Source: a virus
Taxonomy: Duplodnaviria > Heunggongvirae > Uroviricota > Caudoviricetes
Strand: one strand, 5' to 3'
Length of the DNA stretch: 55,842 nucleotides
Virus record (IMG/VR): IMGVR_UViG_2923350032_000003
Made by a program: the position numbers and the translations under genes
The notes under the pieces: generated by a model
Seen by the model: only the letters and a program-made list of their open reading frames with translations
The model's database searches: none
What the model was told of the DNA's origin: nothing
In this document: positions 1 through 55,842 of the stretch, in pieces
Layout: each line of letters opens with the position of its first letter
How positions within the stretch are numbered: the stretch's first letter is position 1

Positions 1-183
1 ATGAAATCAAAAGACACCCTAAAGTGGTTCCCTGCGCAGCTTCCTGAAGTAAGAATTATCCTAGGGGATGCTGTAGTGGAAGTAGCAAAACAGGGAAGAC
101 CTATCAATACCAGAACATTGCTTGATTACATTGAAGGAAACATAAAGAAAAAATCATGGCTGGATAACAAAGAATTATTATAA
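1..183 (+). CDS. ynaE: YnaE/YdfK-family small prophage protein, 60 aa as encoded; in-frame TAA followed by 17 more sense codons to a second stop at 232-234
   Basis: ORF starts at window position 1 (MKSKDTLKWFPAQ...); recalled similarity to Rac/Qin YnaE/YdfK; position next to pinR as in K-12 Rac. Confidence 0.5.
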   Translation: MKSKDTLKWFPAQLPEVRIILGDAVVEVAKQGRPINTRTLLDYIEGNIKKKSWLDNKELL

Positions 184-550
184 ACAGCGATATCAGTTCT
201 TAAAGACAACCAAAATTTAAATGGTAAAATGTAATATAATAAACTTACTTTTTTATCATTTTTCCACTTTAACAACATTTTGCTCCACTTTTCCACGACC
301 AAACAACTTGAAATCTGGTTAAAATAACACGCAACACTATTCTTCTTCCTTGAGTCCGCCCGGAACTCGAAAAACAAACCGAGTTAAAGCCATTTTTCAC
401 AAAATCGATTTTGGGTCTCACCAAAATTACGGGATTGCATACGCATTCGTTTATTTTCGAACGTGTACATACAAATATGCACAAAAATAATCATAATTAT
501 TTTCTGAGATGCATTATGATATGAACACCAATTTCGTATAGAGTCTCACT

Positions 551-1141
551 ATGTCTCAAATTTTTGCTTACTGTCGGATATCAACGCTGGATCAGACCAC
601 CGAAAATCAACGCCGGGAAATCGAAAGTGCAGGTTTTAAAATCAAACCTCAGCAAATAATCGAAGAACACATTAGTGGCTCAGCAGCAACCAGTGAGCGT
701 CCTGGTTTTAACCGGTTGCTTGCTCGCCTGAAATGTGGTGATCAATTGATTGTGACAAAACTGGATCGCCTTGGTTGTAATGCAATGGATATCAGGAAAA
801 CAGTGGAACAACTGACCGAAACAGGTATCAGAGTGCATTGCTTAGCATTGGGGGGCATTGACCTGACCAGTCCAACAGGAAAAATGATGATGCAAGTAAT
901 TTCAGCAGTCGCTGAATTTGAACGAGACCTTTTACTTGAACGCACTCATTCCGGGATAGTAAGAGCCCGCGGCGCAGGGAAACGTTTTGGTCGACCACCT
1001 GTGTTAAATGAAGAACAGAAACAGGTGGTATTCGAACGAATTAAGTCAGGTGTAAGTATAAGTGCCATTGCCCGGGAATTCAAAACCTCGCGGCAAACCA
1101 TTTTAAGAGCCAAAGCAAAACTTCAGACACCTGACATATAA
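551..1141 (+). CDS. pinR: Serine recombinase / DNA invertase (Pin family)
   Basis: 196 aa; N-terminal catalytic motif YCRISTLDQ with the nucleophile Ser, C-terminal HTH; adjacent to tail fiber genes. Confidence 0.8.
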
Positions 1142-1238
1142 AAAATAATCTCGGTGTGAGATGCTTTACGTCTTCCAAGCCCCCTTCCTTGCCGTAAATG
1201 GAAAGATACATCTAATTATAGAATTTATATGTTTTACC

Positions 1239-1814
1239 CTACGGCAGTGCTGGCCATTCAATATCCTGTGAAGTTGACGTATCAACACGGTTCAGCAATA
1301 CCCGATACTTTTTCCATGCTTCCAGCAACGAGATTTCTTCCTCCGTTGCAATTTCCAGATCTGCAGCATCCTGAAGCGGCGCAATATGCTCACTGGCTAC
1401 CTGCATCAGGTTGTTTTTTGTTTCTTCCGCCTCCCGGATCCGGAACAGTTTTTCTGCTTCCGTATCCTTCACCCAGGCTGTGCCGTTCCACTTCTGAAAC
1501 TCCCCTTCCGGCGATAACCAGGTAACATTTTCCGGTAACGGACCGAGTTCAGAAATAAATAACTCGTCCCCTGACGCTACGTCATAAACCGTTTTACCCC
1601 GATGGTCTTCAACGAGATGCCACGATGCCTCATCACTGTTGAAAACAGCCACAAAGCCAGCAGGAATATCTGGTGGTGCAATATCGGTACTGTTTGCTGG
1701 CAGACCTGTATGAGGCGGAATATATGCGTCACCTTCACCAATAAATTCATTAGTTCCGGCCAGCAGATTATAAATTTTTATGGTCCGTGGTTGTTCACTC
1801 ATTCTGAATGCCAT
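1239..1814 (-). CDS. tfaR: Tail fiber assembly protein
   Basis: 191 aa, [24 protein letters not shown]...; immediately downstream of the side tail fiber gene with abutting stop/start. Confidence 0.8.
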
Positions 1815-4800
1815 TATGCAAGCCTCACAATATAGTTAAATGCGATGTTTTTGACGGTGTTTTCCGCGTTACCAGCAGCGTTAACGGTGATGGTGTGTCC
1901 ATGTGAACCAATCGCAACGGAGTGCGTATGAGCACCAATACCGACAGTATGCGCGTGTGCACCTGCAGATGCTGCTGTGCCGGACAGTGAGTGGCTATGA
2001 TTACCATCTGTACTGGTATTAGCTAACCACCCCGTAGACATACCTACTGAGCCTTGTACACCCCAGGTATTTTGACCTGAGCTTGTATAACCATATTGAT
2101 AAGTATCTTTAAAAACACTGGGGTTAAATCGACGGCCATCTCTATGGCTGTGATTACCAGCTGCATTCGTGCTGCCACTTAAACTATGGGTATGCGCACC
2201 AGTGTTATTCGTGGATTTAGTGCCGTAATCAAACGACGATGTGGTTTTCGCCCCCAAATCCGTACTGGATGCGCTGGCGCTGTGGGTATGCGATTTAATG
2301 CCGTCCTGTTCCTGAGACAATACGGCCCGACCACTGGCAGGTTTGCCCTTAATCGTCCAGCCACGCATATCAGGGATCACGCCTGACGGATAAGCCGCTG
2401 CAAGTTTCGGGTATGCAGATTTGTCAAAAGCCTGCCCCTGCATCAGGGCATAACCAGACGGAACGGTATCTGATGGCCACGGGATTGGTGCGCCGACTGG
2501 GTAGCTTTCTGGTGGAAGATTTTTCGAGGTATAAACTTCTGCCCAGTCTTCCTCAAAACCATAGCCATCTCTTGAGGAACGGTAGAACAGACCTCCATTT
2601 CTGTAATGTGCCTTCATCTGCAAGGTCCGGCAACTTCCGACTCCGGTATAGAAGTTAACCAGAATATAGCTGTCGCCAGAGCGGGTGACATTGTAAGCGC
2701 CTGATTCGGCATTCCATGGAACGCCCCCATCCGCATCGGCATACGTATCCGTTGCTCTTCTGGCAAAAGCAGCAACATGCGCAGCGGTTAAAGTGATATC
2801 AGTAGAACCATCAAACGAAACACCAGATATTTTTATTGCTGTCTGAAGTTTCGTAGCTGTATCAGAATTTCCCTTAATCCCCTTAGGAGAATTAAGTGGT
2901 GTATTGATCGTCACTTCACCTGTTGCGTTATTTACTGCAAATGGTCGAAGACCGTTCCAGCCACCGTACTGGTCGCCTTTATCAGTCATGAGCAAGTAAG
3001 TATTTGCTCCATCATTTCGCCATATGACACCGTAATCACCTGCAATCATCCTTAACGCGTTCTGACTACGGACAATAACTTCATCATTAGCGTAAATCTT
3101 ATTCCCGCTAATGTCTGACTTACTCAAAACAGGATACGAACTATAAAATCCATTACCTTGTTTAAAATCTAAAATTAAATTTACCGCAACTGATTCAGAA
3201 TAAGGATCAGTTGCGCCAAATTTATAAGTCGTTTCAGCAACAATATAATCAGAAGCAGGTGCAGTAACGGAGAGACCTTCTTCTAAAAAGACCTCTACGG
3301 GAAATGCCCCACCTTCTATATAGAATACGCTGTCTACGGTATCGCCTTTATTACTCATCAGAATGGAATGAATAGCGCGTTCCGATGTTGAATAAGCCCA
3401 GAACATACCACAGGCATAGCTACCCCGGTCCGTCCAGCCGCCTGCGCAAACAAAACCATTAAACTCACAATTATTCATTCTGTGATTAGCTGAGCGACTT
3501 GGCGTTGAAATGACAACGCGGGATGCCCGATGGCTGTCATTCCTTTTTATCACTAACGGATAATATTTACCTTCCTGGACACCCGCCGGGGCATTTACCA
3601 CAACGTATCGCATCCCCTTTTTCTGATCCACTTCACCTTTGCTGTAAACATTAATGTTACTCAGGAAGCGGTCCTTGTCGGGAATATCAGCACCGTTCTG
3701 GTCTTTCTGCAGACGTTTCTCTGCATTGTCATAGGCTGCTTTTACTGCCTTTGGCGTTGCCGCCAGCGTTTCAGACGTGCTGTTGGTCGCACTGCTGAGC
3801 TGTACTACCCCCTTTTTCGTCGTGCTCGCATCCTCAAGCGCCACGGCGGATGCAATATCCTCTGCACGTTTTGCCGCTGTCTCAGCGCGCGTTGCTGCGG
3901 ATTCTGCCGTACTTTTGCTCTGTGCTGCCGCTGCCGCACTGCCAGCAGCCTCTGTCGCCTTCGTGGATGCTGTCGTGGCGCTGCCCTTCGCTGCGGATGC
4001 TTGTCTTGTCGCCTCATCTTTTGAAGCAGACGCCGATGATGCCGATGACGCCGCCGAACTGGCGGACGATGCGGCAGCCGTTTTTGAGGATTCTGCGCTG
4101 GTTTCCGACGCTTTCGCGTTCGTCTCGGATGTCTTCGCTGCGGAAGCAGACCTCGCTGCTGCACTGGCCTGTTCAGTGGCTTCGCCAGCCTTCGTTGTGG
4201 CTGTTGAAGCGGACGATGCGGCGCTTTCTGCCGATTTTCCGGCGGCGCTAGCACTGGCTGAGGCCTGCCCGGCACTTGTTGACGCGGCACTGGCAGATGA
4301 TGCAGCCGCTGTTTTTGAGCCTGCCGCAGCTGAGGCACTCTGTCCCGCTGCCGTTTCAGAAGACCTGGCGTTCGTCTCGGACGTTTTTGCCGCCTTCGCA
4401 GAATTTGCTGCCGCCGTTGCCGAGGAAGCGGCACTACTGGCGCTTGATGATGCGTTCGTTTCTGATGATTTCGCTGCCTCTTTTGAGGCCGCCGCATCCC
4501 GGGCTGAGGTGGCAGCTTCTGACGCCTTCGTGGTCGCGGCGGATGCAGAAGTGGCTGCAGATTTTTGTGACGCTGCCGCATTCGTTTCTGACGTTTTCGC
4601 GGCACTGGCACTGGTAGCTGCCGCGCTTTTTGAGGACTCTGCAGCAGCAGCACTTTTCGATGCTTCAGTGGCCTTTGTTGATGCCGTTCCTGCGCTGGAA
4701 GACGCTGACTGAGCCGACGAAGCGGCCTGTCCGGCTGACGTGCTGGCTGCGCGTGCTGAGCCTGCAGCATCAGTCGCATGGGTTGCCGCCTCACGGGCTG

Positions 4801-5215
4801 ATGTGCCGGCATCGCTGGCTGACTTCTTCGCGGCTGCCGTGTTCTGTGCCACCGCGGACGCGTTACGCGCCACCTCTTCCACCATCAGTTCAAAACGGCG
4901 CAGTGCCTCAGGACGGGCATCATCCTCCGTCATGGCACCGAGAAAATCATTCAGCGTACCGGGTCGGGAATCTTCATACACGGTGATGGTCCCGGCATGT
5001 GACGGCGGGAATCCCTCCACCAACAGAATAACGCTGTACTGCCCGTACTCAACGTCCATGCTGTAACGCCCGGCTTCATCCGGATTTTCTGAGGCCAGCG
5101 TGTTCACCACCACCGTGGTGCTGTTACGTTTTGCTTTCAGCTGGATTGTGCAGTTCTGTACCGGTTTACCTGCACCGTCTTTCAGTACACCTGAAATCTT
5201 TACTGCCATATTCAC
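1814..5215 (-). CDS. stfR: Side tail fiber protein (lambda Stf-like)
   Basis: 1133 aa; conserved Stf N-terminus, long Ala/Ser/Thr-rich repeat region, His-rich HxH C-terminal tip. Confidence 0.8.
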
Positions 5216-5273
5216 CCCACAAAAAAGCCCGCCTGAACCGGCGGGCTGTCATAACACTGTGTTACCTGGCTAA

Positions 5274-5873
5274 TCAGAATTTATAACCGACACCCACGAT
5301 GAAACCGTCAGTGCGCCAGTCACCACTGCCGGAGCCTTCATAAGCAATATCAATGGCCACCGATTCGGTCAGGTTAAACTGCACGCCAGCTCCCCACGCC
5401 AGAGACGTGTTGCTGTGGCGACCGTCATCACTTCCGGTCAGCACATCGTGCGTTTTCCCCTTGTTGTCAGTTACGCGGATATAATCCCCGGAGAAAGTCG
5501 ACACACGGCTGTAAGCCATACCCGCCATCGCATACGCGCTGAACCATTCATTCACGCGCACAGACGGCCCCGCCATCACGCTGAACCAGCGATTACGCAC
5601 GGAATCCTCATGCCAGCGGGTATCGCTGTAATGCGTTTTTTGCTCATCTTCAGCGTTGGCATAACTGAATGACGTAATCAGCCCCAGCGTGTCCGTAAAC
5701 TCATAACGGTATTTCACGTTAATCCCGTTCAGATTATCGCTGCCGGGAGCGTTCGTACGGGCATGAAGATACCCTGCGCTCAGTGTGGCCTGCTGCTCAG
5801 ACGCCCATGCAGGCGCACCGGATACGGCCAGACAGATGGCTGCGGACAAAATGGCTGCACAAACTTTACGCAT
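5274..5873 (-). CDS. lomR: Lom/Ail-family outer membrane beta-barrel protein
   Basis: 199 aa with signal peptide and C-terminal aromatic residue (ends GYKF); located between J and stf as in lambda. Confidence 0.8.
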   Translation of the reverse strand: MRKVCAAILSAAICLAVSGAPAWASEQQATLSAGYLHARTNAPGSDNLNGINVKYRYEFTDTLGLITSFSYANAEDEQKTHYSDTRWHEDSVRNRWFSVMAGPSVRVNEWFSAYAMAGMAYSRVSTFSGDYIRVTDNKGKTHDVLTGSDDGRHSNTSLAWGAGVQFNLTESVAIDIAYEGSGSGDWRTDGFIVGVGYKF

Positions 5874-5940
5874 AATTACCTCTCGCTTTTCTGCAATAAA
5901 AAAGGCGCCATTTCTGGCGCCCGTATATGGGTTATAAAAT

Positions 5941-8900
5941 TCAGCTGATACTGATGCCTGCGGTGGCTTTCTTCATCACCACAACCAGCAAATCGCTGAT
6001 ACTTGCTGTGGGATACCAGTCATTTACCAGCCATGCTGACACCGAAAACTCCAGCGTCATGTGGCCGTGACCAGCTGGCATATCAATAACACCACTGTAA
6101 ATCAGCGTATTATCCAGCGCGGTACGGTTATAAATTTCAGCACCATTTTTCTTCACTATCAGGCGGCATGAGGAGTAAATATCAGTATGCTCTCTCTCAT
6201 GTTTAGCACCGCTGAATGCCACCGCCGGAATAACAATCTGCCGGTCAAACGGCTGATCGTCATAAATCCTGACGGTAATGGTTCCTGATGGCCACCGCTC
6301 CGGTGCACGGGAGTCCCGCGGGAAAGCCTTACCCACTGTTTTGACAATATCGCCTTCAATCTGGTTGGCTGACAGTTTCCCTTTAATCTGACAGTTCTCA
6401 TTTATCGTAACGTTGTTGAGCGTCCCGGAGTTCGCATTCACACTGCCACTGATATCCGCATTTTTAGCGGTCAGCTTTCCGTCCGGTGTCAGGGAAAAGG
6501 CCGGAGGATTGCCGCCGCTGGTAATGGTGGGGGCCGTCAGGCGCTTCAGGAACACTTCATTCATGAATATCTGATCACCCTGACCAACAAACATCGGTTT
6601 TGTGTTGCCATTCGCAGGATTAATCATCGCAATCCTGTCTGCCGCCAGCAGCACCTGACTCTGCATTCCTGCTGGCGTATTCTCAATACCGGCACCGATA
6701 CCCGCAATATAAAGGCGTCCGTCCTTCATCTGTTGCAGCTTCACAGCCCACATGCTGTTCAGATTATTATTTGTATCAACCTGAACCTTCTGTATCTGCT
6801 GGATCGCTGCACTCTGGTCTTCCAGTTTCTTATTGACGGTCTGTGTGATTTCATTGCTGACATCCGTAATGGACGTCCTGATTTCAGCCAGGTCAGGCGC
6901 AAGCTGACCGTTATCAATCTGCGTCCACAGCTCCTGAGCCAGATGGGTTTTCCCTATCTCGCCTTTGAAAAAATCCAGATAGCCTGATGCATCATCACTC
7001 GGCTGACCGACAGCCTCCACGAATGCCGATTTGCCAACGGTGTTCACACTGCGAACGTAAAAATAATAATCATGGCCCGGTTTGATATTGATACTGGCGG
7101 CTATCCAGTACAGTGCCGTACCAAGATAACGCGCGCTGGTTTCAACCTGCCTGATATCCGCAATCCGTTTTTCCGAGAACCAGAACTCAAACTGTACCGT
7201 CGGGTCATAAACCGCAAGATGCGGCGTGGCGGTTATCTGAAAATAGCCCGGCGTCAGCTCAATCCGCGACGGCGCTGCCGGTGCGGCAATCCGGAACGAT
7301 ACCGACGCCGGATCGCCCTGCTGCCCCCACGCATTTACTGCCCGGACTGTCAGCCTGTAGTTCCCCAGAGCCAGTTGTGTGAAGCGGTAAGTGGTTTCCG
7401 TCGTCCGGGCCGTGCTGACCAGCCGCTCACGGCCGTCATCCGCTGCCACGGTCAGGCGAAGCAGGAAGCTCACGCCCTTCACCACCTTCGGCGTGTCCCA
7501 GCGGGCCAGCACCTGGTATTCCCCGCTGTCTGCGGTGACTTCTGCGGTCAGGTGCTGCACCGCTGGCGGCGTGACACCATTTACCGTGCCGCTCTGGTCG
7601 CCGTCAAAGTGCGCCCCGTTATCCACGATGGCCTCTTTTTCCGGTACATGCTGCACGGCGGTGATGGCATACGTGCCGTCGTCGTTCTCACGGATACTCA
7701 CGCAGCGGAACAGGCGCTGGCGCAGCGTCGGCAGCTTCAGCCCCCATACGCTGTATTCAGCAACGCCGTCAGGAACACGGCTCACTTTCACCTTCACGCC
7801 GTCGGTGACGGACTGAACCTCCACGCTGACCGGACTCCCCTGCCCGTCAACCAGGCTTATCAGCGTGGTGCCGGAAGATGGCAGCGTGATTTCACGGTCG
7901 AGCGTCAGCGTCCGGGTCTGGCTGTTTACCGCCAGCACGCGCCCGCCGGTGCGGATACCGGCATAGTCATCATCGCAGATTTCAATGACATCGCCCGGTA
8001 CATGGCGAAGCCCTTCGGCACCCACGCTGAAGTCCACGGTCTGCGTTTCCAGCAGTTCTGTTTTAATCAGCCACAGCCCGGCGCGGTGTGCCTGCCCCCG
8101 GCTGGTACAGCCAAAAGCATCCATCTTCGTGACGTTACGACCGTAACGGGCAATGGCCTGCGTGTCCTCCACAAGCTCTGTCGCCGTCTCCCAGCCGTTA
8201 TTCGGGTCAATCCAGTTCACCTCAACGGCATTATGGCGGTCCTTCAGGGCGCTGAAGCTGTAGCGGAACGGCGCACCATCATCCGGCATCACCACATTAC
8301 TGCGGTTATAGGTCCACACCTTATCCGACGGTCGGTCCTGCACGAACGTCAGCGTCTGCCCGTTCCATACCGGCATACAGCGCATCGCAGAGCAGAAATC
8401 ACTGAGCACATCCCACGCCTTGCGCTGTGTGGTCAGGTACGCATTACAGGTGATGCGCGGCTCCGTGCCGCCAAAACCGTCCGGCACCGACTGATCGCAA
8501 TGCTGGCCGATGACATACAGCGCCCATTTGTCCACATCCGCCGCACCAAGACGTTTCCCCATGCCGTAGCGCGGATGGGTCAGCATATCCCACAGACACC
8601 AGGCCATGTTGTTGCTGTATGCTGGCTTAAACGTTCCGTCCCAGATACCGCTGTATTGCCGCGTCTGCGGGTTATAGTTCGACGGCACCTGCAGAATGCG
8701 CCCGCGCAGATGATAATTACGGCTCACCTGCTGGCTGCCGAACTGCTCCGAATCCACCTGCACGCCGACCAGTGCCGTGTTCGGGTAGCACTGTTTCACA
8801 TCGATGATTTCGGTGTATGACGACCAGAGCGTTTTGTTCTGCAGCTGGTCTGTGGTGCTGTCCGGCGTCATTCTGCGCATCCGGATATTAAACGGGCGCG

Positions 8901-9420
8901 GCGGCAGGTTATCCACCACCACCGAGGCCAGATACTGCGAGGTGGTTTTGCCCTTAATGGTGATGTCTTTTTCCGTCACCCAGCCACCGTTACGTTGTAT
9001 CTGAACCAGCAGGCGAACTTCCGACGGATTCCGGTCCCCCTTTGAGGTGGTTTCCACCAGTGCCTGCACACCGAAGGTAAAGCGCAGTCGGTCGATGTTT
9101 GCCGACGTGATGGTGCGGGTGATCGGCGTGTCGTATTTCACTTCCGTACCCAGCACCGTCTCGGAGCCGGAGGATTCAAATCCCTCCGGCGGAGTCTGCT
9201 CCTGCTCACCAGCCCGGAACACCACCGTGACACCGACGATGTTGGTATTCCCCTCACTGTCCAGCACCGGCGTACTGTTCAGCAGCACGCTTTTTAATCC
9301 ATCCACCGGACCTTCAATCGGCCCTTCACTGATGGCATCAATCACACTCAGCAACTGCGTGGATTTCAGGTTGTCCTTCGCTTCGCGCGGGGTATGCCCC
9401 TTACTGCTGCCTTTACCCAT
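5941..9420 (-). CDS. Host specificity protein J (central tail fiber)
   Basis: 1159 aa, [24 protein letters not shown]... lambda J-like; synteny after I. Confidence 0.85.
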
Positions 9421-9480
9421 TCATCACGCTCCATAAACGACAAAACCGCCCGCAGGCGGTTTCACATAAAATGTTTTGCA

Positions 9481-10128
9481 TCAGCGACCAATCACCACAA
9501 CCTGACCACCATCCCCTTCGTCTGCCGTGCTGATCTCCTGAGAGACCACCCGCGACCCCACGCGCATTTCACCGTACAGAACGGGCAGAACATTGCCCTG
9601 GGCAACCATGTTATCCAGTGAGGAGAAATAGGTGTTCTGTTTGCCGTTATCTGTACTTGCTGCCGTGGGCGTCCTGGCTTTCGGTGCCAGCATCTGCGCC
9701 ACTCCGCCCAGGATCATACTGGCCCCTGCCGCATACATGCCCGATACAGCCGCGGCACCCAGCCAGCCCACAGGGTTCCACCATGCCACCGCAATCAGAG
9801 CCGCCCCCAGCACCACCTGAAACACACCGCCACTTTTAGCTCCCGCCAGACGCGGCACGATGTGGATCACGGCACCATTTGCCAGCGGCTCATTAAGACG
9901 GGCAGACAATTCGGTTTCACCGGCATCACGCCCGGCAATGCGTACCTGGTACCAGCCGTCGCTCAGTTTCTGACGAAACGCCGGGATCTGCATGGCCAGC
10001 GCCCGGATGGCTTCGGACCCCGTTTTCACTCGAAGGTCGATGCGGCGGCCAAATCGTTGTAAATCCCCGTAAAGGCAGATGCGTGCCATGCCCGGTGACG
10101 CCAGAGGGAGTGTGTGCGTCGCTGCCAT
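9481..10128 (-). CDS. Tail assembly protein I
   Basis: 215 aa, lambda I-like with C-terminal hydrophobic Gly/Ala-rich segment; start may be an internal Met because the ORF overlaps K by about 100 nt. Confidence 0.7.
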   Translation of the reverse strand: MAATHTLPLASPGMARICLYGDLQRFGRRIDLRVKTGSEAIRALAMQIPAFRQKLSDGWYQVRIAGRDAGETELSARLNEPLANGAVIHIVPRLAGAKSGGVFQVVLGAALIAVAWWNPVGWLGAAAVSGMYAAGASMILGGVAQMLAPKARTPTAASTDNGKQNTYFSSLDNMVAQGNVLPVLYGEMRVGSRVVSQEISTADEGDGGQVVVIGR

Positions 10129-10778
10129 TTGTCGGTGTACCTCTCTCGTTTGCTCAGTTGTTCAGGAATATGGTGCAGCAGCTCGCTGTCACCACAGTAA
10201 ATGGCGGCATGATTCGGCACCGATGAACCAAAACAGCACAGCAGCACATCGCCCGGCTGCGCCGCTGACAACGGCACCTGATACAGCCCTGTGGCCTCCA
10301 GATTATCCAGATAGAGATTCTGACCGTGACGCCACCAGTCATCCTCGCGATGAAAATCCGGCATCTCAATCCCCGCCAGATGGTAAGCATCCCGGAACAG
10401 CGTGTAACAGTCCGTCACCCCGTGCTCAAAGCGCCGCCCGGAAAGATGTGGCACACAGCGGAACTTGTGAATCGCCCCCCGGCAAACCAGCCACCACGGC
10501 AAATCACTCTGCACCTGCAGCCGCCGGTCGGTCTCACTCAGCCAGGGCAGACCACCGGGGTGGCTGTGGACCAGCGCCACAATCTCACCCTGCATCTCTG
10601 CCCGCAGCCAGTCCTCCGGCGACATCCGGAAATACTCCTCCGGCTCACCGGAGATATTCACGCAGGGAAAATATCTTTCCCCCTCCGGTGTTCTCACCAC
10701 GAAGCCGCACGACTCCGCTGGCGCACATCGCCGGGCGTGCGCCAGAATCGCTGATTCTGTCTCTGTCATGGGATTCAC
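10026..10778 (-). CDS. Tail assembly protein K (JAB/MPN plus NlpC/P60-like domains)
   Basis: 250 aa with HSHP and Cys/His motifs typical of lambda K family; synteny L-K-I. Confidence 0.7.
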   Translation of the reverse strand: MNPMTETESAILAHARRCAPAESCGFVVRTPEGERYFPCVNISGEPEEYFRMSPEDWLRAEMQGEIVALVHSHPGGLPWLSETDRRLQVQSDLPWWLVCRGAIHKFRCVPHLSGRRFEHGVTDCYTLFRDAYHLAGIEMPDFHREDDWWRHGQNLYLDNLEATGLYQVPLSAAQPGDVLLCCFGSSVPNHAAIYCGDSELLHHIPEQLSKRERYTDKWQRRTHSLWRHRAWHASAFTGIYNDLAAASTFE

Positions 10779-11473
10779 TGCGAAAGTTTGTTAATGGAAA
10801 GGAAGCCGCCAAAGTTGCCGACGTTATTGCGAAACTTACAGCCGCTCAGGCATTTGCTGCATTTATCCTTCGTGATATCGGACGTCGGCTGATCATATTC
10901 ATCCGCGACCGCCGGACCGTGATAACCGCACTCATCACCGCGATAGGTCCAGGTGCAGGTGTTGGCCAGCATGATACGTCCCGGAAAAACGGCACCGTCC
11001 GTTTCCGTCGGCGTGGACAGTACAAAAGAGGCACTGACCGCGCTCAGTTCGCTGCACTGCTCGATGCGCCAGCGGCTGATCACCTCCTGCTCCGGATCGG
11101 CTTCGCTGTTTCCGTTGACGAAGTTCACCGCATCCAGAAAGCGGGCGTAAACCTTACGCCGGACCACCGTTCCGCCGACCAGACTCTGCAGATCTTCCGC
11201 CATCCCGGTGATCATGCCGTGCAGGTTAGAGACCGTCAGTGTCGGACGGGCAGCACTGCCCTTGCCGTTCATCTCAAATCCACTCCCCTGAATGGGATAG
11301 GCCTGATACTGCCGACTCTGCCAGGTGACAGACTCACCTTTTTCGTTCTGCTCATTACAGAAAAAGTAGCGATCCCCGCCTACCTCGGTCAGGTCGATTT
11401 CCCAGAGCACCACGCTGGCCGACTGCTCCGCACGAATGCATTCATTCAGCGTTTCCTGTTGTATGTCCTGCAT
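10775..11473 (-). CDS. Minor tail protein L
   Basis: 232 aa, lambda L-like including C-terminal Cys cluster; synteny. Confidence 0.8.
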   Translation of the reverse strand: MQDIQQETLNECIRAEQSASVVLWEIDLTEVGGDRYFFCNEQNEKGESVTWQSRQYQAYPIQGSGFEMNGKGSAARPTLTVSNLHGMITGMAEDLQSLVGGTVVRRKVYARFLDAVNFVNGNSEADPEQEVISRWRIEQCSELSAVSASFVLSTPTETDGAVFPGRIMLANTCTWTYRGDECGYHGPAVADEYDQPTSDITKDKCSKCLSGCKFRNNVGNFGGFLSINKLSQ

Positions 11474-11811
11474 CAGATCACCACTTCGTCAAACTGACAC
11501 GAAAAATCGGTATAGGTGATATGTTCTGTCGCTGACCACGTTCGACACACCACTCTGATTTTTCTGTTAATACCCGGCGGGCGCCAAAAAAAAGATTTAT
11601 AGCCTTCATGCCGGGCTAAAAATTTTTCAAATGAATCACGTTCATTCGCCTCAACTTTGAAATCACAGGTGAAAACGCGCAGAGAATGATTAAGTCCATT
11701 TGGACTTCGTTGCTCATAACCATCGCCAAATCTTACAGTTTTTATCGATGGTTTATTTTCTGTTTTCATTCCATCCTCTGGTAACCAGTGAAATTCTTCC
11801 GTATTAGCCAC
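11473..11811 (-). CDS. Minor tail protein M
   Basis: 112 aa; synteny between tape measure and L. Confidence 0.75.
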
Positions 11812-14800
11812 TTAATATTCCCCCATCACGTCGCATATTTAACAGATTGCCCTGCACCCGCTGATCAACCATCCCCATAAGTGCTTTTATTGCCTGAGGG
11901 CCAATCTCTCCATTCTGGCCGTCATTTTGAATAGTGATTTGGTATACAGGGGCATAGGTAATATCTCCGCCTCCATTACCACTTTTACTATTAATAGCTC
12001 TGACACCAAGAGAACCATCGGAAGTTCGTGTTAATGGCATAATGGCTTCCGGTCCAGCCTCACCAAAAACACCAGCCCCTTTTGCAAAAGCAAAAAATTG
12101 CGGGGAATCATAAATACCGTTCGAATACGTGCTCAATGACGGAGACTCATAAATACCGCCCTTTGCATTCGGAATAAATTTACTAATAGCACTCCCGATA
12201 GTTCCTAAAATCCCCCCAGAAGAACTGTTACTAATGCTGTCGAAAATCCCAGTAATTGAAGCCTTTAATGCCATTCGACTAAGATCCGAAATCACGGAAG
12301 TAGCGAAAGAACGAAAATTTGCCTTGCCTGTCGTGACAAAATCACCCAGCGCATCGGTCATCCCATCAAACATCTGAGTCGTGGTTGATTTTATCTGCTC
12401 ACTGATATCCTTAGTGTCATCCAGCCAGTTATTGAATCCCTGGGAGGCACCACTAACCCAGTCTCCTGCCTGAATATCGAGCTGCTCGTTTTTCTGTCTG
12501 ACAATTTCTTTTTCCCGTTCCAGAGCATCATTCAGAGCCTGCATTTTCTCTTGAAAAACATGATCTGACATTCCACGGGATTTATCTGCATAGTCACGTT
12601 CAAGTTGCAGACGCTGATTGTTATATCCATGTTCAATCCGCAGTAATTCCTGCTGGCGTTGCTGATTTTTATCGCCAACCCCATAACCAGCAATCTGAAT
12701 ATCATACCCCTGCTGACGATTATCAATCGAAGCCTGCAATGAATCACGCCATGCTGTTATTTCGGCGGATTCCTTGATTAGCCTGTTATTCTTTTCAATC
12801 GCAACATTTTTCTCCATCAACGCGGTTATTTCTTCCCGGTGTAAGAGAAGCGATTTCTGATCCTGGGTTAATTTCGATGATGGTCGTGACTCTAGGTCGG
12901 CAATCCGCTGACGCCACTTAACCAGTTCCTGTTCAGAGGAACTTAATTTAACGGTCAACTCAGCTTGTGAACTTAGTAACGCATTCTGTTGATTCAGATG
13001 ATCAATCATTCGTTGGGCTGCATCATCAGAATAACCTTTCGCCTTTGGTTGCTTTGGATCTTTATAACGCTCATTTATTTGAGCGATAAGATTATTATAT
13101 TCTTCCTTTGAATACTGATTCTTTAGCTTTTCCAGTTTTGCAAGTTCACTAGCTCTCTGCTGCTCCCGGGTCTGATATTGTTTTGAAAAGGCATCTGCTC
13201 TCTGTCTGAGTTCAATTCCTTCCTGTTGTCGCTTGTTGTAATCGTTTATTGATGAATTTAGTACGTCCTGAGCAATTTTTTCTGCTTGAAGTACGCCCAA
13301 TTGCTGCTTTAATCGTGCCAGCCTTTTATTTTGAGCTCCGCCATCTCCAATGCCACCTAACCCGAAAACTCCGGGTCGGGTATTTTTTTCTATTTCATCA
13401 ATTTGACGGAGAACATCTGAGATTTTTTGATCAAGGGAGGCCTCACGGCCAATATCCAGCATGGAATCCCATGCCCATTTTGCGGAGTCTGCGACAGCTT
13501 TCCATGCAGTCTCAAGATAACCAAGATTTTCTTTAATCTGGTTGGTGCGCTGGATCATTGAGGATGAGTATTCTTCTGTCGCAATGCGGGCGGCCTCCTG
13601 CTGGTTCCCTTCATCCTGTAGCGCCTTAATCTGGTTATAAGTCGCAAGTGTCAGAAAATGGTACTGATCATTAAGTTTTGATATGGCACTGACAGGATCC
13701 TTTGCAATTTCATTGAAGTCATTAACCAGTTGTTCGGTTGATATTCCTGTTACTTCGCTCGTTTTTACTATCGCTGTCGTCACTTGCTCCAGCGAACTGC
13801 TCGCTACCTTTCCCGAACGCACAAGCTGATTTAATACTGCCGCCGCAGCACCAGTTGTCGAATCAGCCGCATTCCCGGCACGTTGAGCTATATCGCCCAA
13901 TTGCCCGCTGGTTGTCCCCAACTGATTTCCGGTAAGAATAAGAGATTTATTAAATTCGTCCTGCTCCTGAGAGCCTTTATAGTAAGCCAGTCCTAAGACC
14001 CCAACGGCTGCTGCGGCCAGGGTAAAAGGATTAATTAATCCCAGCACATAAGAACCTACACCTTTGATCGCCGGGCCAATCCCACCGAACATATCTTTTA
14101 GCTGGCCGCCCTGCTGCATTAACACCATAAATGGCGACTGACCAGTGGACAACCCAACAACAATATCCGTCATTTGTGCAGGCAACATGCGCATAGCAAA
14201 AGCCGTTTGTTTTGCCGACATTCCGGTTTTGCTTAATTGTGATTGAGTAACCTCAAGCTCACTCCGCATAGCACGAAGTTTTCCAGAAAGCTCCTCATAC
14301 ATTTCAGGAGAAAGCATCCCCTTAGCTTTTGCTTCATTGAGCTGTTTCTGTTGTTCTACCAGACGATTAAAAGCAGTTCCGACAGGATCAAGTTGAGCAA
14401 TCAGACGTTGCAAAGCAACAACCTGTTCATCATGCGCTTTTGCTGCTTCTCGCTCTGCCTGAGCCTCTCCGGTAAGCTCTCGCCGTGTTTCCTGTATTTT
14501 TCGGCTATAATTCTCAAACTGAGAACCATTTATTTTCCCGGATGCAAACGCAGCATTAAGTTCATCATGCTGTTGTTCAAGATTTCTTAGCGCCGCAGCC
14601 AGAGGGTCGATCTTGTCCAGCATTCTTTGAAAGGCCTGAGCCTGCGCTTCCTGCTGGGCGGCAGCAAGTTTTCCGGCCTTCTCGGCTTCTCTCTGCGCTT
14701 GCGCAACCCCGCTCAATTCCTCTGTGGTTTCATTAAGTTTACGGACAAGAAATTCATATTCTTCTTTATCAATAAGCCCTTTATCGAAAAATTTCTTTAA

Positions 14801-15037
14801 TTCAGAATAGCGTCGACCGACAGTATCAATTGCGGCACCAACTGGATCAATAGCTGCTTTTAATTTTGCGAGCGCGTTCTTCTCATCTTCTGTTGCCTTA
14901 GTCACTTTCCCTGCGCTATTTGCAGCAGTTTCCCCAGCCTGCGTCATTTTGACTAATGAGGAGGTCAGATTGTCAGCATTATTTTTCGCTCCAGTGCTAT
15001 CAATAATTATTGCGAGACGCGAGGTTTGCTCTGCCAT
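11804..15037 (-). CDS. Tail tape measure protein
   Basis: 1077 aa, coiled-coil-rich (Ala/Gln/Glu/Lys-rich N-terminal half), directly downstream of G/GT. Confidence 0.8.
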
Positions 15038-15202
15038 TTATTAAAACTCCTGACAACAAAAAACCCACCGCGAAGTGGGTTTCAGGCGACATAATAGTAG
15101 ATATAGCGATTACGAGGCCACGCGATGCTTTTCTCCAGGAGCATCATCGATTTAATTAAAGACACCATCACATCTCTGTAACAGAGTGTACGTAATTAAC
15201 AA

Positions 15203-15972
15203 CTACACACACTGCTCCTGAAAATACTGGTCATCCAGTGCAAAGATCACTGCTTCAAATTCATCGCGCTCAATCAATACCGGATGAGTGGCTAAATATT
15301 CATTTATCTCTGTCAGAGATAAAGGCAAAGGCACCCCAGCCATTCCAGCATAACGTCGGGCACGGGATATTACCGAATAGGCGTACAACAACTCCTTAAG
15401 CACCGGGTCTATTTCTGGTTCCGGTATCGGTGGCAACCTGAGTTTTTCTCGCTTCCATCTTGCCTTTTCCCCCCTTTCTCCCCCGAACTCCGATAACCAC
15501 CGCTGGGCAGCTATGGCTTTTTTATCGTATCCTGCTTCTGCTGCTCTTTACCCTGGGCGATGCTGGCTGCTTCTGCAAGGATCTGCCAGTACAACTCTGG
15601 ATTCTGCTTAAGCAGCGCGATCCCTCGTTCTGCCGTATATTCCAGTGCAACCTCAACACCATTAACCAGTTCACCAACCCCTTTCCAGTCTTTCAGCAGA
15701 TAACGAGCGGCATTATCAATGAGTAAATCATCAACAGAATCCACCTCGGAAACCTTTGAAATATCAAACTCCTTCGTTCCGACGTGCAAACTGGCATCCA
15801 TTTTCTCAATGTGGCGACGGATTAATGCATTACGGGAGCGATACTGATCGTTATCGCTGCTTGCCACCAACAGTTTTAACCCGTCTACAGGTTTTAAGTC
15901 CTTCATTGGCGTAAACCAGCGTTCTCCACCAATGATAATTTTCTGATTAAGAATAAACATCCATAACCTCAT
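15203..15972 (-). CDS. Tail assembly chaperone GT, predicted -1 frameshift fusion product
   Basis: The -1 frame is open with no stop from the slippery site (15517-15523) to the stop at 15203; translated by hand. Confidence 0.55.
15511..15972 (-). CDS. Tail assembly chaperone G
   Basis: 153 aa between major tail gene and tape measure gene; ends 6 nt after an A AAA AAG slippery heptamer. Confidence 0.6.
   Translation of the reverse strand: MRLWMFILNQKIIIGGERWFTPMKDLKPVDGLKLLVASSDNDQYRSRNALIRRHIEKMDASLHVGTKEFDISKVSEVDSVDDLLIDNAARYLLKDWKGVGELVNGVEVALEYTAERGIALLKQNPELYWQILAEAASIAQGKEQQKQDTIKKP
15517..15523 (-). other. Programmed -1 ribosomal frameshift slippery heptamer A AAA AAG (G to GT)
   Basis: Forward-strand ctttttt; in G frame as ATA AAA AAG CCA TAG. 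Confidence 0.6.
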
Positions 15973-16475
15973 TCAATGCGTCCCCCTGTAGGGCAGTACC
16001 ACAGGAGGAATAACGGAAAATCAACTAATCGCCTCAGCACTGGCTTTTGCGATCACGGCAGCCGGGGAATTTTTTTTTCTGGTTATCGTAGGTGCTTCAT
16101 CTGCTGCGGTAATGCTCAATTGAACCTGGATAATGTCGCTATTACCCCCATCAGGCCATTCACCTGACACCTGAACCTTCGGGAAACTGAAAGTGTATGC
16201 CCCCTCTCCATTCGAAAGCGTGAAGCTGAACGGAACTGTTTCTCCAGTCAGTGTTTTACTCCAGATTTCCCACGCGGCTTTAGACCATGAAAGCGTCACC
16301 GTACCGGACGGTGTAAAAGTAGTCGGAATATTTGCTCCTGCATAAGGCGAGCCAGTCCCGATACAACGCTGTGTCTGGAGTTTGTTATCGAACTGAATAT
16401 CAAAACTGTCGATACAAAAACTGAACCGCCCCGGAAATCCTGGAGACTAAACTCCCTGAGAAAGAGGTAAACAGG

Positions 16476-16802
16476 ATGACTAAAAATACTCGTTTTTCCC
16501 CCGAAGTCCGTCAGCGGGCGATTCGTATGGTTCTGGAAAGTCAGGATGAATATGACTCACAGTGGGCGGCAATTTGTTCCATTGCCCCAAAGATTGGCTG
16601 TACGCCGGAGACTCTGCGTGTCTGGGTTCGCCAGCATGAGCGGGATACCGGGAGTGGTGATGGTGGACTCACCACCGCTGAACGTCAGCGTCTGAAAGAG
16701 CTGGAACATGAAAATCGTGAACTGCGCCGCAGTAACGATATCCTTCGCCAGGCTTCCGCTTATTTTGCGAAGGCGGAGTTCGACCGCCTCTGGAAAAAAT
16801 AA
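16476..16802 (+). CDS. IS629 transposase OrfA
   Basis: 108 aa, [23 protein letters not shown]..., HTH plus leucine zipper. Confidence 0.85.
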
Positions 16803-17689
16803 TGCCACTGCTGGATAAGCTGCGTGAGCAGTACGGGGTCGGACCGGTATGCAGCGAACTGCATATTGCCCCGTCAACGTATTACCATTGTCAGCAACAG
16901 CGACATCATCCGGATAAACGCAGTGCCCGTGCGCAGCACGATGACTGGCTGAAGAAAGAGATACAGCGCGTATACGATGAAAATCACCAGGTATACGGTG
17001 TGCGTAAAGTCTGGCGTCAGTTGTTACGGGAAGGTATCAGAGTGGCCAGATGTACAGTGGCGCGCCTCATGGCAGTTATGGGACTTGCCGGTGTTCTCCG
17101 GGGTAAAAAGGTCCGCACTACCGTCAGCCGGAAAGCCGTTGCCGCATGCGACCGCGTAAACCGTCAGTTCGTGGCAGAACGTCCAGACCAGTTGTGGGTG
17201 GCTGATTTTACCTGGGTAAGCACATGGCAGGGCTTCGTTTATGTGGCGTTCATCATTGATGTGTTCGCCGGATACATCGTGGGATGGCAGGTCTCATCAT
17301 CCATGGAAACAACATTCGTGCTGGATGCACTGGAGCAGGCGTTGTGGGCCCGTCGGCCGTCCGGCACAATCCATCACAGTGATAAAGGTTCTCAGTATGT
17401 ATCGCTGGCCTACACGCAGCGGCTTAAGGAAGCCGGATTACTGGCATCAACAGGGAGTACTGGCGACTCGTATGACAACGCGATGGCTGAGAGCATCAAT
17501 GGTCTTTACAAAGCGGAGGTAATACACCGTAAGAGCTGGAAAAACCGGACAGAAGTGGAACTGGCCACACTAACGTGGGTGGACTGGTATAACAATCGAC
17601 GATTGCTGGAAAGGCTGGGCCATATTCCTCCGGCAGAAGCAGAAAAAGCTTATTATGCTTCCATCGGAAATAATGATCTGGCAGCCTGA
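16802..17689 (+). CDS. IS629 transposase OrfB (DDE domain)
   Basis: 295 aa with integrase-core motifs. Confidence 0.85.
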   Translation: MPLLDKLREQYGVGPVCSELHIAPSTYYHCQQQRHHPDKRSARAQHDDWLKKEIQRVYDENHQVYGVRKVWRQLLREGIRVARCTVARLMAVMGLAGVLRGKKVRTTVSRKAVAACDRVNRQFVAERPDQLWVADFTWVSTWQGFVYVAFIIDVFAGYIVGWQVSSSMETTFVLDALEQALWARRPSGTIHHSDKGSQYVSLAYTQRLKEAGLLASTGSTGDSYDNAMAESINGLYKAEVIHRKSWKNRTEVELATLTWVDWYNNRRLLERLGHIPPAEAEKAYYASIGNNDLAA

Positions 17690-18322
17690 GTTCACAGATA
17701 AAATACTCTCCAGGAAACCCGGGGCGGTTCAAACCGTTACCTCCGGCAACACCATTCAGGCTTACTGCTGAAACCTCCTTAAACGAATAACGTAGCTTTC
17801 CTGCACTATCCACAGGTTCGCCTTTGATAAAATTCGTATCATCGGCCTTTGATTCCCAGTCCAGTCCGGCAAAGGTTACGGTCGCTGTAATATCGCCGTC
17901 GTTAGGGATCTGCATTTTCCATGAGCCAACCTGCGCTCCTCTGACGACAGAGGCAATTCCGACATCGGACGCATAGGTCGCCAGAGAAAATGTTATTCGC
18001 TCATTCCCCATTGTCAGAGAATCGCCTGACCATTCCGCGCCGAAACAGGATGCAAGAAAATCATCATGTTGACCCCAGCGAAATTTGGTACCAACATCAC
18101 CGCCGACATCCACAGTGCCAGGCGTCGCCCCCTGAGCCATCCGGGAGCCACCAATCTCATTATTTTCGCCTTTATTCTGGGTGGGTTTTACTCCCCAGCT
18201 TGTGCGTTTTAATAAACTCCAGTCACCACTTGCTGGCGTAGTGCCTGCAACCGTCTCCCGGATAAATGCCGAGATAACCTTTGCACCTGAACTCACAGGA
18301 GCCTCCTATGTCATTAATTGCG

Positions 18323-18715
18323 CTAGAGCGCGCGATATGGAATTTGAAGATTAAGCTGGAACCAGCCATTCTTTTCGCCAACGGCTATTGAGGAAACAGC
18401 CTGGTAACTGAGACGATCGTCATCCTGAAACTCAAACAGTTCCCGCAATTTATCGGCTGTCTCAGTAATGAGTTTTGAACCAGAACCTGCGGGGACAAAT
18501 AACTGAATAATGATTATCCCCGTGCGATAAACAATCGGCCCCGCGCCAATTTCATTAACTCCAGCCTGCCCGGGAATATTACTTAACCGCGCCCAGATTA
18601 ACTTACCGGAAGGATCGAACGTTGGCCCGTTCGGATACAATACGTCTTTTCCATCAATAATCGTCTGTGCCGTCATTCTGGAAATAACCGTATTTCTGAT
18701 TTCAGTAAACTTCAT
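18323..18715 (-). CDS. Tail terminator protein (U-like position)
   Basis: 130 aa directly upstream of the major tail gene; assigned by synteny and size only. Confidence 0.4.
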   Translation of the reverse strand: MKFTEIRNTVISRMTAQTIIDGKDVLYPNGPTFDPSGKLIWARLSNIPGQAGVNEIGAGPIVYRTGIIIIQLFVPAGSGSKLITETADKLRELFEFQDDDRLSYQAVSSIAVGEKNGWFQLNLQIPYRAL

Positions 18716-19092
18716 TTGTAAGCCTGTAAAACACCATGAAAAGCGTTGGCATACACGCCAGTTGGCGCTTGTTGTGAATGACCGTTTTCAAGAGCCTCTG
18801 CATAAGGAAGGTTATTCTGGATATAAATAACCCCGTAATTTGCAGCTTTCGAAATAACCCCGATCCCACGCTGAACAGCAATCGTACCGTTCGGATCCAC
18901 GTTATCAGATATACCAAAATCGGGATGCTGTAACGACACCAGGTTGTTATTTCTGAAACGTCCGGTATCAACCGGAGCAGCAATATCAATAGCAGTAAGA
19001 ATCTGAATAGCGATGTAGCGAATCTTCAGCCCTACATCTTCCTCAATCATCCCGGCAAATATTGACGGTTCTATATCCCATGCCTTTGCCAT
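18712..19092 (-). CDS. Tail completion / head-tail joining protein (Z-like position)
   Basis: 126 aa; synteny. Confidence 0.4.
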   Translation of the reverse strand: MAKAWDIEPSIFAGMIEEDVGLKIRYIAIQILTAIDIAAPVDTGRFRNNNLVSLQHPDFGISDNVDPNGTIAVQRGIGVISKAANYGVIYIQNNLPYAEALENGHSQQAPTGVYANAFHGVLQAYK

Positions 19093-19476
19093 TTACGCTC
19101 TCCTTAACTGGATAGAGTAAACTGATGCGGAAGGATCTACACTTGCTGTAATTACCTCGTATCGTTGTAACTGCCTTGATACAGGATCATAAATCTCAAT
19201 AATATGGTCGACAGCTGGTTTATCCGTAACCTCGCATACCAGAGCGGTTAATTTAAGGTCACCATGCAAAATATTAATCCCATCAATTCTGCCCAGCTTA
19301 TAACGTGTCAACACGCCTCGCCCGGTATAGATTGCGGTGGATTCGCCGCCAGTTTCCGTCACAGGATCCCAGTGCCGGTGCGTAACGTAAGAACCAGAAA
19401 AATCACTCACGGCGTCCGCTAAATCCTCATCAAAAGCAGCGGCAACCTCTGACTGAATCTCTTCACGAAGCCCCAT
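19093..19476 (-). CDS. Head-tail adaptor protein
   Basis: 127 aa; synteny between connector and tail completion genes. Confidence 0.4.
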   Translation of the reverse strand: MGLREEIQSEVAAAFDEDLADAVSDFSGSYVTHRHWDPVTETGGESTAIYTGRGVLTRYKLGRIDGINILHGDLKLTALVCEVTDKPAVDHIIEIYDPVSRQLQRYEVITASVDPSASVYSIQLRRA

Positions 19477-19871
19477 TATCCCCCCCTCACAACCCTGACT
19501 TGTGAGCGACTAAGTCCGTACGGTTTCAGCAGTGCTATCGCAAGCTGTAAATCGGGTTCAAGCAATGCAGTGCTGTTTGCTGGCAACTCAGAAAATGATT
19601 TCGATACACTGACCCCGTCAGCCGACACGGCTTTACTGATAACAACGCCAGAATCATTTTTCTGCTGAAACAACTTACCGAATGAGGCAATTCTGGCTGC
19701 ATATGCTCCCGCAAGTTTTACCTCTTCAGGAATACGGGATGGGTTAATTTTCAGGTTGAAGCCATTAAGCCAGGCATTAGCCATTAAAACAGCTTTATTT
19801 TTAGCGTTCTCACTCGTCCAGGCGTTCCCAAACGCATTATCAACGTCATCACAGGTCACGTAAGTGATCAT
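19476..19871 (-). CDS. Head-tail connector / head completion protein
   Basis: 131 aa; synteny downstream of capsid gene. Confidence 0.4.
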   Translation of the reverse strand: MITYVTCDDVDNAFGNAWTSENAKNKAVLMANAWLNGFNLKINPSRIPEEVKLAGAYAARIASFGKLFQQKNDSGVVISKAVSADGVSVSKSFSELPANSTALLEPDLQLAIALLKPYGLSRSQVRVVRGG

Positions 19872-19874
19872 GTG

Positions 19875-20051
19875 TTACTCCTGAGTTTTCCAGCCCATAG
19901 CCTTCCAGTTGTCAACTTCATCAGGATGAACATTAGCGATAGTTGGTGCGCCGGGAAACATCTGATAATCGGTCACCATAACCACTAACTCAATTTGCGT
20001 TTTTTGTGCGGCTTCACGCTGTGCTCTTTGCTCTTTAGTTAATCCGGCCAT
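19875..20051 (-). CDS. Small hypothetical protein (58 aa), below the ORF-track cutoff
   Basis: Hand-translated MAGLTKEQRAQREAAQKTQIELVV...; its stop lies 4 nt before the next gene start. Confidence 0.3.
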   Translation of the reverse strand: MAGLTKEQRAQREAAQKTQIELVVMVTDYQMFPGAPTIANVHPDEVDNWKAMGWKTQE

Positions 20052-20060
20052 ATGCCCCCC

Positions 20061-20083
20061 ATTAAAAATGGGGCCGAAGCCCC
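20061..20083 (-). terminator. Intrinsic terminator-like hairpin downstream of major capsid gene
   Basis: GGGGCTTCGGCCCC stem-loop followed by ATTTTTAAT on the - strand. Confidence 0.45.
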
Positions 20084-20093
20084 GTTTGAATGT

Positions 20094-21233
20094 TTAACCA
20101 AGAATCAGACAACCATGTGCCGGCTTCACTGATGAAACACCCCATGCCAGTCCAACTTCATAGCGCACCTGGCGATACTGACGATACAGTGCAATCTGGA
20201 ACGTAATCCCTGAAATCGGGTCCGTAACATTCATTACATCATCAGCATTATCGCCACCTTCCGGCATTGCCGGAGTACGGGATGCCAGCAGAAACGCGTT
20301 GCGATCAAACGCCATATTTGCAGTAAAGGCCCCAACAACTGTGATGGCAGTATCATCGGCCAGATCCTGACGCAGTCCGGGCGCTGCAAGAGTAATCAGA
20401 TTGCTGGTCGCTGCTGCCACAACATACTGATTCGGATCACCAGCGAACGTAACAATCTGACCTGCAGAAATACTCCCCGAACCAGTATCAATGGAAATAA
20501 GAACATCGCCTTCTTTTTTCTCTCCATTCACGAGATAACCAGTTGCAGCAACCTTTGGCGCTCGTTTCACACCTGCCGAACTGTGAATATTGAATCCCTC
20601 CAGACGCCCCAACACGCCCTCACGCAGTAGCTGTTCAGTGCCGGATTCATTCACTTTAAACAATACAGACTGTTTTCCGCGCAAATTAGCAATGGCAGTG
20701 GAGCCAAGCACCATCTGCAGATCGGTTGTCGGTGCGCCGTTATCCTCCAGAACCTGACGAGCCAGAGCAGCATCAGAAAGATCATCTTTAACACCAAACG
20801 GCGTTGTCCCTGCGGTTCCCACGGCGCGGGAAGCACCGAAATACAACGCACCAAGATCAGCCTCAACCTCGTTTGCAAGGGCGCGAAAAGCCTGCTTGAA
20901 CTGATCAGCCAGAATGGTGTTGTAAGTCCCTGAAGGGCCAAGAGCCAGTTGTTCTTCACCATTCCATTTAACCGGTGCCATTTTGGATTTAGTAATTTTT
21001 ACATCAACAGTGCCAATATTTTGATCACCGGTATTCGGAGCTGACGGCCCCGGTACGATATCTTCGGTTTTCGCCTCAGGCGCAACTGGCGCGGTTACCG
21101 TCTGATCTTTTGCTGCGGCGTCAGCTTTTGCGTTTTTTGCTACCGCAGGGATAAAACCTACCTGCTCACGGGATACAACATCCAGGGCGGTATAAATAGT
21201 CGGGATCAACCCGGTCAGGGTATTTCCAGCCAT
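20094..21233 (-). CDS. Major capsid protein
   Basis: 379 aa from MAGNTLTGLIP...; AAGGAA ribosome binding site before this Met; follows scaffold gene. Confidence 0.7.
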   Translation of the reverse strand: MAGNTLTGLIPTIYTALDVVSREQVGFIPAVAKNAKADAAAKDQTVTAPVAPEAKTEDIVPGPSAPNTGDQNIGTVDVKITKSKMAPVKWNGEEQLALGPSGTYNTILADQFKQAFRALANEVEADLGALYFGASRAVGTAGTTPFGVKDDLSDAALARQVLEDNGAPTTDLQMVLGSTAIANLRGKQSVLFKVNESGTEQLLREGVLGRLEGFNIHSSAGVKRAPKVAATGYLVNGEKKEGDVLISIDTGSGSISAGQIVTFAGDPNQYVVAAATSNLITLAAPGLRQDLADDTAITVVGAFTANMAFDRNAFLLASRTPAMPEGGDNADDVMNVTDPISGITFQIALYRQYRQVRYEVGLAWGVSSVKPAHGCLILG

Positions 21234-21331
21234 AATTAAATATTCCTTAAAAATTTGCGTAATTGTGAATAGATGGAGTAATGAGCTATCCAGCCCTGAC
21301 ACCAGCTCCCATCCGGAAGCTGACAAATGTG

Positions 21332-22096
21332 TTAATCAACAATTGTGATACCGTCTTTCAATGCGTTTTGCTTACCTGCAACATCCAGTGCATCAAAAGC
21401 AGAGCGTTTCATCGTTTTCTGACCAACATCATGCTGTGTCGGACGGGAGCCGCCGCCATTGTTGCCACTGGCTTTCAGGATGTAGTCTTTCTGAGGGTAA
21501 TTTTCGACGAGGAACTCCAGCGCCTCATCAAACTGCGCCAGTTCGCCAGGCTTCGCGCGGGAATAAATTTTGTTGCCGGAAGCGTCATAAGCAACGATCT
21601 TCCCTTCTTCCACTTTGAATGCCTGCCCGAAGCGGGCTTGTAATAAATCTGCCGGGATCGCAATTTTATCGGCAATATATTTTGAACCCGCAAAACTACC
21701 GCCAATCATAGAATCGTAAAGCTGCGTCTCCAGCATCTGAGAGCGTTGCTTTTCTTCATCTAATTGCTGCTGAAAATTTTTCGTAATTTCTGCCTTAACC
21801 TGGTCAACCTGTCCCGCATCGATCAGCTTTTTCTGGTCGATTTTTGACAGCATTTCCAGTGCCTCGATCGCCTTCTTCGGGTCTTCGATAGCGGCAAACT
21901 TAGCCAGTTTTTCCTCTGCAGCTTCTTTAGCCAGGCGATGATTTTTTGCCTCGCCATTAAGCTCTGTAATTTTTTTTATCGCCAGCGGTGCATCGAAGCC
22001 GATTTCTTTACCATCGTCGTGCACATAAACTGGCAGGCCAGCAGTATCAATTTCTGCGTATTGTTTTCCGTTAATCTCGACCGTTTTCAGTTTCAT
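21332..22096 (-). CDS. Head scaffolding protein
   Basis: About 254 aa, highly charged and helical (Lys/Glu/Ala/Gln-rich), between head morphogenesis and capsid genes; start codon uncertain. Confidence 0.55.
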   Translation of the reverse strand: MKLKTVEINGKQYAEIDTAGLPVYVHDDGKEIGFDAPLAIKKITELNGEAKNHRLAKEAAEEKLAKFAAIEDPKKAIEALEMLSKIDQKKLIDAGQVDQVKAEITKNFQQQLDEEKQRSQMLETQLYDSMIGGSFAGSKYIADKIAIPADLLQARFGQAFKVEEGKIVAYDASGNKIYSRAKPGELAQFDEALEFLVENYPQKDYILKASGNNGGGSRPTQHDVGQKTMKRSAFDALDVAGKQNALKDGITIVD

Positions 22097-22200
22097 ATTA
22101 GTACCTGGTTTAAGTCTTCCGACAGTTACGCTGCTCACCATCCGGATCGCAGCAATAAAAAAGGCCACCCGAAGGTAGCCTGTTGTAATAAATGATTTAT

Positions 22201-23316
22201 TTAAATCCCTGCTTTTCTGAATACCTGTGCATCACGCTCACGGAGTTGCTTCAGCGTCAGCCATTCGCCTTTATCGGTGTAAAATTCATCTGGCGACATA
22301 CCGCCATCCCGAATCAGCTTTGCCCGGGTTTCCCCCACAATCTGTTTTTGTCTGGTGTAAGGCTGACGCAAAAACCATTCCCTGTAGGTTGTATCTCCGG
22401 CCACCACGCCATCCATGCTGGCCCGCTCAGCCGGGGAAATATCACGAACATCAATACCCAGTTCCTTCGCTGATTTCAGAATGAACGTTTCCGTTGAGCG
22501 GCAGCAGAAATGAATTTTTCCCGGCCCATGCAAATAAGGCACACTGTGACCTACAGGTTTATTATCCAGCGTATATTTGAGGCGATCCCTGATTCGACAT
22601 TGTGGCGTAGTACGATTATCAAGCGTTGATAACCATTGCTTACCCTTAATCAAATCATTATTCGCGCTGGCAAAACTCTCACGGGCAGTAGCAGCAAGAT
22701 GTCCAACCGCTGTTTTTGCAATGCTGGCCGCATTAGCCCGGCTCATCTGCAATGCACCATCCTGAAATCCCTTGCTGACATGTCCCCGAATTTTTCTTGC
22801 GATCTGCTCATTGGTATCCCCCAGCAAAAAACCCTGACGCACCGTATTTGTTATGCGTCTGAGCCGATCCGCCTCAAGATCCAAGGCCCACTCACTGAGC
22901 AGTCGTCCCTGGAATGGTCGCGCCATTGCAGCGGCGTAAAGTGCATCAGAAGATATACCAACCAGAGGGTGAACATCAGCAACAAAATCAGGTAGCAGAG
23001 AATCAAACAGACTTAACTGATAACCAGCCTCATAAATTGCCAGCTCGTTCAGCTCTCCGGAGAGACTGGTAAACATGCTGTTAATAGCAGCGCGGTTAAC
23101 CTCTCTGACACTCGCCAGAAGTGACTCTAGGCGCGTAACGGTAAAACTACCAGGATCGAGGCTGTCCAGTGCTACCAGCAGGCGAGCTGTAAGCTCCGCA
23201 TCGCTGTCATTCAGTATTTTCACCATTCTGGCAGCCACACCAGTGCTATAGCGGGATATCCAGACTGCATGAGCAATTGATTCATCACGCAGCCGTTCAT
23301 TCACGGTTTGCATCAT
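22201..23316 (-). CDS. Head morphogenesis protein (minor head protein, SPP1 gp7 / Mu F-like)
   Basis: 371 aa immediately after portal gene. Confidence 0.6.
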   Translation of the reverse strand: MMQTVNERLRDESIAHAVWISRYSTGVAARMVKILNDSDAELTARLLVALDSLDPGSFTVTRLESLLASVREVNRAAINSMFTSLSGELNELAIYEAGYQLSLFDSLLPDFVADVHPLVGISSDALYAAAMARPFQGRLLSEWALDLEADRLRRITNTVRQGFLLGDTNEQIARKIRGHVSKGFQDGALQMSRANAASIAKTAVGHLAATARESFASANNDLIKGKQWLSTLDNRTTPQCRIRDRLKYTLDNKPVGHSVPYLHGPGKIHFCCRSTETFILKSAKELGIDVRDISPAERASMDGVVAGDTTYREWFLRQPYTRQKQIVGETRAKLIRDGGMSPDEFYTDKGEWLTLKQLRERDAQVFRKAGI

Positions 23317-24703
23317 TGATTTCCATCAACATTACACTCTGATTTTTTAATTCATCGATCACATCCTCTGGACGGGAATCCTGATCGATAAATTTCAACG
23401 CCTGTAACACCCGAACCGCATCAATCTGACGTATATCACCGCCCTGACGCAATGACTGAACAGCCAGCGCGGAGGATGAGTCAAACACCTGGGCAGATAC
23501 ATCCAGTTCAGTGCGCACATCCACATTGCCACCGCAACTCTCTCCGCTCCATTCCGCCATTATCTGGAGAATATTATCGAGGGCATCTTCGAGGGAGTTC
23601 GCCATTGTATAAAGCGGCGAGTGTTCCTGCATCCGCTCTTCATTAGTCTGATCAACAGATTTGGTGGATGTATTTTCAGCCCGCAGAAGTTTAGCGCCGG
23701 CATGACGCATCTGATTTTCCAGCTTCTCAAGTGATGTTTCGCCAGATTCTATCGCTGCGCCACTATGTTCAACATATTCGAGGCCATTTTTTGTTCTGTC
23801 CTCAAAAATCGTAGCCGTGGATGCACCAACCGTCAGTTCTTCATTCCTGTCCAGCCCGTAGGCCACCAGCAATGGAACGCGGGCAACATGAAGAATATTG
23901 TCCTGCTCGCTCTGGCTTTGCCAGTGCTTGATATTCAGCAAGCCAAGATTAAGCAATGGCGGTGTACCACGCATAAACCCTGTTTTCTTCGTATACAGTG
24001 TTACCAGAGGAATATCATCACGGCTGGTATTCCATGACTCATGAAGCATCCAGACAGATTCGCCATTAGTACCTTCGCTGCGTCGATAAATTTCTACTCG
24101 ACGGGGCATAATATGGCGGATCTGCTCCACCTTCTTCTGCCCGAAATCATCACCATCAATAATGATGACCTCTTTTATACGCAAATCAGTGAGAACAACT
24201 TTCCCTTTTTCAACTTTCGATTTCCATCCAATAACCTGGCGTGGATTCAGCATCGTAACGTACGGGCGACCACCGGCCGCGTTTTCATCGGCTTTTGTCC
24301 GAATCTCGTTCATATCCGTTCGTGGATAGTCCACCAGCGCATGTGCCACACCATACTGAAATGCGAGACTGAAAAATTGCTGCGCCCACACATCCAGTCG
24401 GCTCCCCTCCATGTCGATATTTTCTGCATATTCCCTGATTTTTTCCGGCGTTTCCTCACTCAATACTGTCGGCTCTGCAAATATGCGCCCAATATTTTGT
24501 TTGATGCTTTCTTCATACACAGGAAGTAACGTAGCCACAGACAGGCGTTTTTTATAAGCGTCTTCATCTTCATTAGGCCATTTGGGGAGATAATTTTCCC
24601 CCTGCCTGCGCATTTCAAGCGTACCGCCCATCAATGCGTCGTTAATATCCCACGCCTCCAGCATATCGTTATAGTCGAGGTTGGGTGTTGATATATCAGC
24701 CAT
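23297..24703 (-). CDS. Portal protein
   Basis: 468 aa directly downstream of large terminase. Confidence 0.7.
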   Translation of the reverse strand: MADISTPNLDYNDMLEAWDINDALMGGTLEMRRQGENYLPKWPNEDEDAYKKRLSVATLLPVYEESIKQNIGRIFAEPTVLSEETPEKIREYAENIDMEGSRLDVWAQQFFSLAFQYGVAHALVDYPRTDMNEIRTKADENAAGGRPYVTMLNPRQVIGWKSKVEKGKVVLTDLRIKEVIIIDGDDFGQKKVEQIRHIMPRRVEIYRRSEGTNGESVWMLHESWNTSRDDIPLVTLYTKKTGFMRGTPPLLNLGLLNIKHWQSQSEQDNILHVARVPLLVAYGLDRNEELTVGASTATIFEDRTKNGLEYVEHSGAAIESGETSLEKLENQMRHAGAKLLRAENTSTKSVDQTNEERMQEHSPLYTMANSLEDALDNILQIMAEWSGESCGGNVDVRTELDVSAQVFDSSSALAVQSLRQGGDIRQIDAVRVLQALKFIDQDSRPEDVIDELKNQSVMLMEINDANRE

Positions 24704-24705
24704 AA

Positions 24706-26016
24706 TTAAATCCGAAGTGATGTGACTCTTCCGGTCGGTTTGACAATAGGGAATTGCTTAACGATGAAATAACCTCCGGCATCATTCGGGTGATCATTGC
24801 CAGATTTTTTATCAGGCTCCCCCTTATCATCCCAGACCTGTTGCTCCAGAGATTCGGCATATACCGGACAACGCTTCACATTAACTTTATAGCGACGCTC
24901 ACCATTGGCATTGCAGAACATTGCATTCATTGAGTTAACGCGATCTTTTACTGGCGGGTTCGAGCTGTTCACCACAACGTTAAAACCTGCCTGCTTAAGC
25001 TGGGCTATATCCGTCGTACTTGCGTTACTTGATTTTCTGGAATCTCCGGAAGCATCTGGATAAATATAAATCTCCCTCACTTTCCGGTAATCATGCCCGT
25101 CATACAGCCAGAAGCGTTCTTTAATGAGGCGGATCATATCCGGCGTATCGTAGGCATTGATGATTTCAGTTACCGCACATGGAAGCCCCAAACGCAGCAC
25201 ATGGACGATTCCCGCCATCTTTCCAACGTTAAAATCCATCCCAATATAAATCGGCTCCCCTGGCTGCTCCACTTCTTCGCAATTATTCAGTTTCCGGTCA
25301 AACTGATGGTAAACAGTACCACTTGTCAGGTTAGTAAACCGTCCTAGAAGATAGGCTTTAATCAGCTCTGGAGGGTATGATTCAAGAAGTGAAGGAATGT
25401 AATCTGCTGGCAGGTTCTTTTCATTATCGAAAGTAGATGCCTGCACCAGACCATACAGTGAGGCCAGCTCTGTTTTTTCACGCACGGCTTTAACAAACTG
25501 CTCGTAGACAAATTTGAATCCTTCCGGCGTGGTTGTAACGTCAATACCGTTGCGAAGTCCATCAATCTTATAACGCATACGCGCAATTATCTTGCGCCAC
25601 GCCATTCTGGCTTTTTCCTTCGGCAAAATGTCCAGTTCATCCACCAGCGCATTACCAATTTTGAAACCGACGATCGTTTGTGGCTTCTCCATCGATCTGC
25701 AGATAGTGGTTCCCCGATACTGGCGTCCGTAATAAAAGTGAACCTCTTTATTTCCCTCATTAATTTTTACGTTCAATCCCCAGTCAGCAGCAACTTCTTC
25801 CACTGTAGGGTAAAAAATATCGCGAATTTGGGGATACGTTGGCGCAAAATATCCCTGATTTATACCTGGATGCTCCCAAATCCCCTTGCATATGCCGCCA
25901 CACCCAACCCATGTTTTGCCCGAGCCAAAACCAGCAATATAGGCTTTAAATTTATGGGGCATTGAAAGAAATCGCGCCTGAGGCACATTAAGCGTCGGAG
26001 AGATCATCTTCATCAC
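24706..26016 (-). CDS. Terminase large subunit
   Basis: 436 aa with Walker A-like motif AGFGSGKT near the N-terminus. Confidence 0.8.
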   Translation of the reverse strand: MMKMISPTLNVPQARFLSMPHKFKAYIAGFGSGKTWVGCGGICKGIWEHPGINQGYFAPTYPQIRDIFYPTVEEVAADWGLNVKINEGNKEVHFYYGRQYRGTTICRSMEKPQTIVGFKIGNALVDELDILPKEKARMAWRKIIARMRYKIDGLRNGIDVTTTPEGFKFVYEQFVKAVREKTELASLYGLVQASTFDNEKNLPADYIPSLLESYPPELIKAYLLGRFTNLTSGTVYHQFDRKLNNCEEVEQPGEPIYIGMDFNVGKMAGIVHVLRLGLPCAVTEIINAYDTPDMIRLIKERFWLYDGHDYRKVREIYIYPDASGDSRKSSNASTTDIAQLKQAGFNVVVNSSNPPVKDRVNSMNAMFCNANGERRYKVNVKRCPVYAESLEQQVWDDKGEPDKKSGNDHPNDAGGYFIVKQFPIVKPTGRVTSLRI

Positions 26017-27082
26017 TCCTTAATCTGGCATCAACCACATTAATATTGATCGCCACAGGCTGGGGATGTTCATTATCCTCCACCGTTTCGATCTCTTTGC
26101 GCAGCTTCTGGTTCTCTATTCTGCGCCGTTCAATTTCCAGTTCCTGTAGCCGCTTATCTGCACATAATGCCCCGCCAGCAGAAAGCAAACGCAACAATTC
26201 ACGCCGGGCGGCAGCCTTATCCTCCAGCAGGATCTCAACACCGTATTTTCCGAGCTTTGACCCTGCATATAATTGCCGCGCATCCCCATCAAGCAGTGTG
26301 GTATCAGCCATATAAAGCTGTCCTGTTCCCTCACCGCAGCACTTCGGGCAATCAGGATTGGGTATGGCGTTATCAACAAAGCCGAGGCCTCCATATTCCG
26401 GCTCGGGTTTACCATCTCTGGAGGCCTGTGCCGCAGCCTTATCGAATTCTGCAATATCACGCCACTGGTAGAGATGATTCTCGCCCCAGCAATAACGGCA
26501 GTTAACACGGCGAAATTGTGCCAACTGATTGGGGTCGGCCTGGACAATGGCCATCAACTGGCTCACCAGTAAATCCAGGTCTGCGGTATAGCGTTTCTGG
26601 TACTGATTGCGGAAGTAGCTGATAGCACGATAAACCCTGGCATTTCTAAGCATACGGCTGGCGTTGCTGTTAGCTGTCGCACCTTGCCCCTCATAACCAG
26701 CCAGTCGGTATGCCTCTGTCGGCTTTTTCCCCTGAGCAACCAACATGGCGAATTTTGCCTGCTGGTCAGAAATACCGAATTCATCGGGGCAGAACGAAAT
26801 TTCTTCCGTGTCCCCCTCAATCAGGAGTGCATCGGATACAGCCTTTTTTTTCTGAGATTTTCCGTTCTGCCTTTGCGCAGTCTGCGCAGTTTTTTTTCGC
26901 GCACTTTTTTGCGCAGTTTTGCGCATTTCTTTCTGCGCATTTTTCGGAGTTTTTTTGATGTAACGACGGGCTGTTGCGTAGTTCAGTCCCCTTGCTTCAC
27001 ACCATGCCACCGGAGATATACCGGAGCGGGTGTATTCAGCAATATACTCCTGCTGCAACGCCCCCCAGTCCGGTCTGCTCAT
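25988..27082 (-). CDS. Terminase small subunit (with N-terminal extension)
   Basis: 364 aa; internal segment resembles small-terminase DNA-binding domain; position upstream of TerL. Confidence 0.55.
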   Translation of the reverse strand: MSRPDWGALQQEYIAEYTRSGISPVAWCEARGLNYATARRYIKKTPKNAQKEMRKTAQKSARKKTAQTAQRQNGKSQKKKAVSDALLIEGDTEEISFCPDEFGISDQQAKFAMLVAQGKKPTEAYRLAGYEGQGATANSNASRMLRNARVYRAISYFRNQYQKRYTADLDLLVSQLMAIVQADPNQLAQFRRVNCRYCWGENHLYQWRDIAEFDKAAAQASRDGKPEPEYGGLGFVDNAIPNPDCPKCCGEGTGQLYMADTTLLDGDARQLYAGSKLGKYGVEILLEDKAAARRELLRLLSAGGALCADKRLQELEIERRRIENQKLRKEIETVEDNEHPQPVAININVVDARLRSDEDDLSDA

Positions 27083-27085
27083 CAG

Positions 27086-27295
27086 TTAGTCCTGATTTTT
27101 ATCCACCCTGAGTAGTTCGCGCAGAGCAAAGGCATCCCCTTTTCTGGCAAGCTTAAACAATGCCGCTCGTAACTCGGCTTCACCTTTCGCTCTGCCCTTA
27201 CGGATGGCCGCATAAAAATCTGTCATTGCTTCCCGATTTTCTTTCAGTCGGTTCAGATCAACATCCAGAACGTCAGCGATTTGTTGTGCAGTCAT
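27086..27295 (-). CDS. Small putative DNA-binding protein
   Basis: About 69 aa from MTAQQIADVLDV...; HTH-like; start chosen to avoid overlap with upstream gene. Confidence 0.3.
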   Translation of the reverse strand: MTAQQIADVLDVDLNRLKENREAMTDFYAAIRKGRAKGEAELRAALFKLARKGDAFALRELLRVDKNQD

Positions 27296-28205
27296 CCGGC
27301 ACGCTGCCAGAGACTCGACTTTCGAATACGGAATCATTTGTCACCCCCATTGATATGCAGGGTGTCTTCTTCCTGTATTTTTCGTGAAGGATTTTTACTG
27401 CAGCGTTGTTCCAGGTGACCTGATGGTGAATGCGTTTATGGCTGGCACCCATCAGTGAGATTTTTACGCACGACGGCGAATACATGACGGAGTAAAAACT
27501 TTTAACGTAGGTTCCGGAATCCAGATACAGCTCGGTCATTCCGCCGCTGTTTTTCTGCGTCTGTTTCTGCCCTAACTGGACAGCACCGATCGTCATAAAC
27601 AATTCACCACAGCGACCGAGATTCGTGTACGTATTCACATCCTCGTTAATGCGCCCCATGAATGAGAACGGTCGATCAACCGAACAGATAAAGCTGTTCA
27701 TTGCCTTGCGTTTCACCCACGAAGCATGGCCGCCATTGTCACCAAGAAAATCCCCGCCCTGCGACATAGCGATGGAAAGCGCGGGTATTGATTCGTAATA
27801 CGCCAGCATTTCAGAAAGGATCGCATCCAGTTTCCTTATCGGGAAATAGGCCTGGTCATAGTTGCGATCCACCCGAAACTGGAACTCGTGATAATCATCA
27901 TCGAGCTGAATGAAGTATTTACACCCGACCAGTTTTGCCAGGTCGAAACAGGCATTACGGGCGTAAAAAATTGAGCGGCGATCACCAAAATTATCGGCTT
28001 CGTCAAAACGACTGGCAATATCGGCTTTGGAAAATACCAGCACCTGTTCACCAAATTCAGCCATGTACTGATGCCGTGTCTTATCTTCATCATCAACAAC
28101 GATAAAAATTTTCCCGGTATAGCCAGCACGACGCAACGTCCGGTAAGTCAGAACTTTGTCCGGTCGCCCGTGAGTCAGAATAAAGGCGCAAAAATCATCA
28201 CGCAT
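27273..28205 (-). CDS. Hypothetical protein with GT-A-like glycosyltransferase features (DxD-type motif QLDDDY)
   Basis: 310 aa from MRDDFCAFILTHGRPDKV...; start overlaps the stop of the ParB-like gene (ATGCGTGATGA). Confidence 0.35.
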   Translation of the reverse strand: MRDDFCAFILTHGRPDKVLTYRTLRRAGYTGKIFIVVDDEDKTRHQYMAEFGEQVLVFSKADIASRFDEADNFGDRRSIFYARNACFDLAKLVGCKYFIQLDDDYHEFQFRVDRNYDQAYFPIRKLDAILSEMLAYYESIPALSIAMSQGGDFLGDNGGHASWVKRKAMNSFICSVDRPFSFMGRINEDVNTYTNLGRCGELFMTIGAVQLGQKQTQKNSGGMTELYLDSGTYVKSFYSVMYSPSCVKISLMGASHKRIHHQVTWNNAAVKILHEKYRKKTPCISMGVTNDSVFESRVSGSVPDDCTTNR

Positions 28206-28516
28206 ATTCCTCCTCCTCCTCCCCGCCATGCATGATCTCCACCATGCGCTGCGTCATTCGGACAAATCCATTTTCAATAGCCTGCTGATAATCAATGATC
28301 ACCAGCGCCGACTCCTCGAAAAGGCACTGAATTTCAGCGGGGGCATGAGCGTAATAGTCCGCAATTCTGCTGAAATTAAACACTGTGTGACGTTCTGCCG
28401 CACACAGGAGGAATTTCTCAATATCAGGATCAAGGGACGCCGAACGTATCCGGCTGATCAGCTCCTGAGTTTTCGTATCGTCGTACAGTTCACTGATATC
28501 CGGTTTACTGTAGTGG

Positions 28517-29914
<1,398 letters not shown>

Positions 29915-30390
29915 TAGGTCCGACAGCTCCATCCGCAACAGATCTTCATCCCAGCCAGCATTCATCGGCAGGCGATTATCTGCCAGGCGGTACGCCTTTT
30001 TCTGCTCATCCGTCAGGCCAGACAGAACAATGACCGGAACAGAATCCATTTTGAGCATTTCAGCCGCCATAACACGACCGTGACCCGCAATAATTTCGCC
30101 CTTTTCGTCAATCAGCACCGGATTAGTCCAGCCGAATTGCTTAATACTTTCTACCAGTTGTGCCACCTGCTCAGTACTGTGCGTCCTGGCGTTGTGCGCA
30201 TACGGTGACAATTCTTGTAATGGGCGATAGACTATCTTTAATTTCTCGCTCATACAGCCTTGCTTTATGAATAAAACGCACCCCAGCAGCCAGTGCTACT
30301 GGGGGCGGAGGTGTTGCTGGTAAAGTTAGGTATTGGATCAATGAGTGAGTCAACATAATATTAAACTCACAATTATAAATCAGCCATATA

Positions 30391-31848
30391 TTAGGAGCGC
30401 CAAAAAAAACCTGAAAACAATATAATAACAGGATAAATTTCAAGGCGACCAAGAATCATAGCTATGCACATTAAATATTTTGCAATGTCATTAAGCACTC
30501 CGAATGACGATGCAGTAGCCCCAAAACCTAATCCCATATTATTAATACATGCAGCCACTGTTGCAAATGATGTAAGAAAATCATATCCCATACCATTTAA
30601 CACCAGTATAAAAAACACCGTGAAGAGAGTATAAAGAAAAAAGAAACTCCATACAGACCTCATTACACGATCTGTAACTATCTTCCCTCCTACATTTACA
30701 CTCAACAACGCTCTGGGATGAGAAAGCTGATTTATCTCGTGTTTGCTTTGTTTGAAAAGTATAAGAAATCGAAGTGACTTAATTCCACCACAGGTTGAAC
30801 CTATACATCCCCCAAAGAAACTTGACAACAGCAAAAACACTATCGTGTGCGTGGGCCAGTTTGCATAATCCTGCGTAGCTAAACCATTATCAGTGAGCAT
30901 GGAGCTGGCAAGAAAAAACGAATGAATAAAACTTCCATGCAAGTCATACATACCTATATGCCAGACCTGGAAAGAGGTAACAATGATCACCCCTAAGGCT
31001 ATTAACAGAAAGAAACGAAGTTCAATATCTCTGATTAAAGGTTTTATCGTTTTTCTGCTAATAACAATATACCAAAGAGTGAAGTTGAAAGCCGATAGCA
31101 GGGAAAAAGAACCAGCCACCAGCTCAACCAAATAGTTATTAAAATATCCGATACTCTCGCTATGAGTTGAGAAACCACCAAGCGAAACTGTGGAAATCCC
31201 GTGACAAATAGCATCAAACAAAGGCATTCCTGCAAGTCTATAACAGACAATACAAGCAATACCTAATAAAGAATAAGTTATCCACAGTGTCCGTGACGTA
31301 TCGGCCAGGCGGGGAGTGAGTTTGTCATCCTTAAATGGCCCCGGCATTTCTGACTGATAAAGCTTTGCACCACCAATACCCAATAATGGCAATACTGCAA
31401 CCGCCAGAACAATAACTCCTAAACCACCTATAAAATTTAACTGTGACCGATAGTACAAATATGCCCGAGGTAATGAACTAACATCATCAATTACAGTTGC
31501 TCCTGTTGTTGTTATTCCAGAAACCCCTTCAAACAGAGCATCAATGAACGTTAAATTAAGTTCTGAGTCAAACCATAAAGGGAATGCACTAATAACAGAA
31601 AACAAAATCCAAAACATTACAATTATAATAAACCCATCACGGGTACGTAATTGAATGCCAGATTTCTTAGTTGTATACCACGCTCCGCCACCAATGCAAA
31701 AAAATATAACGAAAGTTATAAAGAAAACGAACAGGCTTTTTTCTTTATAAAACAATGCTACAACCATTGGTGGCAACATTGAAAGACTATAGAGCCAAAC
31801 CAGGAACCCACACATATGAGTAACAACTCTTACATGAGATGTATTCAT
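30391..31848 (-). CDS. trkG: Potassium uptake protein TrkG (Rac prophage moron)
   Basis: 485 aa from MNTSHVRVVTHMCGF...; multi-pass membrane protein of Trk family. Confidence 0.85.
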   Translation of the reverse strand: MNTSHVRVVTHMCGFLVWLYSLSMLPPMVVALFYKEKSLFVFFITFVIFFCIGGGAWYTTKKSGIQLRTRDGFIIIVMFWILFSVISAFPLWFDSELNLTFIDALFEGVSGITTTGATVIDDVSSLPRAYLYYRSQLNFIGGLGVIVLAVAVLPLLGIGGAKLYQSEMPGPFKDDKLTPRLADTSRTLWITYSLLGIACIVCYRLAGMPLFDAICHGISTVSLGGFSTHSESIGYFNNYLVELVAGSFSLLSAFNFTLWYIVISRKTIKPLIRDIELRFFLLIALGVIIVTSFQVWHIGMYDLHGSFIHSFFLASSMLTDNGLATQDYANWPTHTIVFLLLSSFFGGCIGSTCGGIKSLRFLILFKQSKHEINQLSHPRALLSVNVGGKIVTDRVMRSVWSFFFLYTLFTVFFILVLNGMGYDFLTSFATVAACINNMGLGFGATASSFGVLNDIAKYLMCIAMILGRLEIYPVIILFSGFFWRS

Positions 31849-31985
31849 ATCTAAATATTCTTTCAATTATAACCACCTTGCTGCAATATTATGATTATAC
31901 TGTATAAAATTTAACTCCTCTTAGATCTTACTTCACTGTTCCTTATGAAACAATCATCAAAATGAATCATATTGTAGTTAAGATT

Positions 31986-32450
31986 TTACTTTAAACACTG
32001 TTCGGTTATGTATTGCTGAGCACCTTCAAGTTGGGCCTGCATCATTACCAGTCGTTCCCGGAGGGTGAAATAATCCCGTTCAGCGGTGTCTGCCAGTCTG
32101 GGGGAGACTGCATTATCCACGCTGGAGGTGGCGGTGGCTTCACGCACTGACTGACAGACTGCTTTGATGCGCAACCGACGACGACCAGCGGCAACATCAT
32201 CACGCAGAGCATCATTTTCAGCTTTCGCATCAGCTAACTCCTTCGTGTATTTTGCATCGAGCGCAGCAACATCACGCTGACGCATCTGCATGTCAGTAAT
32301 TGCCGCGTTCGCCAGCTTCAGTTCTCTGGCATTTTTGTCGCGCTGTTCTTTGTAGGCGATGGCGTTATCACGGTAATGATTAACACCCCATGACAGGCAG
32401 ACGACGATGCAGATAACCAGAGCGGAGATAATCGCGGTTACTCTGTTCAT
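31986..32450 (-). CDS. rzpR: Spanin inner-membrane subunit Rz
   Basis: 154 aa from [11 protein letters not shown]...; N-terminal TM helix then coiled coil; start overlaps endolysin stop (ATGA). Confidence 0.75.
32045..32230 (-). CDS. rzoR: Spanin outer-membrane lipoprotein subunit Rz1 (embedded in Rz, +1 frame)
   Basis: 61 aa, lipobox LVVVGC, Pro-rich; entirely inside Rz. Confidence 0.75.
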
Positions 32451-32944
32451 TGCTGACCCCACAAACAGATTTCACGCTCAATCTCACGACGAGTCATGAG
32501 ACCTTTCCATTGCTTACCGCCAGCATATGTCCAGCGACGTAGCTGATCACATGCGCCTTTGATATCGCCCTGGTTTATTTTGCGAAGAAGCGTCGATGTT
32601 CTGAAATTGCCAGCACCCACGTTGTAAACGAATGAGTAAAGAGCGCCGCGCGTTGTTTCCGGTATATCGACTTTGATGTACGGGTTAATTTGTCTGGCGA
32701 CCGTGGCAAGGTCTTTATTCAAGAGTGTTTTGCATTCTGCTTTGGTATACGTTTTACCGAGCATGATGTCTTTTCCTGTATGCCCGTGACATACAGTCCA
32801 TACACCAACAATATCTTTGTATGGTATGTAGCTGACACCTTCCAGACCATCGTTACCACTTGGGCCAGTGATTAACACTGATGCTATAGCAATTGCTCCG
32901 CCACCAATAGCAGCAGCAACGACTTTTCGTAATGATGGAGGCAT
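32447..32944 (-). CDS. SAR endolysin (T4-lysozyme-like muramidase, phage 21 R-type)
   Basis: 165 aa; N-terminal Gly/Ala-rich weakly hydrophobic SAR segment [16 protein letters not shown] followed by lysozyme domain. Confidence 0.8.
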
Positions 32945-33159
32945 TATTCACCTCTCGCAGCCTTGCGCTTATCTTCTTTAATCTTGAAATAAAGGTTTGT
33001 CAGGTACGTCAGTAGGCCAAATACCAGACTACCCAGCACACCGATTGCAGCCCACTGTGACGGAGTTACTCTATCGAGCAACTGTAAAAACCAGTAGCCA
33101 GCACTGCCTGCGGAGGTGCCGTAGGCAATGCCTGTTGAAATTTTGTCCATGGATTTCAT
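32944..33159 (-). CDS. Pinholin (phage 21 S-type) with dual-start motif
   Basis: 71 aa from [14 protein letters not shown]...; Met1 and Met4 dual start; two TM segments. Confidence 0.75.
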
Positions 33160-33257
33160 AGCCTCACCTCCGCACGGAACGGATGGCATAGTTATTATGT
33201 GTAGGCTTTCAGACACATCAATCAGAGCCTTAATTGATATATATGCTGGAGACGATG

Positions 33258-33286
33258 CAATATAAAAAGCTCGCCGTAGCGAGCTA
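33258..33286 (-). terminator. Intrinsic terminator downstream of TolA-like lipoprotein gene
   Basis: AGCTCGC-TACG-GCGAGCT hairpin followed by TTTTTATA on the - strand. Confidence 0.5.
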
Positions 33287-33410
33287 ATAAAATGTATTTC
33301 TCTGATATTATGTTTATTTGTATTAGCTCAGACTTGACATCACAGGTTTCGTATATAGAACATCATCAAATCTGTCAGTTTGCTATGAATGAGATATAGT
33401 AATTGAAGAG

Positions 33411-33806
33411 CTAACCTCGCATGTCAAAGCCAGATTTCTGAAAATCTCTGTAGACTTCCGGATTGTTGAAGGCCGGAAATTTGGCTTTATGAGCTGCGGA
33501 CTTTATCGCTTCGCAATAGGCTTTATCACCGTTACTGGTAGATATTTTTAACGCCGTGCCATCCTGAGAGAATTCCATATGCAACCTGCATTTTTTCCCT
33601 TTCCAGTTATGCGGCTCATCAAGTTTGGCATTAATTGCAGCTCTGATTCCCCGCGCTTGCGCCCCCCATTCATCCTGATCATCCCAGCGTCCTGAACTGC
33701 AACTACCTGTAGCAGTAGTTTTGTGGCAATCTGAAGGGTGTAAAGGTGTGCATCCCGCAACAAAACCGACCCAAAAAGTCAACATAACGATTTTCTTTAA
33801 TCCCAC
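33411..33806 (-). CDS. Lipoprotein with TolA C-terminal (domain III)-like region
   Basis: 131 aa; signal peptide with lipobox VAGC; C-terminal region shares the K-x-C-x-L...C...P..P..VY..FQ pattern with the paralog below. Confidence 0.55.
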   Translation of the reverse strand: MGLKKIVMLTFWVGFVAGCTPLHPSDCHKTTATGSCSSGRWDDQDEWGAQARGIRAAINAKLDEPHNWKGKKCRLHMEFSQDGTALKISTSNGDKAYCEAIKSAAHKAKFPAFNNPEVYRDFQKSGFDMRG

Positions 33807-33956
33807 TTCTTGCTCCTCAATCCATTAAAATCTCAGCAATAGTAGTTGTTACGTCCGCCACTGGCTCAGAGCTGACTATCCGCTAAATTTAGCTCAGTGC
33901 CGTAGCTGTGTCAGAACAAACCTAAGCCGAAACCGTTTATTACAAAACAATAAATA

Positions 33957-34385
33957 TCAGGGTTTAAAATCCAGCACCCCATTTTGAAATACTTTATATA
34001 CTTCCGGCGAAGGGGGGGCAGGTATATCAGCATTCTTTATCGCATTCATCGCTTCACGACATAAATCGAGGTCTCCACTTTCTCTTTTAACCTCCAGTAG
34101 AAGGCCATTCGGGGCCATATGCATTCTCAGTGTACACTCTTTTCCTGAATACTTACTCGCATCCCCGAACTGTTTTTCGATGGCGCTCTTGATTTGATGG
34201 GCATACAGACGGATATCCTCACTAACATCAGAAGTACGTTCAGATGAACTCACATACTGTGTCTCTATTGCTTTATCGGAGTAATATGATGTACGGTCAT
34301 GATAATTTGTCGATACAGCATCAGTGCACCCGATAATAATCCCACTAATAATCAACGTAAGAATTGATGCGCTACGAAAACCCAT
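33957..34385 (-). CDS. Lipoprotein with TolA C-terminal (domain III)-like region
   Basis: 142 aa; lipobox IIGC; C-terminal roughly 80 aa close to the recalled E. coli TolA C-terminus (YAGQIKSAIESKFYDASSYAGKTCTLRIKLAPDG...VYEVFKNAPLDFKP). Confidence 0.65.
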   Translation of the reverse strand: MGFRSASILTLIISGIIIGCTDAVSTNYHDRTSYYSDKAIETQYVSSSERTSDVSEDIRLYAHQIKSAIEKQFGDASKYSGKECTLRMHMAPNGLLLEVKRESGDLDLCREAMNAIKNADIPAPPSPEVYKVFQNGVLDFKP

Positions 34386-34414
34386 TTTTCCTCACATATG
34401 TCATATAGTAAAGG

Positions 34415-34444
34415 ATTATATATACCGTTGTTTTGGACGCTCAA
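34415..34444 (-). promoter_or_regulatory. Sigma70-like promoter for the TolA-like lipoprotein genes
   Basis: On - strand TTGAGC, 18-nt spacer, TATAAT, then GAGG ribosome binding site before the ATG at 34385. Confidence 0.4.
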
Positions 34445-34975
34445 ACAGCGAATCAGATCAAATAAAACGCACATTTGTTAACATTTACACAAAGTCTGCG
34501 TGGGATATTCTGAAAGAATATCCATAATGTGGAGAGAATCTATTGAAGTGCATGGTGCCGGGTGCCTCCCGGTGAACAAAATGTTCGTGATACCTGTCGG
34601 CGACAGAAAAGGTTAATGGTATCACCCCACCGCACAGGGGGATTCACCATGCAGGAGTTTTCTTAGCAAACTCACTGCGCGCCCGGCAACTCCCAACCAC
34701 ATAAAATGCGGAGTTTGTGGTATTTATGCATATAACTCGCAGGAATTATCTTAAAAAACTGATGTCGATCCGGATTAAAAAGAAGCAGGTCATCATCAGA
34801 TGACTGGAAAAAAGGAAAACAAAAAATACTCATCATACAGTTTTGATTGCAGGGATGAGCCTGCTATGCACAATATGCAGAATATAAGCAAGATAAAAAT
34901 ATGCAGGCATATTATTTCGGATTTTGTTATTAACACAACCTTTTTAATAATCATTTGGCATACAATAAACCAGCC

Positions 34976-35002
34976 CAAAAAGAACCGCCTAAACAGGCGG
35001 TT
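34976..35002 (-). terminator. Intrinsic terminator-like hairpin in the Q-to-lysis intergenic region
   Basis: AACCGCC-loop-GGCGGTT followed by CTTTTT on the - strand. Confidence 0.45.
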
Positions 35003-35322
35003 GGTCAATACAAAGGATGCTTCGTCTTTATTATAGTAATCTGAGGCGTCGGGTGTCTTGTATCAGACAACATATTGTCCCGCTAAACAGCGAATTACAA
35101 ACCACCCTGCAATGATCTCTCATCTCATTTTATATGAGTTGACGACATCAGGATAACGCATCATCAGCCCCTGCCAAGAAATATCAAAACTCCCGCCAGC
35201 AATGTGTTATCACAATATTGTAAAAAAAACACAGCACCGAAACTATAACTGGTCTCTGTTATAATTTGGAGCAGAAAGACCAGTTGCCCAACTAGCAGCA
35301 TTCTCCCCTGCTTTCCTGACGT

Positions 35323-35349
35323 AAAAAAACCGCATTAAGCGGTTTTTTT
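35323..35349. terminator. Bidirectional intrinsic terminator, candidate tR'-like terminator about 80 nt downstream of Q
   Basis: AAAAAAACCGC-ATTAA-GCGGTTTTTTT; perfect hairpin with A-run and T-run on both sides. Confidence 0.55.
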
Positions 35350-35429
35350 ACGATGTCCATGTCTGCAATCCGCCTCGCGATACAGCTTTGCGAAGCATAG
35401 CAAAATTGAAGCAGTTTATACGTAAGAAA

Positions 35430-35972
35430 TCAAGCCATTTTCTCAGCAAATGATTCACGCATGGGAATATATAGGGCATACTCAGCAACAGCTAACCAAT
35501 TAGCAATCCGTTTTTCGCATGTGCTAAAACACCACTCTGGGTGTGCATCATTTAGCAATTCAGCCATTTTGCGCTTAGTCATCCCCCGCCCTTCATAGCG
35601 TTGCCGGAGAATGCAAATCAATCCTGGATGCTCTGCCAGCACCTCACTTATGACTCGATCAATACATAACGCCTCTGCATCAGTACAATGCGCCAGCCAG
35701 CTCTTTTGCTTGCCGTTGATCATCTCTCGCAAAAACGCTTCCAGCTCAGCTTTCTCTATTCCCGCTTTTTTCATTCTGCGCAGGGCTTCATTAATGGCTG
35801 TTTTCGTCAGTTTTTTGGATGCCAACAACTGATTGAACATATTCCCTGACCTGCCACCGCCAATATACGACCAGCGCCCCCACATACGTAGTTTTCCCTG
35901 AATCCAGACACTTTCCAGCGTGGTGAGGCGAAGGTGTTCTCCGCTTTTTCCTGTATTCGTTGGGTAAATCAT
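35430..35972 (-). CDS. Late gene antiterminator Q-like protein
   Basis: 180 aa; position immediately upstream of the late terminator and lysis genes; weak recalled family resemblance. Confidence 0.45.
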   Translation of the reverse strand: MIYPTNTGKSGEHLRLTTLESVWIQGKLRMWGRWSYIGGGRSGNMFNQLLASKKLTKTAINEALRRMKKAGIEKAELEAFLREMINGKQKSWLAHCTDAEALCIDRVISEVLAEHPGLICILRQRYEGRGMTKRKMAELLNDAHPEWCFSTCEKRIANWLAVAEYALYIPMRESFAEKMA

Positions 35973-36259
35973 AAATGACCTTTCTTTCTCCAGATTTCTT
36001 GTGTGCGAAAAACCCCTTCAGCATGCATCAGGCGCAATTCTTCTTTGGTGTAATCGCTGGTTTTTACCCGCCCGTCGATTAGATCGTGGCATGAGCTACA
36101 GGCTATCGCCGCCTGCATATCGTGTGGTTTTGTCGCTGTTCCGCACGTCCCCGCCAGCCTGTAATGCGCCAGCACAGAGGTTTCGGGATTGTGATTGCAG
36201 TAGCCAGGGATTCTGATCTGGCACATCTGGCCTTTAGCCGCTTTACGTAAATTCACCAT
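35969..36259 (-). CDS. DUF1364-type Cys-rich nin-region protein (YbcO-like)
   Basis: 96 aa with Cys/His cluster; position upstream of Q. Confidence 0.45.
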   Translation of the reverse strand: MVNLRKAAKGQMCQIRIPGYCNHNPETSVLAHYRLAGTCGTATKPHDMQAAIACSSCHDLIDGRVKTSDYTKEELRLMHAEGVFRTQEIWRKKGHL

Positions 36260-36858
36260 TACGCAAACTCCAGTAGTTGTGCGGCCACATTTTCAACTTC
36301 CTCCTGAGAGGAGAATTTACGAAACAGAATCCAGTTCCACAGCACATTCAGTACAGATTTATAAACCTGCTGAAACTCGACTTCGTCCATATTCGCAAAA
36401 GCGATGGATTTTGCCCGACGCCCACGGCTACCGTCCGGATAAATATGCTCGGTGTAAAATCCGGCCTGAATGGTTACCCACTCGCGGAAAGCCTCAAACG
36501 ACTTTAGCAACGCCGTATCCCGGGTTCTACGAGTCGCAACGGTGTTAAGGTATTGCTCTGCGGCATCACTCAGGGCTGGCGTGTGTTCCCGACCAACTGA
36601 TTCGCACAGGTAATCAACGAAACCAGACAGCAGTTCTCGTTCGCGAGGCGTGATCGCCCCACCGACCGGAGTCCAGTAATCGAATCCCAGTTGCAGGAGT
36701 TTGAAAAAACGCTTGTGGAATGCGTAGTTACGCACACGCTTAAAGTCTGCGTGTATCCACTCACCTATTTTGATTTGATGCAGAAAATCGCAACTCTCCG
36801 GCGTCGCCGGGAGAAGTAAACCAGAAGAAGTTTGTTTGACCAGTTGTATATGCGCCAT
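36259..36858 (-). CDS. DUF1367-type nin-region protein (YdfU-like)
   Basis: 199 aa; nin-region position. Confidence 0.4.
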   Translation of the reverse strand: MAHIQLVKQTSSGLLLPATPESCDFLHQIKIGEWIHADFKRVRNYAFHKRFFKLLQLGFDYWTPVGGAITPRERELLSGFVDYLCESVGREHTPALSDAAEQYLNTVATRRTRDTALLKSFEAFREWVTIQAGFYTEHIYPDGSRGRRAKSIAFANMDEVEFQQVYKSVLNVLWNWILFRKFSSQEEVENVAAQLLEFA

Positions 36859-37138
36859 TTCTCAATCTCTCGATGGCGCAGCGCAGCAGATGCCAGTTGT
36901 TCAGGCTGACGAATAAAGTATAAATAAACTGGCTATGGTGTAAAGCCCCACATAGCATGAACAAACACTACATATCAAATAGCTGGTACAAGGATAGAAA
37001 TACGACATTTATTATTAAAAACGATTAGATAAATTACATTTTAATGTTATGCAAAAGTTCTTTTTTATCATAACATTTCAATAAAAGCATTACAGATGCA
37101 ATCATCCCGTCATCATCAATTATTTAAGGTGGTTAAAC

Positions 37139-37225
37139 ATGGAAAATAACAAGTTCGCACATCTCGCTCCTTTTTTATCCGTAATCCTTTTCGCTTGTTG
37201 TTTTATATGGGCATTATTTTTATAA
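37139..37225 (+). CDS. Small hydrophobic peptide (28 aa), putative
   Basis: Hand-translated MENNKFAHLAPFLSVILFACCFIWALFL; AAGGTGG ribosome binding site 6 nt upstream; in an AT-rich intergenic region. Confidence 0.25.
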   Translation: MENNKFAHLAPFLSVILFACCFIWALFL

Positions 37226-37626
37226 AGTAGCCACATGATAAGTTGCTGGAATCATATTTCCCACTCAAGTCATTAACATTTGATAAGATATATCTAAAAG
37301 GACGCCTTTACATTATTTATGTGTATATAATTTATTTATATACACAGTAAAGGCATCCTGGGAAAATATTTATCGTTAAAAAATACATCATAAATAATCA
37401 AGCTGAAATTTCAGAACACAACTAATACACACAATAAGGTTCAGTAACAATAATCTATGTGGACTACATCGAGATTTTTTGATTAAACTTTAATAACTTA
37501 TTCCTAACACACAGAATGCATAAACTAAAAGTAAAACAAATAGTTATACGAAAAACAACCATATTTATTATATCTTCTCCTCTAATCAACATATCAATTA
37601 TGTGTTTCATAACAGCTTGACATAAC

Positions 37627-37663
37627 CCTCAAAAACACGCATTTATAATGCATGTTTTTGAGG
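37627..37663 (+). promoter_or_regulatory. 37-bp palindromic operator (NsrR-box-like) overlapping the promoter of the yeaR-like gene
   Basis: Perfect 11-bp arms cctcaaaaaca / tgtttttgagg flanking cgcatttataatgca; TTGACA at 37617-37622; GGAGG ribosome binding site at 37662-37666. Confidence 0.5.
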
Positions 37664-37671
37664 AGGTGGTT

Positions 37672-38010
37672 ATGACACACAAGAGAATTCCTAAAGATTG
37701 GGTAATCAAACGCTCAACTCCGTTCTTCACAAAAGAGAACGTACCTTCAGCGTTATTAACACATCATAATACAGCAGCAGGTGTTTTTGGGCAGTTGTGC
37801 GTAATGGAAGGCACTGTAACATATTATGGTTTTACTGATGAGAATGCTACTGAACCGGAGATAAAAGTAGTCATTAATGCTGGCGCTTTTGCAACAAGCC
37901 CACCACAATACTGGCACCGTGTTGAACTAAGCGATGATGCTCAGTTTAATATTAACTTTTGGGTCGCTCCAGACTTCTCGGGCGAAAAAGTCTATAGCAC
38001 CAAAAAATAG
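37672..38010 (+). CDS. DUF1971 protein, YeaR-like
   Basis: 112 aa from MTHKRIPKDW...; recalled similarity to E. coli YeaR; strong ribosome binding site. Confidence 0.65.
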   Translation: MTHKRIPKDWVIKRSTPFFTKENVPSALLTHHNTAAGVFGQLCVMEGTVTYYGFTDENATEPEIKVVINAGAFATSPPQYWHRVELSDDAQFNINFWVAPDFSGEKVYSTKK

Positions 38011-38037
38011 ATGATCATATTAAAAATGCTTTAACAG

Positions 38038-38075
38038 TCAGACCCGGCAGGGCTATCCCCGACGGGTCTCATTTT
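38038..38075 (+). terminator. Intrinsic terminator after yeaR-like gene
   Basis: GACCCGGCAGGG...CCCCGACGGGTC stem followed by TCATTTTTGT. Confidence 0.5.
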
Positions 38076-38733
38076 TGTAAATATATTGGTTCTACATTGA
38101 CAGGAGACTTCAACCATAAGAAGTAATCTGAATACTTGAGCAATAAATTTACTTAAGATTAATGAGCGCACCTTGCCGGACAAAGATAAACCAAGGTAAC
38201 ACCTTTTTTCTAGCCAGTATGTAATCAATCAGAAAGCCGCTCCATAAGAACAACAGCAAGACAATAAATTGCCATTACAGCCGCAATAGCTAGCGCACAT
38301 TTGAGAACCAGCACGACAACCTCCTGTATTGGACGTACACCAGTTCTGATAAATATGAGGCTGTCTCATCATTGATTCAATATAACTATTGGGTATAGTT
38401 TCTGTGATTTTGTTCTGTAGAAATGGAACACAACAACCAGTCACCACCAGCACTTCTTTAAATACGCCAAGTCCGACGCAAGCTAACCTTCTAGTCCGCT
38501 TTGAGCGAGGAGCGGACCAAACCCGGCCAACTGACTCTTAAAGGGGCCGCAGGAATTTTTCGTCTGAACTTTCGAAGCTCCTCTCCCTGAAGACAGAAAA
38601 CTTCTGTGTGCTGTGGGAATATTGAATCTTTGCCTTAGATATAAATAATTTTATCCCGCCTGAAGTTTACATTATTTTATTTATCTGTTTTTCTAAATCA
38701 GACTGCACTCCTTACTTAAATCAGGAGCCAGTC

Positions 38734-39933
38734 ATGCCATTTGTTATTTATGTGTTTACTATCAGTGCCTTTGCGCTCGGACTCGCGGAATTTGTCCCCA
38801 TTGGGCTGACAGACGTTATGGCTCAGGGGTTGTGTGTGGGTGTGGAGCAGACCGGGGCAGCGGTTACAACCTATGCACTGGGGGCAACGTTCGCGGCACC
38901 CGTACTGTCTGCGCTGACAGCAAGCTGGAGCCGGAAAAATGTAATGCTTACAACTGCCGTTGTGTTTACTGCCGGTAGTCTGGCGGCCGCGTTTGCAGCC
39001 ACATTACCTCAGCTCCTGTTAGCGCGGTTCATTGCTGGTCTGGGACACGGCCTGTTTCTGGCTGCGGCATCCAGTACCGCAGCTCGTCTTGCTGGACCGG
39101 GTAAAGCAGGCAGAGCGGTGGCTGTGGTATTTGGTGGCTTTACTCTGGCGATGGCAATCGGCGTACCGCTGAGTACATGGTTGGGGGGGGTGGTCTCATG
39201 GCGTCCAGTTCTCGGCGCTATTGCCGCTTTTGGCGCGTTCGGATTCCTTGGACTGTTGTTCGGTATGAAAGATCCCGTACGCAGCGTGCCCGGTGAACAT
39301 AGTGACTCAGCAATGCAGAATATCGGCATGCTGTTTAACCGTAAGTTGCTGGCCGGCGCGCTGGTTACGGTGCTGGCGTATGCAGGCTCGTTTACGGCTT
39401 ACACCTTTATCGCACCTATTCTGACGCAGGTGACAGGGGTTACCGGAGCAACGGTGAGTCTGTTTATGCTGGTTTACGGTATTACAGCTGCGGTAGGTAA
39501 TATTCTTGGTGGGAAACTTACCGACAGCATGGGGGTTAATCGTGCCAATATACTCATCATTAGCGGCATTGTTGTTGTCGTGCTTGGTATGTGGCTGCTG
39601 TCATCCTCACCGGTGAGCATGGGCATTCTGGTTGCGCTGCTGGGTATGGTGACATTTGCCGCAGTGCCGGCACTGCAGGCCCGTCTGATTGGTGTCGCTG
39701 AGCAACATGCTCCTCATGCGCATGGTGTTGCTGCCGGCCTGAATATTGCGGGCTTCAACTCAGGTATAGCGCTGGGATCAGTACTGGGCAGCATTACTAT
39801 AAGCCACGCCGGTATCGTGTATACCGGTATCAGCGGTGCGATTGTTTCTCTGCTCGGCCTGCTGTTGCTGCTTGCACAAATCCGTCGCAGCCACAGTCGT
39901 AAATTTCAACAGGTTAAAATCGTAGGCCAGTAA
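38734..39933 (+). CDS. MFS transporter (12-TM efflux type)
   Basis: 399 aa, hydrophobic throughout with MFS-like loop motifs. Confidence 0.7.
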   Translation: MPFVIYVFTISAFALGLAEFVPIGLTDVMAQGLCVGVEQTGAAVTTYALGATFAAPVLSALTASWSRKNVMLTTAVVFTAGSLAAAFAATLPQLLLARFIAGLGHGLFLAAASSTAARLAGPGKAGRAVAVVFGGFTLAMAIGVPLSTWLGGVVSWRPVLGAIAAFGAFGFLGLLFGMKDPVRSVPGEHSDSAMQNIGMLFNRKLLAGALVTVLAYAGSFTAYTFIAPILTQVTGVTGATVSLFMLVYGITAAVGNILGGKLTDSMGVNRANILIISGIVVVVLGMWLLSSSPVSMGILVALLGMVTFAAVPALQARLIGVAEQHAPHAHGVAAGLNIAGFNSGIALGSVLGSITISHAGIVYTGISGAIVSLLGLLLLLAQIRRSHSRKFQQVKIVGQ

Positions 39934-39944
39934 AGGGAGGTTAT

Positions 39945-40637
39945 ATGCTTACCCGTGAAAATATGCTTAATGGCACATTTGTCAGGGTGCATGAAGCGCT
40001 GCTCCCGGCGAATATGCTCTGGGACGCTGAAAAAATACGCGCATCAATGAACTCTACTCTGGAGGAGCGCCCGACGGGTGCTCCTGTCTGGATATTTGCC
40101 TACGGGTCATTGATGTGGAATCCCGTGCTGGCGATTGAAGAAATGCAACGGGCCCGTCTGAAAGGATGGCAGCGCAGTTTCTGCATTCGTTTGATATCCG
40201 GACGAGCGACTCCTGATGTCCCCGGCAGGATGTTATCGCTCGACGAAGGTGGAATTACCGAAGGTATTGCGTTCAGACTGCCGGAATCGACTCTTATTAA
40301 TGAGCTGGAAATTGTCTGGACGCGCGAGATGATAACCGGTCTTTACCGTCCGGTCTGGGCAGACGTTTCGCTAGGAAACGGTGAGGAAATTCAGGCGCTG
40401 GCTTTCGTATCAGACAGACTGCATCCGCATTATGAACAGGACAATCTTACAGCGACCGTAGCGTTGAGCATCGCATCTGCCCGTGGAGACATTGGCACGA
40501 ATGCAGATTATGTATGGAAACTGCAGGCCACTCTGGGTGCGTTGGGAATACGGGATGATTACGTGAGTGAACTGGCCCTTGCTCTGCATGAGTCTCCCTG
40601 TAACGATAAACTTCATCAGCGAGGCGCTTCACTATGA
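39945..40637 (+). CDS. ChaC-like gamma-glutamylcyclotransferase
   Basis: 230 aa; WIFAYGSLMWNP motif and overall resemblance to E. coli ChaC. Confidence 0.7.
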   Translation: MLTRENMLNGTFVRVHEALLPANMLWDAEKIRASMNSTLEERPTGAPVWIFAYGSLMWNPVLAIEEMQRARLKGWQRSFCIRLISGRATPDVPGRMLSLDEGGITEGIAFRLPESTLINELEIVWTREMITGLYRPVWADVSLGNGEEIQALAFVSDRLHPHYEQDNLTATVALSIASARGDIGTNADYVWKLQATLGALGIRDDYVSELALALHESPCNDKLHQRGASL

Positions 40638-41515
40638 GCCATCTGAGCCATCTGCGAACGTTTCTTGAGGCCTATCGCTCTGGCTCCTTTTCAAAGGCGG
40701 CAGAACTACTGGGCATCACTCAGCCCGCGGCGTCACAGCATATCCAGTCTCTTGAGACTCTGGTTGGTAAGCGTCTGTTTATCAGGCAGGCCAGAGGCGT
40801 GACGGCAACCGAAGCTGCGGATGAGCTTGCCCGCTCAGTTTCACCCTTCATTGATGGTCTGGAAGAAAAGCTGTCCTCTTTCCGGTCAGGCTCTGTACGC
40901 GGGGGAACAATTAATCTGGCAGGACCGCCAGATTTTATTCATTCCCGGCTTGGGACAGTAATGGCTCCACTAATGAAGGAGGGGTATCGCCTACGCTTTC
41001 ATACCGGCAATAAGCAACGTATTTATTCCCTTTTGCATGACGGGAGCGCCGATCTCGCTGTTACCGCATCTATGCCTGATGACCGTCTGTACGGCTATGC
41101 ACATCTACTGACTGAACGCATGCTCCTTGTTCATGCTCCCGCCATGTCAGAGATCATCGGATCAGAACCTGGTGCTGAAACGCTTGCCTCATTACCGCTG
41201 ATTGCTTATGACGAAGAGTTGCCACTGATTAGAGCGCTCTGGGCCTCCATGTTTCAGAGAGCCCCTGAGATGCAGGCTACATTCACCATTCCGGATTTAC
41301 GTATTATCCGCGACTTGGTCTGTGACGGCCACGGGTGGACAGTGCTGCCGGATTATCACTGTGACAATGACCTGAAAAGTGGTCGCCTGATTTCAGTGAC
41401 ACCTGCAGACCTCGCTCCGACTAATCATCTTTATCTGGTCTGGAACAAAAGGACGGCTAATAACAGCCGAACCGCCTATGTTCGGGATTACATTCTTAAA
41501 ACGTTTCCGCGTTGA
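40634..41515 (+). CDS. LysR-family transcriptional regulator
   Basis: 293 aa; N-terminal HTH (FSKAAELLGITQPAASQHIQSLE); start overlaps chaC-like stop. Confidence 0.8.
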   Translation: MSHLSHLRTFLEAYRSGSFSKAAELLGITQPAASQHIQSLETLVGKRLFIRQARGVTATEAADELARSVSPFIDGLEEKLSSFRSGSVRGGTINLAGPPDFIHSRLGTVMAPLMKEGYRLRFHTGNKQRIYSLLHDGSADLAVTASMPDDRLYGYAHLLTERMLLVHAPAMSEIIGSEPGAETLASLPLIAYDEELPLIRALWASMFQRAPEMQATFTIPDLRIIRDLVCDGHGWTVLPDYHCDNDLKSGRLISVTPADLAPTNHLYLVWNKRTANNSRTAYVRDYILKTFPR

Positions 41516-41560
41516 TGTTTGAAACGGATGATTGGAGATGCGTATCATAAGTTACGTATG

Positions 41561-41600
41561 TCCGCTTCTGGCACAAAGCAGACGCCCACTCTCACGCGAA
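41561..41600. repeat. Copy A of an about 36-bp direct repeat (core TGGCACAAAGC-GAC-CCAC)
   Basis: Matches 45225-45260 at about 28 of 36 positions. Confidence 0.4.
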
Positions 41601-41645
41601 TGCTTTGCCCTTGACTTGCCAACAACCGTATCGCTTGCTCCGCAA

Positions 41646-42938
41646 CTATGGTTTTTTATTAGAATCTTCGCCACTAAATAAATTATAATAAATTGATTTT
41701 ATTAGATATCTATCAGAATCTATATGGTCAGCACGAGTAGCATGCTCTAATGTTTCAAATGCTAGGGTTTGTGCGGCTTCAGCAAAAATTCCAGGCCAAC
41801 CCTTACTCAGCATCGACAGTCCTTTAAGTACCCTTATCTGAATTTCCCTCATACTGGCACCATCGCGCGCAACAGGTGAGAAAAAGTCTTCAAGTAGATC
41901 GTTATTCTGAAGTGGTGCAACATGTACAGAAGGATATTTCACTTCTATTTCATCAGATTTATTCTGCGCGTAAGCGGAAAGTATACGTACACCTCTGCCA
42001 ATGACATCAATGGCGGTTCCAGGATCGTTCACTGCGGGGGAAAGGGCTCGGCAGGCTATTTCGGCCATGACGCTAAGACAAAATCGGGGGTCCTGAGCAA
42101 ATGAACGTACATCCGAGACAATAATCGTCTCAAGTAAATCGGTGCTGATTGATGACTCCTGGCCCTGACTCAGGTACAAAACTGGCGTGGACGGATGTAT
42201 GAAACTGCCCGGCTGCGCCACGAGGTATACATGACGGGGATCATTGGTCAGCAGCTTGCTGAGTTTCACCATATCAACATATTCAACATAGCCAATCTTT
42301 TTCGGATAAACTGCAACCGTTCCTTTCGGCTGTTCATTGTTCTCAAGCCATGGATATCCGCCGAGACAGGGATTTCTTGCTCTCGCAATAAATGTTTCGA
42401 TGGCCGCCTGTTCTACTTTTGCCGTTGTCTCACCAACCCTCCCCAGAGAGGTCAAATGCTGTATCCAGCGAAGCAATGTGATGAGGATTAAGGCAATGAC
42501 AACCAGTGTTACAATGAATAAAATGACTCTCCCCCTTTCTCCATAAGCTCCCATATTGAGGGCAATAATCCCTACCAGACTGAAGAGAAAAGAACCGATG
42601 AAGGTGGCCAGTACATTTTGTGTGGTGACGTCTTCAACAACTAAACGAGTAGCTCTGGGAGTCACATTAGTAGTGGCTGAACCGTAGGCTGTGACCATGA
42701 TGCTCAGCGAAAATGTGGTCACTGCCAGCATACTCGATGCCAGTATGTTCAGAATGTTATCGACTGCTTCCGCACCAACCTTCACGGAAACCGACTCAGG
42801 TATCATTGATTTAAAAAGAATTGATAAAAGGGCCGTTATTATTGCGACAATTGCGAATAACGTTGCCCTGAACCATAGTTTTTTAAATGTCTGCTTCAGC
42901 ATCCATTTCCAGCGTGAAATCATTCTGCATTCCCTCAT
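41646..42938 (-). CDS. DUF2254-like membrane protein
   Basis: 430 aa; N-terminal multi-TM region plus C-terminal soluble domain. Confidence 0.5.
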   Translation of the reverse strand: MRECRMISRWKWMLKQTFKKLWFRATLFAIVAIITALLSILFKSMIPESVSVKVGAEAVDNILNILASSMLAVTTFSLSIMVTAYGSATTNVTPRATRLVVEDVTTQNVLATFIGSFLFSLVGIIALNMGAYGERGRVILFIVTLVVIALILITLLRWIQHLTSLGRVGETTAKVEQAAIETFIARARNPCLGGYPWLENNEQPKGTVAVYPKKIGYVEYVDMVKLSKLLTNDPRHVYLVAQPGSFIHPSTPVLYLSQGQESSISTDLLETIIVSDVRSFAQDPRFCLSVMAEIACRALSPAVNDPGTAIDVIGRGVRILSAYAQNKSDEIEVKYPSVHVAPLQNNDLLEDFFSPVARDGASMREIQIRVLKGLSMLSKGWPGIFAEAAQTLAFETLEHATRADHIDSDRYLIKSIYYNLFSGEDSNKKP

Positions 42939-42986
42939 ATTGCAGCCGGGATAAATAAATGCCGCCTCTGTGGCGGCATGTTGCTG

Positions 42987-44990
42987 TTAACGAACCAGAT
43001 GCAGGAAGTGCAGGTGTTTTTCGTACTGGTCCAGTATGTCATTAATCAGCTGTTCCTGATTCCAGCCCATTACATCATAATTTTGGCCGCCCTCTTTGAG
43101 ATAGACTTCAGCGCGATAATATCGATGTTGTTCACTCTGCTGCTCATCATTATCCAGCGCAGCGAGCGCGAAGGTCGGTGAGTTATACCCGCGAAGCCTC
43201 ACTTCATATATATAATTCAGCTCGTTGCCCAAATCGACTTCAAGGCGAATACGATCCTCGGCGGCGTCACTGATGTGGCTTATCGTTCCCTGCTTGTTAA
43301 GTTCCTCCTGAACCAGCGTCATGGCGGGTTGGATAATGTCGTCCATAAAACGTTTCACAAGAGAGCGCTTCGGCAAATACGCGATATTGCGTAACCTTCT
43401 CTGCCAGGGAATTGGGTTACGTGCAGCCGTAGGAGCAATAGTCGCCATGCTAAGGCTTTCACGCTTGGTCAAATCCCGACGCAGGGCTTTTAACAGTCCG
43501 TATATGGATATTAATAAGATAACTGAGAAGGGCAATGCACTCGCTATCGTTACGGTTTGCAACGCACTCAGCCCCCCTGCGATCAGCAGGGCAATAGCAA
43601 CAACGCCCATGAGCGATGCCCAGAAAATTCGCTGCCAGACGGGCGTGTTTGCCACCCCACCTGATGCCAGAGTATCCACAACCATTGCCCCCGAATCAGC
43701 AGACGTTACAAAGAAGACGATGACCATCGCCATTGCAATGAATGACAGCACGGAAGAGAACGGGAAATGCTCCAGGAAATTAAACAGGGCAAGCGCAACA
43801 TCCTGCTGAACGGTATTGGCGAGGTCAGTGGCGCCCTGGTTCATGATGAGATAGATGGCGCTGTTTCCAAACACCGTCATCCACATGAGCGTAAAGCCGG
43901 CGGGAACAAACAACACGCCAGTCACGAACTCACGAATTGTCCTGCCGCGGGAAACGCGTGCAATGAACATACCTACAAACGGCGACCATGAAAGCCACCA
44001 TCCCCAGTATAATAATGTCCAGCCCCCCAGCCAGTTGCTCGACTTGGGTTCATACGCGTAAAGGTTGAACGTTTTACTCACCAGTTCCGACAGATAACCA
44101 CCCGTATTTTCCACAAATGACTTCAGCAGAAGCACAGTGGGACCCAGGCACAAGACCAGCGCCAGGAGCAACACCGCCAGGCCCAGATTAAGCTCAGACA
44201 GGATGCGTATTCCCTTGTCCAGGCCGGACACCACCGAAATCGTCGCTAACCCCGTGATGACCACGATCAAAATGACCTGTACCGTTTCATTGATGGGCAC
44301 GCCGAAAAGATGGTTCAAACCGGCATTCACCTGCAATACACCGTAACCCAGCGATGTTGCAACGCCAAAGACAGTGCCTATCACGGCGAAGATATCAACC
44401 GCGTGGCCTATAGGCCCGTAAATGCGATCGCCGATAATGGGATAGAGCGCAGAACGCAGCGTTAAAGGCAGACCGTGACGGTAACTGAAAAAGGCCAGAA
44501 TCAGCGCCACGATGGCATAAATTGCCCATGCGTGCAGACCCCAGTGGAAGAACGTCAGGCGCATGGCTTCCTTCGCTGCCGCAACGGTCTCTGGAGTGCC
44601 GACAGGTGGCGAAAGATAATGCATCACAGGTTCGGCAACGCCAAAGAACATCAGGCCGATCCCCATCCCTGCCGAAAAAAGCATCGCGAACCAGGAGTGG
44701 TAGCTGAAATCAGGCTGCGCATGGTCTGGGCCCAGCTTTATATCACCGTAACGTGAGAGTCCAAGGAACGTGACGCTCAGTAAAATCAGGGCCACAGCAA
44801 GTATGTAGAACCAGCTGGCATTCGTGAAGATTTGTTGCTGAAGTAGTTTAAAATTTTTGTCGGCGACATCCGGGAATACGGCGGCAAAGGCGACAAGAAG
44901 GAAAATTAGCAAAGCAGATGTAAAGAATACCGCTTTGTTAATCTGGCTTGTAGACTTCTTTGGGGTTGTATCATTTTCACTCATAATCAT
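42987..44990 (-). CDS. BCCT-family transporter (BetT-like)
   Basis: 667 aa; BCCT-type TM topology and long cytoplasmic C-terminal tail as in recalled BetT. Confidence 0.75.
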   Translation of the reverse strand: MIMSENDTTPKKSTSQINKAVFFTSALLIFLLVAFAAVFPDVADKNFKLLQQQIFTNASWFYILAVALILLSVTFLGLSRYGDIKLGPDHAQPDFSYHSWFAMLFSAGMGIGLMFFGVAEPVMHYLSPPVGTPETVAAAKEAMRLTFFHWGLHAWAIYAIVALILAFFSYRHGLPLTLRSALYPIIGDRIYGPIGHAVDIFAVIGTVFGVATSLGYGVLQVNAGLNHLFGVPINETVQVILIVVITGLATISVVSGLDKGIRILSELNLGLAVLLLALVLCLGPTVLLLKSFVENTGGYLSELVSKTFNLYAYEPKSSNWLGGWTLLYWGWWLSWSPFVGMFIARVSRGRTIREFVTGVLFVPAGFTLMWMTVFGNSAIYLIMNQGATDLANTVQQDVALALFNFLEHFPFSSVLSFIAMAMVIVFFVTSADSGAMVVDTLASGGVANTPVWQRIFWASLMGVVAIALLIAGGLSALQTVTIASALPFSVILLISIYGLLKALRRDLTKRESLSMATIAPTAARNPIPWQRRLRNIAYLPKRSLVKRFMDDIIQPAMTLVQEELNKQGTISHISDAAEDRIRLEVDLGNELNYIYEVRLRGYNSPTFALAALDNDEQQSEQHRYYRAEVYLKEGGQNYDVMGWNQEQLINDILDQYEKHLHFLHLVR

Positions 44991-45224
44991 TTATTCCATT
45001 AATTAAATCCGCACTGGATAGAAGGTACTACCTCTCACAGAGTAGCAAAGTTCAACTGGCTATGCGGGGTTAATCGGAATGCATGGTGGAATGAGTGCCG
45101 ATACAAATCATCCTATATTCTAAGGAGTTTTAAGTTACTCAGCCTGCCAATTACTGGGGCATTTAATTTGTATGATCTGTATCAAAGCTGGGATATAAGT
45201 TAAGTGAAGTATATTAGGCACGAA

Positions 45225-45260
45225 TTACCAGCGTCTGCTCTTGGCACAAAGCGGACAACC
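45225..45260. repeat. Copy B of the about 36-bp direct repeat
   Basis: Matches 41561-41600; lies about 240 bp upstream of the BCCT gene start. Confidence 0.4.
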
Positions 45261-45324
45261 ACGCTAGCTCTACCCTGTGCCACAAAATGTCAATTTGCAT
45301 CTGAACTAATGCACTTTAATCTCG

Positions 45325-45747
45325 TCACTTCAATAAATACCGAACATCCCCCTGATAAAACGACAATATGCGCTGCATAACTTCGCTCTTCCGGCACTCG
45401 CGACAGATTATGTTTAGGCGACTGTCGTAGCGACGTATTTCTCCGTCAGGTAATGACCAGATAAGGTCCGGATCAACCACAACCGGTTTCTTCAGCTTTG
45501 CCCTCGATAATTTTTTGCGGGCATTTTGCCAGTCTTTACGAGCCTGTTCAGACGGGAACAACCCGTAGCCAGAATTGTATACATCGCCACTGGCAACCAG
45601 CTCTCTGGCCAGAACGCTCATCAGATATCTTGTTGCCCCAGTTTTAGCTTCCAGTTGTCGTAACGTCTCGCGCCCACTCTGGCGTACGAGTTCAAGAACC
45701 TGCCCTTTAATTTTTTCCCGCTCTTCTTGTGTAAAAACTTTTGCCAC
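45325..45747 (-). CDS. Hypothetical protein in the replication module (possible winged-HTH)
   Basis: 140 aa, follows the ydaU-like gene where K-12 Rac has DnaC-like ydaV; no Walker motif. Confidence 0.35.
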   Translation of the reverse strand: MAKVFTQEEREKIKGQVLELVRQSGRETLRQLEAKTGATRYLMSVLARELVASGDVYNSGYGLFPSEQARKDWQNARKKLSRAKLKKPVVVDPDLIWSLPDGEIRRYDSRLNIICRECRKSEVMQRILSFYQGDVRYLLK

Positions 45748-45787
45748 AAGCCCTCCTGAAAATTACCTCATGACCAGAAATTAACAC

Positions 45788-46864
45788 TTACCCCCTGAAG
45801 CCCGGCGGAATTTCGTTATCCGGTTCAGAAATATGATTCACACAACGCTGGTTGTTCGTGCCGCTTACCGGGAGCAACCAGGGGTTCTCAAAATTCCGGT
45901 CCGGTCCAAAAAACGTCGTCGCTCGCTGAACAAATTCCGTTCCCGTTTTCCCGGTAGCCGCCAAGTATCTTGCGTAACGCCTCACGCCATCCAGCATGGC
46001 CTCTGGTGGCACCCCCTCGCGTAATCTGGCCTTCCAGGCACTGAAAGCGGATTTCTTCGGGTTTGCCCCAGCACGCAACGGGTACTCCCGCCAGACCTGT
46101 TCGAACACATCCGGATAATCCACTCGTCCCACAGACTGCCCGGTGTTTTCCGGGACTACCCGATCGGCTTCCCGCTGAATGGCGGAATCGGCTTCAGGCT
46201 GCTGCAGTTGGTGTGATTGCTCCGCCCTTGCGGTCATCACCTGCTGCACAGCGCCCGAATCGGCTTTCAGCGCATACGCTGAATCGGCTTCCGGTGTCGT
46301 GCCTGCTGGCTGACCAAGATTGACGGTCTGAACATCCCCTGCCTGGTTCGTGGCGTTTTTTACGCCATGGACCATAGTGTTTTGATCTTCTTGATCTGTA
46401 TCTTTATCTGTATCTTTATCTGTCGTGACTCGTCGTGACATGTGCGTGACATTTCGTGACGCGCCGTGACAATCGCCATTTTGTTCCCGCTTTCTTTCCC
46501 TCTCTCGCTGCGCCCTCTTGCGCTCTGCAGGAGATTTTGCGATTTGCGAAATATTGCCGTTGTCCTCTTTAAGCACCTGGCGTTTTTCCCATCCAGTGAT
46601 TAAATCACCATCAAGTACCCGCCCCTGCATCGTCTGCAAAATTGAATCAATTACCTCTTCTGTCACGTCGAGCGCACTTGCCAAATCTTCTGTCGTGACA
46701 TCAATGTGACCTCGCGTGACATTTCGTGACGCGCTCACCAGGAGGTGGATATACACTGCCATCACTGTTGCAATTGGCTGTCCTGACACCCTGGCAATTG
46801 TTCGCCACTTAGGGTCATTTGGCATGTCATGCCATAATCTGAGCCAGGCGTTAGCCATACTCAC
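45788..46864 (-). CDS. YdaU-like replication initiation protein
   Basis: 358 aa; internal acidic repeat TDKDTDKDTD; contains two iteron-like arrays in its coding sequence. Confidence 0.5.
   Translation of the reverse strand: MSMANAWLRLWHDMPNDPKWRTIARVSGQPIATVMAVYIHLLVSASRNVTRGHIDVTTEDLASALDVTEEVIDSILQTMQGRVLDGDLITGWEKRQVLKEDNGNISQIAKSPAERKRAQRERERKREQNGDCHGASRNVTHMSRRVTTDKDTDKDTDQEDQNTMVHGVKNATNQAGDVQTVNLGQPAGTTPEADSAYALKADSGAVQQVMTARAEQSHQLQQPEADSAIQREADRVVPENTGQSVGRVDYPDVFEQVWREYPLRAGANPKKSAFSAWKARLREGVPPEAMLDGVRRYARYLAATGKTGTEFVQRATTFFGPDRNFENPWLLPVSGTNNQRCVNHISEPDNEIPPGFRG
46391..46470. repeat. Iteron-like array 1 inside the ydaU-like gene (tandem atctgtatcttt repeats, then five CGTGAC at about 10-bp spacing)
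   Basis: tgtcgtgac / tcgtcgtgaca / tgtgcgtgac / atttcgtgac / gcgccgtgac. Confidence 0.5.
46691..46730. repeat. Iteron-like array 2 inside the ydaU-like gene (four GTGAC at 10-bp spacing)
   Basis: tgtcgtgaca / tcaatgtgac / ctcgcgtgac / atttcgtgac. Confidence 0.5.
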
Positions 46865-46929
46865 CTCTTTTGATACCGAATCTTTTTACTCACAAATTGC
46901 CGGAAGTGATCCGGTATGAATATTGCGAG

Positions 46930-47355
46930 TCAATGCACAGCCACAATATTTCCTGCAGGGCCACCACGATTCATCTGGTTGAAACCAGCGATCGCCACTG
47001 CGACAAAATCATCAGCGTCTCTCACCAGTCGTTCCCGCGTCTCCACTAGTTCCCGAAAATAGGCTGAGCTATGGCTGCGCATTCGGGCCACCAGCAGAGG
47101 TGGCATTGCTTTTTCGATAGCTGGTAACAACGCCTGAATTTTTTCAACTGCATCAGGGGTGTCTTTCTCTACCCAGCGGAAAATTTTCTGGGTATTGCGA
47201 GCCAGGGCTTCCGGATGGCTGTCGTCATACAGTTCTGGGAACGTCATACCCAGTTCAAAATAAGCCCTGGTTATTTCAGCTGCCGGAACTTTTTCACCGT
47301 CCGGATGCGCCCAGGCATTCATCGCCATGCGGATGTGTTCATGCTTGATTTTCAT
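46930..47355 (-). CDS. ydaT: YdaT-family protein (cII-like position)
   Basis: 141 aa, starts MKIKHEHI as I recall K-12 YdaT; downstream of Cro-like gene. Confidence 0.55.
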   Translation of the reverse strand: MKIKHEHIRMAMNAWAHPDGEKVPAAEITRAYFELGMTFPELYDDSHPEALARNTQKIFRWVEKDTPDAVEKIQALLPAIEKAMPPLLVARMRSHSSAYFRELVETRERLVRDADDFVAVAIAGFNQMNRGGPAGNIVAVH

Positions 47356-47620
47356 GAATCAAGCTCCTAGAAAGTGGTTGTGTTAACATTTTGGTATCTT
47401 CCAGCTCGGGCCAAATATTCATCCAATCAAAAGGCCTTAGTTGCTGACGTGTAACTTCACCATTACTGGCTCGCTCAATAAGGACACATAACGATGCCCC
47501 TAACACTTGACCTTTACTCAATGCCTTTCTTAGATAACCGATGCTGGTACCACACTCGCATGCAAACATACGCTGTTCATCTGACGAAAGAGAATTGAGA
47601 AATATTCTTAATTCTTCCAT
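47339..47620 (-). CDS. Cro-like HTH protein (YdaS-like position)
   Basis: 93 aa, divergent from repressor gene. Confidence 0.45.
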   Translation of the reverse strand: MEELRIFLNSLSSDEQRMFACECGTSIGYLRKALSKGQVLGASLCVLIERASNGEVTRQQLRPFDWMNIWPELEDTKMLTQPLSRSLIHENQA

Positions 47621-47650
47621 AGCTACTCCTTAGTAAACACAGCAAAGAAA

Positions 47651-47724
47651 ACCCATAGGTAAACAAAAGTCAATACCCACAGGTTGTTTACCTTGCAGTA
47701 ATCGCATCTATTATTTACCTATGG
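47651..47724. promoter_or_regulatory. Operator-like repeats (oR side) between the cro-like gene and racR
   Basis: acccataggtaaac, tacccacaggttgtttacc and tttacctatgg; the last overlaps the racR start codon. Confidence 0.45.
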
Positions 47725-48140
47725 ACAAATATGAATTTAGACGACAGCAACTCATCAAAATTCGTGATGAGAAATGCGATGGTAAAGCGGTTAACGTGGC
47801 CAGAAAGATCGGGCGCGAGCCTTCTTATGTATCAAGAATGTTGTACCCAGAGGGGAAAAAGGGAAAAAAACGGATCGCTGATGATATGGTGGAGATTATC
47901 GAAGAGTCCTTTGGGTTACCCCGGGGATGGATGGATGGTATCGTTTCATCATCAACGAACACAGCCTCCAGTTATGAAACAAGGGTTCTAACGCCACGAC
48001 AACGTATTTTTTTAGATCTCTTAGACGAACTGCCAGAAAGTGAAGCGGATAACTTATTAAAAACTCTTGAAGAGAAAAAACAGTATTACAATATGATCTA
48101 CGAAGAAATCCGTAAAAAGAAAGCACAAAACGCATCATAG
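47721..48140 (+). CDS. racR: Prophage repressor (RacR-like, HTH)
   Basis: 139 aa with HTH (KAVNVARKIGREPSYVSRML); divergent from the cro-like gene and flanked by operator repeats. Confidence 0.5.
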   Translation: MDKYEFRRQQLIKIRDEKCDGKAVNVARKIGREPSYVSRMLYPEGKKGKKRIADDMVEIIEESFGLPRGWMDGIVSSSTNTASSYETRVLTPRQRIFLDLLDELPESEADNLLKTLEEKKQYYNMIYEEIRKKKAQNAS

Positions 48141-48181
48141 CTCACCAAACAACTAGTCACCAGTTAAGACACCGCAAAAAG

Positions 48182-48220
48182 TTACCCATGGGTATTTACT
48201 TTTTAAATACCTATGGGTAT
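48182..48220. promoter_or_regulatory. Operator-like palindromes (oL side) downstream of racR, upstream of ydaG
   Basis: ttacccatgggtattt and aaatacctatgggtat; same TACC-ATGGGTA core as the oR-side repeats. Confidence 0.45.
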
Positions 48221-48394
48221 CCTTCTTTTCATACCAACCCACCCCGCCCCACAGAATGCAGGGCAATACTTCGAGTTACCAGGCAGTGGTCAGGGGTTAA
48301 GTAGCCAGCCCGAGGCGTAAGAACATGACGGCGGGATTCAAATTTTGCAGTGCAGCAGTTAGTTCCGCCACCCGGCGTTAAGGGGAGAGATAAG

Positions 48395-48529
48395 ATGGTG
48401 CATTACGAAGTAGTTCAGTATTTGATGGATTGTTGCGGTATCACTTACAACCAGGCTGTGCAGGCTTTACGCAGCAACGACTGGGATCTCTGGCAGGCAG
48501 AAGTCGCTATACGTAGCAACAAGATGTGA
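48395..48529 (+). CDS. ydaG: YdaG (44 aa)
   Basis: Hand-translated MVHYEVVQYLMDCCGITYNQAVQALRSNDWDLWQAEVAIRSNKM; below ORF-track cutoff. Confidence 0.65.
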   Translation: MVHYEVVQYLMDCCGITYNQAVQALRSNDWDLWQAEVAIRSNKM

Positions 48530-48539
48530 GATTCGCAAA

Positions 48540-48695
48540 ATGCAAAAAATCGACCTCGGCAACAACGAATCCCTGGTGTGCGGCGTGTTCCCCAACCAGG
48601 ATGGAACGTTCACTGCCATGACGTATACCAAAAGCAAAACATTTAAAACCGAAACTGGTGCGCGCCGATGGTTGGAGAAGCACACAGTAAGCTAA
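48540..48695 (+). CDS. ydaF: YdaF (51 aa)
   Basis: Hand-translated MQKIDLGNNESLVCGVFPNQDGTFTAMTYTKSKTFKTETGARRWLEKHTVS; below ORF-track cutoff. Confidence 0.65.
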   Translation: MQKIDLGNNESLVCGVFPNQDGTFTAMTYTKSKTFKTETGARRWLEKHTVS

Positions 48696-49180
48696 CGATT
48701 AAAACGTCTACTCCTGCTGTTCCAGAATAACTTCATAAAATGGGAGTATTTTTCGGTGACGAGATAATAAGAACAGTTTGCGCTATCACTCTGATGTTGA
48801 ATGATGCCCTTCCGTTCTAATTTTTTCATAACCGGGTTACGGCAAGGAGAAGTGATAATAAGATTTCCTGTTTTAAGGAAATCTTTAAATACAGCGATTT
48901 CTTTCTCAGATAAACGAAGCAATACTCGTTGCTCTGGTAGTAATGAATAATGCTTTTGAATATGTGCTCGCAATCTTGAGAAGGAAATGGCGACCACGAA
49001 AGAAAAGGCAAAAACGATAATCTGAAAGAGCCAAGGTATTTCAGTATAAGCATTGAATGCGACAGTAAACTCTTTCGGTATCAGCCAGAGAGTGAGACCA
49101 AAAATGATAATCGTATACATAAGTCTTTCGAGTGGCTCGTTAGCAAAAAGTTTCAACAATGGAGTAAATACATCCAACAT
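48692..49180 (-). CDS. sieB: Superinfection exclusion protein B
   Basis: 162 aa from MLDVFTPLLKLFANE...; two TM helices. Confidence 0.8.
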   Translation of the reverse strand: MLDVFTPLLKLFANEPLERLMYTIIIFGLTLWLIPKEFTVAFNAYTEIPWLFQIIVFAFSFVVAISFSRLRAHIQKHYSLLPEQRVLLRLSEKEIAVFKDFLKTGNLIITSPCRNPVMKKLERKGIIQHQSDSANCSYYLVTEKYSHFMKLFWNSRSRRFNR

Positions 49181-49621
49181 ATCAATAACTCTCAACTGTA
49201 AGGGTATTGAAATGTTAACACAAGCTCTCGCTGTAGGGGTATAGCCGAGACCACCGAAGCCCGGAGGTGGTGAAATAAAACCGGGCACAACACGAAGGCG
49301 CATTTCCGATATCCATAAAGAGTCGGTCTTGTCTGTTAAATTTAAATGGTGGGAGTGCGCCTCCGGTTGTAAATAACGACATTGCTGTGTGTAGTCCTGG
49401 CGGCATCAGTTTTTTTCTTGAAGTTCGGCTGATGTCCGCCCTTTTTAAAGTGAATTTTGTGATGCGGTGAATGCGGCTAAGCGCACGTGGCACAGTTAAA
49501 AGTCATGTCAGTCCTTATTGGTTTGGGTGGGAAAGCCGACTGTAATTGTTAACTGGTTGCAGTCACCTGGAGGCACCAGACACCGCATCAACAAAGTTCA
49601 TTTGTAAAAATGGAGATAATT

Positions 49622-49843
49622 ATGATTGCACATCACTTCGGAACTGATGAAATACCACGTCAGTGTGTGACTCCTGGCGATTATGTTCTTCATGAAGGCC
49701 GGACATATATTGCCTCGGCAAACAATATTAAAAAGCGAAAACTATATATTCGTAACCTGACCACAAAAACATTCATTACTGACCGCATGATTAAAGTCTT
49801 CCTCGGTCGTGATGGTTTACCTGTAAAGGCGGAGTCATGGTGA
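49622..49843 (+). CDS. kilR: Killing protein KilR (FtsZ inhibitor)
   Basis: 73 aa from [14 protein letters not shown]... Confidence 0.8.
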
Positions 49844-50013
49844 TGACTAAGAAAATAAAATGTGCTTACCACCTTTGCAAAAAAGACGTTGAAGAAAGCA
49901 AAGCTATTGAAAGAATGCTTCACTTCATGCACGGGATTTTATCAAAAGACGAACCGAGAAAATATTGCAGTGAAGCTTGTGCCGAAAAAGACCAGATGGC
50001 ACATGAACTTTAA
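49843..50013 (+). CDS. ydaE: YdaE (56 aa, Cys-rich)
   Basis: Hand-translated [56 protein letters not shown]; start overlaps kilR stop. Confidence 0.7.
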   Translation: MTKKIKCAYHLCKKDVEESKAIERMLHFMHGILSKDEPRKYCSEACAEKDQMAHEL

Positions 50014-50087
50014 TTAATTGACTATTCGAAACTGAATTTATGCCAGAAATGGCAGGTATTCGCTCAACCTTAATTAAGGAGAAAAAC

Positions 50088-50363
50088 ATGATTACCAATT
50101 ATGAAGCCACTGTTGTAACTACCGATGACATTGTTCACGAGGTGAATCTGGAAGGAAAGCGCATTGGCTACGTAATTAAAACAGAAAATAAAGAAACCCC
50201 ATTCACTGTGGTTGATATCGATGGTCCATCAGGCAACGTAAAAACACTTGATGAAGGTGTCAAAAAAATGTGCCTGGTGCATATCGGAAAGAATCTGCCC
50301 GCAGAAAAAAAAGCCGAATTTCTGGCAACTCTAATTGCAATGAAATTAAAAGGTGAAATCTGA
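50088..50363 (+). CDS. racC: RacC
   Basis: 91 aa from MITNYEATVVTTDD...; AAGGAG ribosome binding site. Confidence 0.75.
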   Translation: MITNYEATVVTTDDIVHEVNLEGKRIGYVIKTENKETPFTVVDIDGPSGNVKTLDEGVKKMCLVHIGKNLPAEKKAEFLATLIAMKLKGEI

Positions 50364-50464
50364 AAGAAATAGCCTGCGTATGGCGCAGGCTATGAACAGT
50401 GTGTATCCGGCAAGATCATTCACTGAACAAAACGAATTTTAATCTGAGTTGAGGTTAAAAAACA

Positions 50465-53056
50465 ATGAGCACAAAACCACTCTTCCTGTTACGGAAAGCG
50501 AAAAAATCATCCGGTGAACCTGACGTCGTCCTGTGGGCAAGCAACGATTTTGAATCGACCTGTGCCACTCTGGACTACCTGATCGTTAAGTCAGGTAAAA
50601 AACTGAGCAGCTATTTTAAAGCTGTTGCCACGAATTTTCCTGTCGTTAATGACCTGCCCGCTGAAGGTGAGATCGATTTTACCTGGAGTGAACGCTATCA
50701 ACTCAGCAAAGACTCCATGACATGGGAACTAAAACCGGGAGCAGCACCAGACAACGCTCACTATCAAGGCAATACCAACGTCAACGGCGAAGACATGACT
50801 GAGATTGAGGAGAATATGCTACTCCCAATTTCTGGCCAGGAACTGCCCATTCGTTGGCTTGCTCAACACGGCAGCGAAAAACCGGTAACGCACGTTTCAC
50901 GCGACGGACTCCAGGCATTACACATTGCTCGGGCTGAAGAACTACCGGCTGTTACTGCCCTGGCTGTTTCCCACAAAACCAGCCTGCTCGACCCGCTGGA
51001 AATTCGCGAACTCCACAAACTGGTTCGTGACACTGACAAAGTTTTCCCTAATCCTGGTAATTCAAACCTGGGACTGATAACTGCTTTTTTCGAAGCATAC
51101 CTGAACGCTGACTACACCGATCGAGGACTGCTGACAAAAGAGTGGATGAAGGGTAATCGTGTTTCACACATCACTCGCACGGCTTCCGGTGCTAATGCTG
51201 GCGGCGGAAACCTCACCGATCGCGGCGAAGGTTTCGTACACGATCTGACGTCACTGGCGCGCGACGTAGCCACTGGCGTACTGGCCCGTTCAATGGATCT
51301 GGACATCTATAACCTTCATCCGGCACACGCTAAACGCATTGAGGAAATTATCGCTGAAAATAAACCGCCCTTTTCTGTTTTCCGCGACAAATTCATCACC
51401 ATGCCTGGCGGGCTGGATTATTCCCGCGCCATCGTGGTTGCGTCCGTAAAAGAAGCACCAATTGGGATCGAGGTCATCCCCGCGCACGTCACTGAATATC
51501 TGAACAAAGTACTGACTGAAACCGATCATGCCAACCCTGATCCGGAAATCGTGGATATTGCCTGCGGTCGCTCCTCTGCCCCGATGCCGCAGCGAGTAAC
51601 AGAAGAAGGAAAACAGGATGATGAAGAAAAACCGCAACCATCTGGAACAACGGCAGTTGAACAGGGAGAGGCTGAAACAATGGAACCGGACGCAACTGAA
51701 CATCATCAGGACACGCAGCCGCTGGATGCTCAGTCACAGGTAAATTCTGTTGATGCGAAATATCAGGAACTGCGGGCAGAACTCCATGAAGCCCGGAAAA
51801 ACATTCCATCAAAAAATCCTGTCGATGACGATAAATTGCTTGCTGCATCACGTGGTGAATTTGTTGACGGAATTAGCGATCCGAAATGGGTAAAGGGGAT
51901 CCAGACTCGCGATTGTGTGTACCAGAACCAGCCAGAAACGGAAAAAACCAGCCCAGATATGAATCAACCTGAGCCAGTAGTGCAACAGGAACCGGAAATA
52001 GCCTGCAATGCCTGCGGCCAGACTGGCGGGGATAACTGCCCTGACTGTGGTGCGGTGATGGGCGACGCAACATACCAGGAAACATTCGCTGAAGAGAGTC
52101 AGGTTGAAGCTAAGGAAAATGATCCGGAGGAAATGGAAGGCGCTGAACATCCGCACAATGAGAATGCTGGCAGCGATCCGCATCGCGATTGCAGTGATGA
52201 AACTGGCGAAGTCGCAGATCCCGTAATCGTAGAAGACATAGAGCCAGGTATTTATTACGGAATTTCGAATGAGAATTACCACGCGGGTCCCGGTATCAGT
52301 AAGTCTCAGCTCGATGACATTGCTGATACTCCGGCACTATATTTGTGGCGTAAAAATGCCCCCGTGGACACCACAAAGACAAAAACGCTCGATTTAGGAA
52401 CTGCTTTCCACTGCCGGGTACTTGAACCGGAAGAATTCAGTAACCGCTTTATCGTAGCACCTGAATTTAACCGCCGTACAAACGCCGGAAAAGAAGAAGA
52501 GAAAGCGTTTCTGATGGAATGCGCAAGCACAGGAAAAACGGTTATCACTGCGGAAGAAGGCCGGAAAATTGAACTCATGTATCAAAGCGTTATGGCTTTG
52601 CCGCTGGGGCAATGGCTTGTTGAAAGCGCCGGACACGCTGAATCATCAATTTACTGGGAAGATCCTGAAACAGGAATTTTGTGTCGGTGCCGTCCGGACA
52701 AAATTATCCCTGAATTTCACTGGATCATGGACGTGAAAACTACGGCGGATATTCAACGATTCAAAACCGCTTATTACGACTACCGCTATCACGTTCAGGA
52801 TGCATTCTACAGTGACGGTTATGAAGCACAGTTTGGAGTGCAGCCAACTTTCGTTTTTCTGGTTGCCAGCACAACTATTGAATGCGGACGTTATCCGGTT
52901 GAAATTTTCATGATGGGCGAAGAAGCAAAACTGGCAGGTCAACAGGAATATCACCGCAATCTGCGAACCCTGTCTGACTGCCTGAATACCGATGAATGGC
53001 CAGCTATTAAGACATTATCACTGCCCCGCTGGGCTAAGGAATATGCAAATGACTAA
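50465..53056 (+). CDS. recE: Exodeoxyribonuclease VIII (RecE)
   Basis: 863 aa; Rac recE-like throughout, including C-terminal nuclease domain. Confidence 0.9.
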
Positions 53057-53858
53057 GCAACCACCAATCGCAAAAGCCGATCTGCAAAAAACTCAGGGAA
53101 ACCGTGCACCAGCAGCAGTTAAAAATAGCGACGTGATTAGTTTTATTAACCAGCCATCAATGAAAGAGCAACTGGCAGCAGCTCTTCCACGCCATATGAC
53201 GGCTGAACGTATGATCCGTATCGCCACCACAGAAATTCGTAAAGTTCCGGCGTTAGGAAACTGTGACACTATGAGTTTTGTCAGTGCGATCGTACAGTGT
53301 TCACAGCTCGGACTTGAGCCAGGTAGCGCCCTCGGTCATGCATATTTACTGCCTTTTGGTAATAAAAACGAAAAGAGCGGTAAAAAGAACGTTCAGCTAA
53401 TCATTGGCTATCGCGGCATGATTGATCTGGCTCGCCGTTCTGGTCAAATCGCCAGCCTGTCAGCCCGTGTTGTCCGTGAAGGTGACGAGTTTAGCTTCGA
53501 ATTTGGCCTTGATGAAAAGTTAATACACCGCCCGGGAGAAAACGAAGATGCCCCGGTTACCCACGTCTATGCTGTCGCAAGACTGAAAGACGGAGGTACT
53601 CAGTTTGAAGTTATGACGCGCAAACAGATTGAGCTGGTGCGCAGCCTGAGTAAAGCTGGTAATAACGGGCCGTGGGTAACTCACTGGGAAGAAATGGCAA
53701 AGAAAACGGCTATTCGTCGCCTGTTCAAATATCTGCCCGTATCAATTGAGATCCAGCGTGCAGTATCAATGGATGAAAAGGAACCACTGACAATCGATCC
53801 TGCAGATTCCTCTGTATTAACCGGGGAATACAGTGTAATCGATAATTCAGAGGAATAA
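53049..53858 (+). CDS. recT: Recombinase RecT (single-strand annealing protein)
   Basis: 269 aa from [13 protein letters not shown]...; start overlaps recE end. Confidence 0.9.
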
Positions 53859-53914
53859 TTCAGCCTGGCGGTGTAATGCACCGCCAACTTGAAATATTTT
53901 TTATGAGAAAAATT

Positions 53915-54109
53915 ATGAGATATGACAATGTTAAACCATGTCCATTTTGTGGTTGTCCATCAGTAACGGTGAAAGCCATTTCAGGATATTACCGAGCGAA
54001 GTGTAACGGATGCGAATCCCGAACCGGTTATGGTGGAAGTGAAAAAGAAGCACTCGAAAGATGGAATAAACGAACCACTGGAAATAATAATGGAGGTGTT
54101 CATGTATAA
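53915..54109 (+). CDS. ralR: Restriction alleviation protein Lar/RalR
   Basis: 64 aa from MRYDNVKPCPFCGCPSV...; Cys4 zinc-ribbon-like. Confidence 0.8.
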   Translation: MRYDNVKPCPFCGCPSVTVKAISGYYRAKCNGCESRTGYGGSEKEALERWNKRTTGNNNGGVHV

Positions 54110-54311
54110 AATTACCGCCACTATTGAAAAGGAAGGTGGCACTCCTACTAACTGGACAAGATATTCAAAATCTAAACTAACGAAATCAGAATGCGAAAAA
54201 ATGCTCTCAGGTAAAAAAGAAGCAGGCGTTTCCAGAGAGCAGAAAGTAAAACTGATAAATTTTAATTGCGAGAAACTTCAGTCCTCGAGAATTGCATTGT
54301 ATTCAAATTAA
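54102..54311 (+). CDS. ydaC: YdaC
   Basis: 69 aa from MYKITATIEKEGG... Confidence 0.7.
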   Translation: MYKITATIEKEGGTPTNWTRYSKSKLTKSECEKMLSGKKEAGVSREQKVKLINFNCEKLQSSRIALYSN

Positions 54312-54389
54312 AACTTCATAGCTGATTATTAATAATCAACATCGGGCGTCAATTTCAGTCTAACATTGGCGCCTGCCAGAGGTGATGCG

Positions 54390-54605
54390 ATGGCACAAGT
54401 AATCTTTAATGAAGAGTGGATGGTTGAATACGGCCTGATGCTTCGCACTGGTCTGGGGGCCAGACAAATTGAAGCATACCGCCAGAACTGTTGGGTGGAG
54501 GGCTTCCACTTCAAACGAGTATCTCCTTTAGGTAAGCCAGACAGCAAACGAGGGATTATCTGGTACAACTATCCAAAGATAAATCAGTTTATCAAAGACT
54601 CATGA
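54390..54605 (+). CDS. xisR: Excisionase-like protein XisR (YdaQ)
   Basis: 71 aa from [15 protein letters not shown]...; immediately upstream of integrase. Confidence 0.7.
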
Positions 54606-54606
54606 T

Positions 54607-55842
54607 ATGTCTAAATTACCAACAGGTGTCGAGATTAGAGGTAGATACATTCGCATCTGGTTCATGTTTCGAGGAAAACGATGTCGGGAAACATTAAAAG
54701 GCTGGGAGATTACAAACAGTAATATTAAAAAGGCCGGAAATTTAAGATCGCTGATAGTTCATGAAATAAACTCCGGTGAATTTGAGTATTTAAGACGTTT
54801 TCCCCAGTCCAGCACTGGGGCAAAAATGGTGACAACGAGAGTCATAAAAACGTTCGGAGAGCTTTGTGATATCTGGACAAAAATTAAAGAGACAGAGTTA
54901 ACAACAAACACAATGAAGAAAACGAAATCACAATTAAAAACACTCAGAATAATAATTTGTGAAAGTACCCCGATATCACATATTCGTTATAGCGATATCT
55001 TAAACTACCGGAATGAACTGCTGCATGGAGAAACTCTTTACCTGGATAATCCAAGATCCAACAAAAAAGGAAGAACCGTGCGCACAGTTGATAACTATAT
55101 CGCCCTGCTCTGTTCGCTGTTGCGTTTTGCGTATCAGTCGGGATTTATATCAACTAAACCATTTGAAGGAGTAAAAAAATTACAGCGAAACAGAATAAAG
55201 CCTGATCCGTTATCTAAAACAGAATTCAATGCATTAATGGAAAGTGAAAAAGGACAGAGCCAGAACTTGTGGAAATTTGCCGTTTACTCAGGACTTCGTC
55301 ACGGGGAACTGGCAGCTCTGGCGTGGGAGGATGTGGATCTCGAAAAGGGAATAGTGAATGTCAGAAGAAACCTGACGATACTTGATATGTTCGGTCCCCC
55401 AAAAACAAATGCCGGGATCCGAACAGTAACACTACTGCAGCCTGCTCTTGAAGCACTGAAGGAGCAATACAAACTGACCGGGCATCATCGCAAAAGCGAA
55501 ATCACCTTTTATCATCGGGAGTACGGCAGAACCGAAAAGCAAAAACTGCATTTTGTTTTCATGCCCAGGGTGTGTAACGGAAAACAAAAACCTTATTACT
55601 CGGTAAGCAGTTTGGGGGCAAGGTGGAATGCAGCAGTAAAACGTGCTGGTATTCGCCGCCGTAATCCGTACCATACGCGGCATACTTTTGCCTGCTGGCT
55701 GTTGACGGCAGGAGCGAACCCGGCATTTATAGCCAGCCAAATGGGGCATGAAACTGCGCAGATGGTGTATGAAATTTACGGTATGTGGATTGATGACATG
55801 AACGACGAACAGATAGCCATGTTGAATGCGCGGTTATCGTAG
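54607..55842 (+). CDS. intR: Tyrosine integrase IntR
   Basis: 411 aa; C-terminal catalytic region with R...HTRHT...Y motifs; ends at the window edge. Confidence 0.9.
   Translation: MSKLPTGVEIRGRYIRIWFMFRGKRCRETLKGWEITNSNIKKAGNLRSLIVHEINSGEFEYLRRFPQSSTGAKMVTTRVIKTFGELCDIWTKIKETELTTNTMKKTKSQLKTLRIIICESTPISHIRYSDILNYRNELLHGETLYLDNPRSNKKGRTVRTVDNYIALLCSLLRFAYQSGFISTKPFEGVKKLQRNRIKPDPLSKTEFNALMESEKGQSQNLWKFAVYSGLRHGELAALAWEDVDLEKGIVNVRRNLTILDMFGPPKTNAGIRTVTLLQPALEALKEQYKLTGHHRKSEITFYHREYGRTEKQKLHFVFMPRVCNGKQKPYYSVSSLGARWNAAVKRAGIRRRNPYHTRHTFACWLLTAGANPAFIASQMGHETAQMVYEIYGMWIDDMNDEQIAMLNARLS

Follow-up and report, generated by a model that had tools for sequence, protein, structure and literature searches.

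In Acinetobacter, the pdif sites used by XerC/XerD are short (11-6-11) and have one well conserved and one variable arm. Inverted pdif sites flank modules of one to a few genes, form arrays on mobile DNA and place the same module in varied contexts, with no recombinase gene beside the modules. All of these properties recur at the sites described here. Integron cassettes and their attC sites are similar in other respects: promoter-poor or autonomous cargo units stand in arrays with imperfectly palindromic elements of ~65 nt between them, the elements have conserved ends and a variable middle, hybrid sites occur at cassette junctions, and the cargo is very diverse and includes defence genes. Like REP/BIME/REPIN sequences and their RAYTs, the sites described here are short intergenic palindromes, often in inverted doublets, that lie at gene 3' ends and are abundant in some genomes (Pantoea plasmids, Xanthobacteraceae). 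Lambdoid morons and "linker" mosaicism offer a precedent for independent cargo inserted between the replication and nin/Q regions and for short conserved sequences at mosaic joints. No published description of the site came up in full-text searches, whose subjects were its sequence, hotspots or boundary sequences of lambdoid phages, and pdif-like modules in Enterobacterales.

The window, by which we mean the whole 55,842-nt stretch of DNA that was analysed, is a Rac-like E. coli prophage. The original prediction was that imperfect direct repeats flank its DUF2254 and BCCT genes, and two copies in the same orientation were indeed found to bracket exactly this gene pair (Table 1). The extent of the repeats had to be corrected. 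Copy 1 was off by one base, copy 2 lies about 8 bases further right (45233-45265 rather than 45225-45260), and the identity, given as about 28 of 36 positions, was measured as 26 of 33 without gaps (79%). This 33-nt repeat is the longest direct repeat within 41000-46000. When these 5 kb were shuffled 60 times with dinucleotides preserved, the top-scoring 33-nt direct repeat had 22.4 matching positions on average and never more than 24, versus 26 in the real sequence. Each copy is also palindromic, with arms of 7-9 nt around a 6-nt core, and consequently the pair matches as an inverted repeat as well. The two copies, here called sites B and C, conform to the 24-nt palindrome GTCYGCTNN-TGGCAC-AAAGCRGAC.

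The core TGGCACAAAGCRGAC, allowing up to 2 mismatches, occurs four times in the window versus 0.32 expected. The search for more copies that had been proposed yielded a third site (A) and a degenerate fourth (D), and the motif proved to be a dispersed family on mobile DNA. Neither these two sites nor the palindromy of each copy had been noticed in the original prediction. Sites A, B and C have exactly the same arm spacing, are all intergenic and stand at module borders, splitting the cargo island that extends from DUF1971 to DUF977/LygF into MFS-GGCT-LysR and DUF2254-BCCT. Site D is probably a degenerate member whose place in the family is uncertain; it is kept as part of the backbone in two other loci (L003 and L007).

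Table 1. Sites, cargo modules and neighbouring genes in the window
Feature	Position	Strand	Description
Site D	33853-33876	.	GTCCGCCAC-TGGCTC-AGAGCTGAC; 2 arm mismatches; between two TolA-like ORFs
DUF1971 gene	37648-38010	+	Backbone gene, site A side
Site A	38494-38517	.	GTCCGCTTT-GAGCGA-GGAGCGGAC; type-2 core, inverted relative to B and C; left border of cargo island, between DUF1971 and MFS
Cargo module 1	38734-41515	+	MFS transporter 38734-39933, gamma-glutamylcyclotransferase (GGCT) 39945-40637, LysR-family regulator 40634-41515; bounded by A and B
Site B (predicted copy 1)	41560-41592	.	Palindrome GTCCGCTTC-TGGCAC-AAAGCAGAC at 41560-41583; C-like similarity extends to 41592; between converging LysR and DUF2254 genes
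Cargo module 2	41646-44990	-	BetT-like BCCT transporter 42987-44990, DUF2254 membrane protein 41646-42938; bounded by B and C
Site C (predicted copy 2)	45233-45265	.	Palindrome GTCTGCTCT-TGGCAC-AAAGCGGAC at 45233-45256, then backbone flank aaccacgctagctct; 69 nt downstream of DUF977/LygF stop
DUF977 gene	45325-45747	-	LygF or Ren-like in phage records; last replication-module gene; backbone gene adjoining site C
RecE	50465-53056		Encoded in the window
RecT	52992-53858		Encoded in the window

Across the family, the consensus is AT-GTCCGCTTT-GWGCSA-RRAGCGGAC-RTT, 24-28 bp long, with one arm well conserved and the other variable. The cores fall into two discrete types, GTGCCA/TGGCAC (type 1) and GAGCGA/TCGCTC (type 2), and their conservation is partly by construction, since the site collections were seeded with sequence patterns. 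The arms showed no covariation: positions 4 and 21 were C:G 125 times, T.G 26 times, C.A 26 times and T:A 3 times, equal to the expectation under independence, and the number of Watson-Crick pairs across four arm pairs and two flank pairs was also near that expectation. Folding of B and C on either strand gave z-scores of -0.4 to -1.3, no better than shuffles, and no Rfam family matched at the sites. A structured RNA or single-stranded-DNA hairpin was rejected on these three counts.

Because the sites are palindromic and intergenic, they might be read as operators of the adjacent LysR-type or another local regulator, or as 3' hairpins with a role in ending the flanking transcripts or making them more stable. 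The positions of A and C, ~220-260 bp upstream of the MFS and BCCT start codons, and of B, just downstream of two converging operons, would suit such roles. We regard this as very improbable. Many phages and plasmids that lack this LysR gene have the sites around other, unrelated cargo, among them mEp460_ev081, E. coli CH425 and LR-21-1, a Klebsiella IncF plasmid and a Pantoea megaplasmid, which argues against the earlier proposal of binding sites for a shared regulator such as the adjacent LysR protein. The orientation of the sites relative to the upstream gene is not consistent. Sites A, B and C were not among the 15 terminator-like predictions in 38000-45800, and their flanks are without T-runs. 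Two further resemblances were rejected: TGGCAC recalls the -24 box of a sigma-54 promoter, but by eye the GC is missing at the GG-N10-GC spacing, and TGCTCTT of site C recalls nut boxA and is missing from the other sites.

Comparison with other phages showed that the sites border a common cargo slot. The content of the slot varies; in Rac- and mEp460-like lambdoid phages it has a type-2 site (A) at one end and a type-1 site in inverted orientation (C) at the other, with the replication module (DUF977/LygF) on one side and hok or DUF1971 on the other. Other E. coli prophages, IMG/VR contigs and isolated phages (e.g. mEp460) together carry at least 10 unrelated cargos inside the same pair of outer sites, and homology breaks within the sites. 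The cargo in the other E. coli prophages consists of SIR2, amidohydrolase and TetR genes, of DUF5677, or of hypothetical genes, and there the arm on the backbone side is conserved together with the core, and the arm on the cargo side is variable. The isolated phage mEp460_ev081 has site A at 3067 and site C at 5008, with a cargo of 1.35 kb. Around site A, other prophages retain the left flank caagctaaccttcta together with the left arm and core, and homology stops past the right arm.

At site C, the right arm and flank are conserved beside DUF977 in thousands of E. coli genomes and isolated phages, and homology on the DUF977 side begins at the site in more than 4000 genomes. A scan of IMG/VR, which specified only 14 bases and gave ~55 full palindromes among ~128 matches, found at least 12 unrelated cargo-side (left) flanks joined to an identical DUF977-side flank. 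All-against-all clustering of neighbouring ORFs identified DUF977 as the only gene family recurring beside the sites (26 loci, median distance 69 nt).

The DUF2254-BCCT module itself, identical or nearly so, was seen with four different left neighbours, each of which brings its own left arm. Identity on the DUF2254 side begins at the TGGCAC core; rightwards from there, the window and four other loci (L072, L096, L039 and L002) are identical, and a chromosomal copy is diverged (94% identical). At the B junction there are four unrelated kinds of left flank and, as a fifth, that of the chromosomal copy; they end in GTCCGCTTC, GTCCGCTAC, GTCCGCTCA, GTCTGCTTT and GTTTGCTTT, respectively. The segment from B to C was also found, 99.8% identical and with the same two bounding sites, in a different, non-Rac context in strain GSH8M-2. 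The chromosomal copy carries a B-like site and lies in IS-rich DNA beside the fec genes in many E. coli; its right end is always cut off by IS600 and is hence uninformative. The original prediction had offered recombination scars as one explanation of the repeats, which comes near to the evidence: within the sites, homology is lost to the module as well as to the phage backbone, and the module is joined there to varied neighbours.

We consider it probable that B and C are junctions produced by recombination at a dispersed family of duplex sites, a judgement that takes in the observed junctions and the proposed events together and is kept apart from the choice of enzyme. DUF2254-BCCT would have entered the slot via a crossover inside a site, between the resident phage site and the site at the DUF2254 end of the module. 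B and C would be the hybrid products of such a crossover, two sites facing the same way, by the same logic as attL and attR, with module 1 (MFS-GGCT-LysR) filling the rest of the slot from A to B. The arms of B and C do form an attL/attR-like pattern, which is suggestive only, because across the family the T and A variants of the arms are independent of each other. A synthetic query for an "empty" LysR-site-DUF977 junction had 0 matches in 5426 complete E. coli genomes; excision or insertion of the module was therefore not caught in the act. Should the sites have kept their activity, B x C recombination would cut out or swap the betaine/choline-type transporter module.

As for the enzyme, our guess, which may or may not prove right, is a recombinase that recognises duplex half-sites. 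It is favoured by arms that are conserved as sequence, without compensatory changes. The recombinase would probably be supplied in trans, since no recombinase gene travels with the sites; among ~250 loci, none was consistently linked to them. One locus (L121) has a UmuD-like gene and two tyrosine recombinases between two sites, an arrangement seen nowhere else among the ~250 loci and rejected as a linked recombinase. These two tyrosine recombinases are not recurrent and score far below integron-integrase cutoffs.

RecET or RecA could instead have recombined short homologies at the same sites, which we hold to be possible, if somewhat doubtful. The sites would then have another primary role, such as protein binding or insulation, and RecET, Red or RecA would swap modules between co-resident phages and plasmids via 24-28 bp of shared sequence, with no dedicated recombinase; we entertain this account, too, only tentatively. 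RecE and RecT promote recombination with a few tens of bp of homology, and both are encoded in the window. Lambdoid phages are classic mosaics, and this account is equally compatible with hybrid sites whose breakpoints fall inside the repeat; ordinary homologous recombination between short dispersed repeats would also give such sites. However, homology alone accounts neither for the existence of the sites nor for the two discrete core types with their fixed polarity or the fixed spacing of doublets. Nor does it explain the sites as cargo borders on plasmids and megaplasmids that lack RecET, and the perfectly shared stretch is often just 15-20 nt, which is inefficient for homologous exchange.

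The same site is present on ~2000 enterobacterial plasmids, is dense on Pantoea megaplasmids and also occurs in soil Alphaproteobacteria. Inward-facing sites bracket cargo (queH, dgt and others) on a Klebsiella IncF plasmid, and ~16 sites, mostly in doublets, were found in 49 kb of a Pantoea megaplasmid. All 19 unique doublets are divergent and consist of one type-1 and one type-2 unit at a spacing of 39, 40 or 42 nt. On plasmids and in phage arrays, type-1 + type-2 doublets separate cargo units. A motif common throughout the genome and unrelated to the module had been named as evidence that would count against the original prediction. In E. coli the motif did not prove to be that common: among genomes with any near-perfect copy, the median was 1 per genome and the maximum 8. 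It is not private to this module either.

The picture in other hosts raises the question of a selfish element. Xanthobacteraceae, Pseudolabrys and Hyphomicrobiales MAGs have many copies per genome, often directly after stop codons. The high copy number on Pantoea plasmids and alphaproteobacterial chromosomes is more suggestive of a self-spreading REP/MITE-type element than of a target for a recombinase. Either the 24-nt unit or the ~65-nt doublet could be a small non-autonomous mobile element of intergenic DNA, spread by a RAYT-type HUH or other transposase, in which case the position at module borders would merely reflect non-coding DNA and module exchange would be a by-product. This explanation accommodates the site density and inverted doublets on the Pantoea megaplasmid, the copies after stop codons, and a doublet architecture that resembles REPINs and BIMEs, but on balance we think it unlikely. 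Unlike REPs, the sites have no 5' GTAG head, their flank consensus being AT/RTT, and their arms lack the compensatory changes that recognition of a single-stranded-DNA hairpin would predict. In E. coli they number only ~1 per carrying genome and are confined to mobile DNA, and the same 24-mer extends across bacterial classes. Moreover, several unrelated cargos are joined at exactly the same two points, with no target duplication. The 250 loci examined contain no RAYT homologue, and plasmid tblastn returned none for Pantoea. Around a RAYT locus of K. pneumoniae (L258) stand classical GTAGCCCGGATAAGGCG-type REPs rather than the site motif; the REPs of E. coli and Klebsiella are other sequences.

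Recombination at duplex sites, as we favour it for B and C, might be part of something broader. We raise as a speculative possibility a novel cassette-exchange system common to Enterobacterales phages and plasmids, in which two heterospecific inverted sites (cores GTGCCA and GAGCGA) would bracket defence and metabolic cargo and a trans-acting candidate recombinase would swap it from replicon to replicon; B and C would be its attL- and attR-like products. Such a system could, equally speculatively, be described as natural "recombinase-mediated cassette exchange", analogous to pdif modules and integrons, with a new site and a new enzyme. If recombination does occur at the sites, their sequence is a searchable signature with which the slots that trade anti-phage systems, toxins and transporters in lambdoid prophages and IncF-type plasmids can be located, and with which cassettes can be delimited when prophages are annotated. 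Such recombination would also account for the presence of one module in unrelated replicons without IS elements or integrons, and would point to a DNA-binding or recombination activity across Enterobacterales and possibly Alphaproteobacteria.

The sequence logo of the family gives AT+9 / 6 / 9+AT with a conserved and a variable arm, which corresponds to the 11-nt arm / 6-8 nt centre / 11-nt arm layout of dif/pdif. By eye, the arms ATGTCCGCTTT and AAAGCGGACAT have no meaningful similarity to what we take to be the XerC/XerD arms of dif, cer and pdif (XerD arm TTATGTTAAAT). A geometry of the serine-recombinase type (res site I/hix-like, 12-2-12) is also compatible, as TGTCCGCTTTGW-GC-..., with a central GC that is nearly invariant in cores partly fixed by the search patterns. 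No cognate resolvase or invertase was identified for the sites, and we know of no similarity between them and the half-sites of Pin/Hin-type hix sites or the Rac attachment site. The shufflon sfx sites presumably have the core GTGCCA(A) in common with the sites here and have unrelated arms, an analogy only.

Where neighbouring pdif modules have one site in common between them, two sites 15-18 nt apart stand as a doublet between neighbouring modules here, and the hosts are Enterobacterales phages and plasmids. Compared with integron cassettes, the sites are without the RYYYAAC/GTTRRRY cores of attC and without an adjacent IntI or attI; cargo orientation is mixed, and the unit is a compact 9-6-9 palindrome without covariation for folding. 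Finally, where the lambdoid linker model has a promoter/terminator pair or gene-end homology at the joint, the joint here is one specific palindrome family that plasmids also carry.

We found that the direct repeats placed by the original prediction around the DUF2254-BCCT gene pair are real, with copy 1 lying 1 base and copy 2 about 8 bases from the predicted coordinates. Their length and identity had been put slightly too high, the repeats being 33 nt long with 26/33 matches in direct orientation. None of 60 dinucleotide shuffles of the 5 kb around the repeats reached this match (best shuffle, 24/33), and the common core of the repeats, allowing up to two mismatches, was ~12-fold over-represented in the window. 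The two copies contain sites B and C, each of which is a palindrome with a 6-nt core between arms of 7-9 nt, so that B and C can be matched in inverted orientation too. Of the 15 occurrences of the heptamer GTCYGCT in the window, 6 form three inverted pairs, all at an identical 17-nt offset, at sites A, B and C. All four palindromic sites (A to D) are intergenic. Site D, in the stretch that separates the late-gene regulators from the lysis genes, is itself kept in other Rac-like prophages.

Coordinates of the sites and associated features
Feature	Sequence	Position	Core	Remark
Repeat copy 1	window	41560-41592
Repeat copy 2	window	45233-45265
Site A	window	38494-38517	GAGCGA	inverted GTCYGCT pair
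Site B	window	41560-41583	TGGCAC	inverted GTCYGCT pair
Site C	window	45233-45256	TGGCAC	inverted GTCYGCT pair
Site D	window	33853-33876		degenerate, GTCCGCCACTGGCTCAGAGCTGAC; between two TolA-like ORFs
Possible decayed type-1 unit and spacer	window	38455-38493		...AAGTCCGAC, 16 nt upstream of site A
Hairpin	window	42959-42979		ATGCCGCCTCTGTGGCGGCAT, perfect 8-bp stem
STnc100 sRNA	window	34496-34682 (-)		Rfam, 86.6 bits, E = 8e-18
Recombinase pair between two sites	L121	2775-6702
Extended palindrome	L154	2980-3060, 3617-3640
Conserved non-coding segment	L253	1439-1605		~145 nt
Site-rich region of pASB05p1	L255	100000-149000

The window matched at 100% identity a Rac-like prophage, present in full length in E. 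coli 13KWH46, with tail genes on the left and recE, recT, xis and intR at the right end. Its ~9-kb cargo island is flanked by nin-like genes (DUF1133, DUF1364 and DUF1367) on one side and by a replication module (YdaS/YdaT, replisome organiser and DUF977) on the other. Sites A, B and C partition the island into DUF1971, A, genes for an MFS transporter, a gamma-glutamylcyclotransferase and a LysR regulator, B, genes for DUF2254 and a BetT-like BCCT transporter, C, and DUF977. The prophage also contains a strong match to the STnc100 sRNA. The stop of BCCT and the start of DUF2254 are separated by 48 nt, within which the hairpin lies; a T-rich tail follows it on the gene strand.

A survey of 5426 complete E. 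coli genomes with a 12-kb query showed that homology breakpoints fall at the sites. Window 41558-45256, spanning B to C exactly, recurred in GSH8M-2 with 99.8% identity but in other surroundings, adjoining an ABC-three-component system. The match of strain 1506 stopped where site A ends (38516), and those of several prophages began where site C does (45233 or 45234). The A-to-C cargo was an 810-nt ORF in LR-21-1, genes for SIR2, NTP pyrophosphatase, amidohydrolase and TetR in CH425, and DUF5677 in ET358; these unrelated cargos share their bounding sites, A and C. In all three, the backbone-side arm and core were kept and the cargo-side arm was different, similarity stopping there. The DUF977-side flank started at the site in more than 4000 E. 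coli genomes, and site C was also found in the isolated phages Tritos, Evi, 204576 and mEp460_ev081, the last with the order A, 1.35-kb cargo, C. The sites were absent from Rac-SA53 and from one IteAS-carrying prophage, indicating that they belong to one backbone variant and are not universal. Neither an empty site nor an excision product was found in the 5426 genomes. By RefSeq annotation, E. coli strains differ widely in what they carry in the slot that separates DUF977 from DUF1367/hok, the cargo including IteA/IteS, SIR2, a YobI-like NTPase, a RelA/SpoT-domain protein, DUF5677, KilA-N, HNH and GIY-YIG nucleases and methyltransferases, a diversity that marks the slot out as a hotspot for defence genes and cargo in Rac-like prophages.

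We lined up the B junction across contexts. From TGGCAC rightwards (TGGCACAAAGCAGACgcccactctcac... into DUF2254), the window and loci L072, L096, L039 and L002 were identical. The left flanks were mutually unrelated, except for a near-exact match between L072 and the window, and each terminated in a left arm of its own (GTCCGCTTC, GTCCGCTAC, GTCCGCTCA or GTCTGCTTT); that of a diverged chromosomal copy (94% identity) terminated in GTTTGCTTT. This places the joint at B between left arm and core, and each partner would have supplied one half-site. Across the whole of site C, L002 agreed with the window, diverging from it directly beyond. Such a pattern would be expected of a crossover between a module-borne and a resident site that left two hybrids, but it would fit equally well a homologous exchange between short dispersed repeats, and exchange over short homology driven by RecET or RecA is nearly as likely as the recombinase favoured below. 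Since the T variant and the A variant of the arms were independent of each other among 190 unique sites, the particular mismatches of B and C (C.A and T.G) are only suggestive. Many E. coli carry a chromosomal DUF2254-BCCT pair, 94% identical, in IS-rich DNA adjoining the fec genes. In three such loci (L004, L249 and L250) DUF2254 has a B-like site, GTTTGCTTTTGGCACAAAGCATAC, on its downstream side and IS600 cuts the BCCT-side end; in one of the three, DUF2254 is also truncated by IS911.

The sites are widely dispersed. Because the collections were seeded with sequence patterns and comprise listed matches only, there is a bias in how conserved the cores look and in the shares of the different taxa. 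Among the IMG/VR matches listed for the pattern GCTNNTGGCACAAAGC, which has only 14 specified bases, ~55 of ~128 held a complete palindrome, and at least 12 unrelated cargo-side flanks were joined to the same DUF977-side flank. An arms-only scan of IMG/VR loci revealed a second core type (GAGCGA/TCGCTC, type 2, beside GTGCCA/TGGCAC, type 1) and arrays of up to 6 sites, with cargo including dCMP deaminase, a TIR-domain protein and GNAT. BLAST with two 24-mers detected near-perfect copies in 2594 of the 5426 E. coli genomes (median 1, maximum 8 per genome having any), all listed matches being intergenic, and in 2042 plasmids (Klebsiella 1110, Enterobacter 356, Pantoea 151, others). A Klebsiella IncF plasmid carried three cargo units, each between inward-facing sites: queH, a hypothetical gene with dgt, and two hypothetical genes. 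The conserved non-coding segment of L253, directly upstream of a type-1 site, occurs on most of 2527 matching Enterobacterales plasmids, mainly of Klebsiella; its homology generally stops at or just before that site, and Rfam gave no credible match to it.

Adjacent sites were almost always divergent, and each doublet comprised one unit per core type, start-to-start 39, 40 or 42 nt, with a spacer fixed in length and variable in sequence. Upstream of site A, the type-1-like unit and a 16-nt spacer, gcaagctaaccttcta, similar to doublet spacers of other loci (aagctaactgag...), suggest that site A may be the remaining half of an old doublet. The Pantoea agglomerans megaplasmid pASB05p1 carried ~16 sites within 49 kb, intergenic and mostly in doublets (one unit of type 2 and one of type 1, 40-42 nt apart), a REP-like density that differs from the roughly single copy of an E. 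coli genome. In a scan of one genome per species, the identical 24-mer occurred many times per genome in MAGs of soil Alphaproteobacteria (Pseudolabrys, Xanthobacteraceae and Hyphomicrobiales), often directly after stop codons and in tandem pairs ~50 nt apart; one and the same 24-mer is present in different bacterial classes. There, the palindrome extends to ATGTCCGCTTTGTGCCAATAGCGGACAT, high-copy and intergenic (L131-L248), one L154 copy directly following the stop codon of a gene for an ABC substrate-binding protein. Given how many copies are present in Pantoea and Alphaproteobacteria, a REP- or MITE-like selfish element is a serious third option. The sites are not classical E. coli/Klebsiella REPs, since the Klebsiella RAYT has ordinary REPs around it and no RAYT was present in any fetched locus.

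Other identities were rejected. The sites lack a T-run and received no call in a terminator scan, and as structured RNAs they gave folding z-scores of -0.4 to -1.3 and no Rfam family match. The proposal that they are LysR operators is not supported, since the same sites are present where the LysR gene is absent. A linked recombinase was discarded because the sole tyrosine recombinase pair between two sites, on IMG/VR contig L121, was unique to that contig and absent from every other fetched locus; DUF977 was the only recurrent close neighbour. The L121 recombinases (one of 335 aa, Xer-like and below curated cutoffs, the other of 707 aa) accompany a UmuD/HumD-like gene, with adjoining cassettes of dCMP deaminase, an ORF without known function and an ars operon.

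These results show that B and C are members of a dispersed family of palindromic sites on mobile DNA, that such sites coincide with the joints of cargo modules, and that DUF2254-BCCT is bounded by two same-orientation copies and lies between such sites in several contexts. We infer that the pair was put into the slot by a crossover within a site. Covariation was absent at all six arm or flank pairs, which rejects hairpins selected for pairing and points to duplex half-sites probably read by a protein. Our favoured guess is a putative recombinase, supplied in trans and reading half-sites, because the geometry is 11-6-11, one arm is conserved and the other varies, the cores fall into two discrete types with a fixed polarity, doublets keep a fixed spacing, and the arms do not covary. 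The known systems with which the sites were compared were dif, hix, sfx and res, through their consensus sequences.

Follow-up and report, generated by a model that had tools for sequence, protein, structure and literature searches.

The window, a 55,842-nucleotide stretch of viral DNA, contains on its minus strand a phage replication initiator gene that is preceded by genes of an early-right-type operon and followed by a gene for a 140-aa protein. The features of the locus are given below in window coordinates, and residue numbering follows the 358-aa reading of the initiator from position 46864.

45325..45747, minus strand: DUF977/Ren-like gene, 140 aa (PF06163, E 2e-28); neither a part of the origin nor a helicase loader
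45788..46858, minus strand: initiator gene, present in the open reading frame list and annotated by PGAP at an identical E. coli locus
45791..45841, minus strand: C-terminal tail of the initiator, VNHISEPDNEIPPGFRG, near-identical to the final 17 residues of both host DnaT and K-12 YdaU
45860..46129, minus strand: C-terminal helical domain, residues 246-335 (pLDDT ~90), homologous to the DnaT ssDNA-binding domain
46163..46294, minus strand: four AATCGGCTT repeats coding for (E/K)ADS in the disordered linker (repeat family D2)
46344..46374, no strand assigned: inverted repeat, a hairpin-capable palindrome from a terminator-like scan, just beyond the AT tract
46376..46423, minus strand: AT-rich tract, proposed DNA-unwinding element, with a purine-rich coding strand; abuts array B
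46424..46470, minus strand: array B, proposed core iterons; five coding-strand GTCACG hexamers spaced 10, 10, 11 and 10 bp
46481..46531, minus strand: basic helix of the AlphaFold2 model, residues 112-128, AERKRAQRERERKREQ; immediately precedes array B
46595..46852, minus strand: winged-helix-like N-domain, residues 5-90 (AlphaFold2 pLDDT 70-86; helices and a beta-hairpin)
46662..46730, minus strand: array A, proposed auxiliary iterons; coding-strand GTCACG starting at 46730, 46720 and 46699, and GTCACA at 46710
46930..47620, minus strand: upstream genes of the early-right-type operon, Cro-like (47620..47339) and YdaT/CII-like (47355..46930)

The initiator comprises 356 aa when read from the ATG at 46858 and 358 aa from the GTG at 46864; the ATG, which is the PGAP choice, is the likely start codon. 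The protein matched phrog_3729, 'replication initiation protein' (E 1e-256), whereas Pfam gave no match at E <= 0.01. Close homologs carry the NCBI name 'phage replisome organizer', while at the identical E. coli locus PGAP labels the product 'hypothetical protein' and the origin is unmarked. The gene had been called ydaU-like in a preliminary description of this DNA, and this name did not hold. No DUF1376 or other Pfam match was obtained, the PF07120 domain that marks the N-terminal half of YdaU was not detected, and in a BLASTP comparison to K-12 YdaU the alignment was confined to the final 19 residues and the KDTDKD linker. The initiator is a positional analogue of YdaU, but its N-domain is different and its C-domain is DnaT-like. 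Literature searches yielded no publication on either this initiator or a GTCACG iteron.

Read on the plus strand, array B consists of CGTGAC at 46424, 46434, 46445, 46455 and 46465. The spacings of 10, 11, 10 and 10 bp place one site on each helical turn, in agreement with the five copies at about 10-bp spacing that had been described. These five sites in 47 bp compare to a window background of 3.4e-4 per bp (Poisson P ~9e-12 for a given 47-bp stretch, ~5e-7 when corrected for all window positions), and in 300 dinucleotide-shuffled versions of the window no 50-bp interval held more than three sites. The whole window holds 28 CGTGAC/GTCACG sites, nine of them inside 307 bp. A second array, previously given as four CGTGAC copies, is indeed present 230 bp upstream of array B, but only three of its copies are exact (46694, 46715 and 46725); that at 46705 is the one-mismatch TGTGAC, and an inverted copy at 46662-46667 had gone unnoted. 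Iteron-type origins are characterized by at least three helically phased direct repeats, and the locus has five, together with the second array of four. Distances between the two arrays appeared to be quantised in steps of about 10 bp (209, 219, 229, 240 and 249 bp); this was set aside, as degenerate end copies that went uncounted probably account for it.

In the structure model, both arrays lie in coding segments predicted as loop or disordered linker. Array A falls within the part of the gene that encodes the N-domain (residues 45-57 and 66-68), in a segment of lower AlphaFold2 confidence, and array B encodes CHGASRNVTHMSRRVT within the disordered linker. Such locations would fit repeats that merely reflect a repetitive or low-complexity peptide (VT..H..SR, TDKD) under selection at the protein level, or slippage during replication of a tolerant linker, which does contain other repeats (EADSA) and natural deletions; the (E/K)ADS repeats are the sites of in-frame deletions in variants P0124 and P0139 of alignment A2. 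However, the period of 10-11 bp carries the hexamer through all three reading frames. The frames are 2, 0, 1, 0 in array A and 1, 2, 0, 2, 0 in array B, and frame use across the family is 67/60/53. The occurrence of coding-strand GTCACG in every frame indicates that selection acts on the DNA, and the idea that the coding repeat alone explains the arrays, which had been named as a possible refutation, is largely refuted by this analysis. Moreover, the hexamer is kept between hosts where the encoded peptide is not in register, and the two arrays, 230 bp apart, share the same base change. An origin of the arrays at the protein level or by slippage is therefore highly improbable.

E. coli and Pseudomonas phage phita81A do not have the same linker peptide, whereas the hexamers and their spacing are retained; phita81A has 69.5% N-domain identity and an unrelated C-terminus, and both arrays are present. 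The linker array and the AT tract are retained in relatives down to ~30% N-domain identity, and both arrays in relatives above ~50%, including the Pseudomonas phage. The position of array B is constant in all relatives examined, with variable spacers and a copy number of 3-9. As regards array A, many relatives with at least ~50% N-domain identity keep it with the inverted copy, some have 2-6 copies or lack an exact inverted copy, and the close homologs P0123 and P0142 carry a 7-residue (21-bp) in-frame insertion in it.

The repeat sequence itself changes together with the initiator. Among homologs chosen through protein similarity only, three have GTCACG, two have GTAACG in both arrays, and one has GAACGC in both. 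In the case of Shigella phage 75/02 Stx, which shares the C-domain (63%) and has another N-domain, the GTCACG array is absent. Proteins in which the N-domain is fused to HNH also lack GTCACG arrays, and one of these loci, L312, keeps a GAACGC array. The pattern is that of iterons, which co-vary with their cognate initiator, so that a different N-domain goes with different repeats. On this sequence comparison, the arrays track the initiator N-domain and not the C-domain, YdaT or Cro; the YdaT-like and Cro-like proteins were rejected as array binders, as most non-enterobacterial loci with arrays lack these genes.

In 80 viral loci retrieved solely through four GTCACG copies at 10-bp spacing, an N-domain homolog lay directly upstream on the same strand in 38, and 9-10 of 20 further loci matched other replication-initiator PHROG families. 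Initiator ORFs whose N-domains show no detectable similarity carry GTCACG arrays as well, an unusual situation for type-specific iterons, and iterative HMM searches did not link these other array-bearing ORFs to the present N-domain family. A genome-wide scan for the fourfold pattern gave many matches unrelated to phage replication, and among the matches listed 56 of 80 were simple (GTCAC)n or perfect decamer tandem repeats. A distribution of the arrays across phyla was dropped from consideration, since the scan matches were mostly such plain tandem repeats, and any estimate of how widespread the class is calls for caution.

Directly after array B in the direction of transcription lies the AT-rich tract (45 bp, 25-30% GC), which is followed by the palindrome. 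The 40-bp window at 46380-46419 has a GC content of 0.25, the lowest in the initiator gene. Tandem Repeats Finder called TCTTTATCTGTA here (2.9 copies, 46389-46423, 95% matches), and translation of these repeats gives TDKDTDKDTD, as had been described. Two GATC sites are found in the tract, at 46384 and 46393. In all relatives examined an AT-rich, purine-rich tract directly follows the last iteron of array B, in the form of (A)CAGATAAAGA- or GAGAAGAG-type runs. The palindrome may be a third element of the origin. Its DNA folding z-score of -2.75 compares to -5.3 in phage 75/02 Stx, and between the two there is one compensatory substitution (T:A to A:T), by which two amino acids are changed; more distant homologs keep it only in part. 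DnaA boxes were not enriched, with none in the origin segment, an Rfam search of 44000-50000 gave no match, and a promoter scan returned a single consensus-level match, inside the array, which is fewer than expected by chance.

This constant order of elements bears on the reading that the arrays are autoregulatory or initiator-binding sites, or a transcriptional roadblock, with the true origin elsewhere. Array A and its inverted copy are only 130-200 bp into the gene, and in iteron plasmids inverted partial iterons serve autorepression. However, an AT-rich, purine-rich tract at the gene's GC minimum always directly follows array B, as it does the repeats of proven origins such as ori-lambda, and other iteron-like clusters were not seen in the region examined. 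We consider this reading unlikely.

The linker DNA could also be mainly a joint at which the N- and C-modules of initiators recombine, without a role in replication. A 20-nt AT-rich stretch is identical in this initiator gene and in K-12 ydaU, which encode non-homologous initiators, and in the Citrobacter hybrid P0236 the TDTD tract is the exact point at which the present N-domain is fused to a C-domain of the YdaU type. Lambdoid O genes likewise exchange modules at the origin, and exchange is compatible with origin function. A recombination joint alone, which would leave the phasing of the hexamers, their co-variation with the N-domain and the second array unexplained, is very unlikely.

These results suggest that the segment 46344-46730 probably serves a Rac-like lambdoid prophage of E. 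coli as its vegetative replication origin, located inside the gene of its own initiator. The earlier proposal of lambda-like iterons within this gene gains support from the frame analysis, the conservation, the joint changes in both arrays and the adjoining GC minimum. Most likely, the origin combines a lambda-style architecture with a non-lambda initiator and a different type of repeat.

The initiator is predicted to begin with a winged-helix N-domain similar to that of replisome organizers; a basic helix and a disordered linker, whose coding DNA holds the proposed origin, come next, and the C-domain is DnaT-like. In the AlphaFold2 model the two domains are small and the chain is otherwise mostly disordered. 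The full model gave no significant match in the PDB by Foldseek. The N-domain is presumed to be the module that recognizes the iterons, and its co-occurrence with the arrays is independent of the type of C-terminal domain. Weak PHROG matches to replisome organizers were found (phrog_4880, E 3e-6; phrog_5968, E 6e-4). PF09681 did not match the initiator and matched one of 84 array-bearing ORFs (E 0.0015). The third helix of the predicted winged-helix domain is acidic, and in the basic helix R115 and R120 are nearly invariant over the 84 array-bearing ORFs. In the case of the C-domain, the profile of alignment A2 matched the DnaT chains 6aep, 2ru8 and 9zbt (E 1e-7, 1.5e-5 and 6e-5, over ~99 positions). 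Membership of the DnaT C-terminal domain (PF17948) is thus seen through the profile, whereas the single sequence has no PF17948 match.

The last residues of the initiator point to how a helicase might be recruited. NCBIfam DnaT matches the tail at E 7e-4, under the family cut-off, and the tail is proposed to be a docking peptide for DnaC or DnaB-DnaC. The type of the downstream loader gene tracks the type of the tail. Of 76 evaluable viral loci with an ORF that ends in IPPGFRG before the stop codon, 36 have a DnaC-like gene next and none has a lambda-P-like gene there, whereas homologs with another tail, of the '..GSHDQNLREPLD..' type, sit before Phage_lambda_P genes. Phage genomes with SEPDxxIPPGFRG have a DnaC-like gene next, or DUF977 where no DnaC-like gene is present.

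The DUF977 gene was previously described as a gene without a Walker motif at the position of ydaV in K-12 Rac, which is correct, and as a non-DnaC partner gene, which was not upheld. The protein scored 99.4 bits with PF06163 (gathering cut-off 22.1), belongs to phrog_142 'Ren-like exclusion protein' (E 5e-45), a PHROG common with lambda Ren, and has a C-terminal motif in common with Ren. A new helicase-loading partner in place of DnaC would fit its location directly after the initiator in 74 of 80 sister loci (those with an N-domain identical across the 102 residues searched) and as the next gene in 34 of the 76 viral loci with an IPPGFRG-ending initiator; inspection of the protein suggests an N-terminal winged-helix-like segment. 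However, DUF977 is also present downstream where a DnaC-like gene exists. Four of the 80 sister loci have two genes inserted between the initiator and DUF977, one DnaC-like (its product 80% identical to YdaV) and one of DUF1627, and the same order is found in phage 75/02 Stx. This arrangement argues that DUF977 holds the 'ren' position and does not replace a loader. The protein groups with Ren, which is dispensable for lambda replication, has no Walker A motif (GxxxxGK[ST]) or other ATPase motif, and gave no DnaC/IstB loader match in Pfam or NCBIfam. A loader function for it is distinctly unlikely.

This prophage lacks the phage DnaC-like gene that a minority of sister loci possess, and host DnaC would therefore serve it. 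The following sequence of events can be proposed. A RacR-like repressor is encoded at 47721-48140, and upon derepression, transcription of the Cro/YdaT-like operon would deliver the initiator message and would run on through the origin. The winged-helix domain, possibly with the basic helix, would bind the hexamers on one face of the DNA, and array A, as a second cluster, could loop onto array B or aid autoregulation. The nucleoprotein complex and transcription through the site would then melt the AT tract, the single strand would be engaged by the DnaT-like domain, and the DnaT-identical tail would bring DnaB-DnaC.

Among 5426 complete E. coli genomes, 4164 match part of the 1.8-kb segment with the initiator, DUF977 and flanks, and 1541 contain 80% or more of it. 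The prophage carries cargo genes, including a BCCT transporter; with this cargo and no helicase loader encoded by the phage, the present copy may be inactive even if the element is an origin in the family. The location of the origin tells where amplification of the prophage would start after induction, and bears on escape replication of the neighbouring cargo. It also provides a compact, testable pair of origin and initiator that apparently uses host DnaC, and a signature for the annotation of origins in many phages, namely phased hexamers and then a polypurine AT tract within the initiator gene.

A more general proposal, to which we give somewhat less than an even chance, links two elements: a portable DnaC-docking tail, SEPDxxIPPGFRG, and a broad class of phased-hexamer origins spread over several initiator families. 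The peptide is common to host DnaT, YdaU and this initiator, and loaders of the DnaC type may dock to it as a portable signal. Helix-phased hexamers followed by a polypurine AT tract in linker DNA may likewise mark a broad class of phage origins; its extension over initiators with no detectable similarity in the N-domain would imply that a conserved element reads the hexamers, for which the invariant basic helix is a candidate. How DnaT recruits DnaB-DnaC is stated to be unknown in a 2026 structural paper (PMC13377028). If the proposal is true, the tail peptide answers this question, offers a direct handle on an open problem in replication restart, and explains how a prophage initiator manages without a loader of its own.

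One of the closest known systems is ori-lambda, where, as in P22, phi80 and 434, the origin likewise lies in the linker-coding part of the initiator gene. The order is also the same, with direct initiator-binding repeats and then an AT-rich stretch with purines on the coding strand, in the direction of rightward transcription (PMC6022878). As in lambda O, a type-specific N-terminal domain is combined with a C-terminal part that handles the helicase loader, and a Ren-family gene is among the next genes downstream. However, the initiator is not a Phage_rep_O protein, and the PHROG families that it matches are other initiator families. Direct 6-bp cores recur every 10-11 bp, as compared to 18-bp palindromes ~20 bp apart in lambda; the adjoining AT-rich region is shared, and the ~18-bp dyad iterons are not. 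Further differences are the second array in the N-domain coding region, the DnaT-like C-domain and the lack of a P gene.

K-12 Rac resembles the present prophage in its chromosomal site (ttcA side), the flanking recET, kilR and sieB, the early-operon position, the C-terminal tail and the AT-rich linker segment. It differs in its DUF1376 initiator, with N- and C-domains unrelated to those here, in its DnaC-like ydaV, and in its TGTTCAAACA repeats, which precede the identical 20-nt segment in ydaU. The Rac origin (oriJ) has been used in plasmids, according to work cited in PMC11014345.

The Gram-positive replisome organizers are similar to the present initiator in the weak PHROG matches and the NCBI name, and differ in PF09681, which gave no match here, in the DnaT-like C-domain and in the repeat sequence. 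In this group the initiators of SPP1 (G38P) and of the lactococcal phages TP901-1 and Tuc2009 have an N-terminal winged-helix domain that binds the origin, and a direct-repeat origin inside the initiator gene. Finally, E. coli DnaT shares with the initiator the profile-homologous C-terminal domain and the near-identical final 17 residues, and dnaC is next to dnaT just as a DnaC-like gene is next to the initiator in relatives. DnaT, which works via PriA and PriB at abandoned forks, lacks an N-domain for sequence-specific DNA binding, whereas the DnaT-like domain described here is fused to a putative origin-recognition module.

Motif search located all three repeat features that had been claimed for the initiator gene in a preliminary description. 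Array B and the 12-mer repeat were as described; array A proved to have three exact CGTGAC copies and a fourth with one mismatch.

45788..46858, minus strand: initiator gene, 356 aa
46694, 46715 and 46725: array A, exact CGTGAC copies (GTCACG on the coding, minus strand)
46705: array A, copy with one mismatch
46662: array A, inverted copy
46424, 46434, 46445, 46455 and 46465: array B, CGTGAC copies (GTCACG on the coding, minus strand)
46389-46423: 12-mer tandem repeat, 2.9 copies
46376..46423, minus strand: AT tract
46344-46374: inverted repeat, just past the AT tract
45325..45747, minus strand: DUF977 gene, 140 aa
Contig L310, 979-1518: host dnaT

The five sites of array B fall within 47 bp (Poisson P about 9e-12, given the background rate of the window), and dinucleotide shuffles of the window never yielded more than three sites per 50 bp. 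The possibility that the repeats are explained solely by a coding repeat can largely be dismissed because the hexamers occupy all three reading frames. GTCACG lies in frames 2, 0, 1 and 0 in array A and in frames 1, 2, 0, 2 and 0 in array B, and its translation varies by position between SR, VT, (G)H and (C)H. In about 27 members of the family, the arrayed hexamers number 67, 60 and 53 over the three frames. A period of 10–11 bp makes a peptide repeat impossible; the recurring VT..H..SR in the protein follows from the repeated DNA.

Relatives of the initiator were compared for the same arrays. In Pseudomonas phage phita81A, a 300-aa protein shares 69.5% identity with the initiator over its first 140 residues, and its C-terminus is unrelated. 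At the position of array A the phage gene has four GTCACG hexamers at 10, 10 and 11 bp plus an inverted copy, and at the position of array B four at exactly 10 bp, followed by AGATAAAGATACAGAAGAAGAG. The hexamers align with those of the window, whereas the linker peptides are out of register. In the case of Shigella phage 75/02 Stx, the C-terminal domain is shared (63% identity), the N-domain is different and there is no GTCACG array. K-12 ydaU has a third N-domain type, with TGTTCAAACA repeats at the equivalent place. These occur twice direct and once inverted (L002 5512-5620), followed by a 20-nt stretch, ATAAAGATACAGATAAAGAT, that is identical to window positions 46400-46419 in the AT tract, although the initiators are otherwise unrelated. 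The ydaU repeats and this stretch are a candidate for the core of oriJ, the origin of K-12 Rac, and the shared 20 nt are likely a joint for module exchange.

Viral contigs were also scanned for four GTCACG at 10-bp spacing, a pattern of 24 fixed bases with a chance expectation of essentially zero. Of 104 stretches found, 80 loci were kept, and the spacers are variable in 73 of them. An N-domain homolog (29–100% identity) is encoded directly upstream on the same strand in 38 loci, where polypurine tracts of the ACAGATAAAGA, ACAGAGAAGAG or CCTAGAGAAGAGG type follow the array. In most other loci the array lies mid-ORF (260–500 aa), just after a basic KRxxRER stretch, and 9–10 of 20 such ORFs tested matched other PHROG families annotated as replication initiators or primosomal proteins. 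The arrays are present also in initiator ORFs whose N-domains show no detectable similarity. Genomic matches to this pattern (L190-L269) had for the most part no connection with phage initiators: they were (GTCAC)n pentamer microsatellites or perfect decamer tandem repeats from diverse bacteria, which calls for caution in motif-only origin searches.

Co-variation of the two arrays was assessed in homologs retrieved via protein similarity alone, a sample that is hence unbiased. Both arrays carry GTCACG in L321, L322 (Yersinia) and L323 (Serratia), and both carry GTAACG in L319 and L320. In a Manatee Spring phage with an N-domain 47% identical, both arrays carry GAACGC, and the spacing and the CTAGATAAAGAAGAAG tract are unchanged. 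Such concerted change of two arrays 230 bp apart is predicted by one shared, evolving binding protein. YdaT-like and Cro-like proteins were ruled out as this partner by the absence of their genes from most array-bearing loci outside enterobacteria, which points to the initiator as the protein that would bind the hexamers. Iteron number varies among relatives, with 3–9 copies in array B, and array A of two close homologs (P0123, P0142) contains an in-frame 7-residue (21-bp) insertion. The array B of locus L099 has nine hexamers with alternating 10- and 11-bp spacings. Gain of iterons in 10+11-bp pairs would preserve the initiator frame and explain the mixed spacing. Proteins P0068 and P0086 (about 178 aa; L312 399-935, L313 3786-4322) are fusions of the same N-domain with an HNH nuclease. 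In L312 the array A position of the fusion gene retains three GAACGC hexamers, spaced 10 bp. Directly downstream of this gene are a DUF1376 initiator gene, which has its own ACGGACGTTCA repeats and then an ACAGATACAGATACAGAGAAAGATAAAG tract, and a DnaB helicase gene.

Adjoining the last iteron, the 40 bp at 46380-46419 are the GC minimum of the gene (25%). The AT tract, which would melt as an unwinding element, contains GATC (Dam) sites at 46384 and 46393, 9 bp from each other; these two occur in the E. coli version only. The inverted repeat folds better than shuffled controls in both the window and phage 75/02 Stx, between which a compensatory T:A to A:T exchange has changed two amino acids. 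Since more distant homologs retain only part of it, it is treated as a possible element, one that may be the third of the origin.

The initiator had no match in a Pfam search. Among PHROGs it matched 'replication initiation protein' best and DnaD-like, primosomal and replisome-organizer families more weakly, and close homologs are named 'phage replisome organizer' at NCBI. Modelling with AlphaFold2 on 30 homologs (numbered from the 358-aa reading starting at GTG 46864) gave a helical domain that includes a hairpin (residues 5-90, pLDDT 70-86), a helix with basic AERKRAQRERERKREQ at 112-128, disorder at 130-245 and a confident helical domain at 246-335. A basic helix is the sole protein feature nearly invariant across all array-bearing ORFs. 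The pLDDT dips at 50-54, within the residues encoded by array A (45-57), and the disordered region spans array B, the AT tract and the EADSA repeats, so that by this model both arrays sit where coding constraint is weak. Four AATCGGCTT repeats (46163-46294) encode (E/K)ADS in the disordered linker, and natural variants P0124 and P0139 have in-frame deletions ending at them. An alignment profile matched solved DnaT C-terminal domains (E 1e-7, about 99 positions). The initiator is a replisome-organizer-like N-domain joined to a DnaT-like C-domain, and the latter presumably engages ssDNA.

The last 17 residues, VNHISEPDNEIPPGFRG (45791-45841, minus strand), nearly match the C-termini of E. coli DnaT (VNTVSEPDSQIPPGFRG) and YdaU. 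Host dnaC lies directly downstream of dnaT. Among 80 viral loci with an IPPGFRG-stop ORF, 76 were evaluable, four being excluded because the contig ended within 600 bp. The following gene is DnaC-like in 36, DUF977 in 34 and other in 6; a lambda-P-like gene follows in none of the 76. More distant homologs with an IP(P/E/D)GFR(G/S) tail have an IstB/DnaC-like gene next, whereas homologs with another tail have a Phage_lambda_P gene. From these gene orders, a DnaC-type loader would be recruited by the tail, which may be a docking peptide for such loaders. The 140-aa neighbour, once proposed as the loader partner, is a DUF977 protein (PF06163, E 2e-28) in ren position and not a substitute loader: it shares one PHROG and a C-terminal N(I/L)xx(R/K)ECRxSxxMxR(I/V)L motif with lambda Ren. 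In a sister set of 80 viral loci, whose N-domain is identical over the 102 residues used as query, the initiator is followed directly by DUF977 in 74, and in four by a DnaC-like gene (80% identical to YdaV), DUF1627 and DUF977, the gene order of phage 75/02 Stx. The window prophage would rely on host DnaC and recruit host DnaB-DnaC. The DnaT-type tail is the most interesting by-product of this analysis because how DnaT brings in DnaB-DnaC is, according to PMC13377028, unknown.

A Rac-like E. coli prophage lies in the window. The 1.8-kb segment around the arrays is 100% identical in several complete E. coli chromosomes, and matches at least partially in 4164 of 5426 complete E. coli genomes, with at least 80% of it present in 1541. 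At the identical locus of strain 13KWH46 (minus strand), a Cro-like regulator is followed by a YdaT-family protein, a 356-aa 'hypothetical protein', the DUF977 protein and cargo (BCCT transporter, DUF2254, LysR and others); repressor, sieB, kilR, recET, xis, int and ttcA lie on the other side. In the window, the cargo at about 33000-45000 (L001 4473-11785) separates the DUF977 gene from DUF1367, DUF1364 and DUF1133 genes, and comprises a BCCT transporter, DUF2254, a LysR regulator, gamma-glutamylcyclotransferase, an MFS transporter and DUF1971. In-situ replication from the putative origin, a few kb away, would amplify this cargo.

No description of the window's GTCACG iteron or origin was found in the searchable literature. 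K-12 Rac has the same insertion site and gene layout as the window prophage, but a different replication module, and trkG at the position of the cargo. The label 'ydaU-like' is not supported, as the initiator is not YdaU by membership. Neither the putative window origin, whose copy here may be active, nor its initiator is a member of the lambda O type. However, ori-lambda consists of four iterons followed by a 39-bp AT-rich stretch whose coding strand is rich in purines (PMC6022878), which is the order of elements in the window, and by function the segment is a putative lambdoid origin within an initiator gene.

Follow-up and report, generated by a model that had tools for sequence, protein, structure and literature searches.

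Related immunity switches

In phage lambda, the repressor and cro genes diverge from a three-site operator, and a second cluster of sites lies on the early-left promoter, beyond the repressor gene. The sites are placed on -35 and -10 hexamers, and one of them is found near -42 of the maintenance promoter PRM, which lambda CI activates from position -41.5. The locus described here lies within the window, the whole 55.8-kb stretch of DNA that was analysed, and it appears to share this layout with lambda, as well as a repressor mRNA that is predicted to be leaderless. Leaderless repressor mRNAs are known for lambda cI, PaaR2 and RacR (PMC8630535, PMC9638921). There are differences, too. The candidate operators of the window are 12-bp TACC-N4-GGTA sites, whereas those of lambda are 17 bp long; two OL sites take the place of OL1-3, and OR and OL are separated by ~530 bp rather than 2.4 kb. 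Of the three sites that precede the repressor gene, two (B and C) have their centres spaced by 15 bp, compared with 23-24 bp in lambda, so the analogy with OR2 and OR3 may not hold in detail. Unlike that of lambda, the repressor of the window is without an S24 autocleavage domain, and a YdaT-type protein is found in place of CII.

The RacR/YdaS/YdaT switch of the Rac prophage in E. coli K-12 has in common with the window its prophage backbone, its gene order and three intergenic operators (PMC9638921, PMC5700373, PMC11879457). In both loci, moreover, the repressor is short and lacks a peptidase domain, the ydaT start codon is covered by a YdaT-box, and an OL-like pair stands just before the same conserved junction. 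The two are nevertheless of different immunity types, as the repressors are without detectable similarity and the Cro-like proteins share just a C-terminal stretch. RacR operators have the form (T/A)TAGGC-n3-GCCTA(T/A), footprinted as TTAGGC-n3-GCCTAA at O1-O3 (PMC9638921). YdaS has been reported not to repress racR (PMC9638921), and thus a lambda-like role for Cro may not transfer.

The PaaR2/YdaS/YdaT switch of CP-933P, a cryptic prophage of E. coli O157:H7, is alike in having OR-type operators, a PL/OL analogue beyond the repressor operon and a leaderless mRNA (PMC8630535, PMC9986795). Its operators have been footprinted as 18-bp repeats with the consensus GTTTAGTAA, in addition to the OL analogue (PMC8630535). 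The YdaT site of CP-933P, TTGATT-N6-AATCAA, is present unchanged in the window at 47345-62, whereas the toxin-antitoxin pair that follows the CP-933P repressor gene has no counterpart there.

mEp043, a functional phage of the lambdoid group, resembles the window in its Cro protein (73% identity) and in the N-terminal domain of its cI (65% identity over 86 aa, E 2e-38). It also carries TACC-N4-GGTA at -72, -47 and -32, together with a pair before the early-left genes. The mEp043 cI, however, is a protein of 228 aa with an S24 peptidase domain, and is therefore presumably SOS-cleavable, whilst the window protein has in that position a 50-residue helical tail of the type found in 666R9 and Tritos. 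Rep of Salmonella phage SPC32H and the Gifsy-type repressors are likewise not known to have an autocleavage domain. Nothing relevant came up when the literature was searched for the motif strings or the operators of mEp043, and nothing usable on those of SPC32H Rep.

As the footprints in Rac K-12 and CP-933P show the same organisation, the architecture of the locus is already known. What is new is the operator specificity and the combination of domains, and no new regulatory principle is involved. The five TACC-N4-GGTA palindromes described below are very probably the operators through which a truncated lambdoid prophage of the Rac type controls its immunity.

The immunity cassette

From ~45.3 kb to its end, the window consists of the early region of a truncated Rac-like lambdoid E. 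coli prophage, with 100% identity to strain 13KWH46. The genes on the minus strand are, in order, a DUF977 gene, the replication organiser, the YdaT/CII-like gene and the Cro-like gene of the YdaS family. In the rightward direction, the repressor gene is followed by ydaG, ydaF, sieB, kilR, ydaE, racC, recE, recT, ralR and xisR. The DUF977 gene is directly adjoined on its left by host genes, which implies that the prophage is cryptic. The features around the switch are:

46930-47355, minus strand: YdaT/CII-like regulator gene (PF06254; PHROG 163 'CII-like')
47339-47620, minus strand: gene for a Cro-like protein of the YdaS family, 93 aa, at the head of the pR-like operon (PHROG 35; PF15943, scoring under the curated cutoff)
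47345-47362: YdaT-box TTGATTTTCATGAATCAA across the ydaT-like start codon, at the left boundary of the cassette; no second perfect match in the window
47721-48140, plus strand: immunity repressor gene, 139 aa (PHROG 5736 'transcriptional regulator', E 4e-70)

In K-12-type genomes, similarity to the window is found only to the left of ~47362 (ydaT) and to the right of ~48230, and the segment from ~47363 to 48229 is therefore taken to be an allele-specific immunity cassette. Position 48230 is the point at which similarity to K-12 Rac, and to all other Rac-type prophages, starts. The cassette is present in 734-821 of 5426 complete E. coli genomes. Four immunity alleles were found on this same Rac backbone. 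Each, the RacR-type and LexA-type alleles included, has a motif of its own, once 5' of the repressor gene and once immediately ahead of the conserved junction. The YdaT-box is kept in the four alleles, with at most one change at the outer end of the box, and agrees with the published YdaT site (PMC9986795, PMC11879457). YdaT was considered as a binder of the palindromes and ruled out, since its box, at 47345-62, is another sequence.

The first-pass annotation had described the repressor gene as racR-like. This is apt as to position but not as to sequence. RacR itself can be ruled out: the best BLASTP match had an E value of 1.7, and no RacR operator with two or fewer mismatches was found from 45.4 kb to the end of the window. 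The RacR operators are present in the RacR allele L032.

Operator-like palindromes in the window

The motif TACC-N4-GGTA was taken from comparative data, and a site was called where no more than one of the eight fixed bases was mismatched. The window contains 19 such sites, five of them in the 570-bp stretch around the repressor gene and 14 elsewhere. Five or more sites in 570 bp are expected with a Poisson probability of 4.6e-7, and clusters of five arose in 0 of 200 shuffles, bearing out the proposal in the first-pass annotation that clusters of palindromes lie on both sides of the repressor gene. Just two sites in the window are perfect, at 48183 and 48208. The 12-mer TACCCATGGGTA, allowing up to two mismatches, occurs three times in 55.8 kb, each time inside the 570-bp stretch. 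The individual sites are:

47650-47661: site A (OR1-like), AACCCATAGGTA; centre at -16.5 of the candidate pR-like promoter; rare T>A at 47650
47674-47685: site B (OR2-like), TACCCACAGGTT; centre at -40.5 relative to the candidate pR-like promoter and at -41.5 relative to the candidate pRM-like one
47689-47700: site C (OR3-like), TACCTTGCAGTA; on the -35 of the candidate pRM-like promoter, centre at -26.5
47716-47727: doubtful fourth site on the start codon, TACCTATGGACA; two of the eight fixed bases mismatched
48183-48194: site L1 (OL-like), a perfect palindrome, TACCCATGGGTA; centre at -41.5 of the candidate pL-like promoter
48208-48219: site L2 (OL-like), TACCTATGGGTA; centre at -16.5 of the candidate pL-like promoter

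Sites A, B and C are located in the 100-bp spacer between the divergent Cro-like and repressor genes, at -71, -47 and -32 from the repressor ATG, each with one mismatch in the eight fixed bases. The L1/L2 pair begins 43 bp past the repressor stop codon, ahead of ydaG-recET. All five strings quoted in the first-pass annotation were found where it had placed them (acccataggtaaac at 47651-64, tacccacaggttgtttacc at 47674-92, tttacctatgg at 47714-24, ttacccatgggtattt at 48182-97 and aaatacctatgggtat at 48205-20, with the ATG at 47721), although one of them is doubtful as an operator. Of the upstream trio, A and B stand, but the third site is TACCTTGCAGTA at 47689-700, of which only the first bases, 'gtttacc', had been included. 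The string overlapping the start codon, which had been proposed in its stead, is doubtful: besides its two mismatches, TACCTATGGACA consists in part of the conserved coding sequence ATGGA, and it is not conserved in any relative outside E. coli.

Conservation of the sites across relatives

One genome per species was scanned, yielding 23 loci that encode the N-terminal domain of the repressor; with the phages mEp043 and CharmingMan, this gave a set of 25. The domain shows 39-82% identity across this set, which includes loci from Yersinia, Arsenophonus, Edwardsiella, Brenneria, Klebsiella, Leclercia, Aeromonas, Paraburkholderia, Herbaspirillum, Alcaligenes and Stenotrophomonas. TACC-N4-GGTA is found at -72, -47 and -32 from the start codon in nearly all of the 23 loci, and in mEp043 and CharmingMan. 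The density of sites in the interval from -80 to -20 is 39.7 per kb, compared with 0.53 per kb in the remaining 86 kb of the loci. The sites thus co-occur with the DNA-binding domain at fixed positions in distantly related bacteria.

Across the loci, site A reads TTACC-yryr-GGTAA. Nineteen loci with a divergent Cro-like gene were tabulated, and 17 of them have a perfect site A, placed between -71 and -75 relative to the ATG. Site B is kept at -47 to -50, and its right half is always degenerate, as GGTT or as GGTC; the bases just before it, TCAA, are invariant and give, on the opposite strand, the TTGA of a -35 hexamer. Site C follows 3 bp past site B in each of the 19 loci except L020. The downstream pair, 25-26 bp apart, is present in 14 loci, namely the window and 13 relatives, and in mEp043 it sits between cI and N.

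When the DNA-binding domain changes, so does the motif. Mannheimia and Xanthomonas phages, with 45-50% identity in the domain, retain TACC sites. In Pseudomonas LESphi3, where identity falls to 35% and the recognition helix has diverged, GTACC-N5-GGTAC takes their place. Phages 666R9 and Tritos share the backbone and the repressor tail with the window, but not the HTH or the Cro; there, TACC-N4-GGTA is absent from both operator positions, and AGTACA-type repeats are found up- and downstream of the gene.

Co-occurrence by itself cannot separate the repressor from the Cro-like protein as the binder. The sites could be bound solely by the Cro-like YdaS-family protein, with the 139-aa protein acting elsewhere or not on DNA at all. 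A Cro-like homologue, divergent from the repressor gene, does accompany the sites in 20 of the 25 loci, and it switches along with the motif in 666R9 and Tritos. The other five loci, from Klebsiella, however, keep the sites without a Cro-like gene, which mildly favours the repressor as the binder; these loci are closely related and the loss probably reflects one event. Binding by the Cro-like protein alone is also at odds with the nature of the repressor N-terminal domain, an apparent HTH with a nearly invariant putative recognition helix, and with the fact that the same domain belongs to an annotated cI in mEp043. Moreover, the intergenic operators of lambda, CP-933P and Rac are bound by the repressor (PMC8630535, PMC9638921). 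Sole binding by the Cro-like protein is thus very improbable.

The repressor

In the 139-aa repressor, residues 1-75 appear to form an HTH domain of the mEp043 type, which a disordered linker joins to a tail folded as a helical hairpin. Its N-terminal domain, which contains the motif REPSYVSRMLYPEGK, is homologous to the mEp043-type cI domain (PHROG 5736 / 27486). A Pfam scan of the protein returned no family, no HTH and no S24 peptidase domain. Most of its 317 database homologues are 220-242 aa long and have the same domain fused to an S24/LexA peptidase domain (PF00717). The helical tail of ~50 residues is common to the 139-aa repressors of phages vB_EcoS-666R9 and Tritos, the N-terminal HTH of which is unrelated. 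As the window protein lacks the S24 domain, RecA-stimulated self-cleavage cannot be its route of induction.

The AF2 model of the repressor has a pLDDT of 87.5, with helices at residues 3-18, 23-30, 34-40 and 54-63 modelled at a pLDDT above 90, followed by a disordered linker (77-87) and a helical hairpin (92-138). Residues 32-42 (REPSYVSRMLY), the putative recognition helix, are nearly invariant, in correspondence with the invariant half-sites of the operators. Foldseek searches with the model returned XRE-type phage repressors and controller (C) proteins of restriction-modification systems, with E values of 1e-3 to 0.4 and probabilities of 0.95-1.0. The top match was to SPC32H Rep (PDB 5D4Z, 5D50), the HTH domain superposing on that of 5d50 with an rmsd of 1.3 A over 72 columns at 26% identity. 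Even for this closest structural match the E value is only ~1e-3, and the C-terminal parts do not superpose, giving a high rmsd over the full length. On the basis of the model, the HTH domain is placed among those of XRE-type phage repressors. A sequence search of the PDB gave weak matches (E ~0.08) to the Z-alpha winged-helix domains of ADAR1; this assignment was set aside, as the AF2 model and Foldseek indicate an XRE-type HTH.

The repressor reading frame is intact in the window, and the same protein is annotated in three other E. coli genomes that were fetched; its cluster at 90% identity comprises 543 sequences. Some E. coli alleles of the repressor appear frameshifted.

Inferred promoters

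Three promoters are proposed, each of which is overlapped by the palindromes:

47646-47673, minus strand: candidate pR-like promoter; -35 TTGACT (47673-47668), 16-bp spacer, -10 TTTTCT (47651-47646)
47687-47714, plus strand: candidate pRM-like promoter; TTTACC (47687-92), 16 bp, TATTAT (47709-14); found by the promoter scan
48195-48223, plus strand: candidate pL-like promoter; -35 TTTACT (48195-200), 17 bp, -10 TATCCT (48218-23); predicted start at ~48230

The sites appear to lie on the -35 and -10 elements of the promoters that they would regulate, the promoters being consensus matches only. The -35 of the pR-like promoter, TTGACT (the complement of 47668-73), is invariant across the loci. 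Its -10 opens with the TA of the outer half of site A, and reads TAAACT or TAAATT in relatives, TATTCT in other E. coli alleles and TTTTCT here. The predicted start, at ~47639, is 5' of an AAGGAG ribosome-binding site. A consensus promoter scan of the window did not recover the pR-like promoter, which is explained by the lack of an A at position 2 of the -10. The predicted start of the pRM-like transcript, at 47721, is the A of the repressor ATG, giving a leaderless mRNA; there is no Shine-Dalgarno sequence before the ATG, and enterobacterial relatives have a -10-like hexamer ending 7 nt 5' of it.

The pL layout, with a site, a -35, a second site and a -10 that starts with the TA of GGTA, is found in 14 loci and in the three other Rac-backbone immunity alleles. 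The pR and pL layouts are alike, with sites centred at about -16.5 and at -40.5 or -41.5. The two operons had been described in the first-pass annotation as divergent early operons. The left operon does diverge from the repressor gene, but the pL-like operon is co-directional with it. The 173-nt leader at 48228-48400 folds no better than its shuffles (z -0.2).

The downstream pair as a possible terminator

The L1/L2 pair can also be drawn as a hairpin:

48183-48229, plus strand: terminator-like hairpin of L1 and L2, with a 16-bp stem, a 5-nt loop and the tail TCCTTCTTTT (terminator scan, 48183-48219, and RNA fold)

This raises the question of whether the pair is, primarily or additionally, an intrinsic terminator of the repressor transcript, which would halt transcription from the pRM-like promoter before the pL-like operon. 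The terminator scan picks out 48183-48219 with its tail TCCTTCTTTT, and the RNA fold of L1 and L2 has a free energy of -24.1 kcal/mol (z -3.4), yet two copies of any palindrome form a hairpin automatically, and this stem contains just five G-C pairs. The hairpin is well placed to end the repressor transcript, 43 nt past the stop codon, and the interval from the stop codon to OL holds no further hairpin in the window allele, while one is found there, apart from OL, in each of the RacR-type, LexA-type and 666R9 alleles. In most relatives, however, the pair is followed by a -10-like TAnnnT and not by a T-tract, and the loop is 13-14 nt long. Furthermore, the downstream motif is identical to that of the upstream sites, which cannot be terminators. 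In an Rfam scan of 47300-48700, the hairpin drew a microRNA model below threshold, a match of no significance in this setting, and nothing else was found.

Overall, the terminator reading is improbable. That termination is the sole function of L1/L2 is very unlikely, and this reading was rejected on comparison, as the T-tract is not conserved in most relatives and the promoter hexamers are. Termination as an added function of the pair in the window allele has roughly one chance in three.

A model of the switch

With the five palindromes regarded as operators, the repressor would probably bind as a dimer by means of the XRE-type HTH that it shares with mEp043 cI. It would recognise the two half-sites, TACC and GGTA, while the pyrimidine-purine-rich centre is probably read indirectly. 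Site A on the -10 and site B on the -35 would place the pR-like promoter, which is expected to drive the Cro-like, YdaT/CII-like and replication genes, under repressor control, such that occupancy of both sites would shut that operon. Site B, centred at -41.5 of the leaderless pRM-like promoter, may in addition stimulate the maintenance promoter, and site C, on the -35 of the same promoter, may permit self-repression at high levels of repressor. L1 and L2, on the -35/-10 region of the pL-like promoter, would allow the repressor to block the expression of ydaG, ydaF, kilR, racC, recE and recT. The Cro-like protein, whose gene is inherited together with the domain, would most likely compete for these sites. 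The presence of the sites, their clustering well above chance, their association with the DNA-binding domain and their overlap with promoter-like hexamers are observed; the binding itself, the order in which the sites are occupied, activation from B, the starts of transcription and any looping of OR to OL by way of the helical tail are inferred.

The oR/oL logic of lambda, which the first-pass annotation had invoked, is supported by the conservation of the sites at fixed offsets, by the switch of motif with the HTH, by the overlap with promoter-like hexamers and by the published organisation of the sister prophages Rac K-12 and CP-933P.

Variation among E. coli alleles

The rare base at 47650, in site A, is an A in the window and a T in six other E. 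coli alleles, one of which differs from the window at that base alone. The version of the window is matched at 99% identity or more by only six of 734 genomes. The change strikes the -11 A of the putative pR -10 as well as a half-site base that is invariant, and hence the pR-like promoter is probably weakened here. In the six other alleles the half-sites are invariant, except for an A/G polymorphism in the right half of site C. Over seven E. coli alleles, which were picked by identity, nine of 36 operator columns are variable compared with two of 64 other intergenic columns (Fisher p = 0.0015), and the variable operator columns fall mostly in the central four bases.

Since the prophage is truncated, with host genes directly to the left of the DUF977 gene, and since both site A and the pR-like -10 are mutated in the window strain, the repeats could be viewed as chance palindromes or functionless relics of a decayed prophage; the frameshifted look of some E. 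coli repressor alleles would fit with this. The clustering statistics (P = 4.6e-7) contradict chance, however, and conservation at fixed positions extends over several orders of gamma- and betaproteobacteria. Nor does decay agree with an intact repressor reading frame, an identical protein annotated in three other E. coli genomes and a 90%-identity cluster of 543 sequences, or with half-sites that, bar the site C polymorphism, do not vary among the six other E. coli alleles. That the repeats are without function is therefore scarcely credible.

A broader reading of the operators would join several of these observations. The locus would represent an undescribed and widespread immunity specificity, in which the HTH has moved from an SOS-cleavable cI to a non-cleavable tail, the OL pair doubles as a terminator, the operator centres are tuned rapidly and the mutation at 47650 is a step in domestication. 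This combination is put forward tentatively and, taken whole, is rather unlikely to hold.

Taking the palindromes as operators, an operator sequence and a promoter layout can be assigned to the cassette of some ~730-820 of 5426 complete E. coli genomes. Many gamma- and betaproteobacteria have prophages with this DNA-binding domain, for which there is no Pfam family and no described target was found. Cross-immunity is predicted between cryptic prophages of this type and phages such as mEp043. The locus also offers a clean case of domain shuffling among repressors, with one DNA-binding domain carried on either an SOS-cleavable or a non-cleavable tail. A minor point concerns site C, the right half of which is a perfect GGTA in some E. 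coli alleles.

Variation within the putative operators and their counterparts in relatives

Among seven E. coli alleles of the immunity cassette (window 47650-47700 together with loci L029-L031 and L034-L036 of relatives), 9 of 36 operator columns vary, compared with 2 of 64 columns in the rest of the intergenic region, a concentration that is only a lead because the seven alleles were selected by identity. Substitutions within the putative operator sites fall mostly in the central four bases; in L029, site B carries three neighbouring changes, CACA to CTTG.

A rare T>A substitution lies at window position 47650, in putative operator site A, and the window's version is matched at 99% identity or above by 6 of 734 E. 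coli genomes. The same change alters the -10 element of the inferred promoter pR from TATTCT to TTTTCT, and it may be a promoter-down, domesticating mutation.

In Klebsiella species (L007, L009 and L011-L013), the repressor's DNA-binding domain is fused to an S24 domain in 242-aa homologues, and the divergent Cro-like gene is absent. The upstream layout of these loci is unlike that of the window, with sites at about -73 and -33 from the repressor ATG; downstream there is a TACC-N4-GGTA pair, followed by a T-rich stretch resembling the window's. A distant homologue of the DNA-binding domain (35% identity) is found in Pseudomonas phage LESphi3 (L038), where TGTACC-N5-GGTACA palindromes lie 34-85 bp upstream of the cI start (locus positions ~1413-1464). 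These share the half-site core with the TACC-N4-GGTA sites of the window, but have one extra spacer base and one extra flanking base.

Borders of the cassette and of the prophage

Two conserved elements were delimited:

47345-47362, perfect YdaT-box, TTGATTTTCATGAATCAA, lying across the ydaT-like start codon
48230-48397, conserved untranslated leader of ~170 nt, from the predicted pL start to ydaG

The YdaT-box, which has its only exact match in the whole window here, agrees with the published YdaT binding site (PMC9986795, PMC11879457) and delimits the allele-specific cassette on the left. Four different immunity alleles preserve it, none with more than a single change, and that at its outer end. 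The leader matches no family in Rfam, and the fold predicted for it does not surpass shuffles; ~3776 of 5426 E. coli genomes carry it, as do many phages, among them an Actinobacillus phage whose copy matches at 76%.

Leftward (L001, 1-4448), the prophage ends directly after the DUF977 gene, at window ~45300. Directly beyond lie host genes, encoding a BCCT transporter, a DUF2254 protein and a LysR protein; thus late, lysis and structural genes are absent on this side.

Alternative-frame homologues of the repressor

A further reading frame overlaps the repressor gene:

47731-47991, open reading frame in the +1 frame

Among the repressor's E. coli homologues in the database, several (P0012, P0015, P0018 and P0110) start in this alternative frame, MNLDDSNSSKFV..., and return to the repressor frame near residue 50, which suggests that they are frameshifted repressor alleles whose DNA-binding domain is destroyed.
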